Assembly (NCBI GenBank): GCA_964615765.1 | Contig: CAZTQN010000004.1 | Location: forward strand, 44,291 to 108,290 | Reading direction: 5' to 3' | Length of the DNA stretch: 64,000 nucleotides | From: an uncultured Phycisphaeraceae bacterium | GTDB lineage: Bacteria > Planctomycetota > Phycisphaerae > Phycisphaerales > UBA1924 | Shown here: positions 1-64,000 of the stretch, one piece after another | Numbering within the stretch: the first letter of the stretch is position 1 | How the letters are laid out: each line of letters starts with the position of its first letter | Notes under the pieces: generated by a model | The model's database searches: none | What the model was told of the DNA's origin: nothing | Seen by the model: the letters and a program-made list of their open reading frames with translations, nothing else | Program-made: the position numbers and the translations under genes

Positions 1-778
1 TCTGCGGGAGCGGGTGCGTCGCCAAGATCTCCGGCGTGCTGCTCCCGCCCGACGCGGCCTTGAGAATCTCCATGACCTGCATCTGCCCGCGCGGGTTGTA
101 GCCGGCGAGGCTCATGTACCGCATGCCGAGCTGGTCGGCCTCGCGTTCCTGGTCGCGGCTGAACTTCAGCAGCGTCCCGCCGATGAGCAGTTGCCCGCCT
201 TGCATGGCGATCTGCCCGCTGGTGCCCCCGCCGGCGAAGATCCCGCCGATGGTGAGCACGCCCTGGCCCAGCTGCGCCTGCCCGATGCGTTCGGAGGTGT
301 GCCGGGCCATGACGTGCCCGATCTCGTGCCCGAGCACGCCGGCGAGCTGGGCCTCGTTGGTCATTTTGTCAGCCAGGCCGCGCGACATGAACACGCGCTC
401 GCCCGGAAGGGCGAAGGCGTTGATGACGTCGGAATCCAGGAGGGTGAAGACCCAGGTGCGCTGCGAGCCGGGCGGGGCGCGCTTCCAGTCGGTGATGCGG
501 TTGCCGCGGGCGTCGAAGTCGCTGTGATCCTTGAGGCGCATGCCGATCTCGGTGATGTACGCGCGAAGGTCCGGGTCCTGCACTTCGCCGCCGAACTCCT
601 GCGTGAGTTTCGGGGCCTCCGAAAGACCGATGGACACCTCCTCGTTGCGAGAGATGCCCGGGAGCTGCGGCCGCCCGGTCGTGGGGTTGGTCGTGCAGCC
701 CGAGAACGCGGCGGACAGGACGATCGACCCCAGCGCGGCGGTCACGAACGGGCGGCGAAAGGCGGACAGCGACGGCAT
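1..778 (-). CDS. M48-family zinc metallopeptidase, predicted lipoprotein (C-terminus lies outside the window)
   Basis: The ORF is absent from the track because it runs off the left edge. Reverse-strand translation from the ATG (complement of 776-778) stays open to position 2. It reads MPSLSAFRRPFVTAALGSIVLSAAFSGC (signal peptide plus lipobox), then AQLAGVLGHEIGHVMARH (HExxH zinc site), EADQLGMRY and ATHPLPQ. The listed + ORF 14..1354 is its shadow. Confidence 0.85.
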   Translation of the reverse strand, partial: MPSLSAFRRPFVTAALGSIVLSAAFSGCTTNPTTGRPQLPGISRNEEVSIGLSEAPKLTQEFGGEVQDPDLRAYITEIGMRLKDHSDFDARGNRITDWKRAPPGSQRTWVFTLLDSDVINAFALPGERVFMSRGLADKMTNEAQLAGVLGHEIGHVMARHTSERIGQAQLGQGVLTIGGIFAGGGTSGQIAMQGGQLLIGGTLLKFSRDQEREADQLGMRYMSLAGYNPRGQMQVMEILKAASGGSSTPEILATHPLPQ

Positions 779-893
779 GGGAAGGTCTCCGGGGTGCTTG
801 CGGTATTATGCACTCCTGCGGCCGCGGCTCCAGTGCCCGAACGCCTTGCACGGTTCATCCGTTTTTCATCACGCGGCGAAGACACCACCGACC

Positions 894-1727
894 GTGACCA
901 CCACGCCCCCCACTTCTCCCGACGCGCACGCCGCCCACTCCCACCCCGACGCGCTGCCGGCATGGACCGACCGCGACTTGTCGGCGAGCCCGCACGCCCG
1001 CGAGGACAAGCCCGAGCGCGTCCGGCGCATGTTCGCGGCGATCGCCGGGTCGTACGACCTCAACAACCGCGTGCACGCGCTGTGGCAGGACCAGGCCTGG
1101 CGACGCTTCGCCGTGCGCGTCAGCGCACTCCGCGCCGACGACCGCGTGCTCGACGTCGCGTGCGGCACGGGCGATTTGTCGGAGTGGTTCGCGCGCGGCG
1201 GGGCCCGCGAGGTCGTCGGGCTGGACTTCACGGCCGAGATGCTCGACATCGCGCGCGTGAAGGCGACGCGCCGCACGCCGCGCTGGCACGCCGAACGCAT
1301 CCGCTACATGCAGGGCGACGCGCAGCAGCTCCCGTTCGACGACGCGTCGTTTGATGTGGTCTCGATCGCCTTCGGCATCCGCAACGTGCTGCAGCCGGCG
1401 CGGGCGCTGGCGGAGTTCCGGCGCGTGCTGCGTCCGGGCGGGCGGCTGGTGGTGCTCGAGTTTGCCGAGCCGCGCTTCGGGCCCGTGCGCTGGTTCAACC
1501 GCGTGTACTGCCAGCGGATCATGCCCGTGACGGCGACGCTGATCAGCGGGGATCGCTCAGGGGCGTACAAGTATCTGCCCAAGAGCGTGGCGACGTTCAT
1601 GACGCCCGAAGAGCTCAGCGCCGCGATGGTGACCGCAGGCTTTTCCCCGGGCGTGCGCCGATGGTCGCTGTCCTTGGGCATCTGCGTCTGCTACCGGGCG
1701 GAAGTCCCGGGCCCGCGGGCGAAATAG
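894..1727 (+). CDS. ubiE: Demethylmenaquinone/ubiquinone C-methyltransferase (UbiE/MenG family)
   Basis: This is the frame of ORF 531..1727. It carries ERVRRMFAAIAGSYDLNNRV, VLDVACGTGDL (SAM motif I), LRPGGRLVVLEF and YKYLPKSV. The start is placed at the in-frame GTG 894 because the upstream part overlaps the divergent M48 gene and a lower-GC gap. TTG 978 is an alternative start. ATG 1029 is too late because it removes the conserved ERVRRMF. Confidence 0.8.
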   Translation: MTTTPPTSPDAHAAHSHPDALPAWTDRDLSASPHAREDKPERVRRMFAAIAGSYDLNNRVHALWQDQAWRRFAVRVSALRADDRVLDVACGTGDLSEWFARGGAREVVGLDFTAEMLDIARVKATRRTPRWHAERIRYMQGDAQQLPFDDASFDVVSIAFGIRNVLQPARALAEFRRVLRPGGRLVVLEFAEPRFGPVRWFNRVYCQRIMPVTATLISGDRSGAYKYLPKSVATFMTPEELSAAMVTAGFSPGVRRWSLSLGICVCYRAEVPGPRAK

Positions 1728-1940
1728 CGGGCGACTCCGGATATCGGGATACGCAAGAGTGCAGTCGAAAAAGGCTGTCGCGACACGGATATTCGTGGAC
1801 GCTCTTGCGGCCCGTGGTATGCTGCGCGACTCGCGCGCGCCGGTTCTCTGGCCGCCCGCGGGGCGCTGGTTTCCGGTCGTCCGGCCGACCGCAGGCGCGG
1901 GGTGGTGAGGGAAGCCCGGCCTCGTTGGGAGCACGAAAAC

Positions 1941-4900
1941 ATGCGTCGAGTTCGCGCGTCGGTGGTGGGCGGCCTCGCGGCGGTCCTGGTCAGCATCGCG
2001 GGTCAGGCGGCGAGCGCACAGACGTCGACGCCGCTGTCGACCGCGTTCACCTATCAGGGCCAGGTCCGCGTCGGGACCGGGTTGATCAACGGGACCGTGG
2101 ACCTCGAGTTCCGGCTCTTCGATTCCGCGTTCGGCGGGCTGCAGATCGGCCCGACGCTGTCGACCTCGAACACCGTCGTCGTCAACGGGCGATTCACCAC
2201 CAGCCTGGACTTCGGCCCCGGCGCCTTCAACGGCGACGGGCGCTGGCTGCAGATCGCCGTCCGCAACCCCGCGGGCGTCGGCTCGTTCGTCACGCTCGCG
2301 CCGCGCCAGGGCATCCTCGCCGCCCCGTACGCGCTGTACGCCCTCAACGCGACCCCCGGCCCCCAGGGCCCGCAGGGCGAGCCCGGCCCGCAAGGCCCGG
2401 CCGGCCCCGCCGGTGCGGATGGCGCCCCGGGCGCGCAGGGTCCCACCGGTCCGGCCGGTCCCGCTGGTGCGCAAGGCCCGGCTGGTCCGGCTGGCCCCGC
2501 CGGCACTGATGGTGCTCCGGGTGCGCAGGGCCCTGCCGGTCCGGCTGGACCTGCCGGTCCGCAGGGCCCGGCTGGCCCCGCCGGCGCTGACGGCGCTCCG
2601 GGCGCACAAGGCCCCGCCGGTCCCGCTGGTCCGCAGGGTCCGGCTGGCGCCGACGGCGCTTTGGGTGCACAAGGCCCCGCCGGTCCCGCCGGTCCGGCTG
2701 GCCCCGCTGGCGCTGACGGCGCTCCGGGCGCACAAGGCCCCGCTGGTCCCGATGGTCCGCAGGGTCCGGCTGGCCCCGCTGGCGCTGACGGCGCTCCGGG
2801 TCCGCAGGGTCCCGCTGGTCCGGCTGGTCCGCAGGGCGAAGCCGGTCCGCAGGGGCCGCAGGGTCTGCCGGGGATTCCGGGCCCGGCCGGTGCGGATGGC
2901 GCGCCCGGTGCGCAAGGGCCCCAGGGTCCGCAGGGCCCGGCCGGTGCGAACGGCAACTCCGCCGCCCGCTATGTCGTCGGGCCTTTGCTCGACGTCGGCG
3001 TGACGCACACGAGCATTCAGGCGGCGATCGCGGCCGCCGTCGGTGATGGGTTCGGCAACGCCGGCCCGCAGACGGTCATCCTCGTTCGTCCCGGCACGTA
3101 CAACGAGAACGTCTCTCTCGTCGCCGGCATTCACGTGCAGTCGTCGGTCGTTGATCGTTCCTTCGCCGCGACCGTGAACGGGCAGGTCTCGTTCACCGCC
3201 GGCGGCGTCACGTCGTGGAACGGCGTCGACATCAACGGCGGCTCCGGCGCCAGCGGCCTGAACTTCGGCGGGGCCGCGTTCCAGCAACTGTTCCTCAACA
3301 ACACGTTCGTCTACGGCAACAACGCCCCGGCGCTCGACATGAGCAACACCGGCGCCGGCTCCAACATCAGCGTCACCGCCGGCAACTTCCGCGCCACCAC
3401 CGGCACCGTCACGCCCGTCAACGTCACCGCCGGCACGCTGCTGGCGCAGGACACCACCTTCCGCCAGTTCGGAACTTCGTTCGACAACACCGCGATCTCC
3501 GTCGGCGCCGCCGGGCGCGTGTTCCTCAACAACGCCGACATCTTCGGCGTGGTGGCGCACGGCGGGGGCGACTCGTCCATCTCCGGGAGCGTGATCCGCA
3601 GCAACGCTCTGCCCCCGGTCGTCGCCAGCGGCGCGGGCTCGCTCGTGCTGGGCGACACCGGCATCCAGACCGGCACGCCGGGCGCGCTGATCGTCGACTC
3701 CGGCTCGGGCAGCGTCTTCTACACGCAGCTCACCTGGTCTCTGCCGTCGCAGTCGATCCCGGCGACGGCGGTCCTGCTGCCCGGCAGCGGCCCGACGGGC
3801 CCGGCTGGTCCGCAGGGCCCGCAGGGCGTGGCCGGTCCGGCTGGACCGGCCGGTCCGCAGGGCGAAGCGGGTCCCGCCGGCCCGGCGGGCGCCGACGGCG
3901 CGCCGGGGCCGCAGGGTTTGCCGGGTGTCGCTGGTCCCGCGGGTCCGGCTGGCCCGCAGGGCGAGGCCGGTCCGCAGGGGCCGCAGGGTCTGCAAGGGAT
4001 TCAGGGCCCGGCTGGTCCGGCCGGCGCGGATGGCGCGCCGGGTGCGCAGGGTCCGGCTGGTCCCGTTGGCCCGCAGGGTCTGCAGGGTCTGCAAGGCCCT
4101 GCGGGTCCCGCTGGTCCGCAGGGTGAACCGGGTCCGGCTGGTCCTGCTGGTCCGGCCGGCGCTGATGGCGCGCCGGGTGCGCAGGGTCCGGCCGGCGCTG
4201 ATGGCGCGCCGGGTGCGCAGGGTCCGGCCGGCGCTGATGGTGCACCGGGCGCGCAGGGTCCTGCTGGTCCCGCCGGTCCGGCTGGCCCGCAGGGCGAAGC
4301 GGGTCCGCAGGGACCGCAGGGTCTGCAAGGGCTTCAGGGCCCGGCTGGTCCGGCCGGTCCGCAAGGCGAGGCCGGTCCGCAGGGGCCGCAGGGTCTGCAA
4401 GGGATTCAGGGACCCGCTGGTCCGGCCGGCGCCGATGGCGCACCGGGTGCGCAGGGTCCCGCTGGCCCCGCCGGTCCGCAGGGGCTGCAAGGTCTTCAGG
4501 GACCGGCCGGGGCGGATGGCGCGCCGGGGGCGCAAGGTCCGCAGGGGCCTCAGGGCCCGGCGGGTCTGAACAACGTCACCTGGCAGGGCACGTGGAGCGC
4601 TGCGACGACGTACGCCGTGAATGACGCGGTCTTCTATCTCGGATCGAGCTACCGCTCGCTGGTCGCGGGCAACGTCAACGCGCAGCCGGACGCTTCGCCG
4701 GCTTCGTGGGCCCTGTTCGCCGCGGGCGGCGGGTCGGGCAACGCGACGCTGACGGCGGGCGGTCTGCTCGCGAGCACCGCCAACTCGACCATCGGCTACA
4801 CCTTCGGCAATACCAACAACGGCAACGGCAGCGGCGTCAACACACGCTCCAACGGCCTGTGGGGTCGCATCGGGAGCGGAACCTCCGGGAACCTGCCGGT

Positions 4901-5876
4901 CGGGACGGCCGTCCCGTCCGGCGTCGGCCTGTCCAACACCAACTTCGCCATCGGCACCCTCGGCACCGCGACGGGCAACAGCGTCGGCGTCGTCGGGAGC
5001 GTGGGCACTGCCGGCGCGGTCGGGGTCTGGGGTCACAACGACAACACCGCGGGCAGCACCGGGTGGAACGTCGGCGTGATCGGCACGTCCGCCGGCACCG
5101 GCAACGCCGCCACCGGCGTCTTCGGGCAAGCCAACCGCGGCGTCTCGGGCTCTTCGGGCCTGGCCGCCAACGGCAGCAACCCGACGCAGGCCAACCGCCT
5201 GCCGGGCGGCGGCGTGTACGGCGCAACCACCAACACCAACGGCAACGCCGGCTTCTTCCTCGGGCGCGTCGTGATCGAGAACACCTTCGCCGCCGGCGCC
5301 CCGACCAACGACCAGGGCGCGGGCAGCCCCGACCCGTTCATCGTCTGGACCAACAGCGGGGCCTCCGGCTTCAACCGCTCCGGCGCGCTGTTCACCCCGT
5401 CGGACCGCAACTCCAAGTCCGGCTTCACCCCGGTCGACGGCGTCGACGTGCTCAACACGCTCGTCAACACGCCCGTCACCCGCTGGCACTACAAGGGCGA
5501 TGACACCACCTGGTACATGGGCCCGATGGCGCAGGACTTCAAGGCCGCGTTCAACCTCGGCGACAAGGACACCGTCATTCACGGCGTGAACGCCGACGGC
5601 GTCGCGCTCGCCGCGATCCAGGGTCTCAACACCAAGCTCGAAGCCGCGCTCAAGCAGCGTGACCAGACCATCGCCGCGCAGCAGCAGACGCTGGCTTCGA
5701 TGGAAGCCCGCATCGCGAAGCTGGAGTCCGCGTCGTCCTCGGGCGGCACGGTGCTGATCCAGCGGGCCGGCATCGGGCTGGGCGTGCTCGGGCTGCCGCT
5801 GCTGGGCATCGCGCTGTGGCGCCGCCGCGGCGGCAAGCGTGGGGAGCAGACCGGCACGAACGGGGGTGCGGCGTGA
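1941..5876 (+). CDS. Secreted collagen-like / tail-fibre-like surface protein with C-terminal Peptidase_S74-type intramolecular chaperone domain and hydrophobic Arg-rich anchor
   Basis: ATG 1941 is preceded by GGGAGC. The signal peptide is [27 protein letters not shown]. An FTYQG...RWLQIAVR N-terminal domain is followed by two long G-X-Y tracts flanking an Asn/Gly/Thr-rich beta-helix-like segment. Next come [24 protein letters not shown] (CBM5/12-like) and a Gly/Asn/Thr fibre region. The S74 pattern is SDRNSK...TRWHYK...YMGPMAQDF...[19 protein letters not shown] coiled coil is followed by [24 protein letters not shown]. Confidence 0.85.
2358..2954 (+). repeat. Collagen-like G-X-Y tract 1 (66 uninterrupted triplets) inside the 1941..5876 CDS
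   Basis: Translation runs [27 protein letters not shown]... to ...[13 protein letters not shown] with Gly at every third residue. The DNA is highly self-similar GGN-CCG/GCN units. Confidence 0.9.
3789..4565 (+). repeat. Collagen-like G-X-Y tract 2 (86 uninterrupted triplets) inside the 1941..5876 CDS
   Basis: Translation runs [19 protein letters not shown]... to ...[13 protein letters not shown] with Gly at every third residue. Recurring blocks are [21 protein letters not shown] and [12 protein letters not shown]. Confidence 0.9.
4149..4256 (+). repeat. Three tandem 36-bp units ([12 protein letters not shown] x3); first two copies are nucleotide-identical
   Basis: 4149-4184 and 4185-4220 are both ggtccggccggcgctgatggcgcgccgggtgcgcag. 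4221-4256 differs at three synonymous third positions. Confidence 0.9.
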
Positions 5877-6295
5877 AGACCCCGCACCTTCTTCCGGCAC
5901 GGCGCGGCGGGCTGATCCGCCGCGCCGCGATGATCGCGCCCGTGCTCGCCCTCGCCGGCGGCGCGGGCGCGCAGACGACCATCCCCTGGTCGACCATCGA
6001 CTCCGGCGGCGGGACCTCCGTCGCCGGGGCGCTCGAGATCACCGGCACGATCGGCCAGCCCGACGCCGGCGAGAGTTCGGGCGCGGGCCTGGCGCTGCAG
6101 GGCGGCTACTGGGCCGTCGACCGGCGCTGCCCGGCGGACGTCAACGACGACGGCGTCGTGACCACGCAGGACCTGTTCGACTTCGTCGCGTTCTACTTCG
6201 GGACCGAAGTGGCCCTCGCCGACATCAACAACGACCAGGTCGTGTCCACGCAGGACATCTTCGAGTTCCTCGCGGCGTGGTTCACGCCGTGTTGA
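5873..6295 (+). CDS. Small secreted protein with two C-terminal dockerin-like repeats ending in Cys
   Basis: GTG 5873 overlaps the upstream stop as GTGA (5873-5876). The signal-like N-terminus is [33 protein letters not shown]. It is followed by [42 protein letters not shown]. The C-terminus is [50 protein letters not shown] then stop. ATG 5930 is an alternative start. Confidence 0.75.
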
Positions 6296-6350
6296 ACAGG
6301 TGAGCGGCGTACGACACGCCGCCGTGCTACAAGCTCAAGCGATCGCCAAC

Positions 6351-6395
6351 CGCCCCGCGCTCTGAACACTCAGGGCGCGGGGCGATGTGTTTTTG
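6351..6395 (+). terminator. Intrinsic terminator between convergent genes
   Basis: A 10-bp GC stem (cgccccgcgc at 6351-6360 and gcgcggggcg at 6375-6384) is followed by atgtgttttt, with a T-run at 6390-6394. Confidence 0.7.
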
Positions 6396-6411
6396 AGGTG
6401 CTGTCGCTCGT

Positions 6412-7803
6412 TCAGGCCTTGCGAGCGCGTTCGCGCGGCGAGCCGAGGACGCCCGCCGTCATGCGGGCCACGCGCAGACGCAGACGCAGGCGGCGCAGGG
6501 CCGCATCGTGCGGATCAGCCGCGAGGGCGCGGCGGACGCATGCGAGGGCCCGGCGGTAGCGGCCTTGGCGAGCCAGCGCGACGGCGAGGTTGTGCCACGC
6601 CGCGGCCAGCGAGGGATCGAGCGCCAGCGCCCGGCGGGCCGACTTGATGCCCGCGGCGACGTCGCCCGAACGGAACGCCGCGAAGCTGGCCAGTTGCAGC
6701 GTCCGCGCGTCCGGCGGGACCAGCCCGATCGCCCGCACGAGCACATCGCGGGCCAATTCCGGCAGGCCGGCGTCGAGCATCGTGTGCGCGAGGGCGACGA
6801 GTTCTTCCGCCGCTTCGCCGGGCGGGACGTCCGCCGCTCGCGCCAGCGCAGTGCCCGCGGCTTCTTCGACGGGAGCCGCGGCGGCTTCGAGCAGTTGCCG
6901 AGCCTGGCGCAAATCGGCCGGGTCGCCCCGGCGCAGGAGCACCGCCGCGGCCCGACGCCGCGCCGACGGGAAGTTCTGATCGAGTCGCAGCAGCAGCCCG
7001 AACGCGTCGGCCGCCTGATCGTCCTGGCCCTGGCGCTCGGCCAGATCGCCCAGGTAGAACAGCGCCGACACGTTGTCGGGCTCGATCTCGAGCACGCGCC
7101 GGAACTTCTCGGAGGCCTCGGCGTGCCGGTTCATGTCAACCAGCAGGCAGCCCAGATCGAGCAGCGTGTCGATGTCGCCCGGATCCGTGCGGAGTTCGCG
7201 GAGATAGAGCTGGCGGGCCCGTTCGAGGCGACCGGTCGCGGCGAAGCCCTCGGCCAGCCGCGCGTGGATCCGCGGCATCGCGGGGTCAAGCTGGGCCGCC
7301 GAGCGCAGGCACCACACGGCCTTGTCGCGCAGCCCGCGGATCATGAGCGACTCGGCGAGATTGGCCAGCGCGCCCGCGTCCTTCGGGTTGACTTGCTGGG
7401 CCATGTAGAACATCAGCTCGGCCTGCTCGTGGTCGCCCAGGCGCGTGTACGCCTCGATGCGGTGCACCCAGGACGCCGCGTCCGACGGGTCGAGCGGCTG
7501 GGCCTTTTCGAAGAAGTAGATGCTCTCGCGCGGCTTGCCGGCGCGGAGCAGGTTGACGCCCGCCGCCAGCAGCGGGGCCGCGTCGTCGGGCTCGAGTTCG
7601 TGCGCGTCCGAGAACGCGCGGGCCGCGGCGTCATACCGACCGCTCGCCTCGAGCGTCAGCCCAAGGTTGAAGTGCCACTCGGCCTTGAAGGGGTTCAGGG
7701 AGAGGGCTTCGCGGAGCGCGGATTCGGCTTCTTCCCAACGCCCGGCCTCGTAGGCCGCGTGGGCTCGTTCAACGTGCACCTCGGCATCGAACCACTCGCT
7801 CAT
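6412..7803 (-). CDS. TPR repeat-containing protein
   Basis: There are repeated 34-residue TPR-like units, for example AHAAYEAGRWEEAESALREALSLNP, NLGLTLEASGRYDAAARAFSDAHELEP and WHNLAVALARQGRYRRALACVRRALAADP. The start is set at ATG 7803 (MSEWFDAEV). GTG 7878 is an alternative that would leave only 5 nt to the upstream gene. Confidence 0.8.
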   Translation of the reverse strand: MSEWFDAEVHVERAHAAYEAGRWEEAESALREALSLNPFKAEWHFNLGLTLEASGRYDAAARAFSDAHELEPDDAAPLLAAGVNLLRAGKPRESIYFFEKAQPLDPSDAASWVHRIEAYTRLGDHEQAELMFYMAQQVNPKDAGALANLAESLMIRGLRDKAVWCLRSAAQLDPAMPRIHARLAEGFAATGRLERARQLYLRELRTDPGDIDTLLDLGCLLVDMNRHAEASEKFRRVLEIEPDNVSALFYLGDLAERQGQDDQAADAFGLLLRLDQNFPSARRRAAAVLLRRGDPADLRQARQLLEAAAAPVEEAAGTALARAADVPPGEAAEELVALAHTMLDAGLPELARDVLVRAIGLVPPDARTLQLASFAAFRSGDVAAGIKSARRALALDPSLAAAWHNLAVALARQGRYRRALACVRRALAADPHDAALRRLRLRLRVARMTAGVLGSPRERARKA

Positions 7804-7883
7804 GGACGCACTCACAGGTCGGTCAGGATGCCCGTCACTCGAACGCCCATCGTAGCCCCCGAGGCCCAGCCCCGGCACGCGTG

Positions 7884-8306
7884 TTACCGCCCCAGGCGGA
7901 CCAGGACATCATCCAGAATGGCGCGGCTGACGGCCTCGTCGCCGAACACGCCGGACTCGATGCTCACGCGCACGCCGCTGGGCACCAGGCGGGCCCCGAT
8001 GACGACGGATTCGTCGCGCCCGTTGACGCGTGCGCGGGCCCGCAATCGGGCCGCGTCGCGCGTCACGCCGCTGCCCTCGATGACGTACCCGCGGTCCAGC
8101 AGCGTCGCCTCGGCGGCGGCGTGCGCCTGCGGGACACTCACCTCCTGGGGGAGATTCGCGCTGAGCGTGCCCATCGCGTAGCCGGCCATCACGCGGCGCT
8201 CGCGACCGTGCGCCTCGACGCGGGTCTGCTGGCAGCCGCCGATCGCGGTTAAGCCCGCGAGCAGGCCCGCGGGCACAAGCACACTCAACACGCGATGGAC
8301 GGGCAT
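7884..8306 (-). CDS. Predicted lipoprotein, unknown function
   Basis: MPVHRVLSVLVPAGLLAGLTAIGGC is a signal peptide with a lipobox. The amino-acid composition is balanced. The gene starts 3 nt after the stop of the upstream NYN-like gene. Confidence 0.7.
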   Translation of the reverse strand: MPVHRVLSVLVPAGLLAGLTAIGGCQQTRVEAHGRERRVMAGYAMGTLSANLPQEVSVPQAHAAAEATLLDRGYVIEGSGVTRDAARLRARARVNGRDESVVIGARLVPSGVRVSIESGVFGDEAVSRAILDDVLVRLGR

Positions 8307-8309
8307 GGG

Positions 8310-9011
8310 CTACTCCCGATCAGGCCGACGCGGCGGCGGCGTTCCGCCGCGCCCCGGCGGTGGATCGACCGAGTCGAGCGAGCGGGCCCAATCTTCGATG
8401 TCGGCGAGCAGTTGCGGATCGAGTTCCGGCTCGCCGGACGGCGACGCGGGGCGCACGGGCTGACCGGGTTTCTGCGCGGGCGGGGGCGCATCGGGCGCGA
8501 CGCCGAACGCGCGGAGCCAGTGGGCGACGGAGTCCCGGTCGAGCGCGTCGCGGGCGGCGAAGTCGGGGCGGTCGCCGGTGCGGAGACGTTCGTGGGCCGC
8601 GGCCCGGCGCGCGTCTTGGGTGAGCAGCTCCAGAAACGCCGGGCTGGCGGCCCAGCGGGCCCGCACGCCGACGGCGGCCTGTTGCACACGCCGGTCGGAA
8701 CTGACCACCAGGGCCACATGGGCCCGCCCCGCCGCGTGCAGGCGGTCGAGCAGGGCCTCGATCAGGCTGTCGGCGTCCTGCCCGGGCCCGGCGAACAGGA
8801 ACCGGGGCCCGGGCGCGTCGGCCAGACCGCTCGGGCGATCCGTCGAGCGGGCCAGCCCGCCGGCGGTGCCGTCGCAGACCAGCCAGGCGGGGGCGGAGCG
8901 GTACCGCCCGAGCGCGACCAGGTCGAACAAACGGTGCGGGGAAAGCGGGTGCAGCGGGTGCCGGGCGCTGGCGGCGGCGTGCACGACATTGAAGACATCA
9001 ACGATGAGCAT
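8310..9011 (-). CDS. NYN/YacP-like (PIN-fold) putative RNA-binding or ribonuclease protein with Pro-rich C-terminal tail
   Basis: The N-terminus MLIVDVFNVVHAAAS resembles the LxVDGYNVI start of YacP/NYN proteins. It also has VCDG, a GQDADSLIEALL acidic motif and VVSSDRRVQQAA. The assignment is by motif only. Confidence 0.5.
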   Translation of the reverse strand: MLIVDVFNVVHAAASARHPLHPLSPHRLFDLVALGRYRSAPAWLVCDGTAGGLARSTDRPSGLADAPGPRFLFAGPGQDADSLIEALLDRLHAAGRAHVALVVSSDRRVQQAAVGVRARWAASPAFLELLTQDARRAAAHERLRTGDRPDFAARDALDRDSVAHWLRAFGVAPDAPPPAQKPGQPVRPASPSGEPELDPQLLADIEDWARSLDSVDPPPGRGGTPPPRRPDRE

Positions 9012-9176
9012 CGGTAGGGCCGAGAGAGTCCAAGGGGGCGGGCGGCTTGATCGGCGCGGGGAACGCCCCTTTACTTTCGGCCCTGCTCGGCGCGCCCGGT
9101 GCGGGCCGGCATCCGGTCGGCCCGAGTGTTCCGGCAGGGACCAGGCACCACGTTCAACAGGGAATCAGAGGTATTC

Positions 9177-9509
9177 ATGGCGATCCGGATCAAAGCGCGG
9201 AGCGGGGAATCGGCGGAGCAGATGCTGCGGCGCTTCAAGAAGCTCTGCGAAAAGGAAGGCCTGGTCAAGGACATCAAGCGGAAAGAGTACTACGAGAAGC
9301 CCTCCGAGCGGGCCCGCCGCACCGTGCGCAAGGCCATCGGTCGGCGCCTCCGCGAGGCCATGGGCCCCATCGCCCCCAAGGGCAAGGGCGGCAAGGGCGG
9401 CCCCGGCGCTGAACGCCGTGGCGGCGGCGGCGGTGGTGGTGGTGGCGGCGGCTTCGGGGGCGGGTTCGGTGGTGGTGGCGGCGGCGGATTCGGCGGCGGC
9501 GGGTACTGA
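9177..9509 (+). CDS. rpsU: 30S ribosomal protein bS21 with Gly/Phe-rich C-terminal extension
   Basis: AGAGG lies 7 nt upstream of ATG 9177. MAIRIKARSGESAEQMLRRFKKLCEKEGLVKDIKRKEYYEKPSERARR is a canonical bS21 core. The tail is KGKGGKGGPGAERRGGGGGGGGGGGFGGGFGGGGGGGFGGGGY. Confidence 0.9.
   Translation: MAIRIKARSGESAEQMLRRFKKLCEKEGLVKDIKRKEYYEKPSERARRTVRKAIGRRLREAMGPIAPKGKGGKGGPGAERRGGGGGGGGGGGFGGGFGGGGGGGFGGGGY
9420..9506 (+). repeat. GGN/TTC trinucleotide tract encoding the poly-Gly/Phe tail of bS21
   Basis: The sequence ggcggcggcggtggtggtggtggcggcggcttcgggggcgggttcggtggtggtggcggcggcggattcggcggcggcgggtac lies in frame with rpsU. Confidence 0.85.
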
Positions 9510-9568
9510 TCCCGGCTTGACCGCCAGACCGGTCCCCACCGCGTCGCCGGTGAACAAATCAGGAACAC

Positions 9569-9611
9569 ACATGAGCGTGCGGCTGCCCCAGGGAAGGCCG
9601 CACGCTCATGT
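9569..9611 (+). terminator. Perfect 15-bp stem-loop downstream of rpsU (terminator-like, no U-tract)
   Basis: acatgagcgtgcggc (9569-9583) pairs perfectly with gccgcacgctcatgt (9597-9611) across a 13-nt loop. No T-run follows, so termination is plausible but unproven. Confidence 0.45.
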
Positions 9612-9853
9612 CACGCGCGCTGGCCCCGGCTTTGGGTTTGCCCCGGGTCCGCAGCGATTGCTGAATCGGCCGCTCGATCGCCGACACTGAGTGCCAACAA
9701 TCGGCCCCTCGCCGCGCGTGTCTCACACGCGGCATCGAAGGCCGCGCTGTGGTAGTCTGACGACCCCGCGCGGGCCGGCTCTGCCGGCGAGCGGCTGTCA
9801 CAACTTCCCGCCCCGCCCCGCGGTGCGGAGAACCCGTTTTCGGAGGACGGACC

Positions 9854-12703
<2,850 letters not shown>

Positions 12704-12776
12704 CGCCCGCCCCGGCGCGGCGGATTTTCGCCCTCCCGCCTCCCGCGGGCCGCTCGGCGGGCAACAATCGAGCGGC

Positions 12777-14906
12777 ATGCCCCCTTCGTCACCCGCACCC
12801 AAGCCCGCGATCAACCCGGCGCACCCGCGCCCGGTTGGTCGCGGGCTTTTCTTCTGGGTGACGGCGGCCGCGCTCGCAACCCACGCCGCCCAAGCCACCT
12901 CCTCCGCACAGCCCTCCGAGCCGCCGCCAGCACAAGCCCCCGCCCAGCCCGATCGCGAGCGGCTCGAGGCCGATCGGTTCCTGACGGTGCTCGCGGCGGT
13001 CGACACGCCGCCCGAAGCCCGCCGCGCCGCCGCGGCCGAACTGCTTCGTTTCAACACCGGCGCGAGCGTCGCCGGCGTGCTGGCCATCCTCGAAGCGGCC
13101 CGCGCCGCGCCGAGCGCCGCGGGCTCCGAGGCGGCCCTGGCGATCGCGACGGCCGCCGCCGACATTCCCGTGGCCCCGCCGCGCCTGCTCCCCGCGCTGC
13201 AGGCCATCGCGCAGTCCCCCCCATCGCTGCCGCCCGCGGCGCCCGGTCAGGCCGCCGGCAACGACGGCGCGGCCCAGCGTCTCCGCATCGCGGCGATCTC
13301 CGCGATCGGCTCGATCCGCACGCGCCCCGCGCTGCGGGCCTTAGTCTCGATCGCGGGCGACGCGTCAACCCCGCCGGACGCCGTGCAGGCGGCGTATCGG
13401 GCGCTCACCCGCGCGTCGGGGCGCGAGGACATCGAGCCGGCGGCGGGCGCGTGGAGCGCGTGGGTGGCCCAGGTGGAATGGCTGACGGAGGCCGAGTGGC
13501 GCCGCGTGCTCGCCGAGAGCCTCGCCGAGCAGGCCGACCGGGCCGTGCGTGTCCGCGCCAGCGCGACGACGCGCCTGGTCGAGTACGTGCGGCGCGAGTT
13601 CGAAGCCTCCCCGCCCGAAGACCGCGGGCGACTGCTCGAGCGGGCCATGCGCGACGACGTTCCCGCGGTGCGGCGGACGGGCTTCCAACTGGCGATGGGC
13701 GAACTGGCCAACTCGCGCACGCTCGACGCACGCGTCGCCAAGGCCGCGCTCGATCTCCTGGGCGAGCGCGATGTGCCCACGCGTCGCGCCGCGGCGGAAC
13801 TGCTGAACATCACGGCCCCGCCCGAGTTCGCGCAGCGCATCGCCGCCGCGCTGATCCAGGAGACCGACGCGACCACCGCGGCGTGGCTGCTGCGCATCGC
13901 GGCCCGCCAGCCGGAAATCAGCCTGATCCCCCCGGTGATCCGCTGGCTTCAGGCCGGTCCGCCCGCCGTCGGCCCCGCGATCGAGGCGGCGGCCGCGATG
14001 CACGAACGCGGCTGGCTGGAAAGCCCCGACGATCGGCGCCGCCTGCTCGACGTCCTCCGCCGCCAGCCGCTCGACGAGATCCGCCCCGAAGGGGCCCGCC
14101 TGCTGTTCGCCATCGGCGAAGAGACCGACCGCCAGGCCGTGCTGAACGCGCTGCCGGCGCTGGAGCCCGGGCGGCGCACGGTGATCGGCGCGGCGTTGGT
14201 CAAGGAAGCCGCCGCGGTCGATCGCCTGGTCGGCATGGCCCGGACCGATCCGGCCCTGCTCATCCCCGCCATCCGCGCGCTGGGCGTGCACCGCCCGCTG
14301 GCCGCGTCGTACGAACTGGCCCGCGAGCTCGCCGGCCCGCTCGACGACGCCCGCCGCGCGGCGCTGCTCGAACTCACCGCCCGCCTGTCCGCCGGGCAGT
14401 TGCTCGCCGCCGCCCGCGGCGAGTCCGACCTTGACCTGCGCGAGGACATGCTCTCGCGCCTAACCACCGAGCCGCTGGTCCGTCGCCCGGGCCCGACCGG
14501 CGGACGCGATCCCGACCGTGTCACGTACACCCAGCAGCCCAGCGTCGTCGCGGGGTTGATGCTCCTGGCCCGCACGCGGCTTGATCTCCGCCAGCCGGCC
14601 CTGGCGATGGGCGCGCTCGACGCCCTCACGCCCAAGGCCGTCGGGCTCGATCCGTCCGAACGCGACGGGCTGCGCACCATCGCGCTGCTGTGGCTCGGCC
14701 GCCTGGACGACGCCGCGGCTCTCAAGGCCCCGCCGGAAGCCTGGTGCGAAGGGCTGGAGCGCGTCGCGGACATGCGTCACGCCGAGGCCGTCGCGGATCT
14801 GATCGTGCAGCGTTTCGGCGACGCGCTCGACGACACCAGCCGCCAGCGCATCGCCGACGCCCGCCGGCGACTGTCCGAGTTCACCGGCCCGCGCATGAGC
14901 CCGTGA
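12777..14906 (+). CDS. Ala/Arg/Leu-rich HEAT/armadillo-like repeat protein with N-terminal hydrophobic segment
   Basis: The start is ATG 12777. GLFFWVTAAALATHAAQA is signal- or anchor-like. Helical repeats recur, for example RIAAISAIGSIRTRPALRALVSIAGD and DVPAVRRTGFQLAMGEL..ERDVPTRRAAAELL. This is the longest coherent frame and the antisense ORFs are low-complexity. Function is unknown. Confidence 0.6.
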   Translation: MPPSSPAPKPAINPAHPRPVGRGLFFWVTAAALATHAAQATSSAQPSEPPPAQAPAQPDRERLEADRFLTVLAAVDTPPEARRAAAAELLRFNTGASVAGVLAILEAARAAPSAAGSEAALAIATAAADIPVAPPRLLPALQAIAQSPPSLPPAAPGQAAGNDGAAQRLRIAAISAIGSIRTRPALRALVSIAGDASTPPDAVQAAYRALTRASGREDIEPAAGAWSAWVAQVEWLTEAEWRRVLAESLAEQADRAVRVRASATTRLVEYVRREFEASPPEDRGRLLERAMRDDVPAVRRTGFQLAMGELANSRTLDARVAKAALDLLGERDVPTRRAAAELLNITAPPEFAQRIAAALIQETDATTAAWLLRIAARQPEISLIPPVIRWLQAGPPAVGPAIEAAAAMHERGWLESPDDRRRLLDVLRRQPLDEIRPEGARLLFAIGEETDRQAVLNALPALEPGRRTVIGAALVKEAAAVDRLVGMARTDPALLIPAIRALGVHRPLAASYELARELAGPLDDARRAALLELTARLSAGQLLAAARGESDLDLREDMLSRLTTEPLVRRPGPTGGRDPDRVTYTQQPSVVAGLMLLARTRLDLRQPALAMGALDALTPKAVGLDPSERDGLRTIALLWLGRLDDAAALKAPPEAWCEGLERVADMRHAEAVADLIVQRFGDALDDTSRQRIADARRRLSEFTGPRMSP

Positions 14907-14926
14907 GCGCACCGCCCCGCGGCGGT

Positions 14927-15454
14927 TCAGTACCGCAGCACGCTGTGCACCGGGCCCACGCCGCGTAAGGGTTCGCGCCCCTTCAACCCTTCGAGTTCAA
15001 TCAGCACGGCGATCCCGACGATCGACGCCCGCATCCCCTGCACCAGCTTGCAGCACGCGTGCATCGTCCCGCCCGTCGCGAGCAGGTCATCCACCATCAG
15101 CACGCGCTGCCCCGGGTGCACCGCGTCGGTGTGGATCTCCAGTGTGTCGTGCCCGTACTCGAGCTCGTACGAGATCGACGCCTTGTTCCACGGCAGCTTG
15201 CCCGGCTTCCGCACCGGCACGAAGCCCGCCGACAGCGACTGCGCCATCGCCATCCCGAAGATGAACCCGCGGCTCTCGGCGCCGACGACCAGGTCCACCT
15301 GCTTCCCGCGGAACGGGTTCACCATCAGTTCGACGGCGAGCGCCAGCCCCGCCGGGTCGCGGATCAGCGGTGTGAAGTCCCTGAACACGATCCCCGGCTT
15401 GGGAAAGTCGGGCACGTCGCGGATCAGCGCCTTGAGCCGGGCGATTTCGTTCAT
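14927..15454 (-). CDS. apt: Adenine phosphoribosyltransferase
   Basis: From ATG 15454 the protein reads MNEIARLKALIRDVPDFPKPGIVFRDFTPLIRDP...VVGAESRGFIFG...VLMVDDLLATGGT (PRPP-binding motif). The track ORF start at 15676 is an upstream extension. Confidence 0.9.
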   Translation of the reverse strand: MNEIARLKALIRDVPDFPKPGIVFRDFTPLIRDPAGLALAVELMVNPFRGKQVDLVVGAESRGFIFGMAMAQSLSAGFVPVRKPGKLPWNKASISYELEYGHDTLEIHTDAVHPGQRVLMVDDLLATGGTMHACCKLVQGMRASIVGIAVLIELEGLKGREPLRGVGPVHSVLRY

Positions 15455-15509
15455 GCGGCGAGGGTAGCGGTCATGCCCCCGCCCGTCGTCGCCCGCTACT
15501 GTTCGGGCG

Positions 15510-15833
15510 ATGAGCAAAAACGCCCCCTCGGGCAGCAAACTCGAGACCGTCGAACCGATCGGTGATCGGGTGCTGATCCGCAAGGACGACGACAAGAAGC
15601 AGACCAAGGCGGGCATCCACCTGCCCGACAAGATCGAGATCCCGACCCTTACGGGCCGCGTGGTCGCGATCAGCACGAAGGTCGACCGCGACGCGGACTA
15701 CCCGATCAAGAAGTACGACCGCGTCCTGTTCAACCCCAAGCACGCCATCCCCGTCGAGTTCGAGGGGGACAACCGCCTGTTCGTGATCCCGGTTGAGGAC
15801 GTGGTCGCCGTCTTCCGCCCCGCGGCGGAGTAA
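15510..15833 (+). CDS. groES: GroES/Cpn10-family co-chaperonin (divergent, no adjacent groEL)
   Basis: VEPIGDRVLIRKDDDKKQTKAGIHLPDK...GRVVAIS...YDRVLF...VIPVEDVVAVF follows the Cpn10 pattern (PLGDRVLV..AGGIxLP..G.VVAVG). Confidence 0.7.
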   Translation: MSKNAPSGSKLETVEPIGDRVLIRKDDDKKQTKAGIHLPDKIEIPTLTGRVVAISTKVDRDADYPIKKYDRVLFNPKHAIPVEFEGDNRLFVIPVEDVVAVFRPAAE

Positions 15834-15849
15834 GCCCGCGGGCGGTCGG

Positions 15850-17079
15850 TCACGCCGCGCCCGGCGCCGGGCCCAGCGTTCGCGTCACGATCACGCTCAT
15901 CGGCGCGATCACGTACTTTGCGCGGCAGCGCACGCCCACCAGCCGGTTGATCGACGACCCCGCCCGCTCCGCCGCCCGCGCGATCAGTTCGCCCGTCCGC
16001 GGATACGCCGGGTCGGCCCCGAGCAGTTCCGGACCCAGCGGCTCGATGTCCGTCAGGTCGTACATGTACGCCGGGTCGTCGTTCGAGACCGGCTGCATCG
16101 GGTGCCCGGTCGACGCGTCGAAGCACTGCATCTTCAGCGACTGCCGGAACGTCGCGCTCTCGGCCAGCGTCTTGTCCATCAGGCAGTCGATCAGCAGCGT
16201 CTCCGTCGGGATCAGGCAGTTGAACGCGATCTGGTTGAACCAGTTGCGGTCTTCCATGTACCGGGGGTTTTCGTACGACGGCATCCCGGTGAACACGATC
16301 GTCGACGCCGCGGCGTGCCCCACCGGGCCCGCCTTCAGCACCACCCACCCGCGGTGCCGATCGATCAGATATTCCAGGTCGTCCGCCGTCGCCGTGGACA
16401 GATCGGGCTCGAGCCGGAACTTGTCCGCCATGAACGAGCGCATCAGGGCCGCGTCCATGTCGGGCGAGCCGTCGTCGTTGGTCGGGGCTTCGAGGTAAAA
16501 CAGGCGGCTGCGATGCCCGGCCCGGATCCGCGTCACGTTGCGCAGGCACTGGTACGACGCCATCGAGACGCGGTCGGCCCGCCCCTGGCGCGACGGCGCG
16601 AAGATGATCCCGCGGATCTGCGTCTCCACCCGCGCGCCCAGCAGCGCGCACTGGGCCCGGTGCGCGTCCCGGCGCAGGTCCTCCGTCCGCGCTTCCATCT
16701 CCCCCCGGTCCCACGTCGCGGCCAGGAGCGCCAGCGTCGGCCGATCGCGTGCGTGCGTCTCGATGGCCCGGTCCAACCGCTCGATCGCTTTGCGGAGCGG
16801 GTTGAGGTCGTCCGCCGGCACACCGTTCGGGCCCGCCGCACTGGCTTCCACAAACAGGCTCAGCCCCCGCGCCCCGGGCATGACGGCGAGCCCCGCCGAC
16901 GCCTGCGGCTGGCAGGCGATCGTCGACACCTGCCAGGCCAGTTGCCGGTTGACCCCGAGCCGATTTCCGATCGACGCGCCAGATCGTGGGTCCAGCCCGA
17001 GTATCTGCAGAGCGCGAAGCACCTCATACCGCAGTGTGGTGTACGCCTCATCAAGCTCGGATAGGGCAAAGTCGGGCAT
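15850..17079 (-). CDS. Hypothetical protein, 409 aa, no recognisable family
   Basis: The start is ATG 17079. The amino-acid composition is balanced (Y, F, N, I, K, M, C all present), unlike the overlapping Arg/Gly/Pro-rich ORFs 15698..16714 and 15793..17064. I recognise no motif. The N-terminal ~60 aa (TLRYEVLRALQILGLDPRSGASIGNRLGVNRQLAWQVS) could be a winged helix. Confidence 0.65.
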   Translation of the reverse strand: MPDFALSELDEAYTTLRYEVLRALQILGLDPRSGASIGNRLGVNRQLAWQVSTIACQPQASAGLAVMPGARGLSLFVEASAAGPNGVPADDLNPLRKAIERLDRAIETHARDRPTLALLAATWDRGEMEARTEDLRRDAHRAQCALLGARVETQIRGIIFAPSRQGRADRVSMASYQCLRNVTRIRAGHRSRLFYLEAPTNDDGSPDMDAALMRSFMADKFRLEPDLSTATADDLEYLIDRHRGWVVLKAGPVGHAAASTIVFTGMPSYENPRYMEDRNWFNQIAFNCLIPTETLLIDCLMDKTLAESATFRQSLKMQCFDASTGHPMQPVSNDDPAYMYDLTDIEPLGPELLGADPAYPRTGELIARAAERAGSSINRLVGVRCRAKYVIAPMSVIVTRTLGPAPGAA

Positions 17080-17236
17080 GCGGTCGACCCGGGCGGGACG
17101 CGCCAGTTATAGCCGGCGGCCGGAAATGGTTGAATCGGCCCGCCCCGACTTTTCGATCAGTACTGATGGCATTCGTGACGGATTCAAGTATACTCCAGCC
17201 GGCCGGAATCACCAGGAATCCCATCAGGAGGCACCG

Positions 17237-18784
17237 ATGACGAGCAGGATCACCGGAGCGCGACACCGCCGAATGTGCTTTGCCTGCGGGGCGGGATTCC
17301 TGCTGGTTGCCGCTGCGCAACCCCTTTCCGCACAGACGTTTATCCGCCCCATTGTCACGGAACTTGAGTCGTCTCCCACGGTCCTTCAGGCTGAGCCGCT
17401 GATTACGGTGAGCGCCCTGCTGCAGAGCGAAATCTCGTGCAGCCCGAACGGGCTGTACTGGGGCTGCGAGGTCTTCACAGAGGTTGGCACTCCTCCGGCG
17501 GTCACCACCGCCGATGCCGCCATCAGCGGCACTCGGGCCGGGGTGTCCTGGTATGTCGCCCGCGGCCAGAACATCCCCGGGCTTGGCGTGGCCACGGACA
17601 CCGGCGGGATCGATGAGCGTGTGCTCGTGAACAACGCGGGCGATGTCAGCCTGTCGTGCAACCTGACGGGCCCGACCTCGACCGACGAAGCGATTATCCG
17701 CTGGACCCGCGCGACGGACACATACCAGTTCACGGCCCGAGAGGGCTCGACGATCGGTGTGTTTCCGGGTGAGACATACGGCCTGAACATGGTGCAGCGC
17801 GCGTTCCTCAACGACGGACGCATCGCGTTTTTCAACTCCAGCACGAACGGCGTGCTCCCGAGTTCAGCGGACGACTTTCTCTTCCTGAGCGGCAACCCGC
17901 CGACCGTGGTCGCGCAGAACGGCGGGGCGACGCCCGTGGGCCAGTCGTTCACCCCGCCGTCGGTGATCACGGCGCTCGAGGACGAGTTCGCCGTGAACGC
18001 CACGGGAACGCGGTCGATCTACACCGCGCTGGTCGGGGTCGGGGCGGCGGCGCGCGAGGTCGCGGTCGTCGACGGGAACGTCGTGCTCGAGATCGGGCAG
18101 AACCTGCCCGGGATCACCGGCACGTTCACGCGGATCGACACCATCAGCGATGTGCGGATGAGCGCGAGCGGGCGGTGGGCGGCCCACGGGCGCGCGTCGG
18201 ACGGCGTGACCACCCCGGGCCCGAACTACCTCGTCGTCGACGGACAGGTGCTCTTCAGCGGCGACGTGACCATGCCCGGCGGGTTCGCCGGCGAGGCGGT
18301 GATCTCCGTCATCGACCTCGGGTTCACGACGCAGGGCGATCTGTGGTACGGCGTGGTCACCAGCTTCGGCCGCTCGGTGGTGATGGTCATCCCGGTCGCG
18401 CCCGGCAGCCCCCCCATCACCGCGTTCGAGACCGGCTCCGCCCTCGACCTCAACAACAACGGCGACCCGTTCGACGATCAGGCGACCGTCACGGGGATCT
18501 TCTCCGCGGCCCTCGCGGACGACGGCACGCTGTACCTGATCACCCGCAACTCGGCCCCGGTGTCGCAGTTCCAGTTCGACGTCATCGGGTGGACCACCGT
18601 CGATCTGCCGGTCGTGTGCCGGGCCGACATCAACGGGCAAGGCGGGATCACCGTCCAGGACATCTTCGACTTCCTCGCGGCGTGGTTCGCCGGCGGGGCG
18701 AGCGGCGACTTCAACGGGCAGGGCGGGATCACGGTGCAGGACATCTTCGATTTCCTCGCCGCGTGGTTCGCCGGCTGCCCGTGA
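17237..18784 (+). CDS. Secreted protein with two C-terminal dockerin-like repeats ending ...WFAGCP (GC-type dockerin)
   Basis: AGGAGG (17225-17230) lies upstream of ATG 17237. The signal peptide is MTSRITGARHRRMCFACGAGFLLVAAAQPLSAQ. The C-terminus is CRADINGQGGITVQDIFDFLAAWFAGGASGDFNGQGGITVQDIFDFLAAWFAGCP. The part of track ORF 16538..18784 upstream of 17237 is antisense to the neighbouring gene. Confidence 0.8.
   Translation: MTSRITGARHRRMCFACGAGFLLVAAAQPLSAQTFIRPIVTELESSPTVLQAEPLITVSALLQSEISCSPNGLYWGCEVFTEVGTPPAVTTADAAISGTRAGVSWYVARGQNIPGLGVATDTGGIDERVLVNNAGDVSLSCNLTGPTSTDEAIIRWTRATDTYQFTAREGSTIGVFPGETYGLNMVQRAFLNDGRIAFFNSSTNGVLPSSADDFLFLSGNPPTVVAQNGGATPVGQSFTPPSVITALEDEFAVNATGTRSIYTALVGVGAAAREVAVVDGNVVLEIGQNLPGITGTFTRIDTISDVRMSASGRWAAHGRASDGVTTPGPNYLVVDGQVLFSGDVTMPGGFAGEAVISVIDLGFTTQGDLWYGVVTSFGRSVVMVIPVAPGSPPITAFETGSALDLNNNGDPFDDQATVTGIFSAALADDGTLYLITRNSAPVSQFQFDVIGWTTVDLPVVCRADINGQGGITVQDIFDFLAAWFAGGASGDFNGQGGITVQDIFDFLAAWFAGCP
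18632..18775 (+). repeat. Two 63-bp dockerin-repeat coding units (18632-18694, 18713-18775)
   Basis: The units differ at 5 of 63 positions (caa/cag, acc/acg, gtc/gtg, gac/gat, gcg/gcc). All differences are third-position and synonymous, so both encode NGQGGITVQDIFDFLAAWFAG. Confidence 0.9.
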
Positions 18785-18831
18785 GGCGGCGGGCGGAGCG
18801 ATCGGGCGCACGAATCAACAGGAGAAGGACG

Positions 18832-20514
18832 ATGCGCATGGGAAGACTGTTGCGAGCGGGTGTGGCGGCGGCGTGTATGTTCGGGGCGGTCGCCCCGGTC
18901 ATGGCGCAGACCACCTACACCATGACGGGAACCGCCGGGTTCATGCAGGACCTGGACGCCAACGACGGGTTCGTCTATCAGACGGAGTTCGGCGCGGGCC
19001 AGACATGGACGGCGGAGGTCGTGCTGCCGGCGCAGGCGTCGCTGCTGTTCGCCGCTAACACGCAGAGCCAGGGGGGCTCGCGCACGGACTACATCCCGAT
19101 CTCGCTGACGAACCTGACGATCACGCGGGCGGGCGGCCCGCCGATCGTGCTGGCGACGTCCGCCGCCCCGCTCACAGGGACGCTCCGCTTCTGGCACCGC
19201 GCCAGCGCTGGCCAGCACTTCGCGGAGTTCCTGTTCACCATCGGCGTCTCTCCGACGCGGACGACGATCACCTTCTCGCTCAACGCGCAGATCAACGACG
19301 ACGCGGCGTACGACCTGCTGTTCGTGCAAGGCACGCCCAGCGCCAACACGCCCGACGCCAACTACTTCCCCGCGTTCAACACGGCCGGTCTGCGCGACGG
19401 GCAGTACCGCACGACCTCCCTCGCGATCGACGCGTTCGTGCCGGTCTTCCCGGGTCGCGGGCGGTACAACGGCAACATGGAGACCTTCGTCAACGCGGCT
19501 GACCCGAACCCCACGCCGGGCGCCTGCTGCTTCCCCAACGGCACGTGCCGCCTGAGCAACGCCGACGGGTGCAACACCGCGGCCGGGTTCACTTGGTTCA
19601 GCGGGCAGACGTGCAGCCCGTCGCCGTGCCCCCCGCCGACGGGTCGGTGCTGCGGCCTCGCGGCCGGGTGCACGATCACCCCGCAGGCAAACTGCGACCC
19701 GGACATCGGCCAGTGGACCTTCGGGGCAACGTGCTCGCCGAACGCCTGCCCGGTGCTCGGGGCGTGCTGCCAGTTCGACGGGACGTGCCTGCTGATCACC
19801 GAGGTGGACTGCGGCGGCGACCCGTGGGACGCCGGCGCGACGTGCGCGCCCAACAACTGCCCCGCGCCGACGGGCGCCTGCTGCGACTCCGCCCAGGCGT
19901 GCACGATCGTCTCGCTGAGCGCGTGCGGCACGCTCGGCGGCACGTACCTCGGCGACAACGTCACCTGCGGCCCGACCACCTGCACTCCTGGCGCCTGCTG
20001 CGACCCGACGACGCTTGACTGCACGAGCCTGACGGAGCAGGAGTGCTTCGACAACGGGCTGGAGTTCCGCGGCGCGGGCGTCGCGTGCACGCCCGACCCG
20101 TGCTCGAACACGCCGCAGCCCGTTACCGTCACCCGCGCCGGCGCGGGCGACGGGACCGTCACCAGCAACCCCGCCGGCATCACCTGCGGCTCGGTGTGCA
20201 CGTTCAACTTCCCGGGCGCGAGCGTGGTCGTGCTGACGGCGACGCCGACCGCCACGTCCGCGTTCGCGGGCTGGAGCGGCGACTGCTCCGGCACCGGCGA
20301 CTGCACGCTGACGATGACCGCGGCCCGTAGCGTGACCGCGACGTTCACCTGCCGCGCTGACTTCAACAACGCCGGCGGGCTCACGGTTCAGGACATCTTC
20401 GACTTCCTCGCCGCCTACTTCGCGGGCCTGCCCGCGGCGGACTTCAACGGCGCCGGCGGGCTGACGGTGCAGGACATCTTCGACTATCTGGCCGCCTACT
20501 TCGCGGGGTGCTGA
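18832..20514 (+). CDS. Secreted protein: N-terminal domain, five six-Cys repeats, InlB-B-repeat-like domain, two dockerin-like repeats ending ...YFAGC
   Basis: GGAGAAGG lies upstream of ATG 18832. The signal peptide is MRMGRLLRAGVAAACMFGAVAPVMAQ. The Cys-rich tandem repeats span 19519-20103. VTVTRAGAGDGTVTSNPAGITCGSVCTFNFPGASVVVLTATPTATSAFAGWSGDCSGTGDCTLTM matches the divergent InlB B-repeat pattern. The C-terminus is CRADFNNAGGLTVQDIFDFLAAYFAGLPAADFNGAGGLTVQDIFDYLAAYFAGC then stop. Confidence 0.8.
   Translation: MRMGRLLRAGVAAACMFGAVAPVMAQTTYTMTGTAGFMQDLDANDGFVYQTEFGAGQTWTAEVVLPAQASLLFAANTQSQGGSRTDYIPISLTNLTITRAGGPPIVLATSAAPLTGTLRFWHRASAGQHFAEFLFTIGVSPTRTTITFSLNAQINDDAAYDLLFVQGTPSANTPDANYFPAFNTAGLRDGQYRTTSLAIDAFVPVFPGRGRYNGNMETFVNAADPNPTPGACCFPNGTCRLSNADGCNTAAGFTWFSGQTCSPSPCPPPTGRCCGLAAGCTITPQANCDPDIGQWTFGATCSPNACPVLGACCQFDGTCLLITEVDCGGDPWDAGATCAPNNCPAPTGACCDSAQACTIVSLSACGTLGGTYLGDNVTCGPTTCTPGACCDPTTLDCTSLTEQECFDNGLEFRGAGVACTPDPCSNTPQPVTVTRAGAGDGTVTSNPAGITCGSVCTFNFPGASVVVLTATPTATSAFAGWSGDCSGTGDCTLTMTAARSVTATFTCRADFNNAGGLTVQDIFDFLAAYFAGLPAADFNGAGGLTVQDIFDYLAAYFAGC
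19519..20103 (+). repeat. Five tandem 38-41 aa six-cysteine repeats (G-x-CC-x5-6-C-x7-C-x11-14-C-x4-C)
   Basis: The five units are GACCFPNGTCRLSNADGCNTAAGFTWFSGQTCSPSPC, GRCCGLAAGCTITPQANCDPDIGQWTFGATCSPNAC, GACCQFDGTCLLITEVDCGGDPWDAGATCAPNNC, GACCDSAQACTIVSLSACGTLGGTYLGDNVTCGPTTC and GACCDPTTLDCTSLTEQECFDNGLEFRGAGVACTPDPC. Confidence 0.85.
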
Positions 20515-20582
20515 GCGCGGGGGCACCAGGGACCGGGCACCGGGCACCAGGGTTGTGCTCGGAGACTGTGACGAAGATCGAC

Positions 20583-20618
20583 GACCCCGTCCGGAGATTC
20601 CGGGCGGGGTCTTTGTTT
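20583..20618 (+). terminator. Intrinsic terminator after the 18832..20514 gene
   Basis: The stem is gaccccgtccgg (20583-20594) with ccgggcggggtc (20600-20611), 12 bp with one G-U pair and a 5-nt loop. It is followed by tttgttt. Confidence 0.75.
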
Positions 20619-20638
20619 GGGGCGTGCGTGCGTCGTGT

Positions 20639-21181
20639 TCAGTCGCGGACGAACGTGCGCCGGTCGCGGTCTTTGCGCACGCCGGGGAATGCCAGCACGC
20701 GCCCGTGGCTGGCGCAGTAGACGCCCGGGGGCAGAATGCCCGCGGCGAAGATGGCTTCCGTCAGGTTCTGCAGCGCGTCGGAGCGCACCATCTCGAACGG
20801 GCGCATCGCGCCCGTGAGCACGACCGGGACGCACAGCCGCGGCGGGGGCATGTCGCGCAGGATCCGCTCGCCCGTCACCGTCAGCGTGTCCGTGCCGTGC
20901 AGGATGACCACCCCGCGGGACAGCGGGCCGGCGGACGTTGGGGGCAGTTGCCGGTCGGCCCCGCACGCGTCGAGGGCCTTGACGATCGCGTCGCGGTCGT
21001 CGTCGGTCATGTGCAGGCTGTCCTTGCTCATGAGCTCGATGACGGAGACCTGCGTGTCCTCGAGGCGCAGCCGCTTGAGCATCCGCCGAACGACGGTGCG
21101 GCGGTTGGAGAGCTCGCCCGTCTGCTCGTCGTAGGTCTTCTCGATGGTGCCGCCGGTGGTGATCAGCGTGATGTGACGCAT
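20639..21181 (-). CDS. Short asparaginase/glutaminase-family protein (N-terminal domain only)
   Basis: From ATG 21181 the protein reads MRHITLITTGGTIEKTY (TGGTI catalytic Thr motif) and VVILHGTDTL (HGTDT motif). It is only 180 aa and lacks the C-terminal domain of type I/II asparaginases. Confidence 0.7.
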   Translation of the reverse strand: MRHITLITTGGTIEKTYDEQTGELSNRRTVVRRMLKRLRLEDTQVSVIELMSKDSLHMTDDDRDAIVKALDACGADRQLPPTSAGPLSRGVVILHGTDTLTVTGERILRDMPPPRLCVPVVLTGAMRPFEMVRSDALQNLTEAIFAAGILPPGVYCASHGRVLAFPGVRKDRDRRTFVRD

Positions 21182-21260
21182 CGCGGAGATGATACGACAA
21201 CGCCCGGGCGGTTCACCGGCCCGGGCGTTGAACTTCGAGCGGAAAAAGGCTGAGAAAAAC

Positions 21261-21869
21261 TCAGAGCGTGATGCCGAACTGCTGCGCGGTGGACTTGATG
21301 CCGTCGAGCAGCTTGGTGCCCTGGGTCTTGAGCTCACCGAGCTTCTTGGACAGGCCGTCGCCGGAGAGGTCCTTGAAGCCGGCGCTGACGGAGTCCGACA
21401 GCGACTTGAACTGGGTGTTGAGGCCGGCCAGCTCGGTGTCGAAGGCGGGCTTCTTGTCGGCGACGACGGTCTTGCCGCCGTCGGTCAGCTTCTGAAGCTG
21501 GCCCTTGGCGGTGTCGACCATGCCGTTGAGTTCGGTCTTGAGCGCGTCAGACGCGCTGGTCGCGAGCTGGTTGGCCTTGTCGCCCGCGGCCTTGGCGGCG
21601 TCGTTCACCGCGGCCCCGGCCTTGTCGGTCGCCGTCTTCGCAGCGTCGCCCGCCTTGTCCGCCGCCGCCTTGGCGGTGTCGGTCACGGTCTTGCCGGCGT
21701 CCTTGACGGCCGCGCCGGCCTTGTCCGCCGCGCCCTTAGCGGCGTCAACCAGCCCGCCCGCGGGGTTGTTCCCACCCGCCGCCGGAGCCGGTTTTTCTTC
21801 GCAGCCCACCACCCCGACGCTCAGCCCGACCACCGCGGCGAGCGCCATACCGGTCACACGATTCATCAT
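21261..21869 (-). CDS. Lipoprotein with Ala/Lys/Asp-rich amphipathic repeats (LEA/apolipoprotein-like)
   Basis: AGAGGTG lies upstream of ATGATG (21869). MMNRVTGMALAAVVGLSVGVVGC carries a lipobox. The repeats are DKAGAAVKDAGKTVTDTAKAAADKAGDAAKTATDKAGAAVNDAAKAAGDKA. Confidence 0.75.
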   Translation of the reverse strand: MMNRVTGMALAAVVGLSVGVVGCEEKPAPAAGGNNPAGGLVDAAKGAADKAGAAVKDAGKTVTDTAKAAADKAGDAAKTATDKAGAAVNDAAKAAGDKANQLATSASDALKTELNGMVDTAKGQLQKLTDGGKTVVADKKPAFDTELAGLNTQFKSLSDSVSAGFKDLSGDGLSKKLGELKTQGTKLLDGIKSTAQQFGITL

Positions 21870-22029
21870 CGAAAGCACCTCTTGAACCGGTCCGGGGTTC
21901 GCGGGGCCAAAGGCCGTGCACCAGCACGGCGGCCCGCGGTCCAAACGCGGTCTCCTGTGAGTCCCCATGCTACCACCGGGTAAGCCTTGGGTCACCGGGT
22001 CTTCACCTGCTCGGGTGCCCCCAAACGGG

Positions 22030-22737
22030 TCACGGACTCGGCGGTCCATCCGCGACAGACGCGGCCCATGCCCGCAGAACGCGGAGTTCCTCGCCCGGGA
22101 GGCGGTGCTTGTGCGGGTGCTGGTTGGACGTCGCGGCCTCAAGCGGGGCGAGCAGGTCCGCCGCGGCGTTAGCGGCGATGCCGGCCGTGACGTCGGCCCG
22201 GACGCCGGCGTCGGGGCTCTCGGCCCCGTGACAGCGCGCACACCGGAGCGCCAGCACGCGATCCGCGGCGAACGCGACCCCCGCGAGAGTTGCGCCGGGT
22301 GTGTCGGACGGTGCGAGCCCGCCCGCCGACGGGGCCGCGGCGTGACGCGGTGATGAGCGGTCGCGCACGCTCATGCTCGCTGCGATGATGATGCCCACCA
22401 CCGGCACCGCCGGCACGGCGAGCGCCACGGTGTGGGCGAGCGCACGCAGGCCTTGCTCACGCCGCGCGGGCAGATCCGGCCAGCGCGTCCGCTTCCACAG
22501 AGCCGTCACCAGCCAGCGCCAGTGCAGCGCCACATGCACGACGATCGCGGCCACCAGCCCGGCGCTGATGATCGCGTGCGCCCGGCCGATGTCGTGCCGC
22601 GACAGGCCCCACAGCACGCTGGTGCGGTTGCTCCCGGGCGGCAGGGCGAACTGGATGATGGCGCCCGTGGCGACCAAGGCCGCGAGCAGTGCGCCCGCGA
22701 GCAGATCCACTACAAGGATCGCCGCGCCGCGTGTCAT
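22030..22737 (-). CDS. Membrane protein: DUF4405-like helical N-terminus fused to a PSCyt1-like CxxCH (c-type haem) module
   Basis: The start is ATG 22737. There are three predicted TM helices with conserved His (HAIISAGLVAAIVVHVALHWRW). The C-terminal part, RVLALRCARCHG...LPGEELRVLRAWAA, resembles the planctomycete cytochrome C domain. Confidence 0.65.
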   Translation of the reverse strand: MTRGAAILVVDLLAGALLAALVATGAIIQFALPPGSNRTSVLWGLSRHDIGRAHAIISAGLVAAIVVHVALHWRWLVTALWKRTRWPDLPARREQGLRALAHTVALAVPAVPVVGIIIAASMSVRDRSSPRHAAAPSAGGLAPSDTPGATLAGVAFAADRVLALRCARCHGAESPDAGVRADVTAGIAANAAADLLAPLEAATSNQHPHKHRLPGEELRVLRAWAASVADGPPSP

Positions 22738-22820
22738 GGGCTGGTATCCGCCCGAAACATGACATCGTACGCGGACGCCCGGCGGGCCAAACCGGAGAGT
22801 GCCCGGGCGCTCGGTGCGGA

Positions 22821-23633
22821 TCAGGCCCGGGCGACGGTGCGCTGCTCGATGCGCTTGGTCGGCACGGTCTTGATGATGCGGTCGATGAACGAGCCGGGGG
22901 TGTGCACGTCGTCGCCGTCGATCGCGCCGAGGTCGACGACGTCTTCGACTTCCGCGATCACGAACGCCGCGGCGGTCGCCATCATCGGGTTGAAGTTGCG
23001 GGCCGTCTTGCGATACACGAGGTTCCCGAACGGGTCGGCCGTGTGCGCCTTCACGAGGGCCAAGTCGGCGTACAGGCCGGTTTCCAGCACGTACTCACGC
23101 GGCGTGCCGCCCTGAGCGGCGGGCTTCGCGGCGCTGGTGGCCGGTCGGCCGGCGAAGCCGCGCCCGGGGATCGTCGCCCCGCCGATGCCCTGCGACGGGC
23201 GGAAGAACGCGCGCGACTCTTTCCCTTCCGCGACGAGCGTGCCGGCACCGGTCGCGGTGTAGAACGCCGGGATGCCCGCGCCGCCGGCGCGGATGCGCTC
23301 GGCGAGCGTGCCCTGCGGGTTGAACTCGACCTCCAGATCGCCGAAGAGGAACTGCTTCTCGAAAGTCGCGTTCTCGCCGACGTACGAGGAGATCATCTTG
23401 CGGATCTGGCGCGTCTGCAGCAGCAGGCCCAGGCCGAAGTCGTCGACGCCGGCGTTGTTGGAGACGCACGTGAGGTCCTTCACGCCCGAATCGCGGAGCG
23501 CGAGGATGAGATGCTCGGGGATCCCGCACAGCCCGAAGCCGCCGACCATGACCGTGATGCCGTCGCGCAGGACGCCCAAATCACGCAGGTCGGCGAAGGC
23601 GGCGGCGGCGGACTGGTAGAGCTTGTTCGGCAT
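22821..23633 (-). CDS. 3-oxoacid CoA-transferase subunit A-like protein (ScoA/AtoD family) with internal insertion
   Basis: From ATG 23633 the protein reads MPNKLYQSAAAAFADLRDLGVLRDGITVMVGGFGLCGIPE...SNNAGVDDFGLG...VEFNPQGTLAERIRAGGAGIPAFYT...RKTARNFNPMMA...IAEVE. A roughly 30-aa Gly/Pro/Ala-rich insert (FFRPSQGIGGATIPGRGFAGRPATSAAKPAAQGG) replaces the short loop of canonical subunit A. No subunit B gene is adjacent. Confidence 0.75.
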   Translation of the reverse strand: MPNKLYQSAAAAFADLRDLGVLRDGITVMVGGFGLCGIPEHLILALRDSGVKDLTCVSNNAGVDDFGLGLLLQTRQIRKMISSYVGENATFEKQFLFGDLEVEFNPQGTLAERIRAGGAGIPAFYTATGAGTLVAEGKESRAFFRPSQGIGGATIPGRGFAGRPATSAAKPAAQGGTPREYVLETGLYADLALVKAHTADPFGNLVYRKTARNFNPMMATAAAFVIAEVEDVVDLGAIDGDDVHTPGSFIDRIIKTVPTKRIEQRTVARA

Positions 23634-23655
23634 GATGCGCGAGGGTACGCACCGG

Positions 23656-24309
23656 CTAGCCCCAACGCACGTCGGCGATCCGCGTGTACACCTGGTCGGC
23701 CTGGTGCAGACGCTCGGGCGGCACGGTGTGGGCCACGCCGATGACGAACAGCCCGGCGGCCTTGCCCGCCGCGATCCCCGTGGGCGTGTCTTCGATCGCG
23801 ATGGTCCGGCGCGGATCAAGCCCGAGGGCCGCGGCGGCTTTGCGGTACCCCTCCGGGTCCGGCTTGCTCTGCGCGACATCGTCCGCCGTCACGATCACGC
23901 CCAGCAGCCCGTGCACCCCGATGACCTTCAGCATCGGCTCCACCGTCGAGCGGACCGAGCCGGAACACACGCCCACGGGCCCGCGCGCCGCGGCGGCGCG
24001 GACGCACTCCACCGCGCCCGGCTGCACGCTGAAGCGCCCTTCGACGATGCCGCGTTCCATCAATGCCCACTTGACGCGGAGCAGCGCGCCGATCTCGTCC
24101 TCGCTGATCGTCGATCCGTTCCAGCGGGCGATGTTGACGTACGCCGATTCGTCGCCCTTGCCGACGATGTGCTCGACGAACTGCTGCTTGGAGAAGGTCC
24201 ACCCGCGGTCTTTGACGGACTCAGCGATGGCCCACTCGTGCATGGGCTCGCTGTCGACCAGGACGCCGTCGAAATCGAAGATGACGCCGTCCGGTCGCAT
24301 TCGGTGCAC
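23656..24309 (-). CDS. HAD-superfamily hydrolase (beta-phosphoglucomutase/phosphatase-like, subfamily IA)
   Basis: Motifs are VIFDFDGVLVDSE (DxDG motif I), VCSGS (motif II), and SKPDPEGY plus IAIEDTPTGIAAGKAAG (motifs III/IV). The start is GTG 24309 or ATG 24300. Confidence 0.8.
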   Translation of the reverse strand: MHRMRPDGVIFDFDGVLVDSEPMHEWAIAESVKDRGWTFSKQQFVEHIVGKGDESAYVNIARWNGSTISEDEIGALLRVKWALMERGIVEGRFSVQPGAVECVRAAAARGPVGVCSGSVRSTVEPMLKVIGVHGLLGVIVTADDVAQSKPDPEGYRKAAAALGLDPRRTIAIEDTPTGIAAGKAAGLFVIGVAHTVPPERLHQADQVYTRIADVRWG

Positions 24310-24330
24310 GCCCCGTGAGTGGTGAACAGA

Positions 24331-24870
24331 TCAGGCCGGGACCGAGATCCCGCTGGTGCGCAGCAGGGTTTTGAACCCGTCGCCGAAGACGAAGTTGTGG
24401 GCCGGGAAGGCCTCGCCCGGACGCCCCGCGGCTCCGGCGTTCTGATCGAGGTGGCTGAACATCAGGTCGATGGCGCCGATGGTGCGATACCCGGCGTCGG
24501 CGTGGGCGTGGTCGAAAAGGTCGACCACGCCGCGGGTGCTTGCGCCGGCCGCGTCCATGCGCTCGATGGTCGCGGTGTAGCGGAGCGTCATTCCGGGCCC
24601 GGCGTCGGCGGAGAGTTCGGCCTTGTTGATCTTCGCGAGGATGACCTTCTCGCGAAAGTCTTCCGCGTGCCCGACCAGAATCCCCGCCGTCTGGGCCATG
24701 CCCTCGAGGATCAGGCTCGCCGGCATGACGGGCAGGGCCGCCAGCCCGCGCGACGCGTCGGCGGGGAAGTGGTCGTGCAGATGCTCCTCGGCGAGCGAGA
24801 CGTTCTTGATCGCCACCAGCCGCTGACGCGGCACAAGCTCGACGACCCGGTCGATCCACATCCAGCGCAT
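24331..24870 (-). CDS. FabZ/FabA-like hot-dog fold dehydratase (long variant, 179 aa)
   Basis: From ATG 24870 the protein reads MRWMWIDRVVELVPRQRLVAIKNVSLAEEHLHDHFP...PVMPASLILEGMAQTAGIL. It has the catalytic His in the HFP context plus an extra C-terminal segment. Confidence 0.7.
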   Translation of the reverse strand: MRWMWIDRVVELVPRQRLVAIKNVSLAEEHLHDHFPADASRGLAALPVMPASLILEGMAQTAGILVGHAEDFREKVILAKINKAELSADAGPGMTLRYTATIERMDAAGASTRGVVDLFDHAHADAGYRTIGAIDLMFSHLDQNAGAAGRPGEAFPAHNFVFGDGFKTLLRTSGISVPA

Positions 24871-24913
24871 ACAGGCCCGTGGGTTGAGGTCCCGCGCTCG
24901 GCGGGCCCGAGGC

Positions 24914-25300
24914 TTACTTGGCGGCGAGCTTCTTCTCGACGAACGTCACCAGCGTGTCGACCGTGAAGATGTTCTTCACCTTCGCGACCGACGGGTCCTT
25001 CTCGAGGGCCGCGAAGTCCACGTGCGGCAGGCGGGCCTTCATCGCCGCGATCCCTTCCGGCGTGACCTTGCCGTCCTTGACGTACTTCGGGTCGTTCGCG
25101 GCCCCTTCGGCGAACAGCTCGCCCTGCCCGATCTTGATCCCGAACGCCTGTTCGAGCTTGAACACGATGTCCAGGAAGTCGATCGACTCGGCGCCCAGGT
25201 CGCCGACGAGCGTCGCCGTGGGCGTCACGTCGTCCTCGTCCGCCGCCAGGGCGTCCACCAGCACGTCTCGAACTTTCGCGAAGATTTGGTCACGGGTCAT
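24914..25300 (-). CDS. Acyl carrier protein-like protein with ~50-aa insertion (128 aa)
   Basis: From ATG 25300 the protein reads MTRDQIFAKVRDVLVDALAADEDDVTPTATLVGDLGAESIDFLDIVFKLEQAFGIKI (a D-L-G-x-E/D-S-I/L-D phosphopantetheine site). GELFAEGAANDPKYVKDGKVTPEGIAAMKARLPHVDFAALEKDPS is inserted before the last helix (FTVDTLVTFVEKKL). Confidence 0.75.
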   Translation of the reverse strand: MTRDQIFAKVRDVLVDALAADEDDVTPTATLVGDLGAESIDFLDIVFKLEQAFGIKIGQGELFAEGAANDPKYVKDGKVTPEGIAAMKARLPHVDFAALEKDPSVAKVKNIFTVDTLVTFVEKKLAAK

Positions 25301-25349
25301 TGGTCGCGAGTGTATCCCGAACATCACCGCCCATCGCGGCCACGCCCGC

Positions 25350-25724
25350 TCAGCCCTGGAGCGGCTGGTGCAGGGCGACGCAGTTGCCCTCGGAGTCCTC
25401 GAACTCCGCGACAAACCCGACTTCCGGCACGGCCTTGCGTGGGTACAGCACCCGCCCGCCCGCCGCCCGCACCCGGGCCAGGGCCGCATCGATGTCCGGC
25501 GTCCGAAAGTACACCCGCGTCCCGGCCCGCCCGGGGGTGTACGACTCGCCCGCCGCCAGCGCCCCGGTAATGCCCGGCTGATCCGGCGCGTATGGGAACA
25601 GCGCCATCGGGTGCCCGTCGATCAGCGTCCGCTCGAGCGTGATGACCAAGACCGCCTCGTAGAACGCCACCGCCCGGTCCAGGTCGGTCACGGGGATCTC
25701 GAAGTAGCCGACGGGGTTGGTCAT
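25350..25724 (-). CDS. VOC (glyoxalase/bleomycin-resistance/dioxygenase) family protein
   Basis: From ATG 25724 the protein reads MTNPVGYFEIPVTDLDRAVAFYEAVL...VYFRTPDIDAALARVRAAGGRVL...GFVAEFEDSEGNCVALH, which is the typical small VOC pattern. Confidence 0.8.
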   Translation of the reverse strand: MTNPVGYFEIPVTDLDRAVAFYEAVLVITLERTLIDGHPMALFPYAPDQPGITGALAAGESYTPGRAGTRVYFRTPDIDAALARVRAAGGRVLYPRKAVPEVGFVAEFEDSEGNCVALHQPLQG

Positions 25725-25748
25725 GGCGTCACCCGCGCTCCGCGGCAA

Positions 25749-26177
25749 TCACAGCCGCACGGGGCGGAGGACGAACTTGCCGGAGACGGCCGTCAGCGGC
25801 TGGGCGTCCACTCCCCCACTGCCCGCGCCGCCGCGCGGGACGACGGTCCCCTCGCCGCGAAACTCGACCGAGCCGTCCTCGCCGCGTTTGGCGAGCGTGA
25901 CATCGACGCGGAGCGTCTCGCCCGGTCGGACAAAAGAGCCGTACTTCAGCGCCCGCACGCCGCCCAGCACCATCCGTGGCGCGGTCGTGCCGGCGTGCTT
26001 GCGCTCCAGCAAAAGCCGACCGGCCTGCACCAGCGACTCGATCATCATCACGCCCGGCAGCACGGGGAAGCCGGGGAAGTGGTCCTGCAGATACTCCTCG
26101 GCCGCCGACACCTGCTTCACGGTGACAATGCGGTCATCACTCATCTCCACAACGGCGTCGACCAGGCAGAAGTGCAT
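25749..26177 (-). CDS. FabZ-like 3-hydroxyacyl-ACP dehydratase (hot-dog fold, 142 aa)
   Basis: From ATG 26177 the protein reads MHFCLVDAVVEM...VSAAEEYLQDHFPGFPVLPGVMMIESLVQAG...VRALKYGSFVRPGETL. It has the HFPG-x-P-V-x-PGV active-site motif. It lacks the N-terminal ~15 aa of housekeeping FabZ. Confidence 0.75.
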   Translation of the reverse strand: MHFCLVDAVVEMSDDRIVTVKQVSAAEEYLQDHFPGFPVLPGVMMIESLVQAGRLLLERKHAGTTAPRMVLGGVRALKYGSFVRPGETLRVDVTLAKRGEDGSVEFRGEGTVVPRGGAGSGGVDAQPLTAVSGKFVLRPVRL

Positions 26178-26203
26178 CGGCGCGAGCGTAGTACGCTTGC
26201 CCG

Positions 26204-26938
26204 GTGGGCGTCGAGTTCACACCAGCGCTGTGCATCCGCCAATGGGACTGGTCCGAGACCAGCCAGACCGTCGCGCTGTTCACGCGCACGCACGGCCTGG
26301 TCCGCGCGCTCGCCAAGGGGAGCAAGCGCCCCGGGGCCGCATATTCCGGCGGCGTCGAACTGCTCACCGAAGCGACCGCCGGCCTGATCTTCCGCGCCGG
26401 GTCCGAGCTCGCCCTGCTCACCGAGTGGGACCTGCGCCGAACCTTCCCCGCGCTCCGCACCAGCCTGGCGGCCCACCACGCGGCCATCTACGTCGCCGAC
26501 CTGCTCAGCCGCATGGTCCGCGAGAACGACCCGCACCCGGAGCTGTACGACACCTCGGCCCGCGCGCTCGCGATGCTCGGGTCCGGCGGCGGCCCCCCGG
26601 CCGTCGCAGCCGCCCTGCTCCGTTTCCAGTGGGACCTGCTGGAACACACCGGCTTCCGCCCCGGCTTGAGTGTGGACGCACGAACGGGTGAGGCCCTCCC
26701 CGCGCAGGGGGCGTGCCGCTTCATGCCCGAACTCGGCGGGTTCACCGTCGGAGAGGATGGCGGCTGGGCCGTGACGTGGCCGACGATCGACGCCCTGCGT
26801 CAGACGGCGGGCGGACACCCGGTGATCGGTCCTGCCGCGGACCGGGCCAGCCGGTTGCTCGCGTCCTATCTCCGCCACGTTCTGGGCGAGGAACCGGCGA
26901 CCCTGTCGCTGGTGTTCCCGCAGCGGCTGTTGCGATAA
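26204..26938 (+). CDS. recO: DNA repair protein RecO
   Basis: From GTG 26204 the protein reads VEFTPALCIRQWDWSETSQTVALFTRTHGLVRALAKGSKRP (OB-fold N-terminus like E. coli RecO ...RPWSETSLMLDVFT..GRVRLVAKGARS), then ALLRFQWDLLEHTGFRPGL. Confidence 0.75.
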   Translation: MGVEFTPALCIRQWDWSETSQTVALFTRTHGLVRALAKGSKRPGAAYSGGVELLTEATAGLIFRAGSELALLTEWDLRRTFPALRTSLAAHHAAIYVADLLSRMVRENDPHPELYDTSARALAMLGSGGGPPAVAAALLRFQWDLLEHTGFRPGLSVDARTGEALPAQGACRFMPELGGFTVGEDGGWAVTWPTIDALRQTAGGHPVIGPAADRASRLLASYLRHVLGEEPATLSLVFPQRLLR

Positions 26939-27042
26939 CTCCGTCCGGTTTGCCCGGTCTCGCCAGTTCGCCCAAAGCCCGTGACCGGAAGGGGCGATGA
27001 CACCCCGAGTTCCCCTCGGGACGGGTGAGGGGCCAAGCACGC

Positions 27043-28545
27043 ATGAACCCAGAACTCATCGAACGCGTGATGAGCTGTCGCGACCTGCCGAGTCTTCCGG
27101 CGGTCGCCGTGCGTGTTGTTGAACTCACCAACTCCGACCGCGTCAACATGCGCGACCTGGCGGAGGCGATCCAGAACGACCAGGCGCTGGCCGCGAAGGT
27201 TCTGCGGACGGTCAACTCCAGCCTGTTCGGCCTGCGGACCAAGTGCGCCAACATCAACCAGGCGATCGTCATGCTCGGGCTCTCGAGCGTGAAGTCGCTG
27301 GCCCTGGGCTTCACGCTCGTGGGCGCGATCCGCGACAAGGTCGGCAACGGGATCAACCTCGAAGACCACTGGCGCCGCGCGCTCTATACCGGCGTCGCCG
27401 CACGCCTGATCGCGCAGCGGGCCCGCGCCCCTGACCCGGAAGAGGCCTTCCTGGGCGGGCTGCTGCAAGACGTCGGCATGGTCGCGCTGTCGCAGACGCT
27501 CGGGCGGACGTACCACGACATCGTCACCCGCGCGAGCGGCAACCACCGCAGCGTGTGCAAGTTCGAGCTCGAGGCGCTGCAGACCCAGCACCCCGACGTG
27601 GGCGCCATGCTCGCCAAGCGCTGGAAACTGCCGGACCAGCTCGTGATGCCCATCAAGTATCACGAGCGGGCCACCGCCGCCCCGGTCGAGCACTCGCTGA
27701 TCTGCCGGGCCGTCGGGCTGGGCAACCTGGCGGCGGACGTGCTGACGGCGACCGACCCGTCCGAGCACCTCCGCAAGTTCTATCAGCGCGCTGAGCAGTG
27801 GTTCACCATGCGCCCGCTCGAAGCCGACGAGCTGTTCAACACCATCGGGCTGCAGGTGCGCGAGGTGGCCAAGCTGCTCAGCCTCCCCGCCGGGCAGCCG
27901 GTGGACGCGCAGCGCGTCATCTCCGCCGCCCGCGAACGGCTGACGGCGATTCAGCCCGACCAGGACGCGGGTGACGACCGCGGCGGCTCCGTCGCCGACG
28001 CGCCGGGCGTCGATGAACTCACCGGCCTTTCTGACCGCGTGCGCCTGGAACAGATGCTCGTGGTCGCTTTCGAGCAGGCCCAGCAGGGCATCGCGCCGAT
28101 GTCGATGGCGCTGCTGGAGATCGACCGCCTTGAGGACATCGCCAAACGCTGCGGGGCCGACGCGCTCGACGCGCTGGTCATCTCCGCCGCGTCGCGCCTG
28201 CAGCGCATCTTCTCGCCCGCCGGGGGTACGCTGTCACGCTACGACCTGCGCACGTTCGCGGTGCTCTTGCCCAAGTGCGAGCGGGCGGCGGCCGTCCGCC
28301 TGTGCGACCAGGCCCGGCGCGCCATCGTCACCGAACCCATCAAGCTCATCGCCGCGGCTCCCGGCTCGCCGCCCGAGGTCGCGCTGGGCGTCAGCATCGG
28401 GCTGGCCACCATCGAGCCCGCGCTCGCCAAGCGATTCGAGAGCCTTCAGGATTTCACGCGGATCGTCGAACAGGCGACCGCCGCGGCCCGCAAGGCCGGC
28501 TCCAGCGCCGTGCGTGTGTACGCCCCGCAGCCGCTCGCGGCGTAA
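27043..28545 (+). CDS. HDOD domain protein fused to a degenerate GGDEF domain
   Basis: The start is ATG 27043 (MNPELIERV). The HDOD pattern is LPSLPAVAVRVVELTNSD..DLAEAIQNDQALAAKVLRTVNSSLFGL...INQAIVMLGL...FLGGLLQDVGM. The C-terminal part has DELTGLSDR...ALLEIDRLEDI...LSRYDLRTFAVLL, where YDLRTF replaces GGDEF. Confidence 0.8.
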   Translation: MNPELIERVMSCRDLPSLPAVAVRVVELTNSDRVNMRDLAEAIQNDQALAAKVLRTVNSSLFGLRTKCANINQAIVMLGLSSVKSLALGFTLVGAIRDKVGNGINLEDHWRRALYTGVAARLIAQRARAPDPEEAFLGGLLQDVGMVALSQTLGRTYHDIVTRASGNHRSVCKFELEALQTQHPDVGAMLAKRWKLPDQLVMPIKYHERATAAPVEHSLICRAVGLGNLAADVLTATDPSEHLRKFYQRAEQWFTMRPLEADELFNTIGLQVREVAKLLSLPAGQPVDAQRVISAARERLTAIQPDQDAGDDRGGSVADAPGVDELTGLSDRVRLEQMLVVAFEQAQQGIAPMSMALLEIDRLEDIAKRCGADALDALVISAASRLQRIFSPAGGTLSRYDLRTFAVLLPKCERAAAVRLCDQARRAIVTEPIKLIAAAPGSPPEVALGVSIGLATIEPALAKRFESLQDFTRIVEQATAAARKAGSSAVRVYAPQPLAA

Positions 28546-28560
28546 CCGCGATGCTTGGAA

Positions 28561-29823
28561 TCAGGCCTTCTCAGGCAGCAGCCAGCCCAGCGTGCGCGGG
28601 CGCAGCGGGAAGTCGCGTAGCACCGCGCGAACATCGTCCACCGTTACGCGGTTGATGCGCTCGAGCTCTTCTTCCAGCGTGGTGTACCCGGCGTGATACA
28701 GCCAGTGCCGCCCGAGGCGCTGCATGCGCCCCGCGGGGCGTTCGCCGGCGAGCACGACCGCCGTCGCCGCCTTGCCGCGGATCTTCGCGAGGTCGTCCTC
28801 CGTCAGCGTCTTATCGAGCTCGTCGATCTGCTGCTCGACCACGCCCCAGACCTCGTCGGCCTTTTCGGGGTCGCAGGTCGCGAACACCATGAAGTCGCCG
28901 CACCCGTCGTGCTGGTCCAGGCTCGCCTCCGCCTGGTCAGCGAGGCCGGGGTCGATGAGCGACCAGTGCAGGCGGCTGTTGTCGGCCCCGCCGAGGATCT
29001 GGGCCAGCAGGCTCGCGGCGTACCGGCGCGGGTCGGTCGCCGACGGGCCCGGCGTGAGCATCAGCGCGTACGCGCGGTTGACCTTCGCGTCGCGGAGCGT
29101 CAGCGTGCGATCGCCCTTGGGCGGCGGGGTCGCGTCACGCCGCGCGCCCGTGCGCTTCCACGACCCGCACCGCGCGTTGATCTCCTCAACAGCCTGCTGA
29201 AAACTGACATTCCCCGCGATCGCGACCACCGTGTTGTCCGCCGAGTAGCGGTTCTCGAAGTACGCCCGCATCTGCGCGCTGGTCAGGTCGGTGATCGACT
29301 CCTTGGTGCCCAGCACGCGGTGCCCGAGCGGGTGCATGCCCGGCCCGCCCGGCGTGCCCGAACCCGCGAAGTGCTCCTCGAGCGTGCGCTCGTAGAGCAC
29401 GAAGAACGGGTTGTCGTCGTACATCGCGATCTCTTCGAGGATGACGTTCTTCTCGGTGTCGAAGTCCGCCTGGCGCAGGGCCGGGCGCATCATGTCCGAG
29501 AGCAGGTCCGTCGCGCCGCCGGGCCCGAGCAGGCGGTCGGGCAACACGCTCGCGTAGAAGCAGGTCATCTCGTGGCTGGTATACGCGTTGTTCTTGGCGC
29601 CGATGGCGTCGAAGCCGCGGTTGATGTCCTCCGCCGTCCGCCGATCGGTCCCCTTGAACATCATGTGCTCAAGGAAGTGGCTGACGCCCATGACGTTCAG
29701 GGCCTCGTCGCGGGCCCCGGTCTTGACGAAGTACCCGACCGCCGCGGAATGGGCCGAGGGATCGACCTCCGCGATGATCGTCAGCCCGTTGTCCAGCGTG
29801 GCGTTATGGAAAGTCAGCGGCAT
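28561..29823 (-). CDS. M16-family (pitrilysin/insulinase) zinc peptidase
   Basis: From ATG 29823 the protein reads MPLTFHNATLDNGLTIIAE...GVSHFLEHMMFKGT (HxxEH inverted zinc motif) ...NAYTSHEMTCFY. Confidence 0.85.
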   Translation of the reverse strand: MPLTFHNATLDNGLTIIAEVDPSAHSAAVGYFVKTGARDEALNVMGVSHFLEHMMFKGTDRRTAEDINRGFDAIGAKNNAYTSHEMTCFYASVLPDRLLGPGGATDLLSDMMRPALRQADFDTEKNVILEEIAMYDDNPFFVLYERTLEEHFAGSGTPGGPGMHPLGHRVLGTKESITDLTSAQMRAYFENRYSADNTVVAIAGNVSFQQAVEEINARCGSWKRTGARRDATPPPKGDRTLTLRDAKVNRAYALMLTPGPSATDPRRYAASLLAQILGGADNSRLHWSLIDPGLADQAEASLDQHDGCGDFMVFATCDPEKADEVWGVVEQQIDELDKTLTEDDLAKIRGKAATAVVLAGERPAGRMQRLGRHWLYHAGYTTLEEELERINRVTVDDVRAVLRDFPLRPRTLGWLLPEKA

Positions 29824-29869
29824 GGGAAAGGGTAGTGGGCGAGGCGGCGGCCCGGGCTACCGTCGGGCT

Positions 29870-30598
29870 GTGGACCCGCACCGGATTTTCCATGACGTTC
29901 AGGCCATCACGTTCGATTGTTACGGGACGTTGATCGACTGGGAGACCGGGATCCGATCGGCCTTGGTCCCGCTGATCCAGAACGGGTCCCGGTCGCCGGG
30001 CGGTGCGGACGCCGCCCGGGCCATCGAGACGTTCGGGCGGATCGAGCGCCAGGTGCAGGAGGGGCCGTACCGCCCGTACGCCCAGGTGCTGGTCGAGGTC
30101 CAGCGCCGCGTGCTGGATGAACTCGGCGTGCCGGCGGACCCGTCTCAGGCGGACGCGCTCAGCACCTCGCTGCCGACCTGGCCCGCGTTCGCCGAGACGC
30201 CGGGCTGCCTGCGGGCCCTCAAGGCGTTCGCGCGTCTGGGGGTACTTTCCAACATTGATGATCGCTTGTTCGCGCACTCGGCCCGCAAACTCGGCGTAGA
30301 CCTCGATGTGCTCGTCACCGCCGAACAGGTCCGCTCGTACAAACCGGGCTTGGCTCACTTTCAGGAAGGCCTCCGCCGCCTGAACCTGACGCCGGACCGG
30401 GTGCTGCACGTGGCGGAGAGCCGGTTTCATGACATCGAGCCCGCTTCGTCGATGGGGTTCCGCACGGTGTGGGTCAACCGGGCCGGCGGGAGCCCGGCGG
30501 CGTCCGGCATCGGCGGGGCCACCGCCGCCGAGCCGACACTCACCGTCCGTTCGCTGAGCGAACTGGTGGCTCTCTTGCCGAATCGCGGGATGACATGA
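29870..30598 (+). CDS. HAD-superfamily hydrolase, haloacid dehalogenase type II-like
   Basis: This is the frame of ORF 29588..30598. Motifs are AITFDCYGTLIDWE (DxYGT motif I), GVLSNID (motif II), VRSYKPGLAHF and VLHVAESRFHDI. The start is placed at GTG 29870, just past the divergent M16 gene. In-frame ATG 29822 would overlap that gene's start. Confidence 0.75.
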   Translation: MDPHRIFHDVQAITFDCYGTLIDWETGIRSALVPLIQNGSRSPGGADAARAIETFGRIERQVQEGPYRPYAQVLVEVQRRVLDELGVPADPSQADALSTSLPTWPAFAETPGCLRALKAFARLGVLSNIDDRLFAHSARKLGVDLDVLVTAEQVRSYKPGLAHFQEGLRRLNLTPDRVLHVAESRFHDIEPASSMGFRTVWVNRAGGSPAASGIGGATAAEPTLTVRSLSELVALLPNRGMT

Positions 30599-30885
30599 AG
30601 CGTTCGGGTCTTGTACTGAACGGTGTGGCCGTGGTCGCCCTGGTGGGCGGGGTGTACTGCCTGTACCGGGCCCTGGGGCCGATCGTCGCGATGTACGCCG
30701 ACGCGCTGGCCGACCCGATGGGCAACGCCGGCGGCGACGAGCAGGTCAACGCCATCCAGCACGACGCCTGGGTGTGGGGGCCGATCGGGGTCATGCTCTT
30801 CCTGGTGGCCACGGTCTTGAGCTGGATCGCGACGATGCGCTGGCTGCGGCGCCTGCTGGGTCGGACGGACGCGGCCAAGCCGTGA
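30595..30885 (+). CDS. Small two-TM membrane protein, unknown function
   Basis: ATG 30595 overlaps the upstream stop as ATGA. Hydrophobic segments are MKRSGLVLNGVAVVALVGGVYCLY and WVWGPIGVMLFLVATVLSWIATM. Confidence 0.6.
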   Translation: MKRSGLVLNGVAVVALVGGVYCLYRALGPIVAMYADALADPMGNAGGDEQVNAIQHDAWVWGPIGVMLFLVATVLSWIATMRWLRRLLGRTDAAKP

Positions 30886-31102
30886 CCCGTCCCCGACCGC
30901 ACAGACCGACCGGCGCGACTCAGGAATTGCCCCTTTGTCGCGGTATTCAGTCGGGTTCCGTTCGCCCGGGGGTGGGCACTTTGATACGCTCCGGGCGGTG
31001 GATCGCCGATAACGCAACCGGCGGCGCATGCCCGCTGACCACCCTCCCCCCACCACCGCCGCCGCAGCGGCCCGGCCACTGGCGTCAAGGAATCCCCCGC
31101 AC

Positions 31103-32149
31103 GTGATCTTCGACCGTCTGCTCAGTTTCTTCAGCGTCGACATGGGGATCGACCTCGGCACGTGCAACACGCTCGTCGCCGTTCGCGGGCAGGGCATCGT
31201 GCTCAACGAGCCCAGCGTCGTCGCCGTGTGGAAGGGGACCAACCGCGTCGTCCGCAACGGCGAGGCCGTCGGCTGGATGGCCAAGGAAATGCTCGGCAAG
31301 ACGCCCGGGACGATCTCCGCCATCCGCCCGCTCAAAGACGGCGTGATCTCCGACTTCGAGATCACCGAGGCGATGCTGCAGTACTTCATCCGCAAGGTCA
31401 ACGGGCGCAACTTCATCGGCCCGCGCGTCGTCGTCAGCGTTCCCTCCGGCATCACCGCCGTCGAGAAACGCGCTGTCTACGACTCCTCCGCCCGCGCCGG
31501 CGCACGCAAGACGTGGCTGATCGAAGAACCGCTCGCCGCCGCCATCGGCGCCGGGCTCCCGTTCGCCGAGGCCACGGCGTCCGCGATCGTCGACATCGGC
31601 GGGGGGACCACCGAAGTCGCCGTGCTCTCGCTTGGTGATATCGCCGTCTGCGAGTCCGTCCGCGTCGCGGGCGACGACATGGACGAAGCGATCATCAACC
31701 ACATGAAGAAGACCTACAACCTGATGATCGGCGAGCAGACGGCCGAACGCATCAAGATCGACGTCGGCTCCGCGGCCCCCTCCGGCGAAGAGTCGCACCT
31801 GGAAGTCCGCGGGCGCGACATGATCTCCGGCCTGCCGCGCAAGGTCGTCATCACCAGCGAAGAAGTCCGCGAAGCCCTGCAGGAGCCCGTCGGGGCCATC
31901 ATCGAGAGCGTGACGCGTACCCTCGAACGCGTCGAGCCCGAACTCGCGGCCGACCTCGTCGAGAACGGCATCACGCTCGCCGGGGGCGGCGCTCTGCTCC
32001 GCGGTATGAACACCGTGCTCTCCAACGCCACCGGGCTGGAAGTCAAGATCGCCGACGACCCGCTGACCTGCGTCGCGCGGGGCACGGCGATCTATCTCGA
32101 GCACATCGAAGAGTGGAAGATCGCGCTGGAGAGCGATCTGGAAGGCTGA
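31103..32149 (+). CDS. mreB: Rod-shape determining protein MreB
   Basis: From GTG 31103 (AAGGA upstream) the protein reads IFDRLLSFFSVDMGIDLGTCNTLVAV...IRPLKDGVISDFE...VVSVPSGITAVEKRA...IVDIGGGTTEVAVLSLG...ITLAGGGALLRG. Confidence 0.92.
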   Translation: MIFDRLLSFFSVDMGIDLGTCNTLVAVRGQGIVLNEPSVVAVWKGTNRVVRNGEAVGWMAKEMLGKTPGTISAIRPLKDGVISDFEITEAMLQYFIRKVNGRNFIGPRVVVSVPSGITAVEKRAVYDSSARAGARKTWLIEEPLAAAIGAGLPFAEATASAIVDIGGGTTEVAVLSLGDIAVCESVRVAGDDMDEAIINHMKKTYNLMIGEQTAERIKIDVGSAAPSGEESHLEVRGRDMISGLPRKVVITSEEVREALQEPVGAIIESVTRTLERVEPELAADLVENGITLAGGGALLRGMNTVLSNATGLEVKIADDPLTCVARGTAIYLEHIEEWKIALESDLEG

Positions 32150-32178
32150 ACCTCGACCGCACTTTCCGACCTTCATTC

Positions 32179-33096
32179 ATGGCGCGCCCTGCCGGTTGGC
32201 TCAGCCCCCGTTCGACGCTCACCGCCGCCGTGGCGCTGCTGTCCATCCTGTCCATCGCCCCCCCGCTGCTGACCTCCTGGGCCGGGGCGATGCAGCGCCC
32301 GGTCACCTTCCTGCTCGCGCCCGTGCAGCTGCCCGTCCGCAACCTCGTCCTCACGCTCACCCGCTCGGACGACGCGCCGGACTGGTCGGACCCCGAGATC
32401 GCCGCCCTGGTCGCGCAGAAGGACCAGCTCGACCTGGCCCTCCGCCAAGCCAACCGCCTGAACGAAGACCTGCGCCAGCAGATCCGCGAGCTCACGCTCG
32501 GCATGAACCTCGTGCCCGACTTCGTCCCGCGACTGATCGGGCCCGTGCCCGTCATCGGCTCCGGCGCTGACGCGGGCGGGCTGTACACCATCCGCGCCGG
32601 CACGCGCCAGGGCGTCGACGTCGGCGGGCTCGCCGTCCTCCGCGGGGTCCACCTCGTGGGCCGCGTGCAGCGCGCCGGCGACGTCACGGCGAGCGTCATC
32701 GCCATCACCGACCCCGCGCTCAAACAGCCCGTCGGCGGGGTCGTCATGCTCGACGACTCCACGCCCGGCCCGGCCTGCCTGCTCGAGCCCACCGGCGAGG
32801 GCACGCTCGCCGGGCGACTCGAAGACGCCGCCGACCCCAACCTTCCCGCCCCGCAGATCGTGCCCGGCCTGACCGTCCGCCTGCAAGACCCGCAGTGGCC
32901 GCTCGCGGCTCACATGCTCATCCTGGGCACCGTCGAGCGTGTCGAGCCGATGCCGCAGCAGCCGCTGCGCCGCGTCATCACCATCCGCCCGGAAGTCCGC
33001 CTCGACCGCGCCCGCGAGGTCACGATCCGCACCAGCGCCCCGCGCCCCGCATCGCCCGCACCGGCAGGAGCCGGCTCGACAGGAGCACCCCCGTGA
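32179..33096 (+). CDS. mreC: Rod-shape determining protein MreC
   Basis: The gene follows mreB directly. It has an N-terminal TM segment (TAAVALLSILSIAPPLL), a coiled-coil (LVAQKDQLDLALRQANRLNEDLRQQIRELT) and beta-barrel motifs (GTRQGVDVGGLAVLRGVHLVGRVQRAG..ASVIAITD). Confidence 0.8.
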   Translation: MARPAGWLSPRSTLTAAVALLSILSIAPPLLTSWAGAMQRPVTFLLAPVQLPVRNLVLTLTRSDDAPDWSDPEIAALVAQKDQLDLALRQANRLNEDLRQQIRELTLGMNLVPDFVPRLIGPVPVIGSGADAGGLYTIRAGTRQGVDVGGLAVLRGVHLVGRVQRAGDVTASVIAITDPALKQPVGGVVMLDDSTPGPACLLEPTGEGTLAGRLEDAADPNLPAPQIVPGLTVRLQDPQWPLAAHMLILGTVERVEPMPQQPLRRVITIRPEVRLDRAREVTIRTSAPRPASPAPAGAGSTGAPP

Positions 33097-33653
33097 GGTG
33101 GCCGGTCGTCGTCGTCTTCGGCTATCTCTTCCTCGCGGTCGAGATCGGCCTGCGCGAAGGCCTGGGCATCGGCCCGCGCAACACCTCGCCCTCGCTGGTC
33201 ATCCCGCTGATCGTCTTCGTCGCCCTGCACGCGCCCGCCCTCGCGACACTCTGGACCGCCGCCCTGCTGGGCGTCGTCGTCGACCTCTCGACGCTGCGCG
33301 GCCCCGGGGCCGTGGTCGTCGTCGGGCCGCACGCGCTGGGCTATCTGCTCGCCGCGTACTTCGTCCTCACCATCCGCGGCGTGATGATCAAACGCAGCCC
33401 GTGGACGCTGGTGGTCCTCTCCATCGTCGCCGCGCTGCTCGCCCACATCGTCGTCGTCGCCCTGTTCGTCTTCCGCAAGATCTACGGCGAGGCGATCGAC
33501 TTCGTCGCCTGGCGCGAACTCGTCGACCGCTTCATCCGCAGCCTGCTCACCGGGGCCGCGGCTTTGGTGCTCTCGGCGGTGTTGTTCCCCGTCACCGGGC
33601 TCTTCGGCTTCACGGACCCGCACCTCCGCCGCCCGATGTCCCGCTCGCGCTGA
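33093..33653 (+). CDS. mreD: Rod-shape determining protein MreD
   Basis: GTG 33093 overlaps the mreC stop as GTGA, with AGGAG at 33081-33085. It is a polytopic hydrophobic protein (VVVVFGYLFLAVEIGL, LVIPLIVFVALHAP, TLVVLSIVAALLAHIVVVALFVF) in the canonical mreBCD position. Confidence 0.75.
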   Translation: MRWPVVVVFGYLFLAVEIGLREGLGIGPRNTSPSLVIPLIVFVALHAPALATLWTAALLGVVVDLSTLRGPGAVVVVGPHALGYLLAAYFVLTIRGVMIKRSPWTLVVLSIVAALLAHIVVVALFVFRKIYGEAIDFVAWRELVDRFIRSLLTGAAALVLSAVLFPVTGLFGFTDPHLRRPMSRSR

Positions 33654-33676
33654 CGATCTGGAGACCGGTCCACCCC

Positions 33677-34984
33677 ATGAGTCTCGCCAAGCCCACGACC
33701 GTTCCGCCCGCCGCGCTCGCCGCTGACCTGCCGCCGATCGTCCTGATCGATGAATCGCGCGCGGGACTCGCGCCGCTGACGGACCTGCGTGCAGTGTTCG
33801 ACGTCCGCACCGGAGCCGCGACCCTCGCCGAGCGTCTGACGCTGCAAGGCGTACCGCCCGCGGCGATGCTCGTGCCCGATCATCTGGCCGACCTCACCCG
33901 CGAGCGTCACCCGTCCACGCCGATCAACACGCTCGACCACCTCGCCGGCGACGTGCTGATCGTGAGCGGTGCCGCCGGGCCCGTCACGCTCGACCATCTC
34001 CAGACCGCCGCGAGGAGCGCGGGGCGCGATGTGTTCGACGCGCACGGCTCCCTGGTGGCTCGGCGTGCCGACGTCCGCGAACTTCGCGCGACGCCCGCCG
34101 GCGCCCGCCTCGCCCTCGCGCACGCGAACTCCGCCGAGCGCCCCTTGCCGACGCGCCTGGTCATGTCGCGCCCGTGGCACGTGCGCTCGATGCGGGACGC
34201 GTGCGTCGCGATGGACCTCGCCCTGATCGCGCAGCGCATCCGCTCCGGCCCGCCGCGAACCGTGCCGCTGGAGAACGTCACGGTCATCGGCCAGCGTCCG
34301 CTGACGATCGCGGCGTCCGCAAAGATCGCGCCCGGCTGCATCCTCGATGTCGAAGCCGGCCCGATCGTGATCGACGAGCGCGCCAGCGTGCGCCCCGGCG
34401 CGATCATCATCGGCCCCGTCTACTTGGGCCCGGACTCCGCCGCCCTCGAACGCGCCACCATCCGCCCCAACACCGCGATCGGCCCGTTCTGCAAGGTCAA
34501 CGGCGAAGTCGGCGGGACGATCTTCCAGGGCTTCGCCAACAAGGCCCACGACGGCTACCTCGGCGACTCGTACGTCGGCGAGTGGGTCAACCTCGGCGCC
34601 GGCACCACCGGCTCCAACCTCCTCAACACTTACGCCGAGATCGTCGCCAAGGCCCCCGACGACGCGGGCACCATCACCAATCAGCGCACCGGCGAAACGT
34701 TCTTCGGCTGCGTGCTGGGCGACCACGTCAAAGCCGCGATCTGCACGCGGATCATGACCGGCTCGATCATCGGCACCGGCGCGATGTTCGCCGCGTCGTA
34801 CCCGCTCTCGGGCTGCACGCCGGCGATGACCTGGATCACCGACGACCCGTCGGGCAAACCAAGCCCGCGTCCGTACCGCTTCGAGAAGTTCCTCGAAGTC
34901 GCCATCGCCGTCATGGCCCGACGCAACGTCTCGCCCTCGCCGGCGTATATCTCCGCACTCCGCCGGCTGGCGCACACGAGTTAG
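33677..34984 (+). CDS. Putative sugar nucleotidyltransferase with left-handed beta-helix (hexapeptide) C-terminal domain (alternative GlmU-like)
   Basis: The start is ATG 33677. IVLIDESRAGLAPLTDLRAVFDVRTGAATLAERL resembles the N-terminus of the putative sugar nucleotidyl transferase family. Hexapeptide-like turns are VIGQRPLTIAASAKIAPGCILDVEAGPIVIDERASVRPGAIIIGPVYLG and GYLGDSYVGEWVNLGAGT. Confidence 0.6.
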   Translation: MSLAKPTTVPPAALAADLPPIVLIDESRAGLAPLTDLRAVFDVRTGAATLAERLTLQGVPPAAMLVPDHLADLTRERHPSTPINTLDHLAGDVLIVSGAAGPVTLDHLQTAARSAGRDVFDAHGSLVARRADVRELRATPAGARLALAHANSAERPLPTRLVMSRPWHVRSMRDACVAMDLALIAQRIRSGPPRTVPLENVTVIGQRPLTIAASAKIAPGCILDVEAGPIVIDERASVRPGAIIIGPVYLGPDSAALERATIRPNTAIGPFCKVNGEVGGTIFQGFANKAHDGYLGDSYVGEWVNLGAGTTGSNLLNTYAEIVAKAPDDAGTITNQRTGETFFGCVLGDHVKAAICTRIMTGSIIGTGAMFAASYPLSGCTPAMTWITDDPSGKPSPRPYRFEKFLEVAIAVMARRNVSPSPAYISALRRLAHTS

Positions 34985-35008
34985 CCGGGGTCACGCCGGA
35001 GGCTCCGC

Positions 35009-35614
35009 ATGAGCCAGAACGGTCCGCAGCCGCCGCCAGAGAATCTCAACGACACCGCGACGGCGCCCAGCGCCGCCACCCCGCCAACCTCCCCGCAGCC
35101 ACTCGCGCACCGGTCCAACGCCCCGAACCCGATGCCCACGCGGATCGCGGTCCGCAACGCGGTCATCATCGCCGCGGGCGTTGCGCTGGCCTTCGCCGGC
35201 CTCACCGGTTCACTGGATCGCAGCCTGAACACCGCCGCCAGCGTCGGCGTTATCTGCTTCGCCCCGCTGGCGGTGCTGTTCGTGCTCGTCGCCTTCCTCT
35301 CAACCTACGGCGTGCACGCCCGCTCGCTCTGCGGGTTCTGCGGCTACGACCGGCGCGGGCTCAAACCCGCCGAGCATTGCCCCGAGTGCGGACACGTGTA
35401 CGACACCAAGGCCCCCGGCTACACCGCCATCGGCCGGCGCAGCCTGCCGGTAACCGCGTGGCTACCGCCGCTGCTGTGGCTCGTCGTCGCGCCCCTCAGC
35501 ACGCGATTCGCTCACGACGTCGCGTCCCAACGCTTGCTGATGATCGGCTGGTTCGGAGTGTTGGTGTTCCTGATCATCCACGCAGGTTGGCGGGTAACGC
35601 AGCTGCGGCGGTGA
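35009..35614 (+). CDS. Membrane protein with central zinc-ribbon-like CxxC...CxxC motif
   Basis: The start is ATG 35009. The N-terminus is Pro/Ala-rich, with TM helices AVIIAAGVALAFAGL, VICFAPLAVLFVLVAFL and GWFGVLVFLIIHAGW. The motif is CGFCGYDRRGLKPAEHCPECGH. Confidence 0.55.
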   Translation: MSQNGPQPPPENLNDTATAPSAATPPTSPQPLAHRSNAPNPMPTRIAVRNAVIIAAGVALAFAGLTGSLDRSLNTAASVGVICFAPLAVLFVLVAFLSTYGVHARSLCGFCGYDRRGLKPAEHCPECGHVYDTKAPGYTAIGRRSLPVTAWLPPLLWLVVAPLSTRFAHDVASQRLLMIGWFGVLVFLIIHAGWRVTQLRR

Positions 35615-35672
35615 GCGCCACCCCCGGACGGCCGACCTCTCGCGCCACCCCGGCTGCCACTACAATCCCGCC

Positions 35673-35966
35673 ATGGACCGCGACGCCATCATCGCCCGGC
35701 TGCGCCAGGAAATGCCCCTGCTACACGCCAAGTTCGGCGTCTCCGGGCTGTTGCTGTTCGGCTCGTTCGCTCGCGGTGATCAGCACCCGGACAGCGACGT
35801 CGACCTTCTCGCCGAGTTCGACCGCCCCACATCGCTGTACGAACTCGCAGGCCTGCTGGTGCACCTGGAAGAAGTCATCGGCCGCCGCGTCGATGTCGGG
35901 CCGCTCGACTCGCTCCGACCGCAGATCCGCGAAGAGGTGCTGGCGGAGGCACGCCGTGTCGCGTAG
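35673..35966 (+). CDS. MNT-type nucleotidyltransferase (Pol-beta superfamily; MntA-like antitoxin fold), solitary
   Basis: LLLFGSFARGDQHPDSDVDLLAEF carries the G-S-x(2)-R-G...D-x-D minimal nucleotidyltransferase motif. The protein is 97 aa. No DUF86/HepT partner ORF fits in the 57 nt before polA. Confidence 0.8.
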   Translation: MDRDAIIARLRQEMPLLHAKFGVSGLLLFGSFARGDQHPDSDVDLLAEFDRPTSLYELAGLLVHLEEVIGRRVDVGPLDSLRPQIREEVLAEARRVA

Positions 35967-36023
35967 GCCAACGCTCGGCCAGTTCATCGATACACCGGCT
36001 CCAACTACGGCGTCCTAACCCGC

Positions 36024-39000
36024 ATGCCCACCCTCTACCTCATCGACGGCTACGCCCAGTTCTTCCGCGCATACCACGCCATCCGCACGCCCATGTCCTC
36101 GCCGGTCACCAAAGAACCGACGAACATGACCTTCGGGTTCGTCGGCATGCTGCTCAAGCTCTTCCGCGCCGAGGGCAGCATCGCTGCCGCCCGCCCGGAG
36201 TACGTCGCCGTCGCGCTCGACGTCTCCGACGATCGCGGCACGTTCCGCTCAACGCTCTACCCCGAGTACAAAGCCACGCGTCCACCGCCGCCCGAAGACC
36301 TCGGCCCCCAGGTCGAACGCTGCCTGAACCTGCTGCGCTCGATGCAGATCCCGATCATCGGCGCCGCCGGCTACGAAGCCGACGACGCGATCGCGGCGAT
36401 TGTCGCGCGCCTCAAGGCCGAGCGCCCGGACGTCCGCGTCCGCATCATCTCGAAAGACAAAGACCTCAAGCAGCTCCTCGACGACAACCGCGTCGAGCTC
36501 TTCGACATCCACACCGATCTCGTTATTGACGAAGCCGCGCTCCGAGCCGACACCGGCCTGCGCCCCGATCAGATCGTCGACTTCCTCGCGCTCATGGGCG
36601 ACACCGTCGACAACGTCCCCGGCGTCGAAGGCGTCGGGCCAAAGACCGCCGCCGAGCTCATCGCCACCTTCGGCTCGCTCGACGCCGTGCTCGCCGAAAC
36701 CCGCAAGGACAAGCCCGCGATCAAGGGCAAGCGTCTTGAGAACATTCGTGCGGCGGACGCCGCCGGTCAACTCCCGCTCGCCAAACAACTCGTCACCCTC
36801 CGCCCCGACACGCCGATCGAGTTCGCGCTCGAAGCCTGCAACGTCTCCTCGTTCAACCTCCGCGCCCTCGCCCCCGCGCTCCGCGAACTCGGCTTCAACC
36901 GCTTCCAGGACGAACTCGCCACCATCCTCGGCGAGCCGCGCGCGAACCTCAACCCCGTGCTCGCCGCGTCCAACTTCATGCCGGCGACGACCGCCGCGCC
37001 GTCGCCCGCGACGGTTCCCGCAACGCCCAAAGCCAAGCCGCGCTCCAACAGCACCTCCGCGCCCGACGACCACTTCGGCGGGCTCTTCGCGCAGCGCGAC
37101 TTCGATGCCCCGGCCGCCGCCCCGATCATCACGCCGCAGTCCGGCACCTACCGCTGCATCACCACCGCCGCCCAGCTCCGCGATCTGGTCGACGAACTCC
37201 GCGCCGCCGACGTCATCGCCATCGACACCGAAACCCGCGGCCTCTACCCGATGCGCGACGCGCTCTGCGGCGTCTGCCTCTCGACGCAGATCGGCACCGG
37301 CGTCTACGTCCCCGTCCGCTCGCCCGATTGCTCGCTGCACCTCAGCCCCGAAACCGTGCTCGACGCGCTCCGCCCCATCCTTGAAGACCCCGCGCGGGCC
37401 AAGTGCGGGCACAACCTCAAGTTCGACATGCTCGTGCTCCGCGCCGCCGGCGTGCGGCTCGCCGGGTTCTTCTCCGATGCACCGCCGCTGCACGCGGGCG
37501 GCACGGACACAGCCCCCGCCTTCGCCGGCCTCGTGCAGTCCGACCTGCCCCACGCCCGCGTCTTCGACTCCATGGTCGCGTCCTACCTCATCGACGCCGA
37601 CCGTTCTTCGCACGGCCTCGACGCCCTCGCGCTCGCCCTCCTGAACCGCACCAACATCAGCCTCAAGGACCTCATCGGCTCGGGGCCCAGCCAGAAGTGC
37701 TTCGATCAGATCACCCTCGAACAAGCCACGCAGTACGCGGCGGAGGACGCCGACGTCGCCCTGCAGCTCCGCGCCGTGATGCTCCCGCAGCTCGCGGCGA
37801 TGGGCCTGCTCCCGCTTTTCGAGCGCGTCGAGATGCCGCTTGTCGAGGTGCTCGCCGAACTCGAATGGAATGGCATCCGCGTCGATCGGGCCGAGCTCGA
37901 CCGTCAGCGTGCCCGCCTGCAATCGCGCATCGACGTCATCCGCACCGACATCGACCGCGCCAGCGATGCCGCGCTGGGCGTGCGCTTCAACCCCGACTCG
38001 CCCAAGCAGCTCGCCGTCGCGCTCTTCAACCCGCCCGATCACCCGGAGCAGCCGGGCCTGGGCATCAAGCCGCTGAAGCGCACCAAGACGGGCTACTCCA
38101 CCGACGTTGAAGTGCTCGAGCAGCTCGCGTCCGACCCGGCCATCGAGAGCCCGATCCCGCGACTGATCGTCGAGCACCGCCAGCTCACCAAGCTCGTCGG
38201 CACCTATCTCGCCGCGCTCGCCGACGAGATTTACCCCGACGACTGCCTGGGCGGCAACCGCATCCACGCGTCGTTCAACCAGACGGTCGCGGCGACCGGG
38301 CGCCTGTCCTCGTCGGACCCGAACCTGCAGAACATCCCGATCCGCACCGACATCGGGCGCGAGATCCGCCGCGCCTTCATCGCCGAGCCCGGCTGCACGC
38401 TCGTCACCGCCGACTACTCGCAGATCGAACTCCGCCTGCTCGCCCACCTCTCGCGCGACCCGGCCCTGATCCAGGCCTTCCTCGACGGGCAGGACATCCA
38501 CACCGCCGTCGCCGCCCAGATCCACAACATCCCCATCGAGCACGTCACGCGTGAGCAGCGCTCCGGCGCCAAGATGGTCAACTTCGGCATCGTCTACGGC
38601 ATCACCGCCTTCGGGCTCGCCCGCCGCCTGGGCGTCTCCAACACCGAGGCCGACCAGATCATCTCCGGCTACAAGAAGCGCTTCGCCGGCATCACCACCT
38701 TCCTGCAGGAGTGCGTCTCGCAGGCGCAGCGTTTCGGCTACGTCGAAACCATGCTGGGCCGACGCCGCCCCATCCCCGACATCGACTCGACCAACCCCTC
38801 CCGCCGCTCGCTCGCCGAGCGCGTCGCGATCAACTCCGTCGTGCAGGGCTCGGCGGCCGACCTCATCAAACTCGCGATGGTCGACATCCACGCCCACCTG
38901 CTCCGCCAGCGCACCGCCGGCGACAGCGCCCCCCTCTCCAGCACGCGCATGCTGCTGCAGATCCACGACGAACTGGTCTTCGAGTGCCCGCTCGCGCACG

Positions 39001-39110
39001 CGGAGGACGCCAAGGCGTTCGTCAAGCAGCGCATGGAGTCGGCGATGAGGCTGCGCGTCCCGCTGATCGCCGACGCCCACGCCGCGCCAAACTGGTTTGA
39101 CGGCAAATAG
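36024..39110 (+). CDS. polA: DNA polymerase I (5'-3' exonuclease, 3'-5' exonuclease and polymerase domains)
   Basis: The N-terminus MPTLYLIDGYAQFFRAYHA, SKDKDLKQLL and GDTVDNVPGVEGVGPKTA mark the 5' nuclease. Exo motifs are IAIDTET, GHNLKFDM and YAAEDADV. Polymerase motifs are RIHASFNQTVAATGRLSSSDPNLQNIP, DYSQIELRLLAHLS, RSGAKMVNFGIVYG and LLQIHDELVFE. Confidence 0.95.
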   Translation: MPTLYLIDGYAQFFRAYHAIRTPMSSPVTKEPTNMTFGFVGMLLKLFRAEGSIAAARPEYVAVALDVSDDRGTFRSTLYPEYKATRPPPPEDLGPQVERCLNLLRSMQIPIIGAAGYEADDAIAAIVARLKAERPDVRVRIISKDKDLKQLLDDNRVELFDIHTDLVIDEAALRADTGLRPDQIVDFLALMGDTVDNVPGVEGVGPKTAAELIATFGSLDAVLAETRKDKPAIKGKRLENIRAADAAGQLPLAKQLVTLRPDTPIEFALEACNVSSFNLRALAPALRELGFNRFQDELATILGEPRANLNPVLAASNFMPATTAAPSPATVPATPKAKPRSNSTSAPDDHFGGLFAQRDFDAPAAAPIITPQSGTYRCITTAAQLRDLVDELRAADVIAIDTETRGLYPMRDALCGVCLSTQIGTGVYVPVRSPDCSLHLSPETVLDALRPILEDPARAKCGHNLKFDMLVLRAAGVRLAGFFSDAPPLHAGGTDTAPAFAGLVQSDLPHARVFDSMVASYLIDADRSSHGLDALALALLNRTNISLKDLIGSGPSQKCFDQITLEQATQYAAEDADVALQLRAVMLPQLAAMGLLPLFERVEMPLVEVLAELEWNGIRVDRAELDRQRARLQSRIDVIRTDIDRASDAALGVRFNPDSPKQLAVALFNPPDHPEQPGLGIKPLKRTKTGYSTDVEVLEQLASDPAIESPIPRLIVEHRQLTKLVGTYLAALADEIYPDDCLGGNRIHASFNQTVAATGRLSSSDPNLQNIPIRTDIGREIRRAFIAEPGCTLVTADYSQIELRLLAHLSRDPALIQAFLDGQDIHTAVAAQIHNIPIEHVTREQRSGAKMVNFGIVYGITAFGLARRLGVSNTEADQIISGYKKRFAGITTFLQECVSQAQRFGYVETMLGRRRPIPDIDSTNPSRRSLAERVAINSVVQGSAADLIKLAMVDIHAHLLRQRTAGDSAPLSSTRMLLQIHDELVFECPLAHAEDAKAFVKQRMESAMRLRVPLIADAHAAPNWFDGK

Positions 39111-39379
39111 CCAGCCGCGGGGCCCGTCGACGTTCGACGCCGAGAGAACCAACCGCCCGGTTCTCGGGGCCTGCTGCGCGTCCGAGAACCGCCGAAAGGC
39201 ACCCAGTTTCCTCGAAGTTCATAGTTCGCGCCCGGTCTCTTCAAGGATTGCGCAAATTTGCTCCCTTGATCGAGCCGCCGCGCGGTACCCGTGCCATAAT
39301 CACTTCGCCCTCCAGGCACCGCGTGCGTCCGCCGTGGCCGCTCGCGACATTCAGTTCTCTTGCAGACAGGACGTCCTGC

Positions 39380-39952
39380 ATGCGTCGTCGTTCCGTCGTC
39401 GTCGCGGTCGCTGCGCTCGCCGCCGCCGCCTCCTCCACCCTCGCTCAAACCATCGATTTCGACCTCGGGAATATCACCCCGGGCGTGCGGAACCTCACGG
39501 GCACCACCGTCGGGGCCAGCAATGACATTGACACATACGCGCCGCTGGGCAACACCACGGTGATCTGGGACCAGGACGTCATCTACCGCTTCGTCACCAG
39601 CCAGCCCCTCACCTTCTCCTTCACGTCCAACGATCCGGACTCCAGCCCGGACATGGACTTCTTCCTGCTCACCAGCACGGCGACCACGCTCAACGCCAGC
39701 AACCTGCGCCAGGCGACGCTCGCATCGCAGCAAACTTCGCTCTGGTTCATCGACAGCCAGCCCGCCTTCACGCTCCCGGCCGGCACCTACTTCTTCGTCA
39801 TCGACGCGTGGCGTGGCAACCCGACGACCGTTGGCACGCCCGCAACCGGCCGCGCCGGCGCGTACAACGTCTCGCTCAGTCTCGTTCCCAGCCCGTCCGC
39901 CGCGGCCCTCATGGGTCTGGCCGGCCTGGTCGCGACGCGCCGTCGGCGCTGA
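39380..39952 (+). CDS. Secreted protein with PEP-CTERM-like C-terminal sorting signal
   Basis: The start is ATG 39380. The signal peptide is MRRRSVVVAVAALAAAASSTLAQ. The C-terminus VPSPSAAALMGLAGLVATRRRR has a P-x-P motif, a TM helix and an Arg cluster. Confidence 0.75.
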   Translation: MRRRSVVVAVAALAAAASSTLAQTIDFDLGNITPGVRNLTGTTVGASNDIDTYAPLGNTTVIWDQDVIYRFVTSQPLTFSFTSNDPDSSPDMDFFLLTSTATTLNASNLRQATLASQQTSLWFIDSQPAFTLPAGTYFFVIDAWRGNPTTVGTPATGRAGAYNVSLSLVPSPSAAALMGLAGLVATRRRR

Positions 39953-40005
39953 GCCTGCTCCGTCCCAGTTCGCCCTGGCGAGGGCAGAAATCCTGAGACT
40001 CTCTC

Positions 40006-40050
40006 CGCGTGGCGGGGCCGGATTCGTCCGGTCCCGCCACGCGACTTTTT
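40006..40050 (+). terminator. Strong intrinsic terminator after the 39380..39952 gene
   Basis: A 17-bp stem pairs cgcgtggcggggccgga (40006-40022) with tccggtcccgccacgcg (40027-40043), with one G-U pair and a ttcg loop. It is followed by acttttt (T-run 40046-40050). Confidence 0.85.
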
Positions 40051-40071
40051 GCGATCGTCAGAACAATCGCG

Positions 40072-40926
40072 TCACAGCCGGGCGCGGTTGATCCAGCCCC
40101 ACCCTTGCCGTGTTTGCGGGTTGCGGACCCATCCGTCGCCCTCGGCCGTCGACCCAAGAAAGAAGAACCGCATCGAGTTGAAGTCGCGCCCTTCGCGCGC
40201 CTTTGGGTCCGGCCCGCCGGGGACGGTGATCTGCAGCGCCGTCCCGTCCAGCATCGACAGCGTCCCCTTGCCCCCGTGCCGCTGCGACAACTGATCGAGC
40301 TCGCCGATGAACCGCACGTCTGGCGTGATGGTGTTCTCGAACATCTCGTGCTCTTCGACGAACACGGGCAGCATGCCGGGAATCACCTTGAAGCCCCGCG
40401 GCGTCTGGTCGGACCGGAAGAACGCCGGCTCGCCCAGCACGTCCGTCGCCGGCGGGTCGATCTCGTACCCCGTGCGGATGTCCGCCGCGAGCGAGGCGCC
40501 GTCGGCGTTGCCCAAAATCGTGTAGTCGGTGTCGAGCGTGTGCTTGCCGGGGAACTCGCGGAGCGAGCGCTTGTCCTCGCCCGTCGCGCTCCGCCGCGCG
40601 TTCTCCGGACAGCCGAAGATCGTGTCGGTCTGCTCGAGATAGTCAAAGATCGGCCCGCGCACCGTCCCGAACGGGTCGCCCTGCCCGGCGGCGTTCTGAC
40701 GGAGCCACTGGTTCACGTTCCACGACACGTCCCGGTTCTCGACGGCGTACGTCGCCGTCGCGATGCCGAGCTGCTTGTTGTTCGACAGGCACACCGCCGC
40801 TTTGCCCGCGGCCCGAGCCGCACCCAGCGCCGGCAGAAGGATCCCGATCAGCAGCGCGATGATCGCGATCACCACCAGCAGCTCGATCAACGTAAACGCC
40901 CGACGCACCGATGCAGCGCTCTTCAT
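40072..40926 (-). CDS. Prepilin-type N-terminal cleavage/methylation domain protein with H-X9-DG motif (DUF1559-like)
   Basis: From ATG 40926 the protein reads [38 protein letters not shown] (class III signal peptide). Near the C-terminus it has [12 protein letters not shown] (H-X9-DG). Confidence 0.85.
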
Positions 40927-41076
40927 CACGCACTCCGTTCGTGTTCGCGCCCGCGCTCCCGGCGCCGGCCCGAAGTGACAGTGTCGGCACGGCGCCCGCG
41001 CCCGGTTGACCCGGACTTTCACCTTCGTGCAAACTTCACAATCGCCCCTCGCTCCGCCGCCCCTCTACCCTCGCCC

Positions 41077-42003
41077 ATGCCCGCGGCTCCCGCAACCTGG
41101 ACCACCCGCGCCCTGCTGACCTGGATCTCCGAGGCGTTCACCAAAAAGGGCCTCGATTCCCCGCGTCTCTCGGCGGAAATGTTGCTGGCCCACGTCTTCG
41201 CCTGCGACCGCCTCAAGCTCTACACCGACGTCGACCGCCCCGCTTCCCCCCTCGAACGCGAGCAGCTCCGCGACCTCGTCGCCCGCGCCCTCAAGCACGA
41301 GCCCGTGCAATACCTCGTCAACGAGAAGTGGTTCTTCGGCATCCCGCTCCACGTCGACAAGCGCGTCCTCATCCCGCGCCCCTCCACCGAGACCATCATC
41401 GAGCAGGTCCTCGCCCACGCCCGGGCCCAGCCCGGCTTCGGCGGCAAGACCGGCGAGGGCGTCCGCTTCGCCGACATCTGCACCGGCTCCGGCGCCATCG
41501 CCATCGCCCTGCTCAAGAACATGCCCAAGGCGACCGCCCTCGCCACCGACATCTCGGAAGACGCGCTCGCCGTCGCCAAGAAAAACGCCGAGCGCCACGC
41601 CCTCGCTGACCGCCTGCAACTGCTGAGGGGCGACCTCACCGCCCCCCTCGCCGACAGCGCGGCCCACGCCGCCCCCATCACCGACCTGCACTACATCACC
41701 GCCAACCCGCCCTACATCCCCGACCACGAGTGGGACGCCGTCGAGCCCAACGTGAAGGACTTCGAACCCCACGCCGCCCTCCGCGCCGGGCCCGACGGCC
41801 TGCAATTCCTCATCCCCCTCGCCGAGAGCGCACCCGCCCACCTGCGCCCGCACGGCCTGCTCCTCCTCGAAACCGCTGCCTGCACCGCCAAGGCCGTCGC
41901 CGACCGCCTCCGCGCGAGCGCGCTGATCGACCCCGACTCCGTCCGCATCGCCAAGGACATCGAAGGGCTGGACCGCGTCGTGATCGGCGCCCGCCGCGGC
42001 TGA
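41077..42003 (+). CDS. prmC: Peptide chain release factor N5-glutamine methyltransferase
   Basis: The start is ATG 41077. Motifs are LLAHVFACDRLKLY, HEPVQYLVNEKWFFGIPLHVDKRVLIPRPSTE, ADICTGSGAIAIAL and ITANPPYIP (NPPY). Confidence 0.88.
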   Translation: MPAAPATWTTRALLTWISEAFTKKGLDSPRLSAEMLLAHVFACDRLKLYTDVDRPASPLEREQLRDLVARALKHEPVQYLVNEKWFFGIPLHVDKRVLIPRPSTETIIEQVLAHARAQPGFGGKTGEGVRFADICTGSGAIAIALLKNMPKATALATDISEDALAVAKKNAERHALADRLQLLRGDLTAPLADSAAHAAPITDLHYITANPPYIPDHEWDAVEPNVKDFEPHAALRAGPDGLQFLIPLAESAPAHLRPHGLLLLETAACTAKAVADRLRASALIDPDSVRIAKDIEGLDRVVIGARRG

Positions 42004-42049
42004 TGCGCCCTTCACCAGCGCCCGCCGCCCCCGCCACTATCCTCCTCAC

Positions 42050-42733
42050 ATGTGCGGCCGCTACGCCTTCAAGCTCACCTGGGCCCAGCTCCACGACCTG
42101 CTCGCCTTCGGCCTGTTCCCCGAGTCGCTGAATCAGCAGTTGCAGCCCTCGTTCAACGTCGCGCCCACGCACGACTGCGCCATCGTCGCGCAGCGCGATC
42201 ACCAGCGTGAACTGCTGCTCGCCCGCTGGGGCTTCGTGCCCACATGGTGGTCCGCCGCCGAGCCGCCCAAGCACACGATCAACGCCCGCAGCGAGACGGC
42301 GGGCACCTCCAACATGTTCCGCGCCGCGTTCAAAGCCAGCCGCTGCCTCGTCCCCGCGTCCGGATACTTCGAGTGGCAAACGCTCCCCACCGGCGGCAAA
42401 AGCCCCGTGTTCATCGCCCGCGCAGACCAGGCCCCGCTGCTGATGGGCGGCGTGCACGCCTGCAACGCGAACCAGCCCACCTTCGCCGTCCTCACCACCT
42501 CCGCACCCACCGGCCTCGAAGCCATCCACGACCGCTCGCCCGTCATCCTCGAACCCGAAGCCGCCGCCCGCTGGCTCGACCCCGCCACGCCGCCGGACGA
42601 GATCCAGGCCCTGTGCCGCCCGGCCGCCGACGGCGTGCTGACGTTCCACCGCGTCGCCAAGGCCGTCGGCAACGTCCGCAACAACAGCCCGGAACTCATT
42701 CGCCCGCTCCCGCCGGAAACCCTCTTCGGGTGA
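42050..42733 (+). CDS. SOS response-associated peptidase (SRAP/YedK family, abasic-site processing)
   Basis: The invariant N-terminus is MCGRY. Other motifs are FNVAPTHD, LARWGFVPTWW, INARSET, RCLVPASGYFEW and IHDRSPVIL. Confidence 0.88.
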   Translation: MCGRYAFKLTWAQLHDLLAFGLFPESLNQQLQPSFNVAPTHDCAIVAQRDHQRELLLARWGFVPTWWSAAEPPKHTINARSETAGTSNMFRAAFKASRCLVPASGYFEWQTLPTGGKSPVFIARADQAPLLMGGVHACNANQPTFAVLTTSAPTGLEAIHDRSPVILEPEAAARWLDPATPPDEIQALCRPAADGVLTFHRVAKAVGNVRNNSPELIRPLPPETLFG

Positions 42734-42789
42734 CGCTCCGGAAGCCCGCTTTTTCCCGGTCATTTCCGGCGGCGCGTGTACACTCTGCC

Positions 42790-45189
42790 ATGTCGATGAA
42801 AGCGGTTTCGTCCGTGCCCGTCGGGTCGCCACGATTTGCCCCGCGCGTGCTGAGCGTGGCGGCCGCGCTCGTGCTCTGCGCCGGCGCCGCCCGCGCCGTC
42901 CCGACCACCACGCCGCTGCTCACCCCCGGCTTCGATGACACCGCCGGCGTCGCCGCCGCCGCCTTCGCCGGGGCCTACGCCACCACCGACACCTTCGAAG
43001 ACTCCGTCGAGATCCGCGACGCCCGACTCAACCTCACACGCACCATCACGCGGGCCGAGATCCAGGCCCTCGCCCCATGGCTCGCGCTCGACGGCGGGCC
43101 CGACGGCCCCTCCGCCGTCGCCCTGTCCGCCTCCGGACGACTCGCCTTCATCCTCGTGCACGACGACACCGTGCCCGCCGACGGCCTGCCCTCCGACGCC
43201 GTGCTCCGCCTCGACCTCGGCACCGGCGCCCTCGCCCTCTTCGCTCGCCTCGACGCCTTCGACCGCGGCGACATCGCCCCGCACCTCGCCCTCGCCCACC
43301 ACCGCGGCCTGCTCTGGGTCGGCACCAACACCGCCGGCATCCGCGTCTATTCCGCCGGCGCCAACACCACCGCCGGCACACTGCTGACCACCTGGACTTT
43401 GCCCGCCGCCGGCGCGGGCCAGCCAGTCACCGGTATCACCATCGACCGCGACGCGAGCACGCTCTTCGCCTCAACGCCCACGGCCGTCTACCGCGCCAAC
43501 ATCCCCACCTCCACCGCCACCGCGCCGACGTGGACCACGCTCGTCTCCGGCTCGTCCGACATCCGGGCCATCGCCTGGGCCGAGCACTTCGGCGGGACGT
43601 CCAACCGCGGGCTCTATCTCCTCCGCGGCACGCCCACCCCCCCCGGCGCCCGCATCGACGTCGTCTCCTACTTCGACGCCTTCTCGACCACGCCCGTCAC
43701 GCCGACGCTGTACACCACGTCGACCACGCCGCAGTTCGACCTCGCCGCGACGGCGGAGGGCGCGCTGCTCGTCGGCGCTGACGAGGACGCGCTGATCATC
43801 CGCGACACCGCCGACACGCGCCTGACCTTCGACGCCTGGCTCACCGACGAGTTCACGCAGGTCGCGACCTTCGCGCGCCGCCTCATCTCGCCCGACGGCG
43901 AGCCCGCCGGCTGGGTCATCGACGCCGACACCGACCTCACCATCAACCGCTTCCACCCCGCCACGCCCGACGCCGCGGGGTGGACGGTCCTGATGCTGCT
44001 GATGGCCGACCATCTCTTCGACGACGCGCAGGCCAAGGCGCAGGTTACCACCGTGCTCACGCGCTATGCGGGCTTGTCGACCGACAACATCCGCCCCTCG
44101 CGCACGACCGACGGCATCTACCGCCACTGGATCGACCCGCTCACGGGTCAGGCCAAGCCGGGGTGGGATCCGGAGTTCGCGACGCTGAGCACGATGAAGA
44201 TCGTCGCCGCCGCGGCTCGGGCCGCCGCGATGTACCCGGACGACCCCGCCATCGTCCGGGCCGCGCACCGCATCATCTTCCGCACGCGCAACTACGACCC
44301 GTACATCCAGACCTTCGGCTCGCGGGCCATGGCCTTCAAGGGCGCCGCCGCCGGCGGGCCCGACTTCGGCTCCTTCGCCGCGCCGTTCCACGAGGGCGTC
44401 ATCTTCGTCGAACAAGCCGCGACCTATGGCGGGTCCTCGAGCCAATCCGCCTTCACCGCCTGGCTCAACCGGGCCGCGCTCCCGAGCGCCACGCTCCTCA
44501 CCGGCCAGCCCGTCACCTCGACAGCCAACGGCCTGTTCGAAGCCTCGTTCATCAGCCTTTACCCCGCGCTGCTCACGCCGTCATACCGCGCCAGCACCGC
44601 CTGGCAGGCCCAGGTGAACAACCTCCGCTGGTCGCACGCCGCGTGGACGGACGACAACGCCCCGCGCTACTTCACCGTCTTCTCCGCCGGCACGACCAAG
44701 CCCGAGTGGGGCGGCTACAACGCCGACTCGCTCTCCAACCGCCCGGGCAACGTCACCACGTTCACCTCGCTGCTCGCGATGTCGGCCCTGGGCGACGCTT
44801 CGCCCGCCGTCAGCGCGTACCACGCCTACCGCAAGGGCGCCCGCCAGACCTTCCGCACCGGCGCGAGCATCCTGTACCGTCGCAGCGACATCGACCGCGC
44901 CTACCTGCCCAACTCGGCGGGCCTGCCGGACGTCGCGCTCGGCGCGCTGGGCATCGCCGACCTGATCCAGCCCGGCTCGATCGACGCCGTGCTCGCCCGC
45001 GCGTACCCGACCATCGAGCAGTGCCCGACCGACGTCAACGCCGACGGCGCGATCACCGTCGAGGACCTCTACCGCCACGTCGCGGCGCCGACCGACCTCA
45101 ACGGCGACGGCGCCACCAACGCGTCCGACACCCGCTGCCTCGCGGCCTGGCTGCGCCGCAACGAATCAACCGACACGCGCACACGCTGA
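42790..45189 (+). CDS. Large secreted protein (799 aa) of unknown function with C-terminal dockerin/EF-hand-like repeats (not GC-terminated)
   Basis: The start is ATG 42790. The signal peptide is VLSVAAALVLCAGAARA. The N-terminal half has propeller-like strands (GLLWVGTNTAGIRVYSAG, TLFASTPTAVYRANIP). The C-terminal half is helix-rich and possibly a glycosidase-like alpha-toroid, but this is unverified. The C-terminus is CPTDVNADGAITVEDLY....DLNGDGATNASDTRCLAAWL. Confidence 0.7.
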   Translation: MSMKAVSSVPVGSPRFAPRVLSVAAALVLCAGAARAVPTTTPLLTPGFDDTAGVAAAAFAGAYATTDTFEDSVEIRDARLNLTRTITRAEIQALAPWLALDGGPDGPSAVALSASGRLAFILVHDDTVPADGLPSDAVLRLDLGTGALALFARLDAFDRGDIAPHLALAHHRGLLWVGTNTAGIRVYSAGANTTAGTLLTTWTLPAAGAGQPVTGITIDRDASTLFASTPTAVYRANIPTSTATAPTWTTLVSGSSDIRAIAWAEHFGGTSNRGLYLLRGTPTPPGARIDVVSYFDAFSTTPVTPTLYTTSTTPQFDLAATAEGALLVGADEDALIIRDTADTRLTFDAWLTDEFTQVATFARRLISPDGEPAGWVIDADTDLTINRFHPATPDAAGWTVLMLLMADHLFDDAQAKAQVTTVLTRYAGLSTDNIRPSRTTDGIYRHWIDPLTGQAKPGWDPEFATLSTMKIVAAAARAAAMYPDDPAIVRAAHRIIFRTRNYDPYIQTFGSRAMAFKGAAAGGPDFGSFAAPFHEGVIFVEQAATYGGSSSQSAFTAWLNRAALPSATLLTGQPVTSTANGLFEASFISLYPALLTPSYRASTAWQAQVNNLRWSHAAWTDDNAPRYFTVFSAGTTKPEWGGYNADSLSNRPGNVTTFTSLLAMSALGDASPAVSAYHAYRKGARQTFRTGASILYRRSDIDRAYLPNSAGLPDVALGALGIADLIQPGSIDAVLARAYPTIEQCPTDVNADGAITVEDLYRHVAAPTDLNGDGATNASDTRCLAAWLRRNESTDTRTR

Positions 45190-45199
45190 TCGCCTCGCC

Positions 45200-45931
45200 T
45201 CAAAAGCAACCGCCGAAGTACGACGCCAGGAAGTCAAACACGTCCTGCACGCTCAGCTCGCCCGAGCGGTTGTAGTCCGCGGGGCAGAAGCGGCACGACG
45301 TCGGCGAGCACGCGCCGGCGAGCACGGACAGCTCGAGCGTCTCGCAGGTCGCGATGTCAACGACCGTGCACGCGCCGGTCGTCGGGTTGCAGCACCCAGC
45401 CGACGCCCCGCCGTCGACCTGCACCGCCGGCGGGAACGTCAAGTCACTCGCGATCCAGCCGTAGATGGTCCGAAACGAGTGCGCGACGCTGATCGGCTGG
45501 TCGCTCGTGTGCCAGCGCACGCGCCCCGGGGACACGCCCGACAGGTGCACGTAGTACGTGCCCGGCTGCAGCACCGTCGGCGTGCTCGGCGTCGCGACGT
45601 ACGCGCTCACCGCCTGCACGCTCGGAATGTTCAGGTCCGCCACCGTCACGCCCGCAGCAATCCCGTCCGCCACGGCGATTCGCCCGCGCACCGGCGTCGC
45701 GGCGTCGCTGCTCAGCCCCAGCGTCACGCTCGTCAGCGTCCGCGTCCGCGTCACCGTGAACTGGACCGCGATTTCCTGCAGCGGGAAGTCGGCCGTCACC
45801 GTCGAGTTGAACGCCGGATGAAACGTCCCCGTCGGCATCGTCGTGAAGATCACCTCGCCCGCCGCCGCTCGACCGACCACCGCCGCCGCGGCAATACCGA
45901 GCAGCGCGAGCATCTTCGAAGCCGTGATCAT
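45200..45931 (-). CDS. Secreted protein with one six-Cys repeat and one GC-type dockerin-like repeat (ends ...YFGGCF)
   Basis: AAGGA lies upstream of ATG 45931. The signal peptide is MITASKMLALLGIAAAAVVGRAAA. The six-Cys unit is GCCNPTTGACTVVDIATCETLELSVLAGACSPTSC and the dockerin repeat is CPADYNRSGELSVQDVFDFLASYFGGCF. Confidence 0.75.
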   Translation of the reverse strand: MITASKMLALLGIAAAAVVGRAAAGEVIFTTMPTGTFHPAFNSTVTADFPLQEIAVQFTVTRTRTLTSVTLGLSSDAATPVRGRIAVADGIAAGVTVADLNIPSVQAVSAYVATPSTPTVLQPGTYYVHLSGVSPGRVRWHTSDQPISVAHSFRTIYGWIASDLTFPPAVQVDGGASAGCCNPTTGACTVVDIATCETLELSVLAGACSPTSCRFCPADYNRSGELSVQDVFDFLASYFGGCF

Positions 45932-46032
45932 CGGTCGTCCTTTCGCAGGTGCGGGCGGTAAAGGAGATCGGAGCCCGACCCGACCAATCCGCCGCCGCAC
46001 CCCGCGACTATCACGCCCGACACATCACGCCC

Positions 46033-46062
46033 AAAAAACACAGCCGGGCCCGAAGGCCCGGC
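46033..46062 (-). terminator. Intrinsic terminator after the 46097..47050 gene
   Basis: On the minus strand the sequence is GCCGGGCC-ttcg-GGCCCGGC followed by tgtgtttttt. On the plus strand the stem spans 46043-46062 and the A-run spans 46033-46038. Confidence 0.8.
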
Positions 46063-46096
46063 CGGAAGTGAACTGTGCTGTCGATCGGGGCGCCGC

Positions 46097-47050
46097 TCAG
46101 GCGCATCCGCCGAAGTACGCGCTCAGGTAGTCGAAGATGTCCTGCACGGTGATCCCGCCGGCGCCGTTGAAGTCGGCCCGCGGATCGCCGCTGAAGTACG
46201 CCGTCAGGAAGTCGAAGATGTCCTGCACCGTGAGCGAGCCGGAGTTGTTGAAGTCCGGGCGGCAGTCGTTGAAGCGGAAGCCCATGTCATCCCAGAAAAT
46301 CGTCCCCTGGCTGAACGCCAGGCTCTGCGGCGGGCCGAACCGCAGCGGGAGCACGCTCACCTTCGCGTCCGGGTTCTGCGGCGGGAGGGCCCACAGCTGC
46401 CCCGTGCCCGGGTTGATGTACAGCGCTTCGTTCTGCTGCACCGTGCGCTCGAACCGAACCCACTGATCGTTCGTGTGGATCCCCGGGCCGTTCGGCGTCG
46501 TCACAACCACAATCCCCGGAACGTTCGTCGCCACGTTCGGGTCGTTCGGGTTGATGTCCAGCCACTCGGGACCGACATAGGTCGAGTCGTTCACCGTGCG
46601 CCGGAACTCCAGCTTCAGCCCCGCACGCTGCCCCGCGAAGCCCGACAGCCCCTGGCTGACAAACGGCGTCGCCGACGGGATGTAGAAATAGCCCCACACC
46701 GTGATCGACGGCTCCCCGATCCCGAAGCGGTACCCCGCGTTGTTCACCGGGCTCCCCAGCGTCCCGCGGTCCAGCGGCGAGTTGCTCGAGAAGCCCGCGA
46801 AGTCCGAGCCCATCGGCAACTCGATGCTGCGCGTCCCCGTGCGAGCCACGGCGGCCGGCGTGAGCCCGTCACCGATCTCGCGGTACGTCGCCGAGTTGAA
46901 GCGGTCCCAGCCCGAGGGATACGACGCGTTGAACGGGTCCGGCGTTTCAAAGCTCGTGTTCTGCAGTTGCTGGAACGGCTGCGCCTGCGCGACGCCGCCC
47001 GCCGTCACACACGCGCCGATCGCCAGCGCCTTCATCATCCCGGTCTTCAT
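46097..47050 (-). CDS. Secreted jelly-roll/CBM-like protein with two GC-type dockerin-like repeats (ends ...YFGGCA)
   Basis: AGGAG lies upstream of ATG 47050. The signal peptide is MKTGMMKALAIGACVTAGGVAQAQ. The QNTSFETPDPFN...WDRF...GYFYIP...LKLEFRR pattern is reminiscent of CBM4/9/22-type beta-sandwiches. The C-terminus is CRPDFNNSGSLTVQDIFDFLTAYFSGDPRADFNGAGGITVQDIFDYLSAYFGGCA. Confidence 0.75.
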   Translation of the reverse strand: MKTGMMKALAIGACVTAGGVAQAQPFQQLQNTSFETPDPFNASYPSGWDRFNSATYREIGDGLTPAAVARTGTRSIELPMGSDFAGFSSNSPLDRGTLGSPVNNAGYRFGIGEPSITVWGYFYIPSATPFVSQGLSGFAGQRAGLKLEFRRTVNDSTYVGPEWLDINPNDPNVATNVPGIVVVTTPNGPGIHTNDQWVRFERTVQQNEALYINPGTGQLWALPPQNPDAKVSVLPLRFGPPQSLAFSQGTIFWDDMGFRFNDCRPDFNNSGSLTVQDIFDFLTAYFSGDPRADFNGAGGITVQDIFDYLSAYFGGCA

Positions 47051-47219
47051 GCTGATCTCCTGATGATCCGTTGATTGTTTCCCAGTGCCCAGGCCCCGTC
47101 CGCCCCGCTCCGCCGACAACCGCTCCAAACTCCCGCGACCCGCCCCGATAACCCACGCCGGCGCGGCCACCGGCGGCACGTCCGTAACCGCTTACATTCT
47201 GCCCCACATCCGGCCCCCG

Positions 47220-47238
47220 TGCAACTGTTCTGCAAACA
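47220..47238 (-). promoter_or_regulatory. Candidate operator: TGCAACTGTTCTGCAAACA (related to sites at 54450 and 55678)
   Basis: This is an AT-rich island in 70% GC DNA, 170 nt upstream of the 47050 start. It matches 14 of 19 positions of the site abutting the GH94 start and has the same direct-repeat layout, TG(A/C)AAC-N-TG(A/C)AAAC. Confidence 0.35.
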
Positions 47239-47292
47239 TTCTCACGCATCTCCACCCCGCCACAACCCGACCCCCTCCCCCCCGCCATCCCC

Positions 47293-48153
47293 CTACTTCA
47301 GCCCCTCCGCCGCCACCCCCTTCACAAACGTCCGCTGCGTCAGCAGGAACAGCAGCAGCAGCGGCGACACCATCAGCGTGCTCGCCGCCATCAGCAGGTT
47401 CCACGGCGTGTTGCCCGCCTGCCCCTGGTACAGCTGCAGCCCCAGCGCCAGCGTGTACTGGTCCCGGTGCGTCAGAAAAATCAGCGGCCCCACAAAGTCG
47501 TTCCACACGTAGATGAAGTGGAACAGCGCCACCACCGCGAGCGCCGGCTTGCTGAGCGGCAGGATCATCCGCCAGAAAATCCCCCAGTGCGAGCACCCGT
47601 CGATCCGGGCCGCCTCGTCCAGGTCCCGCGGAATCGTGCGGAAAAACTGCCTCAGCATGAAGATGTTGAACGCCCCGCCGAACCACGCCGGCACCCAGAG
47701 CGGGCGCAGCGTCCCGATCCACCCCAGCTCACGGAACACCATGTACAGCGGCACCATGATCACCGGGAACGGGATCATCATCGTCGCCAATACCAGCGCG
47801 AACACCGTCCCTCGCCCGCGCCACTCGATCCGCGACAACCCGTACGCCACCACCGCGCTCGATAGCGTCATCCCGATCACGCCCAGGCTCGCGATGATCA
47901 GCGTGTTCCGCAGGTACAGCGGGAACTCGATCGTGGGGTCGTTCCACACGCTCGAGTAGTTCTCCCGGGCCACGCTCAGCGTCGATCCCGCCGGGTCGGG
48001 CAACAGCCGGATCCGCTGCGACGCGGCTTGGTTCTCGGGCTTCACGGACGTCGACACCATCCACACCAGCGGCGCAATGAACAGCACCCCGATGCTCGCC
48101 AGCACCGCGTACACCGCCGCCCGCCCAAACGTCTCGCTTCCCGACCGCCGCAC
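47293..48153 (-). CDS. Carbohydrate ABC transporter permease (MalG/CUT1-like)
   Basis: It has six hydrophobic segments and an EAA-loop motif, DLDEAARIDGCSHWGIFWRMILPLSKPAL. Confidence 0.88.
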   Translation of the reverse strand: MRRSGSETFGRAAVYAVLASIGVLFIAPLVWMVSTSVKPENQAASQRIRLLPDPAGSTLSVARENYSSVWNDPTIEFPLYLRNTLIIASLGVIGMTLSSAVVAYGLSRIEWRGRGTVFALVLATMMIPFPVIMVPLYMVFRELGWIGTLRPLWVPAWFGGAFNIFMLRQFFRTIPRDLDEAARIDGCSHWGIFWRMILPLSKPALAVVALFHFIYVWNDFVGPLIFLTHRDQYTLALGLQLYQGQAGNTPWNLLMAASTLMVSPLLLLFLLTQRTFVKGVAAEGLK

Positions 48154-48196
48154 CGAGTCCTCCGCTCCTTCCTGTTCCCCCCCTCGGCCCTCGGCC

Positions 48197-49090
48197 CTAA
48201 ACCCTGTAATAGACGAGCCGCCGACTCGCCCAGAACATCACCCCCGTCAGCCCCATCGTCACCAGCAGCAGCACCCACGCCATCGCGCTCGCGTACCCCA
48301 TCTTCAGGTACACGAACCCATTGTCATAGAGGTACATCGTGTAGAACAGCCCGCCGGGGTTCTGCCCGTCCTTGGTGCGGAACATGACGTACGGCGCCGC
48401 GAACACCTGCACGGTGTTGATCGCCAGCGTGATCACCGTGAACAGAATCGCCGGCGAGATCATCGGCACCGTGACGTTCACAAACCGGCGCACCGGCCCC
48501 ATTCCGTCCAGTTCCGCCGCCTCATACAACTGGCTCGGCACGTCCTGCAACGCCGCGACGTACACCACCACGCTCTGCCCCACGCCCCACAGGCTCATCA
48601 CCACCAGCGACGGCACCGCCCACGCCGGGTCCAGCAGCCAGTTCGGCCCCGTCACGCCCAGCGCCGCGAGCGCCTTATTCACCAGCCCGTACTCGGCGTT
48701 GAACAGCCACGACCACACCATCGCCGCGGCGACCAGCGGCACCAGCGTCGGGATGAACACCATCGCCTGCATCGCCCGCCCGAACCGCCCGCCCCCCACC
48801 CCGCTCCCCGCAAACACCGCCGCCAGAATCAGCCCGACGAGCGTCGACAGCGGGATCGAGACCGCCGCGAACACCGCCGTGTTCTTCACCGCCCGGATGA
48901 GTTCCGGATCCTCCAGCATCCGCCGGTAGTTCTCGAGCCCAACCCACAAGGGCGGCTCGAGCATCGAGTAATCCGTGAACGAGAAATACAAACTCAGCAC
49001 CATCGGCACGAGCATGAACGCCGTCGCGCCGATCAGCCACGGGCTGACCCACAAGAGGCCGATCGCCGTCGCCCGCGCCGACTTCTTCAC
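48197..49090 (-). CDS. Carbohydrate ABC transporter permease (MalF/CUT1-like)
   Basis: GTG 49090 overlaps the SBP stop (GTGA). The EAA-loop motif is QLYEAAELDGMGPVRRFVNVTVPMISP. The protein is polytopic. Confidence 0.88.
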   Translation of the reverse strand: MKKSARATAIGLLWVSPWLIGATAFMLVPMVLSLYFSFTDYSMLEPPLWVGLENYRRMLEDPELIRAVKNTAVFAAVSIPLSTLVGLILAAVFAGSGVGGGRFGRAMQAMVFIPTLVPLVAAAMVWSWLFNAEYGLVNKALAALGVTGPNWLLDPAWAVPSLVVMSLWGVGQSVVVYVAALQDVPSQLYEAAELDGMGPVRRFVNVTVPMISPAILFTVITLAINTVQVFAAPYVMFRTKDGQNPGGLFYTMYLYDNGFVYLKMGYASAMAWVLLLVTMGLTGVMFWASRRLVYYRV

Positions 49091-50478
49091 GCCCCACCCC
49101 CCCCACTCCCCGCGCTACCCGCGCCATACCGACGCAGCCGCTGCACCCGCGCCTGCTCGATCAGCCCCGCGCTGGTCGCCTGCATCCGCGCCAGCGCCGC
49201 CTCCGGCTCCTCGCGTCCGGCCCACATCCCCAGAGCCGCCACGTCGAACTTGTCCTTGATCTCCTGCCACACCCGCGTCGGCGGACAGATGAACGCCCGC
49301 GGGCTCGCGAACAGTTCGCTGTGCAAGCGCACGCCGCGGTTCGGGTGCTGCGCGATGAACGCCGCGCTCTGCGCCTTCAGCGGCGAGCCCTTGCAGTGCG
49401 CCGTCGCCAGAAACTCCGTTACGTCCTGCCGCTGCGTGTAGGCGATGAACGCCATGCTCGCCTCAGGATGCCGCGCCCCGCGCGGGATGACCAGCACATC
49501 GGTATCGATCAGCGTCACCGGCTCGTCCGCGCGGTACGCCGACTCATCCACCGGGAACGGAGCCACGCCGTACTCCATGCTCGGCGCAAACCGCTCCACC
49601 ATGTTCGCCAGCCACGGCCCCTGCACCACCATCGCGACCTTGCCCGTCAGGAACGCGTTCTCCGGCGTGTTGTAACTCCCGAATCCCGAGCGGAACCGCT
49701 CCACCTCCGCAAAGCCAAGTTCACGCGGGAACGACGCGTACCACCGGTACGCCGCCAGGTTTCCCGGCGCGTCCACCGTCGCGCGATCCTCCGCCGCGTC
49801 GTACAGCGATGCCCCGAAGTACGAGCCCCACATCCAGTTCCACCAGCCCGGCTCGGCGTGCAGAAACCCGACGCGCGTCAGCCGCCCGCTCGAATCCCGC
49901 CGCGTGATCCGCCGGTGCGCCTCGTTCAACTCCTGGATCGTCCGCGGCGGGCGCTCCGGATCGAGCCCGACCTCCCGCAGGATCGCCTTGTTGTAATACA
50001 TCGCCAGCGTGCCCGCCGTGTTCACCGCGGCCCACCACTGCCCACGATGCCGCATCACCTGCCGCACGCCCGGCGCATACTGCTCCAGGCTCAGCCCCGC
50101 CCCCGCCGCCAACTCATCCAGCGGTATGATTGCCCGGCTCTCGGCATACGGCGGGACGTTGAAGTTCCACAGCCCCAAGATGTCCGGCGGGTCGCCCCCG
50201 GCGATCGACGTCAACGCCTTCTGCCCGATCCCGCTCGTCACGATGTACCGCACAAACAGCCGATCCTGCGACCGGTTGAAGTCGTCCACGACGCGCTGCA
50301 TCGCGGCCCCTTCGTGCCCCGTCCACTTCTCCCAGTAGTTCAGCACCAGCCGCCCGCCGGTGTCGACACTCTTCCCCCGCGGCCCGAACAGCGCGAAGCC
50401 CAGCCCGCCCGCCGCGAGCGCACCGATCGCGGCACGGCGGGTCATCGACGCGGCGCTGCTCGGTCCGGCTCCCGTCAT
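49087..50478 (-). CDS. ABC transporter extracellular solute-binding protein (family 1, sugar-type) with Tat-like signal
   Basis: MTRRAAIGALAAGGLGFALF carries a twin-Arg. NYWEKWTGHEGAAMQRVVDDFNRSQ is a typical SBP_bac_1 start. The start is ATG 50478 or ATG 50445. Confidence 0.85.
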   Translation of the reverse strand: MTGAGPSSAASMTRRAAIGALAAGGLGFALFGPRGKSVDTGGRLVLNYWEKWTGHEGAAMQRVVDDFNRSQDRLFVRYIVTSGIGQKALTSIAGGDPPDILGLWNFNVPPYAESRAIIPLDELAAGAGLSLEQYAPGVRQVMRHRGQWWAAVNTAGTLAMYYNKAILREVGLDPERPPRTIQELNEAHRRITRRDSSGRLTRVGFLHAEPGWWNWMWGSYFGASLYDAAEDRATVDAPGNLAAYRWYASFPRELGFAEVERFRSGFGSYNTPENAFLTGKVAMVVQGPWLANMVERFAPSMEYGVAPFPVDESAYRADEPVTLIDTDVLVIPRGARHPEASMAFIAYTQRQDVTEFLATAHCKGSPLKAQSAAFIAQHPNRGVRLHSELFASPRAFICPPTRVWQEIKDKFDVAALGMWAGREEPEAALARMQATSAGLIEQARVQRLRRYGAGSAGSGGGGA

Positions 50479-50515
50479 CGCGTCAATCTATCCGCCAGCC
50501 ACACGCCTGGCCCGT

Positions 50516-50872
50516 TCATGGTGTCGGGTTGTTGGCACGCACCGCCGCCACTTCAGCGTTGATGCGGCTGACGAGCTGCTCCCAATCGTCGGTGAACCCG
50601 GTCGGCTTGCCGGTCGTCGGGTTGTTGACGCCAACGTTCGGATCGATCGGGTGCGCACGCTCGTACAACTGCTTTTCCAGCACGCCGCGGAGCATCTTCC
50701 ACGTCTCGCCGGTCTCGCGATCCTTGATGACCACCTCGCCCGCCAACACCGCAGTTTGCCCGCCGCCGGTCCCGCGCCACGCGAAGAACGCGGCGACACC
50801 GACAAGAACCACCACAAGCACCACCGCAACGGCCGGCTTTTTCAGCAGATCACGCACGCGATCCTCCGTCAC
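50516..50872 (-). CDS. Small N-terminally anchored protein, unknown function
   Basis: The start is GTG 50872. A single TM helix, KKPAVAVVLVVVLVGVAAFFAW, is followed by a soluble ~80-aa domain with balanced composition. The gene sits inside the sugar-uptake operon. Confidence 0.6.
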   Translation of the reverse strand: MTEDRVRDLLKKPAVAVVLVVVLVGVAAFFAWRGTGGGQTAVLAGEVVIKDRETGETWKMLRGVLEKQLYERAHPIDPNVGVNNPTTGKPTGFTDDWEQLVSRINAEVAAVRANNPTP

Positions 50873-50899
50873 ATCCGTCAGCGCGGCCGCCCACAGTGA

Positions 50900-51793
50900 T
50901 CACTGCCCGGTCTCATCACTGGGGATGCCGCCCCAAGAGAAGAAATTGCTGCCGAAGCCGTACTTGTCCGAGCCCTGGTTGGCGCGCTGGCGGGAGATCC
51001 CGTCGACCCGCAGGTCGCCGCGCAGCATGTGCAGCAGGTTCGACCGCGACGTGTTCGCGACCGTCTCGCGGTCCGGGCGGGTCCGCGCGCCGTGCCGCGG
51101 AACTTCGTCGTACGCGTCGGCCATCCACACCATCTCGTCCGGAGCCTTCACCACGCGCATCGGCCGATTGGTGGACACGCCGGTCCGGCTGAAGAACTCG
51201 TTGTCGTTGAACCAATACTCCGTGTACCGCCGGATCGTCGGCTTGGTCTGCGTGACACTGAGGGAGTAGTCCGGGTCGACCGGGTCCAGGAAGAGGCGGC
51301 GTCCCTGAACCTCCAAGTACTGACGCACCAGCGGATCCTTCACCGACGTCGCGCCGGCCGCACGCGGGCACTTGTAGACACTGCTCCGCACGTTCTCGCC
51401 AAGGAACTCCTCGAGCGCGTAGCCCATGAACCAGTGGCACCGGCTGGTCTGCGGGATCGAGCCGAAATCCGTGTCCAGCCGCAGCTCTTCCGGCACATCG
51501 GCGATGGGGATCTTCCGCGCAAACAGGTTGGGCCACACCGGCTCCCGCTGCGCGTCCAGATACATCTGGATCGCGTACCCCACCTGGCGCATGTTGCTCT
51601 TGCAGATCACATCCCGGGCCGCGTCTCGCGCCGCCCCCAGCGACGGCAGCAAAATCGAGATCAGCAGCGCAATGATCGCGATCACCACCAGCAGCTCGAT
51701 GAGCGTGAACCCGCTCGCGCCCTGGGCCCGCCGCGCCCGCGCGCGGCTGATCACCACCGCCGTCCATCCCGTCACGCTCTTCGGACCGCTCAT
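50900..51793 (-). CDS. Prepilin-type N-terminal cleavage/methylation domain protein (DUF1559/H-X9-DG-like; here H-X8-DG)
   Basis: From ATG 51793 the protein reads ...[32 protein letters not shown]. Near the C-terminus it has [11 protein letters not shown]. The track ORF start at 51958 is an upstream extension. Confidence 0.85.
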
Positions 51794-51852
51794 GATCGGT
51801 CTCCTGTCTGCGCCGGCCGCGAGAACCGCGCCCGCCGCGTTGTATCCACGCA

Positions 51853-54447
51853 TCAACCCGGCAACGTACTGGCCCCGGCCGCCTTCGCGCCCGACGCCCG
51901 CACCTGCACCCCACCCGCCCCCCCACCATTCGCCCCGCCCGACACGCCCGCCTCCCACGCGACGGTCACGTCGATCGTCCCCGTCCCGCCATCATCTTCT
52001 ACGCGGACCACGTTCCCCTGGTGCGCTTTGCCGTTCACGTTCAGCACGACGCGCCCGTCGGCCCGCCACTGCTTCGCGTCAAACCGCACGCGCACCCGCT
52101 TGCCGCGCCACACGCGCGTCGCCTCCACCTCGCCCAAGGCCGCGAACGGCACCGGATCGATCACGAGCCCGTCCCACACCGCCCGCACGCCCAGAATCCA
52201 CTCCAGGCTCACGCGATTCAGCCACGCCGCGCTGCCCGTGTACCACGTCCACCCCGCCTTGCCCGGCGTGGGGGAGATCGGCCCGTCCACATTCCCCGGC
52301 GTCACAAACGGTTCGGCGACGTACGCGTCCGCGTCCTGCCCGCGCAGCGGCGGCGAGATGCTCCGCCAGATCTTCTCGACGCTCTCGATATCCCGCCGCT
52401 TGCACGCCGCCGCCAGCGCCCACGTCGCCGCGTGCATGTACACGCCGCCGTTCTCGCGAAGCCCCGGCGCATACCGCGTGATGTACCCGATCGTCTCGTC
52501 CGGCGTCGTGTACGCCGGATAGCTCAAGACCGGGCCCATCGGGTGCAGCAGATGCTCGCGCACGCTGGCCCAGCAGGCGTCCTCACGCTCCTTCGGCGCC
52601 GTGCCGCTCAGCACGGCCCACGTCTGCGTGTTCAGGAAGATCTTGCCCTCGGCGTTCGACGCGGTGCCGATCCAGCGCCCGTCATCACGCGTCGCGGCCC
52701 GGTACCACCGCCCGCCGGAACTTCCCGACCCACCCGCCGACCCGCCGTCCGCATCCCACGCGTGCGCATTAACCGCGTCGATCAACGCCGCGCGGGCCTT
52801 GCGATACTCGCCCGCGAGCGCGATCTCCGCCGCTCCGTGCCCGTTGTGCCCCTTGGCCGTGTGCTCCAGCACGTGGGCGAAATCTTCTAGCACCACGCAC
52901 AGCCACTGGGCCAGCCACACGCTCTCGCCCTTGCCCTCGACGCCCATCGACGACAGGCCGTCGTTCCAATCGCACGACCCGATCAGCGGCAGCCCGCGCG
53001 GGCTCTGCCGCTTCAGGCTCTTGGCGATCGACCGCCGGCAGTGCTCCAGCAGCGTCGCTCCGGAGGCATCATCCACAAACGGTGCCCGCTCGTTCAGGAT
53101 GGCCCAGTCGCCCGTGTCCTTGATGTAGTTCGCCGTGATGTACGCCAGCCACAGGTAGTCGTCGCTGCACGCCGTCCGCAGGCCCATCTCCGCCAAGGGG
53201 TGCCACCAGTGGTACACGCTCCCGTCGGCGAACTGGTGGGCCGCGTGCAGCAGGATCTGCTTGCGCGTCTGCGCCGGATCCCGCGGCAGCCACACCTGGC
53301 TGTCCTGCAGTTGATCGCGGAACCCGAACGCGCCTGACTGCTGGTAATACCCCGTCCGCCCCCACAAGCGCCCGCTGATCGCCTGATACGCCAGCCACCG
53401 CGAGTTCAGCATGTCGAAGTCCGGCATCGCCGACTTCACGCGGCTGGGCCCCGTGATCGTCTCCCACATCGCCGCCGCACCGTCGATCGCCTGCGCCGCC
53501 GCCTCCGGCGTCGTGAACGTGTCGATCAACTTCAGCGCCGCGGCTTCATCATCGCCGATCGCTATGGTGAACACGACCTCGACCGTCTGCCCCGGCGCGA
53601 GGCGAAGATCTCCGCCGAGCGCGCCCGCCGCGTCGCCGTACCGCCCGAAGTTCTGCGGCGCGTCCACACCCGGGATCGTCGTCGCCGTCATCACCTGCGG
53701 GCGATGCTCGCCGGTGTACCGACCCATGAACGTTGCCTTGTCGGCGATCGCCAGCGTCGCGTCAAACGGACCGCGCACGCCATGGGCCGCGACATACGGC
53801 CACGGGTGATTCCAGTGCTTCTTCTCCCGCTCGACCGGGCCCAGGTCGTTGCGGTGCGGCGCGTCCCACATGTTCTTGTGCGCGACGATCGCGTGCGTCC
53901 CGCCGGCGCGCTGTTCGTGCCGCGTCGTGAAGAACAGGCGGTGAAACTCTCGCTTGATGTCCGGCGCCACGCCGCAGCACCACTCGAAGAACGACGCGAC
54001 ACGAATACGCCGCGCCTTCGCGCTCGTGTTGGTGATCTTCAGCCGCCAGACTTCGACGGTCTCCCGCGCGTCAACGGCGAGCGTCCACTCCGTCCGGATC
54101 CCGCCGCGCGACGCCACGAACGTCGTGCTCCCGACGGCGTGCGTGCACGCGTACTCATCCAGCGTCGCCTGGCACGGCCCCGGGGCCGCCGACCACACGT
54201 CGCCCGTGTCCAGATCGCTCAGATAGAGGAACTTGCCGCGCCCATCGCGGGCCAGGTCCATGTCCCACCGGGTGAGGACGTTGAGCTGGGAGTTGTCACA
54301 CCAGGTGAAGCCCCCGCCGTTCTGGCTGATGACCAGCCCGATGCGCCCGTTGCAGATCACGTTCACCCAGGGCATGGGCGTGCGGTGATCACGGATGGTG
54401 AAGGCTCGACCGGTCGGATCAAAGGCCCCGTAGCGATTGGCAAGCAT
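51853..54447 (-). CDS. GH94-family glycoside phosphorylase (cellobiose/cellodextrin/beta-1,2-oligoglucan phosphorylase family)
   Basis: From ATG 54447 the protein reads [31 protein letters not shown]...GGGFTW...GKFLYLSD (compare cellobiose phosphorylase MRYGHFDD..YVIT.P.TP.PWINYLG). Other motifs are [43 protein letters not shown] and [12 protein letters not shown]. There is no signal peptide. TTG 54498 is an alternative start. Confidence 0.85.
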
Positions 54448-54449
54448 AG

Positions 54450-54468
54450 TGAAACTGTTGCTGAAACA
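54450..54468 (-). promoter_or_regulatory. Candidate operator abutting the GH94 start codon: TGAAACTGTTGCTGAAACA
   Basis: Two direct TGAAAC hexamers lie 12 nt apart, immediately 5' of ATG 54447. The site shares TGAAACTGTT with the palindrome at 55678-55692. Confidence 0.35.
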
Positions 54469-54652
54469 CCCCACGACCGGCGGACGCGGTCCCTGCAACC
54501 GCTTACACGCACATCATGCCCGCTCTCTCCCGCCGCGTCAACTCCAATCGTCCTCGCGGTGTGGAAATCTCCGCTTTCTGACTCCCGGGATGGTCCGAAG
54601 TCGTGGGTTCTTTCGAACCCCCCGCCGGGCGGATGCCCAAACGGGGCGGAGC

Positions 54653-54687
54653 AATAAAGAAGGGGGCGGCCGTTGTTGGCCGCCCCC
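54653..54687 (-). terminator. Intrinsic terminator after the 54719..55486 gene
   Basis: On the minus strand the sequence is GGGGGCGGCC-aacaac-GGCCGCCCCC followed by ttctttatt. On the plus strand the stem spans 54662-54687 and the A/T-run spans 54653-54661. Confidence 0.8.
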
Positions 54688-54718
54688 TCGCAGGAGAGTG
54701 TTGTGCAAAGAGCCCGAA

Positions 54719-55486
54719 TCAGCGGCGGCGACGCAGCGCCACCAGCCCGCCCAGGGCCATCACGCCCGCGGCGCTCGGCGCCGGGATGCCGATGATGCTG
54801 ATGTTGCTGAACTGCACGTCGGCCTGGCCGGGGTTGAACGCGAAGTTGTTCTGGGTGTACACGCCGACGAGGCTGTTGTCAGCCCAGCCCTGGAACGTGC
54901 CGCCCGCGTTCAGCGGCGCGGTGAACACGCCGTTGACGCCGTAGCGGACGAACGGCCCGCCGTCCGCGGTGCCGACGTAGATGATCTGCATCAGGAAGTC
55001 GCTGCCGACCGTCGCACGCGGGATCGCGTTGTTTTCCGGCTGGTTGTTGGAGAAGAACGGCATGCGACCGCCGAACGACGCGATTTCGCCGCCGTTGCCG
55101 GGCAGCAGCACGAAGTTGCCGACGTCGGCCTGGAACGAGGAGGGATAGAACGGCGCGGTGCCGATCCAGATCCCGGCTTCCGACACCAGCGGGCCGTTGA
55201 TGCGCCCGGTCACGGTCAACTGCCAGGACTCGGCGGCGCCGAACTGGTAGTTCGCCCCGTTGACGGCGAGCGCCGCGTGGTGGCGATTCGCGAACCCGGT
55301 CGTCGCCGTGTTGGTTTCCTGCCAGCGGATCCCGCCCAGCCCGTTGTTGGTGATCGCCAGGTTGCTGCTGGGCAGATCGTTGAACCAGCGCGTGCCCGCG
55401 TCGTTCAGGCTGTTGATGGTGCTGACTTGCCCCGCCGCCGCGCCGGCGCACATGGCGACGGCCAGAATCGCACAGATATTCCGCAT
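54719..55486 (-). CDS. Secreted protein with PEP-CTERM-like C-terminal sorting signal
   Basis: GAGGAG lies upstream of ATG 55486. The signal peptide is MRNICAILAVAMCAGAAAGQ. The C-terminus is IGIPAPSAAGVMALGGLVALRRRR. Confidence 0.75.
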   Translation of the reverse strand: MRNICAILAVAMCAGAAAGQVSTINSLNDAGTRWFNDLPSSNLAITNNGLGGIRWQETNTATTGFANRHHAALAVNGANYQFGAAESWQLTVTGRINGPLVSEAGIWIGTAPFYPSSFQADVGNFVLLPGNGGEIASFGGRMPFFSNNQPENNAIPRATVGSDFLMQIIYVGTADGGPFVRYGVNGVFTAPLNAGGTFQGWADNSLVGVYTQNNFAFNPGQADVQFSNISIIGIPAPSAAGVMALGGLVALRRRR

Positions 55487-55677
55487 TTCTCGTTCTCCTC
55501 GCTCTTGGCCCGGCGTCAACCGGGTGATGAGTCACACAAACCCACGGGTCACGTGTCCCGTAATCGCTTACATCATGCCGCCGATTCCGGTTGCACGCAA
55601 GTCTTTCCGCACGAATTCGGCGTGCAACCCAACACCCCGGTAGTCCCCCCGGGCCGGTTCCCCTCTGACGCCCCGTC

Positions 55678-55692
55678 CTGAAACTGTTTCAG
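55678..55692. promoter_or_regulatory. 15-bp perfect palindrome CTGAAAC-T-GTTTCAG (LacI/GalR-type operator-like)
   Basis: It lies 8 nt downstream of the GH144-like stop and 192 nt upstream of the 55486 start. It closely resembles the TGAAAC/GTTTCA half-sites of Cra/FruR-type LacI-family operators. A LacI-family gene lies 1.7 kb away. Confidence 0.45.
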
Positions 55693-55699
55693 AACACCC

Positions 55700-57307
55700 T
55701 CACCGCCGCGACGGCCCCACGCCGATCCGCCCGTACGTCGCCTGTACCCACGGGTGACTCTCGAACAGCCGCCAGATCAGCCCGCTCCGCGCGTTCTCGA
55801 TCGCCAAGGTCAGCGGGCCCTGGTCGATCGCCACGCAGTCCGGAGCGACCCACCCGGTGCCCAGGTTGAACGAGTCCTGGAACCCGAAGTTGGGTTTCGA
55901 GCACGGGTCCGCCGCCGGCTCGCGCCACACCAGCGGCGTCCCGTCCGCCTTCTTGAGCGACCGGTAATACCGCAGGGCCGCCACCGCCCGGGCCGGGTCG
56001 AACATGATCGCGCACCCCGCCCCATACGGCGGGATCGTGCCGTCGCCGAAGTCGTCCTTGGGCGTGAACACCGCGAAGTCCACCTCCGGCTTGGCGTCCG
56101 ACACCTGCACCGCATCGGGAAACACGCCCGGCACGGCGTATCCCGTCACCGCGTCGTTCGCCGTCAGGCCCCACGCGTTCTCGCCCAGCGTCGGCACGCC
56201 CTTCGGGTTCGCCTCCGCCTTGAGTTGGTGCAGGCGCACCGCGCGACGGCTGTTCTCCCACCAGTCGACCCGCGGGCGGCGCTCGACGCCCTTCGCCGCC
56301 GGGTCGTCCGGCCCGCGCCCGGCGTAGTCCATGAACAGGTGCGCGAAGAAGTTGGTGAACAGCGCGCCCGACCACGGAAACCACACCATCGCCCCCGCGT
56401 CGCCGTACGTCCCCATCTGCCGCCGCAGCCGGTAGTACAACCGCTCGTCCACGCGATGCTCGGCCTTCGGCGACAAGGCCGCGAAGAAACTCACCAGCCG
56501 GTGCTCATCGCCCGAGTCGGCCCAGTAATACGGCAGGATCGCCCCGTCCCCCGTCGGGTTCTTGAAGTCCTTGGCCTTCCACCCCAGCGTGATGTACCCC
56601 TTCATGTGCGGCTCGTGCGCACGCGGGGTCTGCTCGACAAAGAACGTCCAGTCCGCCGCGGCGAGCATGCGGTCGGCCCGCTCCCGCGCCTCGCCCCCGA
56701 AGTACATCCCCGACACGACAAACCCGCCGAACAGCAGCGCCGTGTCGATCGTGCTGACCACGTCGTTGTCGATCGGCTTGGCGGTCTTGCCGTCGAGGAA
56801 GTGATAGAACACGCCCGCCTTGCGGTTGGTCGGCTCGTTCTCCAGCGCGCGCAGAATGCGCAGCGTCCGCTCTTCACCCTGGGCCCGCGTGATGTACCCG
56901 CGCTCGACCGCCGCCGGGATGGCGGCCAGTTGAAACCCCACGCCCGCAACGCTCGCGAACGACGCGCTCGACCGGTCGAACACCATCCCGGTCGCCGGGT
57001 CGCACGCGCACCACAAGTACCAGAACGACGCCCGCTGCACCTCATCCAGAAACCGCTCATCGTCGGCCGAGAACGCAAAGGGCGGGCGCGGCACACCCGC
57101 GGGGGATTCGATCGTCCACTCCGCCGCCCGTTTCGGCTGGGCCGGGGTCGGCGGGGGCGCGATCCACGTCGCCGCCGGCCTGTCGCGCCCCTCCGGCAAA
57201 CGGCCCACGGAATGACCGGCGCACCCGCTCAGCATGGTGAGAACCCCCGCGAAAATGCCGGCGGCGCACCCGATCCGCACTGTTCCCGATGATGTAAGCC
57301 TTTGCAT
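55700..57307 (-). CDS. GH144-like (DUF3131 / glucoamylase-like) putative endo-beta-1,2-glucanase, lipoprotein
   Basis: From ATG 57307 (alternative ATG 57325) the protein starts MQRLTSSGTVRIGCAAGIFAGVLTMLSGC, which carries a lipobox. Other motifs are ERFLDEVQRASFWYLW, GVGFQLAAI, TIDTALLFGG, and the C-terminal NFGFQDSFNLGTGWVAPDCVAIDQGPLTLAIENARSGLIWRLF typical of this family. The part of track ORF 55700..58447 above 57325 is antisense to the LacI gene. Confidence 0.65.
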   Translation of the reverse strand: MQRLTSSGTVRIGCAAGIFAGVLTMLSGCAGHSVGRLPEGRDRPAATWIAPPPTPAQPKRAAEWTIESPAGVPRPPFAFSADDERFLDEVQRASFWYLWCACDPATGMVFDRSSASFASVAGVGFQLAAIPAAVERGYITRAQGEERTLRILRALENEPTNRKAGVFYHFLDGKTAKPIDNDVVSTIDTALLFGGFVVSGMYFGGEARERADRMLAAADWTFFVEQTPRAHEPHMKGYITLGWKAKDFKNPTGDGAILPYYWADSGDEHRLVSFFAALSPKAEHRVDERLYYRLRRQMGTYGDAGAMVWFPWSGALFTNFFAHLFMDYAGRGPDDPAAKGVERRPRVDWWENSRRAVRLHQLKAEANPKGVPTLGENAWGLTANDAVTGYAVPGVFPDAVQVSDAKPEVDFAVFTPKDDFGDGTIPPYGAGCAIMFDPARAVAALRYYRSLKKADGTPLVWREPAADPCSKPNFGFQDSFNLGTGWVAPDCVAIDQGPLTLAIENARSGLIWRLFESHPWVQATYGRIGVGPSRR

Positions 57308-57403
57308 CACTAGAACGTACCGCATCGGCTCGATATCTTCAAGACGGTGCTGCCCAAGGATGCCCGAAACCACCTCGACCCTCGGGCCGCCCGGCCGGCG
57401 TCC

Positions 57404-58396
57404 ATGGAAGATGTCGCCCGCGTCGCCGCGGTCTCCACGGCGACCGTCAGCCGGGTTCTGAACAACCCCGGGCTGGTCGCGCCCGAAACCGCCGCCCGCG
57501 TTCAGCGGGCCATCGAAGAGCTCGGCTACAAGCCCAACGTCTTCGCCCAGGGCCTCATGACCCGGCGCAGCCGCCTGCTGGGACTGCTGCTCCCGGACAT
57601 TCACGGCGAGTTCTACTCCGAACTCCTCCGCGGCGCCGACGCCGAGGCCCGCCGCCAGAACTACCACCTGCTGGTCGCCTCCGAGGGTGGGGGCGGCGAT
57701 ACCGACGTGACGCCCATGTTCTCCGGCGCCGTCGTCGGGTTCCTGGGCGGTCTGGCGATCATGCTGACCGAGCCCAACGAATCGCTCGCGCGGGAAGCCC
57801 GCACCGCGAACCTCCCCATCGTCGTCATCGACGACGACTTCGCCGGCGAGCACGTCGACCGCGTGCTGGTCGACAACGCCGCCGGCACGCGCGAGGCCGT
57901 TGATCACCTGCTCGCGTCCGTCCCGCCGGACCGCTGCTACTTCATCGGCGGCCCGCGTTCGAACTTCGACTCGGCCCAGCGGGCCCGCGCCTTCGCCGAG
58001 CGCCTCGCCGAAGTCGCCCCCGTCGACCCCGCCCGCGTCCGCTCCGGCGAGTACAGCGTCGAATCCGGCCAGCGCCTCGCCGCCGAGATTCTCGACCAGC
58101 GCACGTCCAAGGCGCCCATCGGCGTGCTCGCGGCGAACGACGAGATCGCGTATGGCGTCATGCTCGCTGCCCAGGACCGAGGGCTCGATGTCCCGCGCGA
58201 TGTCCGCATCGTCGGCTTCGACGACACCCGCCTCGCGTCGCTCGTGCGCCCGCAGATGAGCAGCGTGCGCGTTCCGATGTCCGAAGTCGGCGCCTCCGCC
58301 GTGCGCCTGCTCGTGCAGCGGGCCGCCGACCCGGCCCGCCCCGGCGAGACCATCCGCCTGGCCACACGCCTGATCGTCCGCGCAACCAGCGCCTGA
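57404..58396 (+). CDS. LacI/GalR-family transcriptional regulator
   Basis: From ATG 57404 the protein reads MEDVARVAAVSTATVSRVLNNPGLVAPETAARVQRAIEELGYKPN (HTH). This is followed by a periplasmic-binding-fold sugar domain (VLAANDEIAYGVMLAAQDRGLDVPRDVRIVGFDD). GTG 57347 is an alternative start. Confidence 0.88.
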   Translation: MEDVARVAAVSTATVSRVLNNPGLVAPETAARVQRAIEELGYKPNVFAQGLMTRRSRLLGLLLPDIHGEFYSELLRGADAEARRQNYHLLVASEGGGGDTDVTPMFSGAVVGFLGGLAIMLTEPNESLAREARTANLPIVVIDDDFAGEHVDRVLVDNAAGTREAVDHLLASVPPDRCYFIGGPRSNFDSAQRARAFAERLAEVAPVDPARVRSGEYSVESGQRLAAEILDQRTSKAPIGVLAANDEIAYGVMLAAQDRGLDVPRDVRIVGFDDTRLASLVRPQMSSVRVPMSEVGASAVRLLVQRAADPARPGETIRLATRLIVRATSA

Positions 58397-58546
58397 TCTG
58401 GTCGAAGCGCCCGGCCCGCAGCCTGAACGCTGCTCAATCTGAACCATCTTTCACGTCCGCGCTGGACCTTCAGCACGCCGGTGCGACCCGTCTACGGTTG
58501 GCCCGCGGCGACCGCCCCCAACCTCGCGTCGCCGCCGGAGACCGAC

Positions 58547-59929
58547 ATGCCTTTCCCCGCACAGTTCCTCTGGGGCGCCGCCACCAGTTCGTACCAGATC
58601 GAAGGCTCACCCACCGCCGACGGCGCCGGCCCATCCGTCTACGAGCCGTTCTGCAAGCGCCCCGGGGCCGTCTTCTCCGGACACTCCGGCCAGATCGCCA
58701 GCCAGCACTACACCCGCTGGCGCGAGGACGTCGGCATCATGCGCGACCTCAACCTGCAGGCCTACCGCTTCAGCGTTGCGTGGGGCCGCGTACTGCCCGA
58801 CGGCACCGGCCGCGTGAACGAAGCCGGCCTCGGCTTCTACGACCGCCTCGTCGACGCGCTGCTGGAAGCCAAGATCCAGCCCTGGGTCACGCTCTTCCAC
58901 TGGGACCTCCCGCTCGCCCTCAATCACCGCGGCGGGTGGTTCAACCGCGACATCGCCAACTGGTTCGCGGATTACGCCGCGTTGGTCGTCGACCAGCTCG
59001 GCGACCGCGTCAAGCACTGGATGACCATCAACGAGCCGCAGGTCTTCATCAAGTTCGGCTACGGCGACGGCATCGTCGCACCGGGCCTCAAGCTCGGGCT
59101 CGATGAACAGGTCGTCGCGTGCCACCACGCCCTCCGCGCCCACGGCGCCGGCGTGCAAGCCATTCGGGCCGCCTCACCGTCGCCGTGCCAGGTCGGCTGG
59201 GCCTTGGTCAACCGCACGTTCTACCCCGCGACCGATGCGGCCGCCGACGTCGAAGCCGCCCGCCGCTGCACCATGGGCGTGCTGACGCCGGACCTCTGGA
59301 ACAACACCTGGTACGCCGACCCCGCCTTCTTCGGGCACTATCCGGAAGACGGGCTCAAACTCTTCGGCCCCGCCGCTCAGCCCCCCATCGAGCCCGGCGA
59401 CATGGCCCAGATCCGCCAGCCGCTCGATTTCTACGGCGTGAACATCTACGACGGCGTGCCCGTCCGCGCCAAGGCGCCCACGCCCGCCGCCCCGGCCGAT
59501 TACGAGACCGTCCCCTTCCCCGACGGGCATCCGCAGACGGCCTTCCGCTGGTTCATCACGCCGCCCGCGCTCCGCTTCGGGCCGCGCTTTGTCAGCGAGC
59601 GCTACAAGGTCCCGGTCTACATCACCGAGAACGGCCTCTCCAACGTCGACTGGGTCATGTCCGACGGCAAGGTCCACGACCCGCAGCGCACCGACTACAC
59701 CCGGCGCTACCTCATCGAACTCGAGAAGGCCATCGCCGACGGCGCCGACATTCGCGGCTACTTCCACTGGTCCCTGCTCGACAACTTCGAGTGGGCCGCC
59801 GGTTACCGCGAACGCTTCGGGCTCGTCCACGTCGACTACGCCACCGGCACGCGCACCGTGAAGGAATCCGCCAAGTGGTACCGCGGCGTGATCACCAGCA
59901 ACGGGCGTGCGCTGCACACACATTCTTAA
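58547..59929 (+). CDS. GH1-family beta-glucosidase
   Basis: From ATG 58547 the protein reads MPFPAQFLWGAATSSYQIEG. Other motifs are AYRFSVAWGRVLPDG, LFHWDLP, WMTINEP (acid/base Glu), YITENG (nucleophile Glu) and HWSLLDNFEWAAGY. Confidence 0.92.
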   Translation: MPFPAQFLWGAATSSYQIEGSPTADGAGPSVYEPFCKRPGAVFSGHSGQIASQHYTRWREDVGIMRDLNLQAYRFSVAWGRVLPDGTGRVNEAGLGFYDRLVDALLEAKIQPWVTLFHWDLPLALNHRGGWFNRDIANWFADYAALVVDQLGDRVKHWMTINEPQVFIKFGYGDGIVAPGLKLGLDEQVVACHHALRAHGAGVQAIRAASPSPCQVGWALVNRTFYPATDAAADVEAARRCTMGVLTPDLWNNTWYADPAFFGHYPEDGLKLFGPAAQPPIEPGDMAQIRQPLDFYGVNIYDGVPVRAKAPTPAAPADYETVPFPDGHPQTAFRWFITPPALRFGPRFVSERYKVPVYITENGLSNVDWVMSDGKVHDPQRTDYTRRYLIELEKAIADGADIRGYFHWSLLDNFEWAAGYRERFGLVHVDYATGTRTVKESAKWYRGVITSNGRALHTHS

Positions 59930-59977
59930 CACTGGCGCGGGCGCGAGACGGTTTCGGAAAAACCTACCCTCGCGCCC

Positions 59978-61084
59978 ATGGACACCGCCGCCGACCGTCC
60001 GCTGTTCACGCCCGGCCCGCTGACCACCAGCCGCACCGTCAAGCAGGCCATGCTGCGCGACCTGGGCTCGCGCGATCCCGAGTTCATCGGGGTCGTGGCC
60101 TGCGTCCGCCGGGCGCTGCTCGACGTCGCCGGGGCCGCCCCCGCGACATGGACATGCGTGCCGATGCAGGGCAGCGGCACGTTCGGGATCGAGGCGGCGA
60201 TCTCCTCCGCCGTGCCGCGACAGGGCACCGTCGCCGTGGTCGTGAACGGCGCGTACGGGCGGCGCATGGCGACCATCGCGCGTCGGCACGACATCCCGGC
60301 GACCATCATCGAGTGTCCCGAGACGCAGCGGGCCGAGCCGAGCGAGATCGAGCGGGCCCTGAAGGCCATGCCGACCAAGCCGTCGCTGCTGGCGTGCGTG
60401 CACTGCGAGACCACCACCGGCCTGGTCAACGACATTGTCGGCATTGTCGCCGCGGCCCACGCGCACGGCGTGCCGGTGCTCATCGACTCCATGTCCGGCT
60501 TCGGCGCCCTGCCGATCGATGTCGCCACGATGCCCGGGCTCGCGTACCTGGTCAGTTCCTCCAACAAGTGCGTCGAGGGCGTGCCGGGGCTCAGCTTCGT
60601 GCTCGCTCGAAAGGACGCGCTGGCGGCGTGCGAAGGCCGCGCCCGCTCGCTGGCCCTCGACCTGTTCGACCAGCACCGCGGGCTCGAGGCCGACGGTCAG
60701 TTCCGCTTCACCCCGCCGACGCACGTCATCCTCGCGCTCGACCAGGCCCTGCGCGAACTCGCCGCCGAGGGCGGCCCGCCCGCTCGCCTCGCACGCTACG
60801 CCCGGCTGCAGCGCATCGTCGTCGCCGGCCTGCGCGAACTGGGCTACCGCACGCTCCTGCCCGATCACCTGCTTAGCCCGATCATCACCAGTTTCCTCTA
60901 CCCCGACGGCGGCGCGTTCAACTTCGCCACCTTCGCCGCCACGCTCGCCGACATGGGGCACGTGATCTACCCCGGCAAGGTCTCCGACGCGCCCTGCTTC
61001 CGCGTCGGCTCGATCGGGCGTCTGCGCGAGTCCGACGCGCACGCCCTGGTGCGCTCCATCGCGGCCATTACCCCGGGCCGGTGA
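59978..61084 (+). CDS. phnW: 2-aminoethylphosphonate:pyruvate aminotransferase
   Basis: LFTPGPLTTSRTVKQAML, VVNGAYGRRM, CETTTGLVNDI, LVSSSNKCVEGVPGLSFV (PLP Lys), GQFRFTPPTH and VIYPGKVSDAPCFRVGSIG align closely along the whole length with enterobacterial PhnW as I remember it. Confidence 0.85.
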   Translation: MDTAADRPLFTPGPLTTSRTVKQAMLRDLGSRDPEFIGVVACVRRALLDVAGAAPATWTCVPMQGSGTFGIEAAISSAVPRQGTVAVVVNGAYGRRMATIARRHDIPATIIECPETQRAEPSEIERALKAMPTKPSLLACVHCETTTGLVNDIVGIVAAAHAHGVPVLIDSMSGFGALPIDVATMPGLAYLVSSSNKCVEGVPGLSFVLARKDALAACEGRARSLALDLFDQHRGLEADGQFRFTPPTHVILALDQALRELAAEGGPPARLARYARLQRIVVAGLRELGYRTLLPDHLLSPIITSFLYPDGGAFNFATFAATLADMGHVIYPGKVSDAPCFRVGSIGRLRESDAHALVRSIAAITPGR

Positions 61085-61127
61085 AGTCCCTGCAACCTGT
61101 CCGTGCACGCCCGGGTACACTGCGCGC

Positions 61128-64000
61128 ATGCAACGGCTTACATCCGCATCCGCCGGTGTTTTTCTGACCATTCTCTCCGCATATGCGCAGCCGGGCGGGT
61201 CACCGCCGCGCCCGCCCGAGGCGCGCGTGCTGGACTCGTTCGACTCGCCCGACGGCTGGGCCGTCGTCACGTCCGAGGCGGTCAATCTCAAGATCTCGCC
61301 CGACCGCGTCGGCGACGCCAAAGCGCTCCGCCTCGATTACGACTTCACCCGCGGCTCGGGCTACGCCATCATCCGCAAGACCTTCGACCTCCGCCTGCCC
61401 GACAACTACCGCTTCACCTTCAATATCCGCGGCCAGGGCCCGCGCAACACGCTCGAGTTCAAACTCCTCGACGACACCCTCGACAACGTCTGGTGGCTCA
61501 ACCAGCCGAACTTCAACTTCCCGGCCGAGTTCGCCACCGTCACCATCCCGCGCCGCAAGATCTCGTTCGCGTGGGGCCCGTCGCACGGGCAGACGCCGCT
61601 GAAGGCGGCCCATGCCGTCGAGTTCGTCATCACCTCGTTCAACGGCGGCAAGGGAACGGTGTGGCTGGACGAGTTCCGCTTCGAGCCGCTCCCGGTCCCG
61701 GCGCCCCCGAGCGCGCCGCCCGCCGTCACCGTCTCGTCCACCGCGCGCGACACCGTCCCGCCGCAGGTGCTCGCCGCCGACGGCTCGCTCGGCTGGTTCT
61801 CCGCGAGCGCCGACGCGCGGCCGACCTGCACTATCACGTACCCCGAACCGCGCGACCTCGGCGGGCTCATCCTCTCCTGGGGCAAGGACGCGCACCCGGG
61901 CGCGTACACCGTCGAGCTTTCGCCCGACGGCGCCGCCTTCGCGCCCGCCGCGACCATCGCCAAGACCGACGGCGGGCATGACTATCTCGTCATCCCAGAC
62001 GCCATCGCCAAGGCCGTGCGCATCACCGCCGCCGCCCCTGGCAAGACCGTCGCCATCGACCGCGTCCGCGTCATGCCGCCCGAGTTCGCCGACACGCGCA
62101 ACGCCGTCATCACGGCCGCCGCCGCCGACGCGCCCTTCGGCTTCTACCCGCGCGCGTTCCGCAATGAGGCGACCTATTGGACCATCGCTGGCGTCAGCGG
62201 CGACGACCAGGAGATCCTCGTCAGCCAGGACGGCGCCGTCGAAGTCACCAAGGAAGGCTTCTCGATCGAGCCGTTCATCATCACCGACGCCGGCATCAAG
62301 ACCTTCGCCGACGCCGAGATCACGCAGTCGCTCCAAGACGGGTACCTGCCCGTGCCGGGCGTGACGTGGACGCTCGGCAACCTCACGCTCGCGATGACCT
62401 TCGCCACCGAGGGCGCCGTCGGCGACGCCCGCATGCTCGCCCGCTACACGCTCACCAACACGGGCGCCGAGCCCCGTCGCGGCCGGCTCGCACTCGCCAT
62501 CCGACCGTTCCAGGTCAACCCGCCGTACCAGTGGCTCAACACCCTCGGCGGCGTCGGACGCATCGACCGCATCCAGCGCTCGAGCACGAGCGTGACCGTC
62601 GACGGCACCGAGATCGTCCCGCTCACGCCGCCCGCCGCCTTCGCGGCCGTGCCCTTCGAACAGGGCGAGATCGTGCATCACCTCGCCGCCGGGACGCTCC
62701 CCACGTCCACGAGCACATCCGACCCGACGGGCCTGGCCTCCGCGGCGTTGGTCTACGACTTCACGCTCGCGCCCGGCCAGAACCTCACCGTCCCGCTCAT
62801 CGCCGGGTTGCACAATCAGCCGGTAGCGGCTCGCAGCGCCGGCGCCGATCTTGCCGCGTTCGATAAGCGTCTGGAGGAAGCCGCCGCCGTGTGGCGCGGC
62901 CCGCTTGCGGGCGTCGACATCCGCCTGCCCGCGTCGCAGCAGCGCCTGGTCGACACCGTGCGAGCCAACCTCGCGTACATCCTCATCAACCGCGACGGGG
63001 CCGCCATCCATCCGGGCTCGCGCTCCTACGAACGGGCCTGGATCCGCGACGGTTCGCTGACGTCCGCCGCCCTGCTCGCGTTCGGCTATTTTGACGAGGC
63101 CAAGGCCTTCGCCGACTGGTTCGGCCCGTACCAATACGACAACGGCAAGGTCCCCTGCTGCGTCGACCGCCGCGGGCCGGACCCGGTGCCCGAGCACGAC
63201 AGCCACGGGCAGTACATCTGGCTGGTCCGCAACGTCTTCGAGCACACCGGCGACTCCGACTTCCTCGCCCGCCACTACCCGCGCGTGCTCAAGGCCGTCG
63301 AGTACATCAAGTTCCTCCGCGATCAGCGCAACACGCCGGAGTATCAGGAAGCCACCGGCCTTAAGGCCGCCAAGCGCGGCATCCTGCCCGAGTCCATCAG
63401 CCACGAGGGCTACTCCGCCAAGCCGATGCACTCGTACTGGGACAACTTCTTCGCGGCCCGCGGCCTGAACGACGCGGCCCACCTCGCCGACCTGATGGGC
63501 GACTCGAACAACGCCGCCGGCATTCGCCTGGTCGCGGGCGCGTTCCGCCGCTCGCTGTACGACTCCCTCGTCGTCGCCATGAGTTACGCCGAGATCGACT
63601 ACCTGCCGGGCTGCGTCGAACTGGGCGACTTCGACGCCACCAGCACGACCGTCGCGCTGTGGCCCTGCAACCTCCGCGGCACCATCCCCGAGGACGAACT
63701 CGTCCGCACCTTCGACCGCGCCTGGCAGTTCTTCCAGGACCGCGCCTCCGGCGCCAAGCCCTGGGACAACTACACCCCCTACGAGCACCGCACTGTCGGC
63801 GCCATGATCATGCTCGGCCACCGCGACCGCGCCCACACCATGTGGGACTGGTTCTTCACCCACCAGCGGCCGCCCGCCTGGCGACACTGGGGCGAGGTCG
63901 TCTGGAACGACCCCAAGACCAACAAGTTCATCGGCGACATGCCGCACACCTGGTGCGGGTCGGACTTCATCAACGCCTTCCGCACCATGTTCGCGTACGA
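61128..64000 (+). CDS. Secreted multidomain protein: CBM11/CIA30-like domain, F5/8 type C (discoidin) domain, GH15-like (alpha/alpha)6 glycosidase domain (3' end outside window)
   Basis: The ORF is not in the track because it runs off the right edge. The frame from ATG 61128 is open to 64000. The signal peptide is MQRLTSASAGVFLTILSAYAQ. Other motifs are LDSFDSPDGWAVV...GTVWLDEFRFEP, YTVELSPDGAAFAPAA...AIDRVRV, SRSYERAWIRDGSLTSAALLAFGYFDEAKAF (GH15-type W-x-RD motif), HDSHGQYIW, SYWDNFF and GDMPHTWCGSDF. Track ORFs 61103..61981(+) and 61200..63947(-) are shadows. Confidence 0.8.
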   Translation, partial: MQRLTSASAGVFLTILSAYAQPGGSPPRPPEARVLDSFDSPDGWAVVTSEAVNLKISPDRVGDAKALRLDYDFTRGSGYAIIRKTFDLRLPDNYRFTFNIRGQGPRNTLEFKLLDDTLDNVWWLNQPNFNFPAEFATVTIPRRKISFAWGPSHGQTPLKAAHAVEFVITSFNGGKGTVWLDEFRFEPLPVPAPPSAPPAVTVSSTARDTVPPQVLAADGSLGWFSASADARPTCTITYPEPRDLGGLILSWGKDAHPGAYTVELSPDGAAFAPAATIAKTDGGHDYLVIPDAIAKAVRITAAAPGKTVAIDRVRVMPPEFADTRNAVITAAAADAPFGFYPRAFRNEATYWTIAGVSGDDQEILVSQDGAVEVTKEGFSIEPFIITDAGIKTFADAEITQSLQDGYLPVPGVTWTLGNLTLAMTFATEGAVGDARMLARYTLTNTGAEPRRGRLALAIRPFQVNPPYQWLNTLGGVGRIDRIQRSSTSVTVDGTEIVPLTPPAAFAAVPFEQGEIVHHLAAGTLPTSTSTSDPTGLASAALVYDFTLAPGQNLTVPLIAGLHNQPVAARSAGADLAAFDKRLEEAAAVWRGPLAGVDIRLPASQQRLVDTVRANLAYILINRDGAAIHPGSRSYERAWIRDGSLTSAALLAFGYFDEAKAFADWFGPYQYDNGKVPCCVDRRGPDPVPEHDSHGQYIWLVRNVFEHTGDSDFLARHYPRVLKAVEYIKFLRDQRNTPEYQEATGLKAAKRGILPESISHEGYSAKPMHSYWDNFFAARGLNDAAHLADLMGDSNNAAGIRLVAGAFRRSLYDSLVVAMSYAEIDYLPGCVELGDFDATSTTVALWPCNLRGTIPEDELVRTFDRAWQFFQDRASGAKPWDNYTPYEHRTVGAMIMLGHRDRAHTMWDWFFTHQRPPAWRHWGEVVWNDPKTNKFIGDMPHTWCGSDFINAFRTMFAY

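Follow-up and report, generated by a model that had tools for sequence, protein, structure and literature searches.

Secreted, chromosomally encoded trimeric fibres that end in a Peptidase_S74 domain are known from Bdellovibrio bacteriovorus, where they form part of the MAT (mosaic adhesive trimer) superfamily described by Caulton et al. in 2024 (PMC10769870). Among the 21 Bdellovibrio members, 13 end in a self-cleaving S74 domain with an SDxxxK motif, self-cleavage has been shown for the Bd3182 fibre, in which it is blocked by S782A, and further members are listed in the PVC group, one of them with a collagen-like tip (PMC10769870). In eukaryotes, the S74 (ICA) dyad S587/K592 of MYRF releases a trimer from the membrane (PMC3742440), and in MYRF and MrfA it is trimerisation-dependent self-cleavage that frees the N-terminal trimer (PMC3742440, PMC3828593, PMC8326128). 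The ICA domains of phage proteins (K1F endoNF, 3gw6; GA-1, 3gud; T5 pb1) belong to the same Pfam family, carry the same dyad and form the C-terminus of trimeric fibres. Long uninterrupted G-X-Y runs are found in secreted bacterial collagen-like proteins such as Scl1/Scl2, Lcl, BclA and Pasteuria Pcl, in which a non-collagen trimerisation domain nucleates the helix; these proteins, unlike the one described here, use V-domain or TNF-like trimerisation domains rather than S74, and LPXTG or other anchoring.

The window analysed here, a 64,000-nucleotide stretch of contig CAZTQN010000004.1 from an uncultured Phycisphaeraceae bacterium, encodes what is probably a secreted homotrimeric fibre resembling the Bdellovibrio MAT proteins but differing from them in its collagen-like stalks and in the tethering of its assembly module to the membrane (Table 1). 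According to the ORF list and the translation, its gene runs from an ATG at 1941 to a TGA stop at 5874-5876 and specifies, in order, a signal peptide, an N-domain, a G-X-Y run, a beta-helix core, a second G-X-Y run, a CBM5/12-like module, a Gly/Asn/Thr-rich fibre and a Peptidase_S74 domain, the last followed by a 54-residue helix, a hydrophobic helix and the basic sequence RRRGGKR. The ORF list, the translation and the Pfam matches support this modular anatomy, which the preliminary description had already set out. An identical module order is found in the orthologue at L003 (7361-11389, 1342 aa), and the orthologue at L001 (7781-11173, 1130 aa) is also full-length. The signal peptide, read from the sequence, contains no lipobox Cys, and equivalent leaders are present in the homologues.

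Table 1. Positions in the window of the fibre gene, its encoded modules and the adjoining features
Feature	Position	Strand	Basis
Shine-Dalgarno-like GGGAG, 9 nt between motif end and ATG 1941	1927..1931	+	Direct sequence reading
Fibre gene, 1311 aa	1941..5876	+	ORF list, translation; Pfam Collagen and Peptidase_S74 matches; full-length orthologues
Sec-type signal peptide, aa 1-26, then Q27	1941..2018	+	Direct sequence reading
All-beta N-domain, aa 27-139 (FTYQGQ...RWLQIAVR...PYALYAL)	2019..2357	+	Homologues; AlphaFold2 model
Collagen-like run 1, 67 G-X-Y triplets, aa 140-340	2358..2960	+	Pfam, sequence reading
Putative right-handed beta-helix core, N-terminal end pectinesterase-like, aa 341-616	2961..3788	+	NCBIfam, profile search
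Collagen-like run 2, 87 G-X-Y triplets, aa 617-877	3789..4571	+	Pfam, sequence reading, DNA repeats
CBM5/12-like module, aa 884-923 (WQGTW...Y...D.V.Y.G..Y)	4590..4709	+	Sub-threshold Pfam match
Gly/Asn/Thr-rich fibre, aa 924-1153	4710..5399	+	Homologue identity, model
Peptidase_S74 (ICA) domain and long C-terminal helix, aa 1154-1268	5400..5744	+	Pfam, conservation, model, Foldseek
Hydrophobic helix, aa 1276-1293, and basic RRRGGKR, aa 1294-1300	5766..5840	+	Motif conservation, hydropathy
Partner gene, 140 aa	5873..6295	+	Sequence; gene-caller overlap; NF041540; locus survey
Terminator-like hairpin, 15-bp stem (12 G-C pairs), T-rich tail	6351..6394	+	3' of partner gene

The N-domain, a 113-aa all-beta module preceded by the signal peptide, has >2365 homologues spread over many phyla, and none of these carries a Pfam assignment. 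Its AlphaFold2 model (pLDDT 86.9) contains six strands, and no structure in the PDB matched its fold at E<=1e-3; the MAT N-domain likewise lacks a PDB homologue, and the two are likened here by description. Both G-X-Y runs are uninterrupted collagen triple-helix repeats by Pfam (Collagen, PF01391, E=2e-67), and the DNA of run 1 consists of imperfect tandem repeats with a period of 36-126. The two long runs reported earlier therefore stand, although a recount on the sequence changes their lengths from 66 and 86 triplets to 67 and 87. At the rise of 0.286 nm per residue of a collagen triple helix, run 1 would be about 57 nm long and run 2 about 75 nm. Membership in the Scl1/Scl2/Lcl families was considered and rejected, with NCBIfam scores that fall well short of the cut-offs (227 vs 325, 225 vs 500 and 180 vs 400) and came from matches to the repeats only. 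The core between the runs is rare, with only 99 representatives among 1.84 billion proteins, and all eight close homologues scanned lie within collagen-like proteins. It shows a partial match to NCBIfam PRK10531 (E=2.3e-7), the Pectinesterase and DUF1565 matches in its homologues are weak, and a profile of core homologues (A6) matches the pectin methylesterase structures 1qjv (E=4.6e-7), 2ntb, 1xg2 and 3grh (E=5e-7 to 2e-6). These matches are confined to the first ~90 residues and leave the catalytic region unaligned. The profile match thus supports a predicted beta-helix fold, as proposed earlier, within those ~90 residues, and says nothing on enzyme activity. For the CBM5/12-like motif, what remains is a resemblance at the level of the motif, since the Pfam CBM_5_12 (PF02839) match of 18.5 bits (E=0.002) misses the gathering score of 26.2; the assignment is equally weak in the homologues P0004, P0007 and P0273. 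The Gly/Asn/Thr-rich fibre shares 51-65% identity with a Phycisphaerae/Planctomycetota family (P0002-P0032), and the model places beta strands immediately N-terminal of Ser1154.

Ser1154, whose codon lies at nt 5400 as previously noted, opens the S74 domain with the sequence SDRNSK, with Lys1159 five residues on, and the domain scores 29.9 bits against a gathering score of 22 (PF13884, E=6.7e-7, aa 1154-1204). Ser, Asp and Lys are invariant in an alignment of 23 sequences (A1), and Ser and Lys in one of 103 (A5). In the AlphaFold2 model this region has a pLDDT of 97-98 and continues into an unbroken 54-residue helix (aa 1215-1268). The ten best Foldseek matches in the PDB are all ICA structures, headed by that of MyRF (7dc3; E=1.4e-3, probability 1.0, target-normalised TM-score 0.5) and followed by 3gw6 and 3gud; the scores are modest because a monomer model, itself uninformative on the triple helix, was compared with chains from intertwined trimers. 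The sequence profile of the region also finds 7dc3 (E=0.019), which makes the MyRF ICA domain the best PDB match by profile and by fold. With the Pfam score above threshold, the motif invariant and ICA structures as the best fold matches, the S74 assignment of the preliminary description is confirmed, and by analogy with characterised members of the family the fibre protein would undergo trimerisation-dependent self-cleavage at Ser1154.

The sole hydrophobic anchor of the protein lies C-terminal to this serine, as had been claimed: 122 residues separate Ser1154 from the hydrophobic helix, which together with RRRGGKR is predicted to form a stop-transfer anchor whose tail is cytoplasmic. The order of an S74 (ICA) domain with a Ser-x4-Lys dyad, a helix and then a transmembrane segment is that of MYRF. 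The anchor is present in 30/30 close relatives (28 by a strict hydropathy threshold and the other two by motif), in 8/83 distant bacterial S74 proteins and in 1/47 IMG/VR S74 loci, the lone exception being a secreted protein with the same N-domain. The anchor appears to be an addition to a module that as a rule parts from the fibre, since some 90% of the distant bacterial relatives have no anchor at all. The signal peptide and the C-terminal stop-transfer helix together predict the topology of a type I membrane protein and, for the same reason, place the fibre in the periplasm. Such a topology would also suit a protein whose S74 domain stays uncut, the full-length trimer being a permanent structural fibre, anchored in the inner membrane and periplasmic or spanning the envelope; no way for the fibre to cross the outer membrane was found, and Planctomycetota can reportedly have enlarged periplasmic spaces (PMC5394234). 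We consider this unlikely, because Ser1154, Asp1155 and Lys1159 are invariant (Asp in the 23-sequence alignment), because the dyad cleaves wherever it has been tested, in endoNF, MYRF (PMC3742440) and Bd3182 (PMC10769870), and because an anchor is missing from most of the distant bacterial relatives.

The C-terminal Gly-rich motif, hydrophobic helix and Arg cluster also resemble PEP-CTERM and GlyGly-CTERM signals, so that the tail could be processed by another enzyme. It would then be an undescribed sorting signal of the exosortase, rhombosortase or sortase kind, removed by a dedicated enzyme that attaches or hands over the fibre C-terminus, with S74 serving as a folding chaperone only or being kept on the mature fibre. 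The tripartite tail does lie at the extreme C-terminus, and the pattern aG(I/L)G(L/I)G..G(L/V)P...RRR is conserved in all 30 close relatives; weak, sub-threshold matches to the GlyGly, PEP, VPDSG, MYXO and CoaP CTERM models occur in the tails of the fibre protein and its relatives. None of these tails, however, reaches the curated cut-off of an NCBIfam CTERM model: the window tail scores best with GlyGly_CTERM (7.4 bits, cut-off 15.5), and in all these matches just the generic stretch of helix plus Arg is aligned. In addition, 5-15 residues extend beyond the basic cluster in the window protein and several relatives, the invariance of the S74 Ser and Lys would be needless if another protease freed the protein, and the other secreted window proteins that were examined showed no tail of this type. 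We hold this reading to be quite unlikely.

Given the S74 domain, a phage-derived tail fibre lying amid housekeeping genes, as cargo of a prophage, tailocin or contractile injection system, also has to be considered. PHROG tail-fibre families score very highly against the protein, with most of the score supplied by the collagen repeats, and 47 IMG/VR loci encode members of the S74 subfamily, with identities of 33-53%. Three IMG/VR contigs encode distant secreted proteins that combine an N-domain with S74, and in two contigs of this kind the neighbouring gene is for an integrase (L088) or a lambda-type portal protein (L103). On the other hand, the anchor is absent from 46 of the 47 viral S74 proteins, which stop right after the S74 helix, and a close-pattern search of IMG/VR for near relatives of the N-domain found none. 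Among sequenced phages just two match, in the S74 core alone and at 36% identity. Phage ICA proteins have neither a signal peptide nor a membrane anchor, whereas the window fibre has both, and a cleavable Sec signal peptide with a C-terminal membrane anchor is unfit for cytoplasmic virion assembly. The fibre gene is preceded by genes for Peptidase_M48 and UbiE and followed by genes for TPR, DUF3568, NYN/YacP, S21 and H+-PPase proteins; no phage genes were found within 1.9 kb upstream or about 10 kb downstream, and no tRNA gene in the window. Its orthologues at L001, L003 and L004 occupy three housekeeping contexts that differ from that of the window, with no phage neighbours. A phage origin is thus highly improbable, and the cellular, non-prophage setting inferred in the preliminary description holds for the window flanks and for the three orthologous loci.

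Directly downstream of the fibre gene lies a gene that was overlooked earlier and is a conserved partner rather than an unrelated neighbour. Its product consists of a signal peptide, a ~45-aa segment (W.TID.GGG...GTIGQPDAG...GG(F/Y)W) and a GC-type dockerin, the last identified by NF041540 (40.7 bits, cut-off 29) and by matches to dockerin structures at E~1e-3. Other secreted proteins examined in the window carry GC-type dockerins and not the fibre-type tail. The GTG start of the partner overlaps the TGA stop of the fibre gene by 4 nt (GTGA), gene callers give an identical overlap in L135 and L007, and the two genes are predicted to be translationally coupled. They adjoin each other in the window, L001/L004, L003 and L007, and of 73 eligible loci found independently, via partner homologues, 29 have a co-oriented N-domain fibre ORF whose end lies at most 400 nt upstream of the partner. 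The partner is not exclusive to fibres, because 26 of the 73 loci have no N-domain fibre gene upstream. The hairpin behind the partner gene suggests a two-gene operon. Within 1600-6500, no promoter-like site was detected, and the only other plus-strand terminator-like match (4614-4630, 6-bp stem) is weak and internal to the fibre gene.

With the modules and their order, the conservation of catalytic residues and anchor, the fold matches, the cellular context and the partner linkage observed here, we infer for the MAT-like fibre a path of trimerisation, cleavage, release and export beyond the periplasm. The Sec signal peptide would carry the chain over the cytoplasmic membrane until the C-terminal hydrophobic helix halts transfer, leaving the RRR cluster on the cytoplasmic side. 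We propose that this stop-transfer anchoring would therefore keep three chains next to one another at the outer surface of the inner membrane, where the S74 domain and the long helix may trimerise and so bring the Gly/Asn/Thr fibre and both collagen triple helices into register, the helices zipping from the C- to the N-terminus. After the trimer has folded correctly, the Ser1154-Lys1159 dyad would cut the chain before Ser1154, so that a 158-residue chaperone stub remains in the membrane and a fibre of residues 27-1153 is set free. The collagen segments of this released fibre alone would span >130 nm, a length hard to fit in the periplasm. The earlier label of surface protein or adhesin is a presumptive one. 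The Gly/Asn/Thr-rich fibre would become the distal tip after cleavage and the N-domain the envelope-attaching end, and the co-transcribed partner, via its GC-type dockerin, would be the best candidate for an attachment or assembly step.

Compared with the MAT proteins, the window fibre is likewise chromosomal and Sec-secreted with a predicted long trimeric shaft (MAT proteins being ~1000 aa; PMC10769870) and ends in the C-terminal S74 with SDxxxK that marks the tip of the S74 subgroup. It lacks the MAT capping-loop motif VG(G/N)xxxPxxxL, which is present in the L001 orthologue (VGIGTNTPGALEL) and in 34/54 partner-linked N-domain fibres and is not presented as obligatory (PMC10769870). The shaft differs, with two collagen-like runs around a putative pectinesterase-like beta-helix in place of a continuous beta-helix with capping loops. 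Further differences are the helix, membrane anchor and Arg cluster after S74, the MAT paper mentioning no transmembrane segment (PMC10769870), the conserved dockerin-bearing partner gene, and the host, presumably a non-predatory Phycisphaerae-type planctomycete unlike Bdellovibrio. The likeness to MYRF lies in the mechanism and does not make the fibre protein a family member: MYRF is eukaryotic and its Ndt80-type DNA-binding cargo is set free at the cytoplasmic face of the ER membrane, whereas the window fibre has no Ndt80-type Pfam match and its cargo is a structural fibre whose release would take place on the extracytoplasmic side. The interpretation given in the preliminary description was thus largely right but overstated its novelty, since MAT fibres (PMC10769870) and MYRF release (PMC3742440) precede it; what appears undescribed is the double collagen stalk that encloses a putative beta-helix, the anchored form of S74 in bacteria and the pairing with a dockerin-type partner. 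Together, these data suggest that the fibre belongs to a recently described class of bacterial surface fibres, its link to the Bdellovibrio N-domain being by description, and indicate that a long secreted collagen-like fibre can carry its S74 folding and self-cutting domain beside a membrane anchor, in the layout of animal MYRF.

The fibre gene is an intact ORF preceded by a GGGAG motif that ends 9 nt before the start codon, and its anatomy in the preliminary description was accurate to within one triplet in coordinates, residue counts and motif calls. Both of the domain families expected there, Collagen and Peptidase_S74, were found by Pfam (E=2e-67, and 29.9 bits against a gathering score of 22, respectively); of the CBM5/12-like assignment, the WQGTW...Y motif is present but at 18.5 bits the CBM_5_12 model falls short of its cut-off (26.2). 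Imperfect tandem repeats with a period of 36-135 bp and 63-90% matching make up the collagen-coding DNA and are a likely substrate for strain-to-strain variation in fibre length. An antisense ORF covering the entire gene is a by-product and not a gene; high G+C content and collagen (G-X-Y) codons account for it and for many overlapping ORFs, and all domain evidence lies on the plus strand.

Location of the fibre gene, its protein modules, other features of the window and the loci compared (nucleotide positions refer to the window unless a locus is named; aa, residues of the fibre protein)
Feature	Location	Strand	Details
Fibre gene	1941-5876	+	ATG 1941, TGA 5874-5876, 1311 codons
Signal peptide	aa 1-26		Sec-type, cleavage between AASA and Q, no lipobox
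N-domain	aa 27-139		starts FTYQGQ, includes RWLQIAVR
G-X-Y run 1	aa 140-340		67 triplets, uninterrupted
Core	aa 341-616		276 residues, Asn/Gly/Thr/Ser-rich
G-X-Y run 2	aa 617-877		87 triplets
WQGTW...Y...D.V.Y.G..Y motif	aa 884-923
Gly/Asn/Thr-rich stretch	aa 924-1153
SDRNSK	Ser1154 codon at nt 5400
Hydrophobic segment	aa 1276-1293		follows long helix, precedes RRRGGKR
Tandem repeats in collagen-coding DNA	2383-2940, 3796-4504
Antisense ORF	1557-5900	-	1447 aa
Partner gene	5873-6295	+	directly downstream of fibre gene; GTG start overlaps fibre TGA (GTGA)
Terminator-like hairpin	6351-6384		strong
Ribosomal protein S21	9174-9509	+
GC-type dockerin protein	16499-18784	+	761 aa
GC-type dockerin protein	46097-47191	-	364 aa
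L001 orthologue	7781-11173		1130 aa, full-length, read from DNA
L003 fibre 1	3137-6673		N-domain + S74
L003 partner	6692-7267
L003 fibre 2 (orthologue)	7361-11389		1342 aa, full-length, module order identical to the fibre protein
L007 fibre	1177-2928
L007 partner	2925-3320
L007 second N-domain gene	~3868		after partner
IMG/VR fibre, L088	6243-8339
IMG/VR fibre, L098	6750-8372
IMG/VR fibre, L103	5613-8405
Second-class fibre loci			L008, L012, L029, L030, L048, L049, L059, L061, L063, L065, L066, L069, L071, L073, L078, L079, L081

The C-terminal 434 residues belong to a Phycisphaerae/Planctomycetota family (40-65% identity) whose members, where named, carry the annotation 'tail fiber domain-containing protein' and whose database entries are mostly fragments broken at the collagen repeats, because the DNA coding for these is tandemly repeated. 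Between the L003 orthologue and the window protein, identity is 61% for the N-domain, 46% for the core and 51% for the C-terminal part; the nearest record, a 6.4-kb Logan contig (L135), carries a C-terminal fragment that is 99% identical, in the same gene order. A hydrophobic helix followed by RRR(R/K), with the conserved pattern aG(I/L)G(L/I)G..G(L/V)P...RRR, is present in all 30 close relatives with a complete C terminus; 28 of them passed a strict hydropathy threshold, and the remaining two share the same motif. Among more distant bacterial S74 proteins an analogous tail was found in 8 of 83, the others stopping after the coiled coil. One possibility is that this tail is an unrecognised sorting signal; curated CTERM sorting-signal models compared with ten tails gave sub-threshold noise only and none at cut-off, and we retain the reading of the tail as a membrane anchor. 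Many unanchored S74/coiled-coil fibre relatives (P0033-P0120; fibres in L022, L035, L041, L053, L072 and L086) end in GG(V/A/G)R or GANR after the coiled coil, and anchored relatives often have GG(K/R) behind the Arg cluster (RRRGGKR in the window protein).

Across 23 diverse relatives aligned, SDxxxK keeps its Ser, Asp and Lys without exception; a Trp, G.AQDF and GV.LAA.QGL are likewise invariant, and the Ser and Lys are still invariant across 103 sequences. An AlphaFold2 monomer model of aa 1129-1311 built on the alignment of 103 sequences gave pLDDT 97-98 for the S74 region and, at aa 1215-1268, a single continuous helix; confidence was low for the hydrophobic tail, as is to be expected of a monomer model that lacks the membrane. 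The best PDB fold match of the S74 model was the ICA domain of MyRF (7dc3; E=1.4e-3, probability 1.0), followed by the endosialidase chaperone 3gw6 and the GA-1 chaperone 3gud, with no other comparable match. By sequence profile, 7dc3 was the only S74 match (E=0.019), the Ser/Lys pair aligning with the mutated Ser position and the Lys of MyRF. Such profiles were needed for PDB matches, since single-sequence PDB searches with the C terminus and with the core yielded nothing useful. The core is rare (99 representatives at E<=1e-3 among 1.84 billion), and all eight close homologues scanned sit within collagen-like proteins; five copies of it occur in one protein of 2847 aa (P0256). A profile of 20 core homologues matched the pectin methylesterases 1qjv, 2ntb and 1xg2 and YbhC (3grh) with E=5e-7 to 2e-6 over the first ~90 residues only, in line with the beta-helix-like character proposed earlier, and on this basis the core is taken to be a right-handed beta-helix of the pectin-lyase-like kind, a reading of the fold that does not extend to catalysis. 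The N-domain is very common, with more than 2365 homologues in Phycisphaerales, Acidobacteria, Bacteroidetes, Anaerolineae and others, though it has no Pfam model; its AlphaFold2 model is six-stranded and all-beta (pLDDT 86.9), with no PDB fold match at E<=1e-3.

That the gene is cellular and not prophage cargo, as the preliminary description held, was borne out by its housekeeping flanks and by different ones around its orthologues. Upstream lie Peptidase_M48 and UbiE, and downstream TPR, DUF3568, NYN/YacP, ribosomal protein S21 and H+-pyrophosphatase genes; the orthologues in L001 and L004 are surrounded by glycosyltransferases, trigger factor, an M28 peptidase and MgtE, and that in L003 by astacin, CofH and aldehyde dehydrogenase. 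The window has no tRNA genes, and a PADLOC defence-system search gave no match for the fibre or partner protein. The S21 protein has a C-terminal extension of ~50 residues, unusual for S21, that ends in a nearly pure Gly/Phe tract (GGGGGGGGGGFGGGFGGGGGGGFGGGGY). Matches to phages were limited to two among 50,697 records, at 36% identity and in the S74 core alone. The S74 subfamily does occur at 47 IMG/VR loci (33-53% identity), in 46 of which the viral protein stops right after the S74 helix and is anchorless. An IMG/VR search with a single N-domain protein gave no confirmed relatives; the IMG/VR loci L088, L098 and L103 encode secreted N-domain plus S74 proteins, one with an anchor. The fibre class is therefore not strictly barred from mobile elements; either such fibres are sometimes found on these, or the loci are misclassified as viral. 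The L088 fibre adjoins a phage-type integrase, and the L103 fibre a lambda-family portal gene and a TIR/SEFIR protein. For the fibre gene of the window, prophage cargo is rejected because cytoplasmic assembly of a virion or tailocin cannot be reconciled with a signal peptide and a stop-transfer anchor.

The partner gene has a GGGGG run 7-11 nt upstream of its GTG start, and gene callers placed the identical 4-nt overlap in L135 and in L007; the hairpin after the partner has no comparable counterpart between the two genes. The 140-aa product comprises a signal peptide, a ~45-residue module without family assignment (W.TID.GGG...GTIGQPDAG...GG(F/Y)W) and a GC-type dockerin (NF041540 at 40.7 bits, cut-off 29; dockerin structures at E~1e-3); no paper on the 'GC-type dockerin' was found in the literature searched. 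Partner homologues adjoin fibre genes in L001/L004, L003 and L007. In an independent test of adjacency, the partner alone, used as query with one genome per species, found at least 423 loci, nearly all in Phycisphaerae or Planctomycetota MAGs. Eighty retained loci were scanned with HMMs of the N-domain and S74, and 73 were eligible: in 29 an N-domain ORF ends no more than 400 nt upstream on the same strand, in an additional 18 such an ORF lies farther upstream on that strand, and the other 26 have none upstream. Fewer than one adjacency is expected by chance, given 5.4 N-domain matches per 100 kb in the same loci. Only three of these N-domain fibres have S74; the link of the partner is therefore with N-domain fibres as a class and not with the anchored S74 module. 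Tandem fibre genes surround a single partner in L003 and L007. A second class of N-domain fibre lies 0.7-6 kb upstream of partner genes and has another conserved C-terminal tip, ending in TSD.PGHAM...GKAM..L..G.G.VLVLVNLQ. Partner and upstream N-domain fibre also occur in MAGs labelled Fimbriimonadales (L073) and Desulfobacterales (L081), pointing to a cassette that crosses phyla or else to contaminated bins. Two further window proteins have C-terminal GC-type dockerins (39.1 bits in the 761-aa and 42.3 bits in the 364-aa protein, same cut-off); three such proteins within 64 kb, the partner included, point to a general dockerin-based anchoring system in this organism, presumably with a cohesin-like receptor.

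The fibre protein fits the architecture of the Bdellovibrio superfamily of mosaic adhesive trimers (MAT) defined by Caulton et al. 2024 (PMC10769870). MAT proteins carry a signal peptide and a beta-rich, invariant N-terminal domain (~130 aa, without PDB homologue) and form long trimeric fibres, and an S74 domain with SDxxxK stands at the C terminus of 13 of 21 members; Bd3182 cleaves itself, and S782A blocks cleavage (PMC10769870). Members are listed in the PVC group, one has a collagen-like tip, no transmembrane segment is mentioned, and what the N-domain binds on the surface is, according to the authors, unidentified (PMC10769870). Word-indexed searches with the N-domain gave only short metagenomic fragments, few of them named, and membership of the MAT class is proposed on architectural grounds. 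The MAT capping-loop motif is present in the L001 orthologue and in 34 of 54 partner-linked fibres, and absent from the window protein. The tether resembles that of MYRF, with which the window protein has in common the order S74, helix, transmembrane segment; in MYRF, cleavage (S587/K592) frees the N-terminal trimer (PMC3742440), and Dictyostelium MrfA has the same arrangement and release (PMC3828593).

The release of a fibre from an anchored stub, as proposed earlier, is plausible and has strong precedents, and because of these MAT-like and MYRF-like precedents its novelty is lower. Judging from the anatomy and from how S74 domains behave in endoNF, MYRF and Bd3182, Sec would export the chain until the C-terminal helix halts transfer, the Arg cluster facing the cytoplasm; the tether would keep chains in the membrane plane, where the S74 domain and its helix would trimerise and so bring the beta-fibre and both collagen triple helices into register, these helices folding from C to N terminus. 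The Ser1154/Lys1159 dyad would then cut, leaving a 158-residue stub in the membrane and freeing the fibre (27-1153). At the textbook triple-helix rise of 0.286 nm per residue, the collagen segments alone would measure ~57 and ~75 nm, with three beta-helix domains between them. Of the two ends of the fibre, the constant N-domain would be the one nearer the cell, and the partner with its dockerin is the obvious candidate to dock it. A weak point of this mechanism is that no route across the outer membrane was identified for the freed fibre; another is that the tail may be a sorting signal of unrecognised type.

In the literature searched, we found no description of a bacterial membrane-tethered S74 module, a collagen/beta-helix/collagen shaft, or a conserved, translationally coupled dockerin partner. 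Two further readings are advanced jointly, as a pair that we consider improbable. In the first, the partner ('WYTIDGGGG...GGFW' plus GC-type dockerin) would be the envelope receptor or adaptor for the fibre N-domain that the MAT study left unidentified, which would make a two-gene fibre-plus-dock cassette widespread in Planctomycetota. In the second, S74-coiled coil-transmembrane helix modules, rather than phage tailspikes, would be the closest prokaryotic counterpart of the MYRF ICA-TM, and possibly the source of this eukaryotic cassette. A self-cleaving, membrane-tethered trimerisation module beside a long bacterial collagen could aid the production of recombinant collagen-like materials. 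If the release mechanism outlined above holds, bacteria would apply the logic of MYRF (tether, trimerise, self-cleave, release) on the cytoplasmic membrane's outer face as a way of making collagen-like fibres of great length, with a simple quality control, as only correctly registered trimers would be freed. The reach of the MAT class would grow from predatory Bdellovibrio to free-living Planctomycetota, with collagen shafts added, and the linked dockerin protein provides a concrete candidate for holding fibres on the cell, the question left open by the MAT study.

Follow-up and report, generated by a model that had tools for sequence, protein, structure and literature searches.

GC-type dockerin-like tails of Phycisphaerales: a massively paralogous family of C-terminal modules most likely closed by a disulfide bond

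GC-type tails appear to be Phycisphaerales-specific dockerin-like modules expanded by paralogy, and it is moderately probable that they are closed by a disulfide bond and hold Sec-exported proteins at the cell surface through non-covalent docking to a putative receptor. In the window (the whole 64-kb stretch of DNA that was analysed, from an uncultured Phycisphaeraceae bacterium), a tail of this kind, bracketed by two cysteines, closes five signal-peptide proteins, p1 to p5 (Table 1). A sequence-only reading of the window had placed dockerin-like tails on six secreted proteins, the sixth being p6, whose tail lacks the terminal Gly-Cys; all six were found again at the same coordinates, and all six N-termini are signal-peptide-like. 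It had also described five of the tails as bracketed by Cys and ending at or next to the stop codon, which holds in each case, the last residues before the stop being FTPC (p1), FAGCP (p2), FAGC (p3), FGGCF (p4) and FGGCA (p5).

The p2 module, whose tail ends in CRADINGQGGITVQDIFDFLAAWFAGGASGDFNGQGGITVQDIFDFLAAWFAGCP, is laid out as a Cys at position -3, two 23-residue loop-helix repeats joined by a 4-residue linker, a Cys at position +1 and a Pro before the stop codon; the L083 orthologue of p2 is 49% identical and retains the module. The remaining tails read CPADVNDDG...AAWFTPC in p1, AAYFAGC in p3, CPADYNRSGELSVQDVFDFLASYFGGCF in p4, which has one repeat only, and SAYFGGCA in p5. Two start codons can be considered for p1, a GTG at 5873 (140 aa) and an ATG at 5930 (121 aa); the GTG start overlaps by 4 nt the stop codon of an upstream collagen-like gene. 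Since p3 starts only 48 bp downstream of p2, the two genes probably form a single operon.

Table 1. Features of the 64-kb window, with coordinates as positions of the window.
Feature	Coordinates	Strand	Description
p1	5873..6295	+	Small secreted protein; GC-type module 6128-6292; NF041540 40.7 bits
Family X protein	15850..17079	-	409 aa, predicted cytoplasmic; HMM E=1.3e-49
Perfect 12-bp palindrome ATCAGTACTGAT	17156..17167		Intergenic region between family X and p2, followed by a TATACT box
p2	17237..18784	+	515-aa secreted protein with signal peptide; NF041540 39.0 bits
p2 GC-type dockerin-like module	18617..18781	+	NF041540 39 bits; AF2; Foldseek
p3	18832..20514	+	560-aa secreted protein; GC-type module 20350-20511; NF041540 35.7 bits
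p6	42790..45189	+	799-aa secreted protein; more canonical dockerin-like tail 45022-45186; no NF041540 match
p4	45200..45931	-	243-aa secreted protein; single-repeat GC module 45203-45286; NF041539 35.5 bits
p5	46097..47050	-	317-aa secreted protein; GC-type module 46100-46264; NF041540 42.3 bits

Four of the tails (p1, p2, p3 and p5, 35.7-42.3 bits) pass the 29-bit cut-off of NCBIfam NF041540 (dockerin_GC, "GC-type dockerin domain-anchored protein"), with which they share the C-terminal position and the Gly-Cys end, while the same model misses the single-repeat p4 and the canonical-like p6. Against Pfam Dockerin_1 (PF00404), p1 reaches 18.7 bits and p6 17.1 bits (E=0.006), both below the gathering score of 22.9 bits, and p2, p3, p4 and p5 give no match; that score is reached by 4 of 89 GC-type family representatives. 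A profile search for the module returned 13,436 protein clusters at E<=1e-3, and a genome scan yielded more than 541 confirmed GC-type stretches. The best 78 of these more than 541 loci all belong to Phycisphaerales/Phycisphaeraceae MAGs, save one short contig labelled Verrucomicrobiota, and one genome supplies up to 22 of these 78 loci and 36 modules in the DNA examined. Judged from these searches, the family is essentially all Phycisphaerales and massively paralogous, with dozens of copies per genome. The earlier statement that such tails were already catalogued in Phycisphaerae is therefore borne out by the NF041540 matches and by the genome scan. NF041540 is a catalogue entry only, and a literature search returned no publication on the GC-type dockerin, its partner or its structure; the tails are thus catalogued yet unstudied in publications, and, as had been said, no binding partner is on record for them.

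The GC-type module is predicted to fold as an antiparallel two-helix, dockerin-like hairpin, in agreement with the name first given to these tails. The AF2 model of the p2 module (pLDDT 96.2, pTM 0.81) places the helices at residues 13-25 and 40-52, and its eight best Foldseek matches in the PDB are all dockerins (TM 0.5-0.6, rmsd of approximately 3-4 Å), with E-values (>=0.37) that are not significant because the 55-residue domain is so small. Across the family the loop ligands are D1 in 100%, N3 in 99% and D12 in 100% of modules; loop position 5 is Val in 40-50%, the rest being mostly Ser, Ala or Thr, with Asp in approximately 13% in repeat 1. The helix consensus VQDIFDFLxAWFAG is nearly invariant: in each of the two repeats, positions 10-17 and 19-23 show about 80-100% conservation, and at position 21 Phe and Leu jointly account for some 98-100%. 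The inter-repeat linker has 4 residues in 145 of 153 modules and follows the pattern [DNS]-P-x-A.

Among the nearest known counterparts are the type I dockerins of cellulosomes (PF00404; PDB 2CCL, 1OHZ and 6KGF), which likewise consist of a duplicated loop-helix, some 22 residues long, whose loop has Asp/Asn at positions 1 and 3 and Asp at position 12. They have an antiparallel two-helix fold like the one predicted for the GC module, and they too stand at the C-terminus of secreted enzymes and binding proteins, as a uniform module on many paralogues per genome. The GC tails differ from them in scoring below the Pfam gathering score, in having Val, Ser or Ala rather than Asp/Asn at loop position 5, in the very aromatic character of the helix (IFDFLxAWF), in their invariant flanking cysteines and in their host, which is a planctomycete of the Gram-negative type and not a firmicute. 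They also differ in that no cohesin was found near their genes, either in the window or around the 78 loci.

This last point had already been made in the sequence-only reading, and both searches that bear on it came out empty: Pfam found no cohesin among approximately 46 window proteins, and a profile built from three C. thermocellum cohesins, which was verified against the PDB but is weak for distant cohesins and hence of low sensitivity, found none within 10 kb of the 78 related loci (19,064 ORFs, 1.24 Mb; best E 0.38). Thioredoxin-like proteins, which recur in six loci, were considered as partners and rejected, because their distance is 6 kb or more and their recurrence is largely due to gene order common to the genomes. 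Apart from these, the genes that recur nearby are of ordinary kinds, encoding DUF1559 pseudopilin-like proteins, ABC transporters, solute-binding proteins and histidine kinases.

Cys(-3) and Cys(+1) are each present in 97% of the family. Among two-repeat modules, 145 have both cysteines, four have neither, one has only the first and one only the last (Fisher 1.2e-6, a value that ignores sequence relatedness); the joint loss comes from approximately three independent lineages, a few modules carry a single Cys, and the metagenome fragments P0056 and P0059 lack both. Both cysteines are kept in nine of nine internal two-repeat modules, and in P0118, where two modules abut (...WFAGC-QPL-C-RVDFN...), each has its own pair. 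Given that the linker follows the pattern [DNS]-P-x-A, the sequence C(+1)~C(-3)-x-A would mimic it. These patterns suggest that the flanking cysteines most likely close the module by an intramodule disulfide. The sequence-only reading had proposed either a disulfide-closed module or a covalent attachment: the former is favoured by the co-loss of the cysteines, by the per-module pairs in internal and tandem copies and by the linker geometry of the flanks, whereas the persistence of the GC motif in internal modules, where the Cys is not terminal, speaks against attachment through a free C-terminal Cys. Against a simple intramodule bond stand the single-repeat modules with both cysteines, which are common (p4, four in the loci examined and at least 12 metagenome fragments), and the three-repeat modules with both cysteines, which exist too.

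The single-repeat modules lend themselves to the proposal that the disulfides are intermolecular, with modules pairing or chaining, or joining other Cys-rich envelope proteins, to build a covalently cross-linked protein layer. By geometric reasoning a single-repeat module cannot close on itself, while a head-to-tail dimer would recreate the two-repeat ring; in addition, modules often run straight on from Cys-rich repeats, the two meeting at a CC doublet, and planctomycetes have a cystine-rich, disulfide-stabilised envelope protein, which counts on the same side. We consider this proposal unlikely, given that the dominant two-repeat form points to an intramodule bond, both by the equivalence of flank and linker and by the separate pairs in tandem arrays. 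Highly improbable is the notion that the protein is fixed to the envelope by a covalent link, such as a thioester or a lipid, at its terminal Cys. It would account for the conservation of Cys(+1), 0-1 residues before the stop in most proteins, and no non-covalent partner is known; however, internal modules retain the GC motif and its partner Cys where neither is C-terminal, the terminal Cys covaries with the N-terminal one, one to three additional residues of any kind are tolerated past it, and no candidate transferase recurs near GC-dockerin genes.

The position of the module in the protein has been read in two ways. The motif is C-terminal in 162 of 162 motif-carrying ORFs in the loci examined, and more than 90% of proteins have the module at their C-terminus, with the stop 0-1 residues past the Cys in approximately 95% and immediately after it in 66%. 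PEP-CTERM-like tails are found on two proteins of the window (39248-39949 and 54722-55519) and 14 times in related loci. Within the same genomes, related cargo can end in a PEP-CTERM/exosortase tail instead: DUF7453 is paired with a PEP-CTERM tail in L084 and, in one representative protein, with a GC-dockerin tail, and a PPC-like domain is common to one PEP-CTERM protein and GC-dockerin proteins. PEP-CTERM consists of a short motif, a TM helix and an Arg cluster, whereas the GC module is a folded, soluble domain of 55 residues, and the GC tails show no PEP-like motif, hydrophobic helix or Arg-rich end. This sharing of cargo supports an anchor role, and the GC module likely anchors exported proteins to the cell surface; a further hint is the NCBI "choice-of-anchor R" domain borne by p4. 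The C-terminal bias and the alternation with PEP-CTERM tails also favour a module that is mainly a sorting or secretion signal (cf. PEP-CTERM or the T9SS C-terminal domain), read and possibly removed by an envelope machine instead of acting as a permanent docking domain, as does the choice of NCBI curators to call the proteins "anchored" and to class cargo as "choice-of-anchor". This seems improbable to us, however, because in 9 of 141 representative proteins further domains and a second copy come after an internal module, the fold predicted with confidence is dockerin-like, unlike either a beta-sandwich or a TM helix that ends in basic residues, and no dedicated processing gene recurs nearby, family X having neither signal peptide nor membrane segment.

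In the preferred reading, that of a disulfide-closed dockerin-like module, the Cys at position -3, ahead of the first loop, would bond with the Cys directly past the last helix. The module has two-fold pseudo-symmetry, and on its open side this Cys(-3)-Cys(+1) disulfide would stand in for the peptide bond of the inter-repeat linker. The module would thereby become a closed ring, stable outside the cell, and closure may offset weakened Ca sites, given the predominance of Val, Ser or Ala at loop position 5. The near-invariant helix surface would then dock non-covalently onto one conserved, putative envelope receptor; the searches of the window and of the 78 loci found nothing recognisable as a cohesin near GC-dockerin genes. 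For a single-repeat module, like that of p4, the same ring would require a second chain joined to it head-to-tail.

A comparable arrangement has been put forward as the "Planctosome" hypothesis for Nemodlikiaceae (freshwater Phycisphaerae), in which non-cellulosomal cohesin/dockerin complexes tether peptidases and binding domains to the outer membrane (Andrei et al., 2019; PMC6461901). The GC-dockerin cargo likewise includes peptidases (M36, M1 and M23) and a lamin-tail domain; the Planctosome, however, rests on a recognisable cohesin and dockerin, whereas the GC-type case has a Cys-bracketed dockerin and no recognisable cohesin.

The cargo of the family also comprises Ig domains, galactose-binding-like domains, CBM96, beta-helix and propellers, and the majority of cargo regions match no known domain. 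In the window, p2 has no Pfam match and weak DUF7453-like repeats, p3 has Cys-rich repeats and an InlB B-repeat (Flg_new_2), and p4 combines its choice-of-anchor R domain, for which a protein search returned p4 itself as the sole match, with one Cys-rich repeat. Of the cargo domains named at the outset, the InlB B-repeat of p3 is matched by Pfam and Cys-rich repeats can be seen in the translated sequences of p3 and p4, where they match no Pfam family, but a CBM-like jelly roll in p5 found no confirmation, with no Pfam match and nothing in PDB sequence searches, which were also empty for p6. The idea of a glycan-binding or glycan-degrading assembly is upheld only in part, the cargo as a whole being heterogeneous (peptidases, Ig domains, propellers and others) and mostly unmatched.

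The two 63-bp units of p2 (18632-18694 and 18713-18775) differ at 5 of 63 nucleotides, all of them third-position and synonymous, exactly as first counted, and the probability that five random substitutions would all be so is approximately 3.6e-4. Widening the unit to the full 23-residue repeat brings in a single non-synonymous difference, which is I/F at the second loop position. When nucleotide differences are counted in synonymous and non-synonymous codon pairs, the repeats of the other modules differ by 4/4 in p3, 2/10 in p5 and 0/19 in p1, and in the L083 orthologue of p2 the repeats are clearly unlike each other. These comparisons indicate that the near-identity in p2 reflects a lineage-specific homogenisation followed by purifying selection, so that the purifying selection on an identical 21-residue peptide that had been proposed applies to p2 after homogenisation and not as a general trait of the modules.

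The gene of family X is divergent from p2 and p3, and its paralogues adjoin GC-dockerin genes likewise in other Phycisphaerales genomes, with divergent orientation in at least 21 of 28 cases. No match to family X was obtained in Pfam (even at E<=10), NCBIfam or PDB sequences, and Foldseek found no real structural relative (TM <=0.27). The palindrome ATCAGTACTGAT has a 10-bp core that L083 conserves in its orthologous intergenic region, and this core has no other copy in 1.24 Mb; no common operator motif was found in paralogous X/GC-dockerin intergenic regions. It may be guessed, with low confidence, that family X regulates the neighbouring GC-dockerin genes. Extending this, it is conceivable, though doubtful, that GC-type dockerins form the cargo arm of a Phycisphaerales-specific surface-display system with a non-cohesin receptor, a disulfide-circularised module less dependent on Ca, covalent head-to-tail dimers of single-repeat forms and control of individual cargo genes, each by a family X paralogue of its own, family X being structurally novel.

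Phycisphaerales are common in water, sediment and wastewater. The tail is encoded by dozens of genes per Phycisphaerales genome and found in 13,436 clusters, yet nothing has been published on how it works. If a self-closing dockerin with a conserved receptor proves true, a small, disulfide-locked and less Ca-dependent docking tag would be useful in protein engineering, and the module would represent the main route by which enzymes and adhesins are displayed on the surface of these bacteria.

The window has a G+C content of 69.8% and carries chromosomal genes of the ordinary kind (DNA polymerase I, an H+-pyrophosphatase, MreBCD, RecO, GH94 and GH1 enzymes, ABC sugar transport and planctomycete-type N-methyl/DUF1559 proteins). 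Translation of the window confirmed the coordinates of the six dockerin-like tails listed in the sequence-only reading, each of which closes one ORF (p1–p6, see table), and all six proteins have signal-peptide-like N-termini; p2 to p5 have a Shine-Dalgarno-like motif 5' of the proposed starts. The probable start of p1 is the GTG at 5873, as judged from the 140-aa length of its relative P0111; this start overlaps the stop codon of the collagen-like gene before it. That gene encodes a 1324-aa protein resembling a phage tail fibre, in which long runs of collagen triple-helix repeats are combined with a Peptidase_S74 (endosialidase chaperone) domain and the C-terminus consists of a hydrophobic stretch and then WRRRGGKR. 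A sugar-utilisation cluster adjoins p4 and p5; no connection between it and the dockerin genes emerged.

Coordinates of the features discussed (window positions unless a fetched locus, L017 to L084, is named)
Feature	Position	Strand	Remarks
p1	5873/5930..6295		two repeats
p2	17237..18784		two repeats
p3	18832..20514		two repeats
p4	45200..45931	-	one repeat
p5	46097..47050	-	two repeats
p6	42790..45189		tail more canonical dockerin-like, without terminal Gly-Cys
p2 repeat units	18632-18694, 18713-18775
Cys-rich repeat in p3	19500-20200
Cys-rich repeat in p4	45290-45400
Collagen-like gene	1902-5876	+
Sugar-utilisation cluster	47296-59926		ABC permease pair, solute-binding protein, GH94 phosphorylase, glucoamylase-like protein, LacI regulator, GH1
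Small secreted protein	39248-39949	+	PEP-CTERM-like tail ...PSPSAAALMGLAGLVATRRRR
Small secreted protein	54722-55519	-	PEP-CTERM-like tail ...PAPSAAGVMALGGLVALRRRR
Family X, window member	15850-17079	-	HMM E=1.3e-49; divergent to p2/p3
Family X, other members	L017:5561-6991, L031:7942-9210, L056:7108-8601		and others
Palindrome between X and p2	17156-17167		ATCAGTACTGAT; followed by TATACT
Palindrome core	L083:5918-5927		10 bp
Proteins with a different Gly-Cys tail	L084:3544-5853, L084:9456-11438	-

The tails of p1, p2, p3 and p5 score 35.7–42.3 bits against the NCBIfam entry NF041540 (“GC-type dockerin domain-anchored protein”; cut-off 29 bits), p4 matches NF041539 (“choice-of-anchor R”) instead, and the window tails stay below the threshold of Pfam Dockerin_1. 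No publication on “GC-type dockerin” was found in the paper library searched; the family has thus been catalogued without having been studied, as the sequence-only reading had suspected. The modules are new members of this known, uncharacterised family, and the core finding is already catalogued.

The family is large: a profile built from 24 modules and searched against 1.84 billion representatives retrieved 13,436 clusters (50% identity) at E<=1e-3 and 4,164 at E<=1e-10, and a scan with each species represented by one genome confirmed more than 541 module stretches. The best 78 loci all belong to Phycisphaerales or Phycisphaeraceae MAGs, save one 2.7-kb contig labelled Verrucomicrobiota, and one single genome supplies up to 22 of them. 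In the 1.24 Mb around these loci, 165 ORFs bear a module, about two for each locus used as a seed, and the genes thus occur in clusters, as in the window.

The AlphaFold2 model of the p2 module (18617-18781; pLDDT 96.2, pTM 0.81) places helices at residues 13–25 and 40–52, and its top eight Foldseek matches in the PDB are dockerins (TM 0.5–0.6), although for a domain of this small size the E-values fall short of significance. Loop positions D1, N3 and D12 are conserved at 99–100% in both repeats, whereas position 5, the third Ca ligand of dockerins and EF-hands, is Val, Ser, Ala or Thr in most. The helix VQDIFDFLxAWFAG is conserved at about 80–100% except at position 18, with Phe or Leu at position 21; that a helix which must be half exposed to solvent is so uniform in thousands of paralogues points to a single conserved binding partner. 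The inter-repeat linker has four residues in 145 of 153 cases, with the pattern [DNS]-P-x-A, and modules with three repeats also occur.

A repeat rich in cysteine, about 40 residues long (GACC..G.C.......C....G....G..C.P.PC) and unmatched in Pfam, is found in p3, p4 and the family proteins P0116, P0117 and P0187, and the GC module often lies directly 3' of it, giving a CC doublet at the junction. In L084, two proteins beside an X orthologue (family X is described below) end in NNGVTEGDYNLFFxxFFDG repeats, then CAF and the stop codon, a tail that could be a diverged sister form of the GC-type module. Two proteins retrieved by the profile search, P0123 (609 aa) and P0161 (487 aa), have five to seven dockerin-like modules in succession (“poly-dockerin”), with cysteines within the loops (DFNLDGAVNCADVC...).

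Two roles had been proposed for the flanking cysteines, closure of the module by a disulfide and covalent attachment. Cys(-3), three residues before the first loop, and Cys(+1), right after the last helix, are each conserved at 97%, and the stop codon follows Cys(+1) immediately in 66%. In the loci, complete two-repeat modules carry both cysteines in 145 cases, neither in 4, and the first alone or the last alone in 1 each (Fisher 1.2e-6); both are also absent from two metagenome fragments. This co-loss favours paired cysteines and, coming from about three independent lineages only, is supportive rather than conclusive. Internal two-repeat modules, with a Cys-rich repeat and a second module downstream, number 9 among 141 representative proteins and keep both cysteines in 9/9; P0118 has two directly adjoining modules (...WFAGC-QPL-C-RVDFN...), and each of them retains a cysteine pair. 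The module can thus do without a free C-terminal Cys, which disfavours a covalent anchor through the terminal residue.

The disulfide-closed module, in turn, is supported by the co-loss, by the pairs kept in each module and by the linker-like flanks. Cys(+1), Cys(-3), x and Ala make four residues ending in Ala that match the real linker, such that a C(+1)-C(-3) disulfide would take the topological place of the peptide bond that joins linker residues -4 and -3. Dockerins (PDB 1OHZ, 2CCL) have two antiparallel helices with two-fold pseudo-symmetry, and helix 2 therefore ends next to the point where loop 1 begins; by analogy, the disulfide would close the module into a pseudo-cyclic ring. Single-repeat modules with both cysteines (p4, four others in the loci and at least 12 metagenome fragments) cannot form the same intramodule closure; speculatively, a covalent head-to-tail dimer would rebuild the same ring.

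The two repeat units of p2 do differ at five positions, all third-codon, and encode the same 21 residues, as had been reported. The chance that five random substitutions are all synonymous is about 3.6e-4, and purifying selection on this peptide is therefore real. The pattern is specific to p2 and does not extend to p3, p5 and p1, where 4, 10 and 19 nucleotides, respectively, differ in non-synonymous codon pairs; the repeats of the p2 orthologue in L083 (49% identity) are clearly unlike each other. The simplest history would be that the p2 repeats were homogenised in their own lineage, with later change synonymous only.

GC-dockerin cargo is very diverse (M36, M1 and M10-like peptidases, M23, Ig and PKD domains, FG-GAP/ASPIC, beta-propellers, galactose-binding-like domains, CBM96, beta-helices and a lamin-tail domain), and most cargo proteins lack a Pfam domain match. 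The same genomes also encode proteins with PEP-CTERM-like tails, and so does the window, whose organism therefore uses a second C-terminal anchor system beside the GC-dockerins. Both kinds of tail occur with DUF7453, PEP-CTERM in L084 and GC-dockerin in one of the representative proteins, and a PPC-like domain of GC-dockerin proteins recurs in a PEP-CTERM protein (39% identity over 107 residues). Such a “choice of anchor” and the dockerin analogy support the idea that the module would hold proteins at the cell surface. The absence of a cohesin was borne out, with none among about 46 window proteins (Pfam) and none in 19,064 ORFs around the 78 loci (best E=0.38, a clostridial cohesin profile). 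The only near published idea, the “planctosome” of Nemodlikiaceae, depends on recognisable cohesins, none of which were found here.

Clustering of the genes around the loci unexpectedly brought up family X, uncharacterised cytoplasmic proteins of about 410–480 aa without a signal peptide, with no match in Pfam, NCBIfam or PDB sequences and orthologues all annotated as “hypothetical”. In the 1.24 Mb of loci plus the window, 21 of 28 members lie head-to-head with a GC-dockerin ORF, <=600 bp apart, as do three more, the window's included, after allowing for over-long ORF calls; the loci were chosen for GC-dockerin genes, and the weight rests on immediate adjacency, not on mere nearby presence. 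The partners comprise at least 7 unrelated cargo families, and the pairs span at least 5 Phycisphaerales genomes besides that of the window; in L083 the order X/p2/p3 is retained, as are the two GC tails. The predicted structure (AlphaFold2; pLDDT 89, pTM 0.85), helical in its N-terminal half and beta-rich in its C-terminal half, finds no true counterpart among PDB structures (TM <=0.27), and the fold is apparently novel. A perfect palindrome between X and p2 may be an operator; its core is kept in L083 and absent elsewhere in the 1.24 Mb. This conservation makes a regulatory role for X plausible but weakly supported; X matches no helix-turn-helix family, and paralogous X/GC-dockerin pairs have no common operator. 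Taken together, the GC-type dockerins form a large, unstudied family in which the proposed ring closure and family X, a newly noticed lead beside its genes, are open to testing.

Follow-up and report, generated by a model that had tools for sequence, protein, structure and literature searches.

A prepilin-like protein and its small anchored partner in a phosphorylase and sugar-importer operon of Phycisphaerales

Introduction

Pseudopilins are established components of type II secretion systems. In competence, a retractile pilin fibre (ComG/type IV pilus) catches a polymer outside the cell, which then passes to a periplasmic binding protein (ComEA) and a membrane channel (ComEC). Here we describe a prepilin-type protein, ‘PIL’, and a small membrane protein, ‘SMALL’, encoded in a phosphorylase/ABC-importer operon of an uncultured Phycisphaeraceae bacterium. 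Like GspG, ComGC and PilA, members of the type IV filament superfamily, PIL has a leader of the kind that ends in G/A, the motif FTLIE with Glu at +5, a hydrophobic N-terminal helix, and a predicted helix of ~50 residues bearing a globular head. The differences are that no solved structure is significantly related to the head of PIL (~215 aa) and that, in contrast to pilus and secretion clusters, no assembly genes lie near its gene. Competence is a functional analogy only: homology is limited to the pilin N-terminus, and the polymer here would be a glycan.

Pilin-type proteins are tied to sugar uptake in the Sulfolobus ‘bindosome’, where ABC import depends on sugar-binding proteins (SBPs; PMC3047682). 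Those SBPs themselves carry pilin-type (class III) signals, and the BasEF ATPase/platform is co-encoded, whereas in our locus a twin-arginine signal marks the SBP, the pilin-like protein is separate, and assembly genes are absent. Clusters for beta-1,2-glucan with content comparable to our locus have also been described (PMC12369401). Those of Listeria innocua (lin1839-1841) and Streptomyces griseus (SGR_2422-2427) resemble it in having a beta-1,2-glucanase-group enzyme, a CUT1 importer and a beta-glucosidase; the S. griseus cluster shares its GH1 beta-glucosidase, and the Listeria cluster its GH94 phosphorylase. They differ in lacking, as described there, any pilin-like or small anchored gene. 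Finally, the planctomycete fibres to which the initial annotation appealed do exist: at crateriform structures, pili-like fibres bind dextran-coated gold, and glucan is bound ahead of periplasmic uptake (PMC5394234). These were studied in the class Planctomycetia rather than Phycisphaerae, the protein composition of the fibres is not given in that paper, and no link to DUF1559 proteins or to an ABC operon is reported in the literature we searched.

The locus and its probable substrate

The window, a stretch of 64,000 nt (contig CAZTQN010000004.1), contains a six-gene unit whose ORF coordinates we reproduced: a GH94 phosphorylase, PIL, SMALL, a twin-arginine SBP, and two MalF/MalG-like CUT1 permeases (Table 1). 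The gaps between the genes are those first claimed (59, 27, 37, -4 and 43 nt), except that 27 becomes 42 under the likelier start for SMALL, GTG 50857, which has a GGAGG Shine-Dalgarno and yields a 113-aa protein identical to a database protein. An AGGAG Shine-Dalgarno precedes the ATG of PIL by 7 nt. For the GH94 gene, ATG 54447 is the likeliest start: positions 54494-54507 are taken up by a LacI-type operator, and the orthologues begin at the equivalent residue.

Table 1. Features of the locus, with positions in the window
Feature	Position	Strand	Context or basis
Secreted protein, GC-type dockerin anchor	46097..47050	-	NCBIfam NF041540, 42.6 bits vs cutoff 29
ABC permease 2, MalG/UgpE-like	47293-48153	-	Pfam/NCBIfam, BPD_transp_1
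ABC permease 1, MalF/UgpA-like	48197-49090	-	Pfam/NCBIfam, BPD_transp_1
SBP, CUT1-type sugar-binding, twin-arginine signal	49087-50478	-	Pfam SBP_bac_1/SBP_bac_8
SMALL, bitopic membrane protein, 113-118 aa	50516-50872 (likely GTG 50857)	-	Alignments, AlphaFold
PIL, prepilin-type protein, 297 aa	50900-51793	-	Pfam/NCBIfam matches, AlphaFold
GH94 glycoside phosphorylase, cytoplasmic, 864 aa	51853-54447 (ORF to 54498)	-	Pfam GH94 supersandwich and catalytic domains
Secreted 255-aa protein, signal peptide, PEP-CTERM-like C-terminus …PAPSAAGVMALGGLVALRRRR	54719..55486	-	Translation
GH144-like endo-glucanase (PF10091 ‘Glycoamylase’), lipoprotein-type signal	55700..57280	-	Pfam E 2e-33
LacI-family transcriptional regulator	57347..58396	+	Divergent from glucanase gene; NCBIfam E down to 9e-54
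GH1 beta-glucosidase	58481..59929	+	Downstream of LacI gene, co-directional; Pfam Glyco_hydro_1 E 1.5e-142
LacI-type operator TGTAAGCGGTTACG	47183..47196	-	Upstream of dockerin-protein gene
Promoter-like TTGACG-17-CATGAT (54541-54513), then LacI-type operator TGTAAGCGGTTGCA (54507-54494)	54494..54541	-	
LacI-type operator TGTAAGCGATTACG	55559..55572	-	Upstream of PEP-CTERM-like gene
LacI-type operator TGTAAGCCTTTGCA	57293..57306	+	Between regulator and glucanase genes
Terminator-like hairpin, 12 bp, 10 GC, T-rich tail	54660..54689	-	Closes upstream transcription unit
Terminator-like hairpin, 10 bp, 9 GC, T-run	46041..46064	-	

The phosphorylase has both Pfam GH94 domains (E 1e-91 and 2e-62) and falls in the ~840-aa cellobiose-phosphorylase size class; no characterised 1,2-beta-oligoglucan phosphorylase is among its relatives at E<=1e-10. 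In the SBP, residues R14 and R15 are invariant among 10 orthologues; the top PDB match is 4r9f (E 6e-39), and similarity to Lin1841 is weak (E 6e-8). The initial annotation had seen no ABC ATPase gene in the locus, and tblastn likewise finds no MalK-type ATPase across the window. Nor did we find pilus or type II secretion machinery, or a prepilin peptidase, within these 64 kb.

Several flanking genes suggest use of beta-1,2-glucan: those for the GH144-like glucanase, the GH1 enzyme, the LacI regulator and the surface-anchored proteins. The glucanase, whose start is ambiguous (GTG 57280, ATG 57307 or ATG 57325), has a lipobox, …LSGC, read off its translation, and its sequence matches in the PDB include 5z06 (BDI_3064), 8xul (XCC2207) and 5gzh (endo-beta-1,2-glucanase). 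The GH1 protein matches the BGL equivalog TIGR03356 (514 bits vs a cutoff of 478), and neither Pfam nor NCBIfam has a match to the 255-aa PEP-CTERM-like protein. Beta-1,2-glucan, or oligosaccharides derived from it, is the probable substrate, an assignment from sequence that is tentative, since the GH94 is distant from the characterised 1,2-beta-oligoglucan phosphorylases, and the SBP from Lin1841, a contrast with the Listeria and S. griseus clusters.

A pattern search finds five LacI-type operators in the window, against 0.10 expected. The promoter-like site and operator at 54494..54541 are likely the control region of the six-gene unit, and operator TGTAAGCGGTTACG indicates that the dockerin gene is a separate, co-regulated unit; operators match that position in six other loci. 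In 7 of 27 other loci an operator-like site lies no more than 250 nt upstream of GH94, but inside the six-gene unit there is none, either here or in 41 other loci. By sequence, neither promoter-like sites nor operators nor strong terminators were found from GH94 through the last permease. The LacI gene lies at the same place in six other loci.

PIL and SMALL

PIL has a leader of ~28 aa ending in G, and it matches N_methyl/TIGR02532 (Pfam, NCBIfam); over the N-terminus the GspG and ComGC pseudopilins are the top-scoring models. Across 37 orthologues there is no variation in the prepilin site, Glu+5 or the hydrophobic helix. AlphaFold predicts the 50-residue N-terminal helix and the head (pLDDT 83, pTM 0.79), and a Foldseek comparison with the PDB gives no significant relative, the top match, a type IVb pilin, having E = 2. 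The mature protein, ~270 aa, is large compared with major pilins. Residues C142, E192, D197, D226, H234 and G288 are invariant in 53 orthologues, of which at least 90% also keep C64. This combination of conserved cysteines with a cluster of acidic, His and aromatic residues is compatible with an exported binding domain.

The relation of PIL to the DUF1559 (PF07596)/H-X9-DG family is partial. The two share a phylum-level distribution, and the N-terminal helix motif of PIL, R..A.C..N.RQ.G.A...Y, matches the first ~31 of the 268 profile positions, a threshold-level match exactly at the gathering score; PF07596 is matched at E<=0.01 by all but one of the 37 orthologues. The H-X8-DG string reported near the C-terminus is present in PIL (H255-X8-D264G265), yet orthologues keep neither H255 nor the DG, and none of them matches any H-X9-DG model. 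We regard the string as a single-sequence coincidence; the conserved C-terminal signature of the PIL group is instead DAxDExPRH…(insert)…GD. The short name of PF07596, ‘SBP_bac_10’, is no sign of homology to the SBP of the locus (hhalign probability 0.06%). The same window has another prepilin-like gene, 10 kb from PIL.

SMALL comprises ~12 cytoplasmic residues, an N-terminal transmembrane helix (residues 13-34 of the AlphaFold model, pLDDT 83.5) and, by alignment, a conserved domain of ~75 aa (ETGExW…G..E..L..R…G..NP.TGK.TGF…W). The family has just 104 representatives in 1.84 billion proteins. A fold search with the model found no significant match. PIL and SMALL are thus both modelled with confidence but without a significant structural match, so that a carbohydrate-binding fold cannot be claimed for either protein.

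Conservation across loci

We fetched 80 loci by alignment to the SBP, and scored PIL where at least 1.4 kb of upstream sequence was available and GH94 where at least 4 kb was. SMALL lies immediately upstream of the SBP gene in 50 of the 80; among these 50, PIL is present in 43 of 43 scorable metagenome loci, and GH94 in 30 of 30. Besides these 43, PIL lies between GH94 and SBP in all of ~12 other contexts examined. The complete order GH94-PIL-SMALL-SBP-permease-permease was read in 14 loci, and it holds while PIL identity drops to 32%. In several genomes the GH94/PIL and SMALL/SBP genes overlap by 4 nt. Only one locus has PIL without SMALL; in another, the PIL-SMALL pair is tandemly duplicated as a unit. 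The arrangement turns up again in dozens of independent contigs, far more often than chance could explain, and the conclusion that PIL and SMALL are fixed members of the phosphorylase/importer operon is supported. Both are under purifying selection in the one usable comparison, an independent pair with dS near 1 (dN/dS 0.07 for PIL, 0.17 for SMALL, and 0.12 for GH94 and for SBP).

The exoprotein genes vary among loci whereas PIL is constant. The GH144-like gene occurs in 18 of 21 loci, homologues of the PEP-CTERM-like protein are encoded upstream of GH94 in 14 of 21, and the dockerin-protein homologue follows permease 2 in 14 of 20. One locus without the GH144-like gene, and two without both upstream exoprotein genes, keep PIL and SMALL. 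Twenty-one other loci encode relatives of the SBP (40-53% identity) without PIL or SMALL, and so this type of transporter does not generally depend on them.

A wider link between DUF1559 proteins and sugar importers does not hold. Among 80 generic prepilin/DUF1559-type loci (1.06 Mb) from Planctomycetota, Verrucomicrobiota and Lentisphaerota, none has this SBP family, and just two have a related permease within 10 kb. The PIL group is locked to the importer operon and the generic members are not; the PIL-SMALL pair is specific to this operon, and not a general property of DUF1559.

Proposed role and alternatives

The position that PIL and SMALL keep in all 43 loci, the purifying selection on both in a single comparison, and the lack of promoter-like or operator sites within the unit argue for the direct role in the sugar pathway that the initial annotation proposed. 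The likeliest role of PIL and SMALL, in our view, is that of a substrate-specific, pilin-like module for glycan capture and hand-off to the importer. The fuller proposal, that a LacI-controlled glucan locus of Phycisphaerales has these six genes as its unvarying core, and that the pair captures or relays glycan there, we hold tentatively, at somewhat less than even confidence. The lipoprotein glucanase and the surface-anchored proteins would attack the polymer in the envelope. PIL would be exported and processed by a prepilin peptidase encoded elsewhere, and, its cleavage site and Glu+5 being kept, would probably be incorporated in a type IV filament, a pseudopilus or a short periplasmic stub. 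Its structurally novel, large head would recognize the glycan, and with its dedicated partner SMALL it would capture or relay this to the twin-arginine-exported SBP and the two permeases. Import would be energized by an ATPase encoded elsewhere, and GH94 and GH1 would complete breakdown in the cytoplasm.

PIL might, instead, handle no glycan at all, and act with SMALL as a locus-specific pseudopilin steering a general-purpose apparatus for type II secretion, or one for type IV filaments, toward its cargo, the exported or surface-exposed GH144-like, PEP-CTERM-like and GC-dockerin proteins. Such an adaptor would suit the resemblance to GspG and ComGC and the fact that three or more of the proteins encoded in the locus are exported or surface-located, and in one locus genes for a secretin and a T2SSE ATPase immediately precede a related SBP operon. 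We think it unlikely, all the same: the would-be cargo genes come and go, under operator-bearing control regions of their own, and PIL and SMALL, which persist in three loci that lack exoprotein genes, always have the cytoplasmic GH94 encoded on one side of them and the SBP on the other. Just as unlikely, in our estimate, is a scaffold outside any filament, in which PIL, held in the inner membrane by its pilin helix, would with SMALL dock, stabilize or concentrate the SBP at the permeases, without binding glycan. Such a periplasmic scaffold or chaperone would parallel, in bacteria, the archaeal bindosome idea, and in Sulfolobus the sugar-binding proteins do depend both on pilin-type signals and on the Bas proteins, which are small and pilin-like (PMC3047682). 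The invariant RR signal of the SBP shows neither a clear lipobox nor a clear AxA cleavage site, so the protein may need a tether, and expression levels would be operon-internal, the GH94/PIL and SMALL/SBP genes overlapping by 4 nt in several genomes. But a simple anchor would have no need of the strictly kept Glu+5 and peptidase site, the SBP itself has no pilin-type signal, and its relatives elsewhere manage without the pair.

Two further explanations carry far less weight. That PIL and SMALL detect extracellular or periplasmic glycan, and tune transporter activity or gene expression, would fit the bitopic nature of SMALL, with its conserved periplasmic domain, and the restriction of the pair to one substrate locus; it is nonetheless very improbable, as the few cytoplasmic residues of SMALL leave no output domain, and the LacI repressor and its matching operators already explain regulation. 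Least probable of all, and scarcely credible, is that PIL is a DUF1559-type paralogue, without a sugar role, that landed in the operon by chance. These phyla abound in such genes, with 68 paralogues in P. limnophila (PMC10632474), and the second prepilin-like gene in the window is in keeping with this. Chance, however, accounts poorly for a position kept even in the most divergent homologues, for a partner family essentially confined to such loci, for the low dN/dS of PIL, and for duplication of the pair as a unit. For glycan capture or relay, the reading we prefer, the placement of PIL and SMALL between a sugar-splitting enzyme and an importer provides a testable lead on how glycans may cross the envelope in Phycisphaerales.

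Gene content of the unit

Because the window is rich in G+C (~70%), open reading frames were picked by third-position G+C and then checked by domain search (Table). The six co-directional genes of the initial annotation, with gaps of 59, 27, 37, -4 and 43 nt, are reproduced by the coordinates, and Pfam and NCBIfam confirm their domains. The first encodes a GH94 phosphorylase, in which the supersandwich and catalytic domains are both matched (E 2.4e-62 and 1.1e-91, respectively). Next come PIL, a prepilin-type protein of 297 aa, and SMALL, a small bitopic membrane protein. The last three encode an importer of the CUT1 type: a family-1 extracellular solute-binding protein (SBP) and two MalF/MalG-type permeases. 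The start that we prefer for SMALL is favored by a GGAGG Shine-Dalgarno sequence and by the identity of the 113-aa product to database protein P0121.

No MalK/MsiK-type ABC ATPase was found by tblastn throughout the 64-kb window, in keeping with the earlier remark that the locus has none. The ATPases of CUT1 systems are often encoded elsewhere. A MalK-type ABC ATPase (ABC_tran, OB_MalK and TOBE_2 domains) adjoins the LacI gene of one orthologous locus (L088:544-1671, - strand), and so supplies the component that the window is missing. Nor did tblastn find a GspE-like or GspD-like gene anywhere in the 64 kb.

Table. Genes and predicted control sites of the sugar-utilization locus
Feature	Position	Strand	Remarks
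GH94 phosphorylase	51853-54447	-	ATG at 54447 most likely start, as in orthologues
PIL, prepilin-type protein	50900-51793	-	AGGAG Shine-Dalgarno ahead of ATG
SMALL	50516-50872	-	likelier start GTG 50857, giving 113 aa
SBP, family-1 solute-binding protein	49087-50478	-	
Permease 1 (MalF/UgpA-like)	48197-49090	-	
Permease 2 (MalG/UgpE-like)	47293-48153	-	
GH144-like 'Glycoamylase'	55700-~57280	-	lipoprotein-type signal; upstream of GH94
Secreted 255-aa protein	54719-55486	-	PEP-CTERM-like tail, read by eye; no model matched
LacI-family regulator	57347-58396		divergent from upstream glucanase side
GH1 beta-glucosidase	58481-59929		divergent, as LacI regulator
GC-type-dockerin protein	46097-47050	-	downstream of unit; NF041540 (dockerin_GC)
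Choice-of-anchor-R protein	45200-45934	-	downstream of unit; NF041539
LacI-type operator, GH94 copy	54494-54507	-	just downstream of promoter-like site 54541-54513
LacI-type operators, other copies			before PEP-CTERM-like gene; before dockerin gene; LacI/glucanase divergent region
LacI-type operator, fifth copy, TGTAAGCCGTTGCA	61129-61142	-	5' end of ORF 60966-64000 (+)
AACAGTTKCA motif	47220-47229, 54450-54459, 55679-55688	-	control regions of dockerin gene, GH94 and PEP-CTERM-like gene

The prepilin-type protein and its small partner

PIL belongs, by its N-terminus and its architecture, to the prepilin-type superfamily. Its leader ends in G, with F+1, Glu+5 and ~20 hydrophobic residues coming next, as in type IV pilins, and the cutoffs of two models of the prepilin-type N-terminus are exceeded (TIGR02532, 26.9 bits against a cutoff of 16.3; PF07963, 27.8 against 21.2). 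Among 37 PIL orthologues, F29, T30, L31, I32, E33 and L34-V37 (F+1 to V+9, Glu+5 included) are invariant; the signals for pilin-type processing and assembly are strongly constrained. A confident AlphaFold model (pLDDT 83, pTM 0.79) has the pilin form, an N-terminal helix of 50 residues (31-80) bearing a globular head; Foldseek found no PDB relative of it at E<=0.001, the best hit being a type IVb pilin at E = 2. The head, which is predicted to be exported, carries conserved cysteines together with a cluster of conserved acidic, histidine and aromatic residues; its signature is C142, E192/Y193, D197, D226-A-x-D229-x-x-P232-R-H234, G259-D260, D276 and W287-G288.

The initial annotation placed PIL in the H-X9-DG/DUF1559 family and noted an H-X8-DG string near the C-terminus. 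The string is there in the window's PIL (H255...D264 G265), but it is not conserved among the orthologues and is rejected as a family motif; the H-X9-DG NCBIfam model was matched by none of the 37 at E<=0.01. DUF1559 itself (PF07596) is matched at exactly its gathering cutoff (23.3 bits), with profile positions 2-32 of 268 aligned, that is, within the N-terminal helix motif; among the 37 orthologues, 36 give weak matches to it (E<=0.01; 3e-9 at best). Judged by these profile matches, PIL is a divergent, N-terminal-only DUF1559 match, and not an H-X9-DG protein. We also rejected the idea that PIL is a solute-binding protein: hhalign relates it to the operon's SBP with a probability of 0.06%, and the Pfam short name 'SBP_bac_10' should therefore not be taken as a sign that PIL binds solutes. 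A second prepilin-type gene occurs in the window (40072-41022, - strand; leader ending in RRA). Its product and PIL have only the N-terminal helix in common (BLASTP E 7e-6 over 72 residues), and its neighbors gave no family matches.

SMALL consists of an N-terminal helix (residues 13-34) and a conserved domain of ~75 residues; positive charges preceding the helix suggest an N-in, C-out topology. A single-sequence search returned SMALL itself and nothing else, so that a profile was needed to find relatives. When 1.84 billion representative proteins were searched exhaustively with this profile, only 104 were found, nearly all of 100-180 aa. Foldseek gave no PDB match for the SMALL model at E<=0.001, and zinc-ribbon-like matches were set aside as weak (E about 1).

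Regulation and the wider locus

Five copies of TGTAAGCSNTTRCR, a 14-nt LacI-operator-type palindrome, are present in the 64 kb against 0.10 expected, although the pattern was derived from four of the five sites and the fifth alone is independent. The weight lies on their placement: no copy falls within the stretch from GH94 to the last permease. The same holds across 41 orthologous loci, where the pattern lies upstream of GH94 (7 of 27 assessable) or immediately behind permease 2, but in no case within the six-gene unit. The two strongest terminator-like hairpins are at 54689-54660 and 46064-46041; these and the promoter-like site are consensus matches. The placement of operators, promoter-like site and terminators fits a single predicted transcript, under LacI control, from GH94 to permease 2. 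The fifth operator stands at the start of an ORF (60966-64000, + strand) that runs past the end of the window and encodes a protein of >1000 aa with an F5/8 type C (discoidin) domain; to judge by this site, it may belong to the same LacI regulon.

The window also has another motif, the AT-rich AACAGTTKCA, in exactly three copies where 0.07 would be expected, the pattern having been derived from these sites; one copy belongs to the palindrome CTGAAACAGTTTCAG. The dockerin and choice-of-anchor-R proteins downstream of the unit are secreted, and their C-termini carry GC-type-dockerin-like repeats (...SVQDVFDFLASYFGGC). Beyond them is an ORF of 981 aa (42244-45189, + strand) with coding-like third-position G+C, to which neither Pfam nor NCBIfam gave a match. 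Throughout the second half of the window (32000-64000) GC skew stays negative, at about -0.13 to -0.25, and genes there are mostly on the minus strand.

Conservation of the arrangement

All named homologues belong to Phycisphaerales or Phycisphaerae. Over a range of 62% to 37% identity, every look-up of a PIL homologue gave the same order: GH94, PIL, SMALL, SBP, permease, permease. The usual flanks were LacI, GH144-like and ~250-aa genes upstream and a gene of ~260-330 aa downstream. Three distant relatives of SMALL likewise stand in this six-gene context. A scan of metagenomes that used the SBP alignment as its seed yielded 80 loci, in 50 of which SMALL lies directly upstream of SBP; where upstream sequence sufficed, PIL was present in 43 of 43 and GH94 in 30 of 30. 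In several genomes the GH94 and PIL genes, and those of SMALL and SBP, overlap by 4 nt. The variants are instructive. Between GH94 and SBP, the PIL-SMALL pair is tandemly duplicated in one locus (L139:3422-5911; PIL-SMALL-PIL-SMALL), and in two others an extra PIL follows SMALL (L123:3644-5755 and L124:1104-3189). An additional gene follows SMALL in L091, and in L138 (1-260) SMALL is missing, so that SBP comes directly after a PIL orthologue, 54 nt from its end. PIL belongs to a conserved, co-regulated unit, in which SMALL is its dedicated bitopic partner.

The extracytoplasmic genes vary more between loci than PIL does: the GH144-like gene is present in 18 of 21, the PEP-CTERM-like gene in 14 of 21 and the dockerin protein in 14 of 20. 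Values of dN/dS are 0.07 for PIL, 0.17 for SMALL and 0.12 for each of GH94, SBP and permease 1, and are indicative only, since a single independent pair of loci had usable divergence. In one locus (L128:1-7338, contig ORBV01000916.1) the gene set is the same but split: the genes of the GH144-like and PEP-CTERM-like proteins and of GH94 lie on the strand opposite to that of LacI, SBP, permeases and dockerin gene. No PIL or SMALL stands ahead of its SBP, within a covered stretch that goes as far as GH94.

The association also has limits. Relatives of SBP with 40-53% identity occur without PIL or SMALL in 21 loci, next to GH1, alpha-fucosidase, GHL10 and PEP-CTERM proteins and, once, a secretin and a T2SSE ATPase; the pair is therefore not generally needed by transporters of this type. 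In the last case (L158:1-4373, + strand), the secretin (PF00263) and T2SSE-type ATPase are directly upstream of a thioredoxin-like gene on the same strand, and a related SBP-permease-permease operon, devoid of PIL and SMALL, follows. Elsewhere, a different DUF1559-like ORF (...FADGSARGF...; L148:250-1233), apparently without the hydrophobic pilin helix, directly precedes a related SBP. The initial annotation asked whether DUF1559 genes at large are enriched beside sugar transporters, and counted a genome-wide lack of enrichment against its own reading. For the family at large, no enrichment was seen in a background sample, with no matched null, of 80 generic prepilin/DUF1559-type loci (1.06 Mb) from Planctomycetota, Verrucomicrobiota and Lentisphaerota, which tells against that reading. 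These loci came from a contig scan with the PIL alignment, whose patterns reflected the universal pilin helix and so retrieved generic prepilin genes, not orthologues. At E<1e-3, tblastn found homologues of neither SBP nor the permeases in them; by profile HMMs, two contain a related permease and none this SBP family. What stands is the narrower association: the PIL orthologous group is fully linked to the importer.

Substrate

We tentatively assign beta-1,2-glucan as the substrate, from homology. Among the points in its favor are the GH1 beta-glucosidase and the GH144-like enzyme (PF10091), a homologue by sequence of beta-1,2-glucanases of the GH144 group; its PDB sequence matches include the beta-1,2-glucan enzymes 5z06, 8xul and 5gzh (E 5e-32 to 3e-27). 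The S. griseus cluster also has a GH1 beta-glucosidase (PMC12369401). The call is tentative because characterized oligoglucan phosphorylases are absent among the matches of the window's GH94, and because the similarity of SBP to Lin1841 is weak (E 6e-8).

Possible role of PIL and SMALL

How might a pilin-like protein serve a sugar importer? In the scheme that we infer, prepilin peptidase would cut PIL, and PIL would then join a type IV filament or pseudopilus built by machinery encoded elsewhere, as the retention of Glu+5 suggests. Its head would recognize the glycan of the locus, and PIL and SMALL together would hand this on to SBP and the permeases. A role for PIL as a non-filament scaffold for SBP is a real alternative to entry into a filament, and so is a role as a secretion adaptor, given secreted proteins encoded on both sides of the unit. 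On the latter the evidence favors uptake over secretion, since the linkage of PIL with GH94 and the importer is tighter than that with the exoprotein genes. That PIL is a chance hitch-hiker is effectively excluded, given the constancy of the gene order.

A more specific form of the uptake scheme would make PIL the glycan-specific subunit of a retractile type IV filament, which binds beta-1,2-glucan outside the cell and hauls it through a secretin into the periplasm, where SMALL and SBP take over. We consider this improbable. If true, it would represent a route of glycan uptake across the outer membrane in place of the SusC/D or TonB-dependent systems that other diderms have, and would explain the dozens to hundreds of DUF1559-type pilin paralogues in PVC bacteria: one head for each glycan.

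Relation to known systems and significance

Three systems come nearest in function: the archaeal bindosome (PMC3047682), DNA-uptake pseudopili, and the dextran-binding fibers observed in Planctomycetes (PMC5394234). None matches the components of the PIL system. In the bindosome, the binding protein itself carries the class III (pilin-type) signal peptide, whereas SBP here lacks an FTLIE-type site and bears a twin-arginine signal that is invariant. The open-access literature, searched for DUF1559, H-X9-DG, prepilin and pseudopilin proteins in connection with ABC transporters or CAZymes in these phyla, gave no earlier account of the association, and no mention there of a sugar ABC operon that contains a pilin-like gene.

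In Planctomycetota and their relatives, few paralogous families rival the DUF1559-type prepilin proteins in size; no function is assigned to them in searchable papers, and DUF1559 is still described as of unknown function (PMC10632474). The locus links one such protein, and with it a partner family that had gone unnoticed, to a sugar pathway that is defined and under the control of a repressor. The comparative signal for the link between PIL, SMALL and importer is strong, while the mechanism is inferred. If the pair proves to be an accessory of the importer, this would be the first case known to us of a bacterial ABC sugar importer that has a pilin-like component of its own. And because the locus, with its predictable substrate and small set of genes, is conserved across an order, it makes the question of glycan uptake in these bacteria directly testable.
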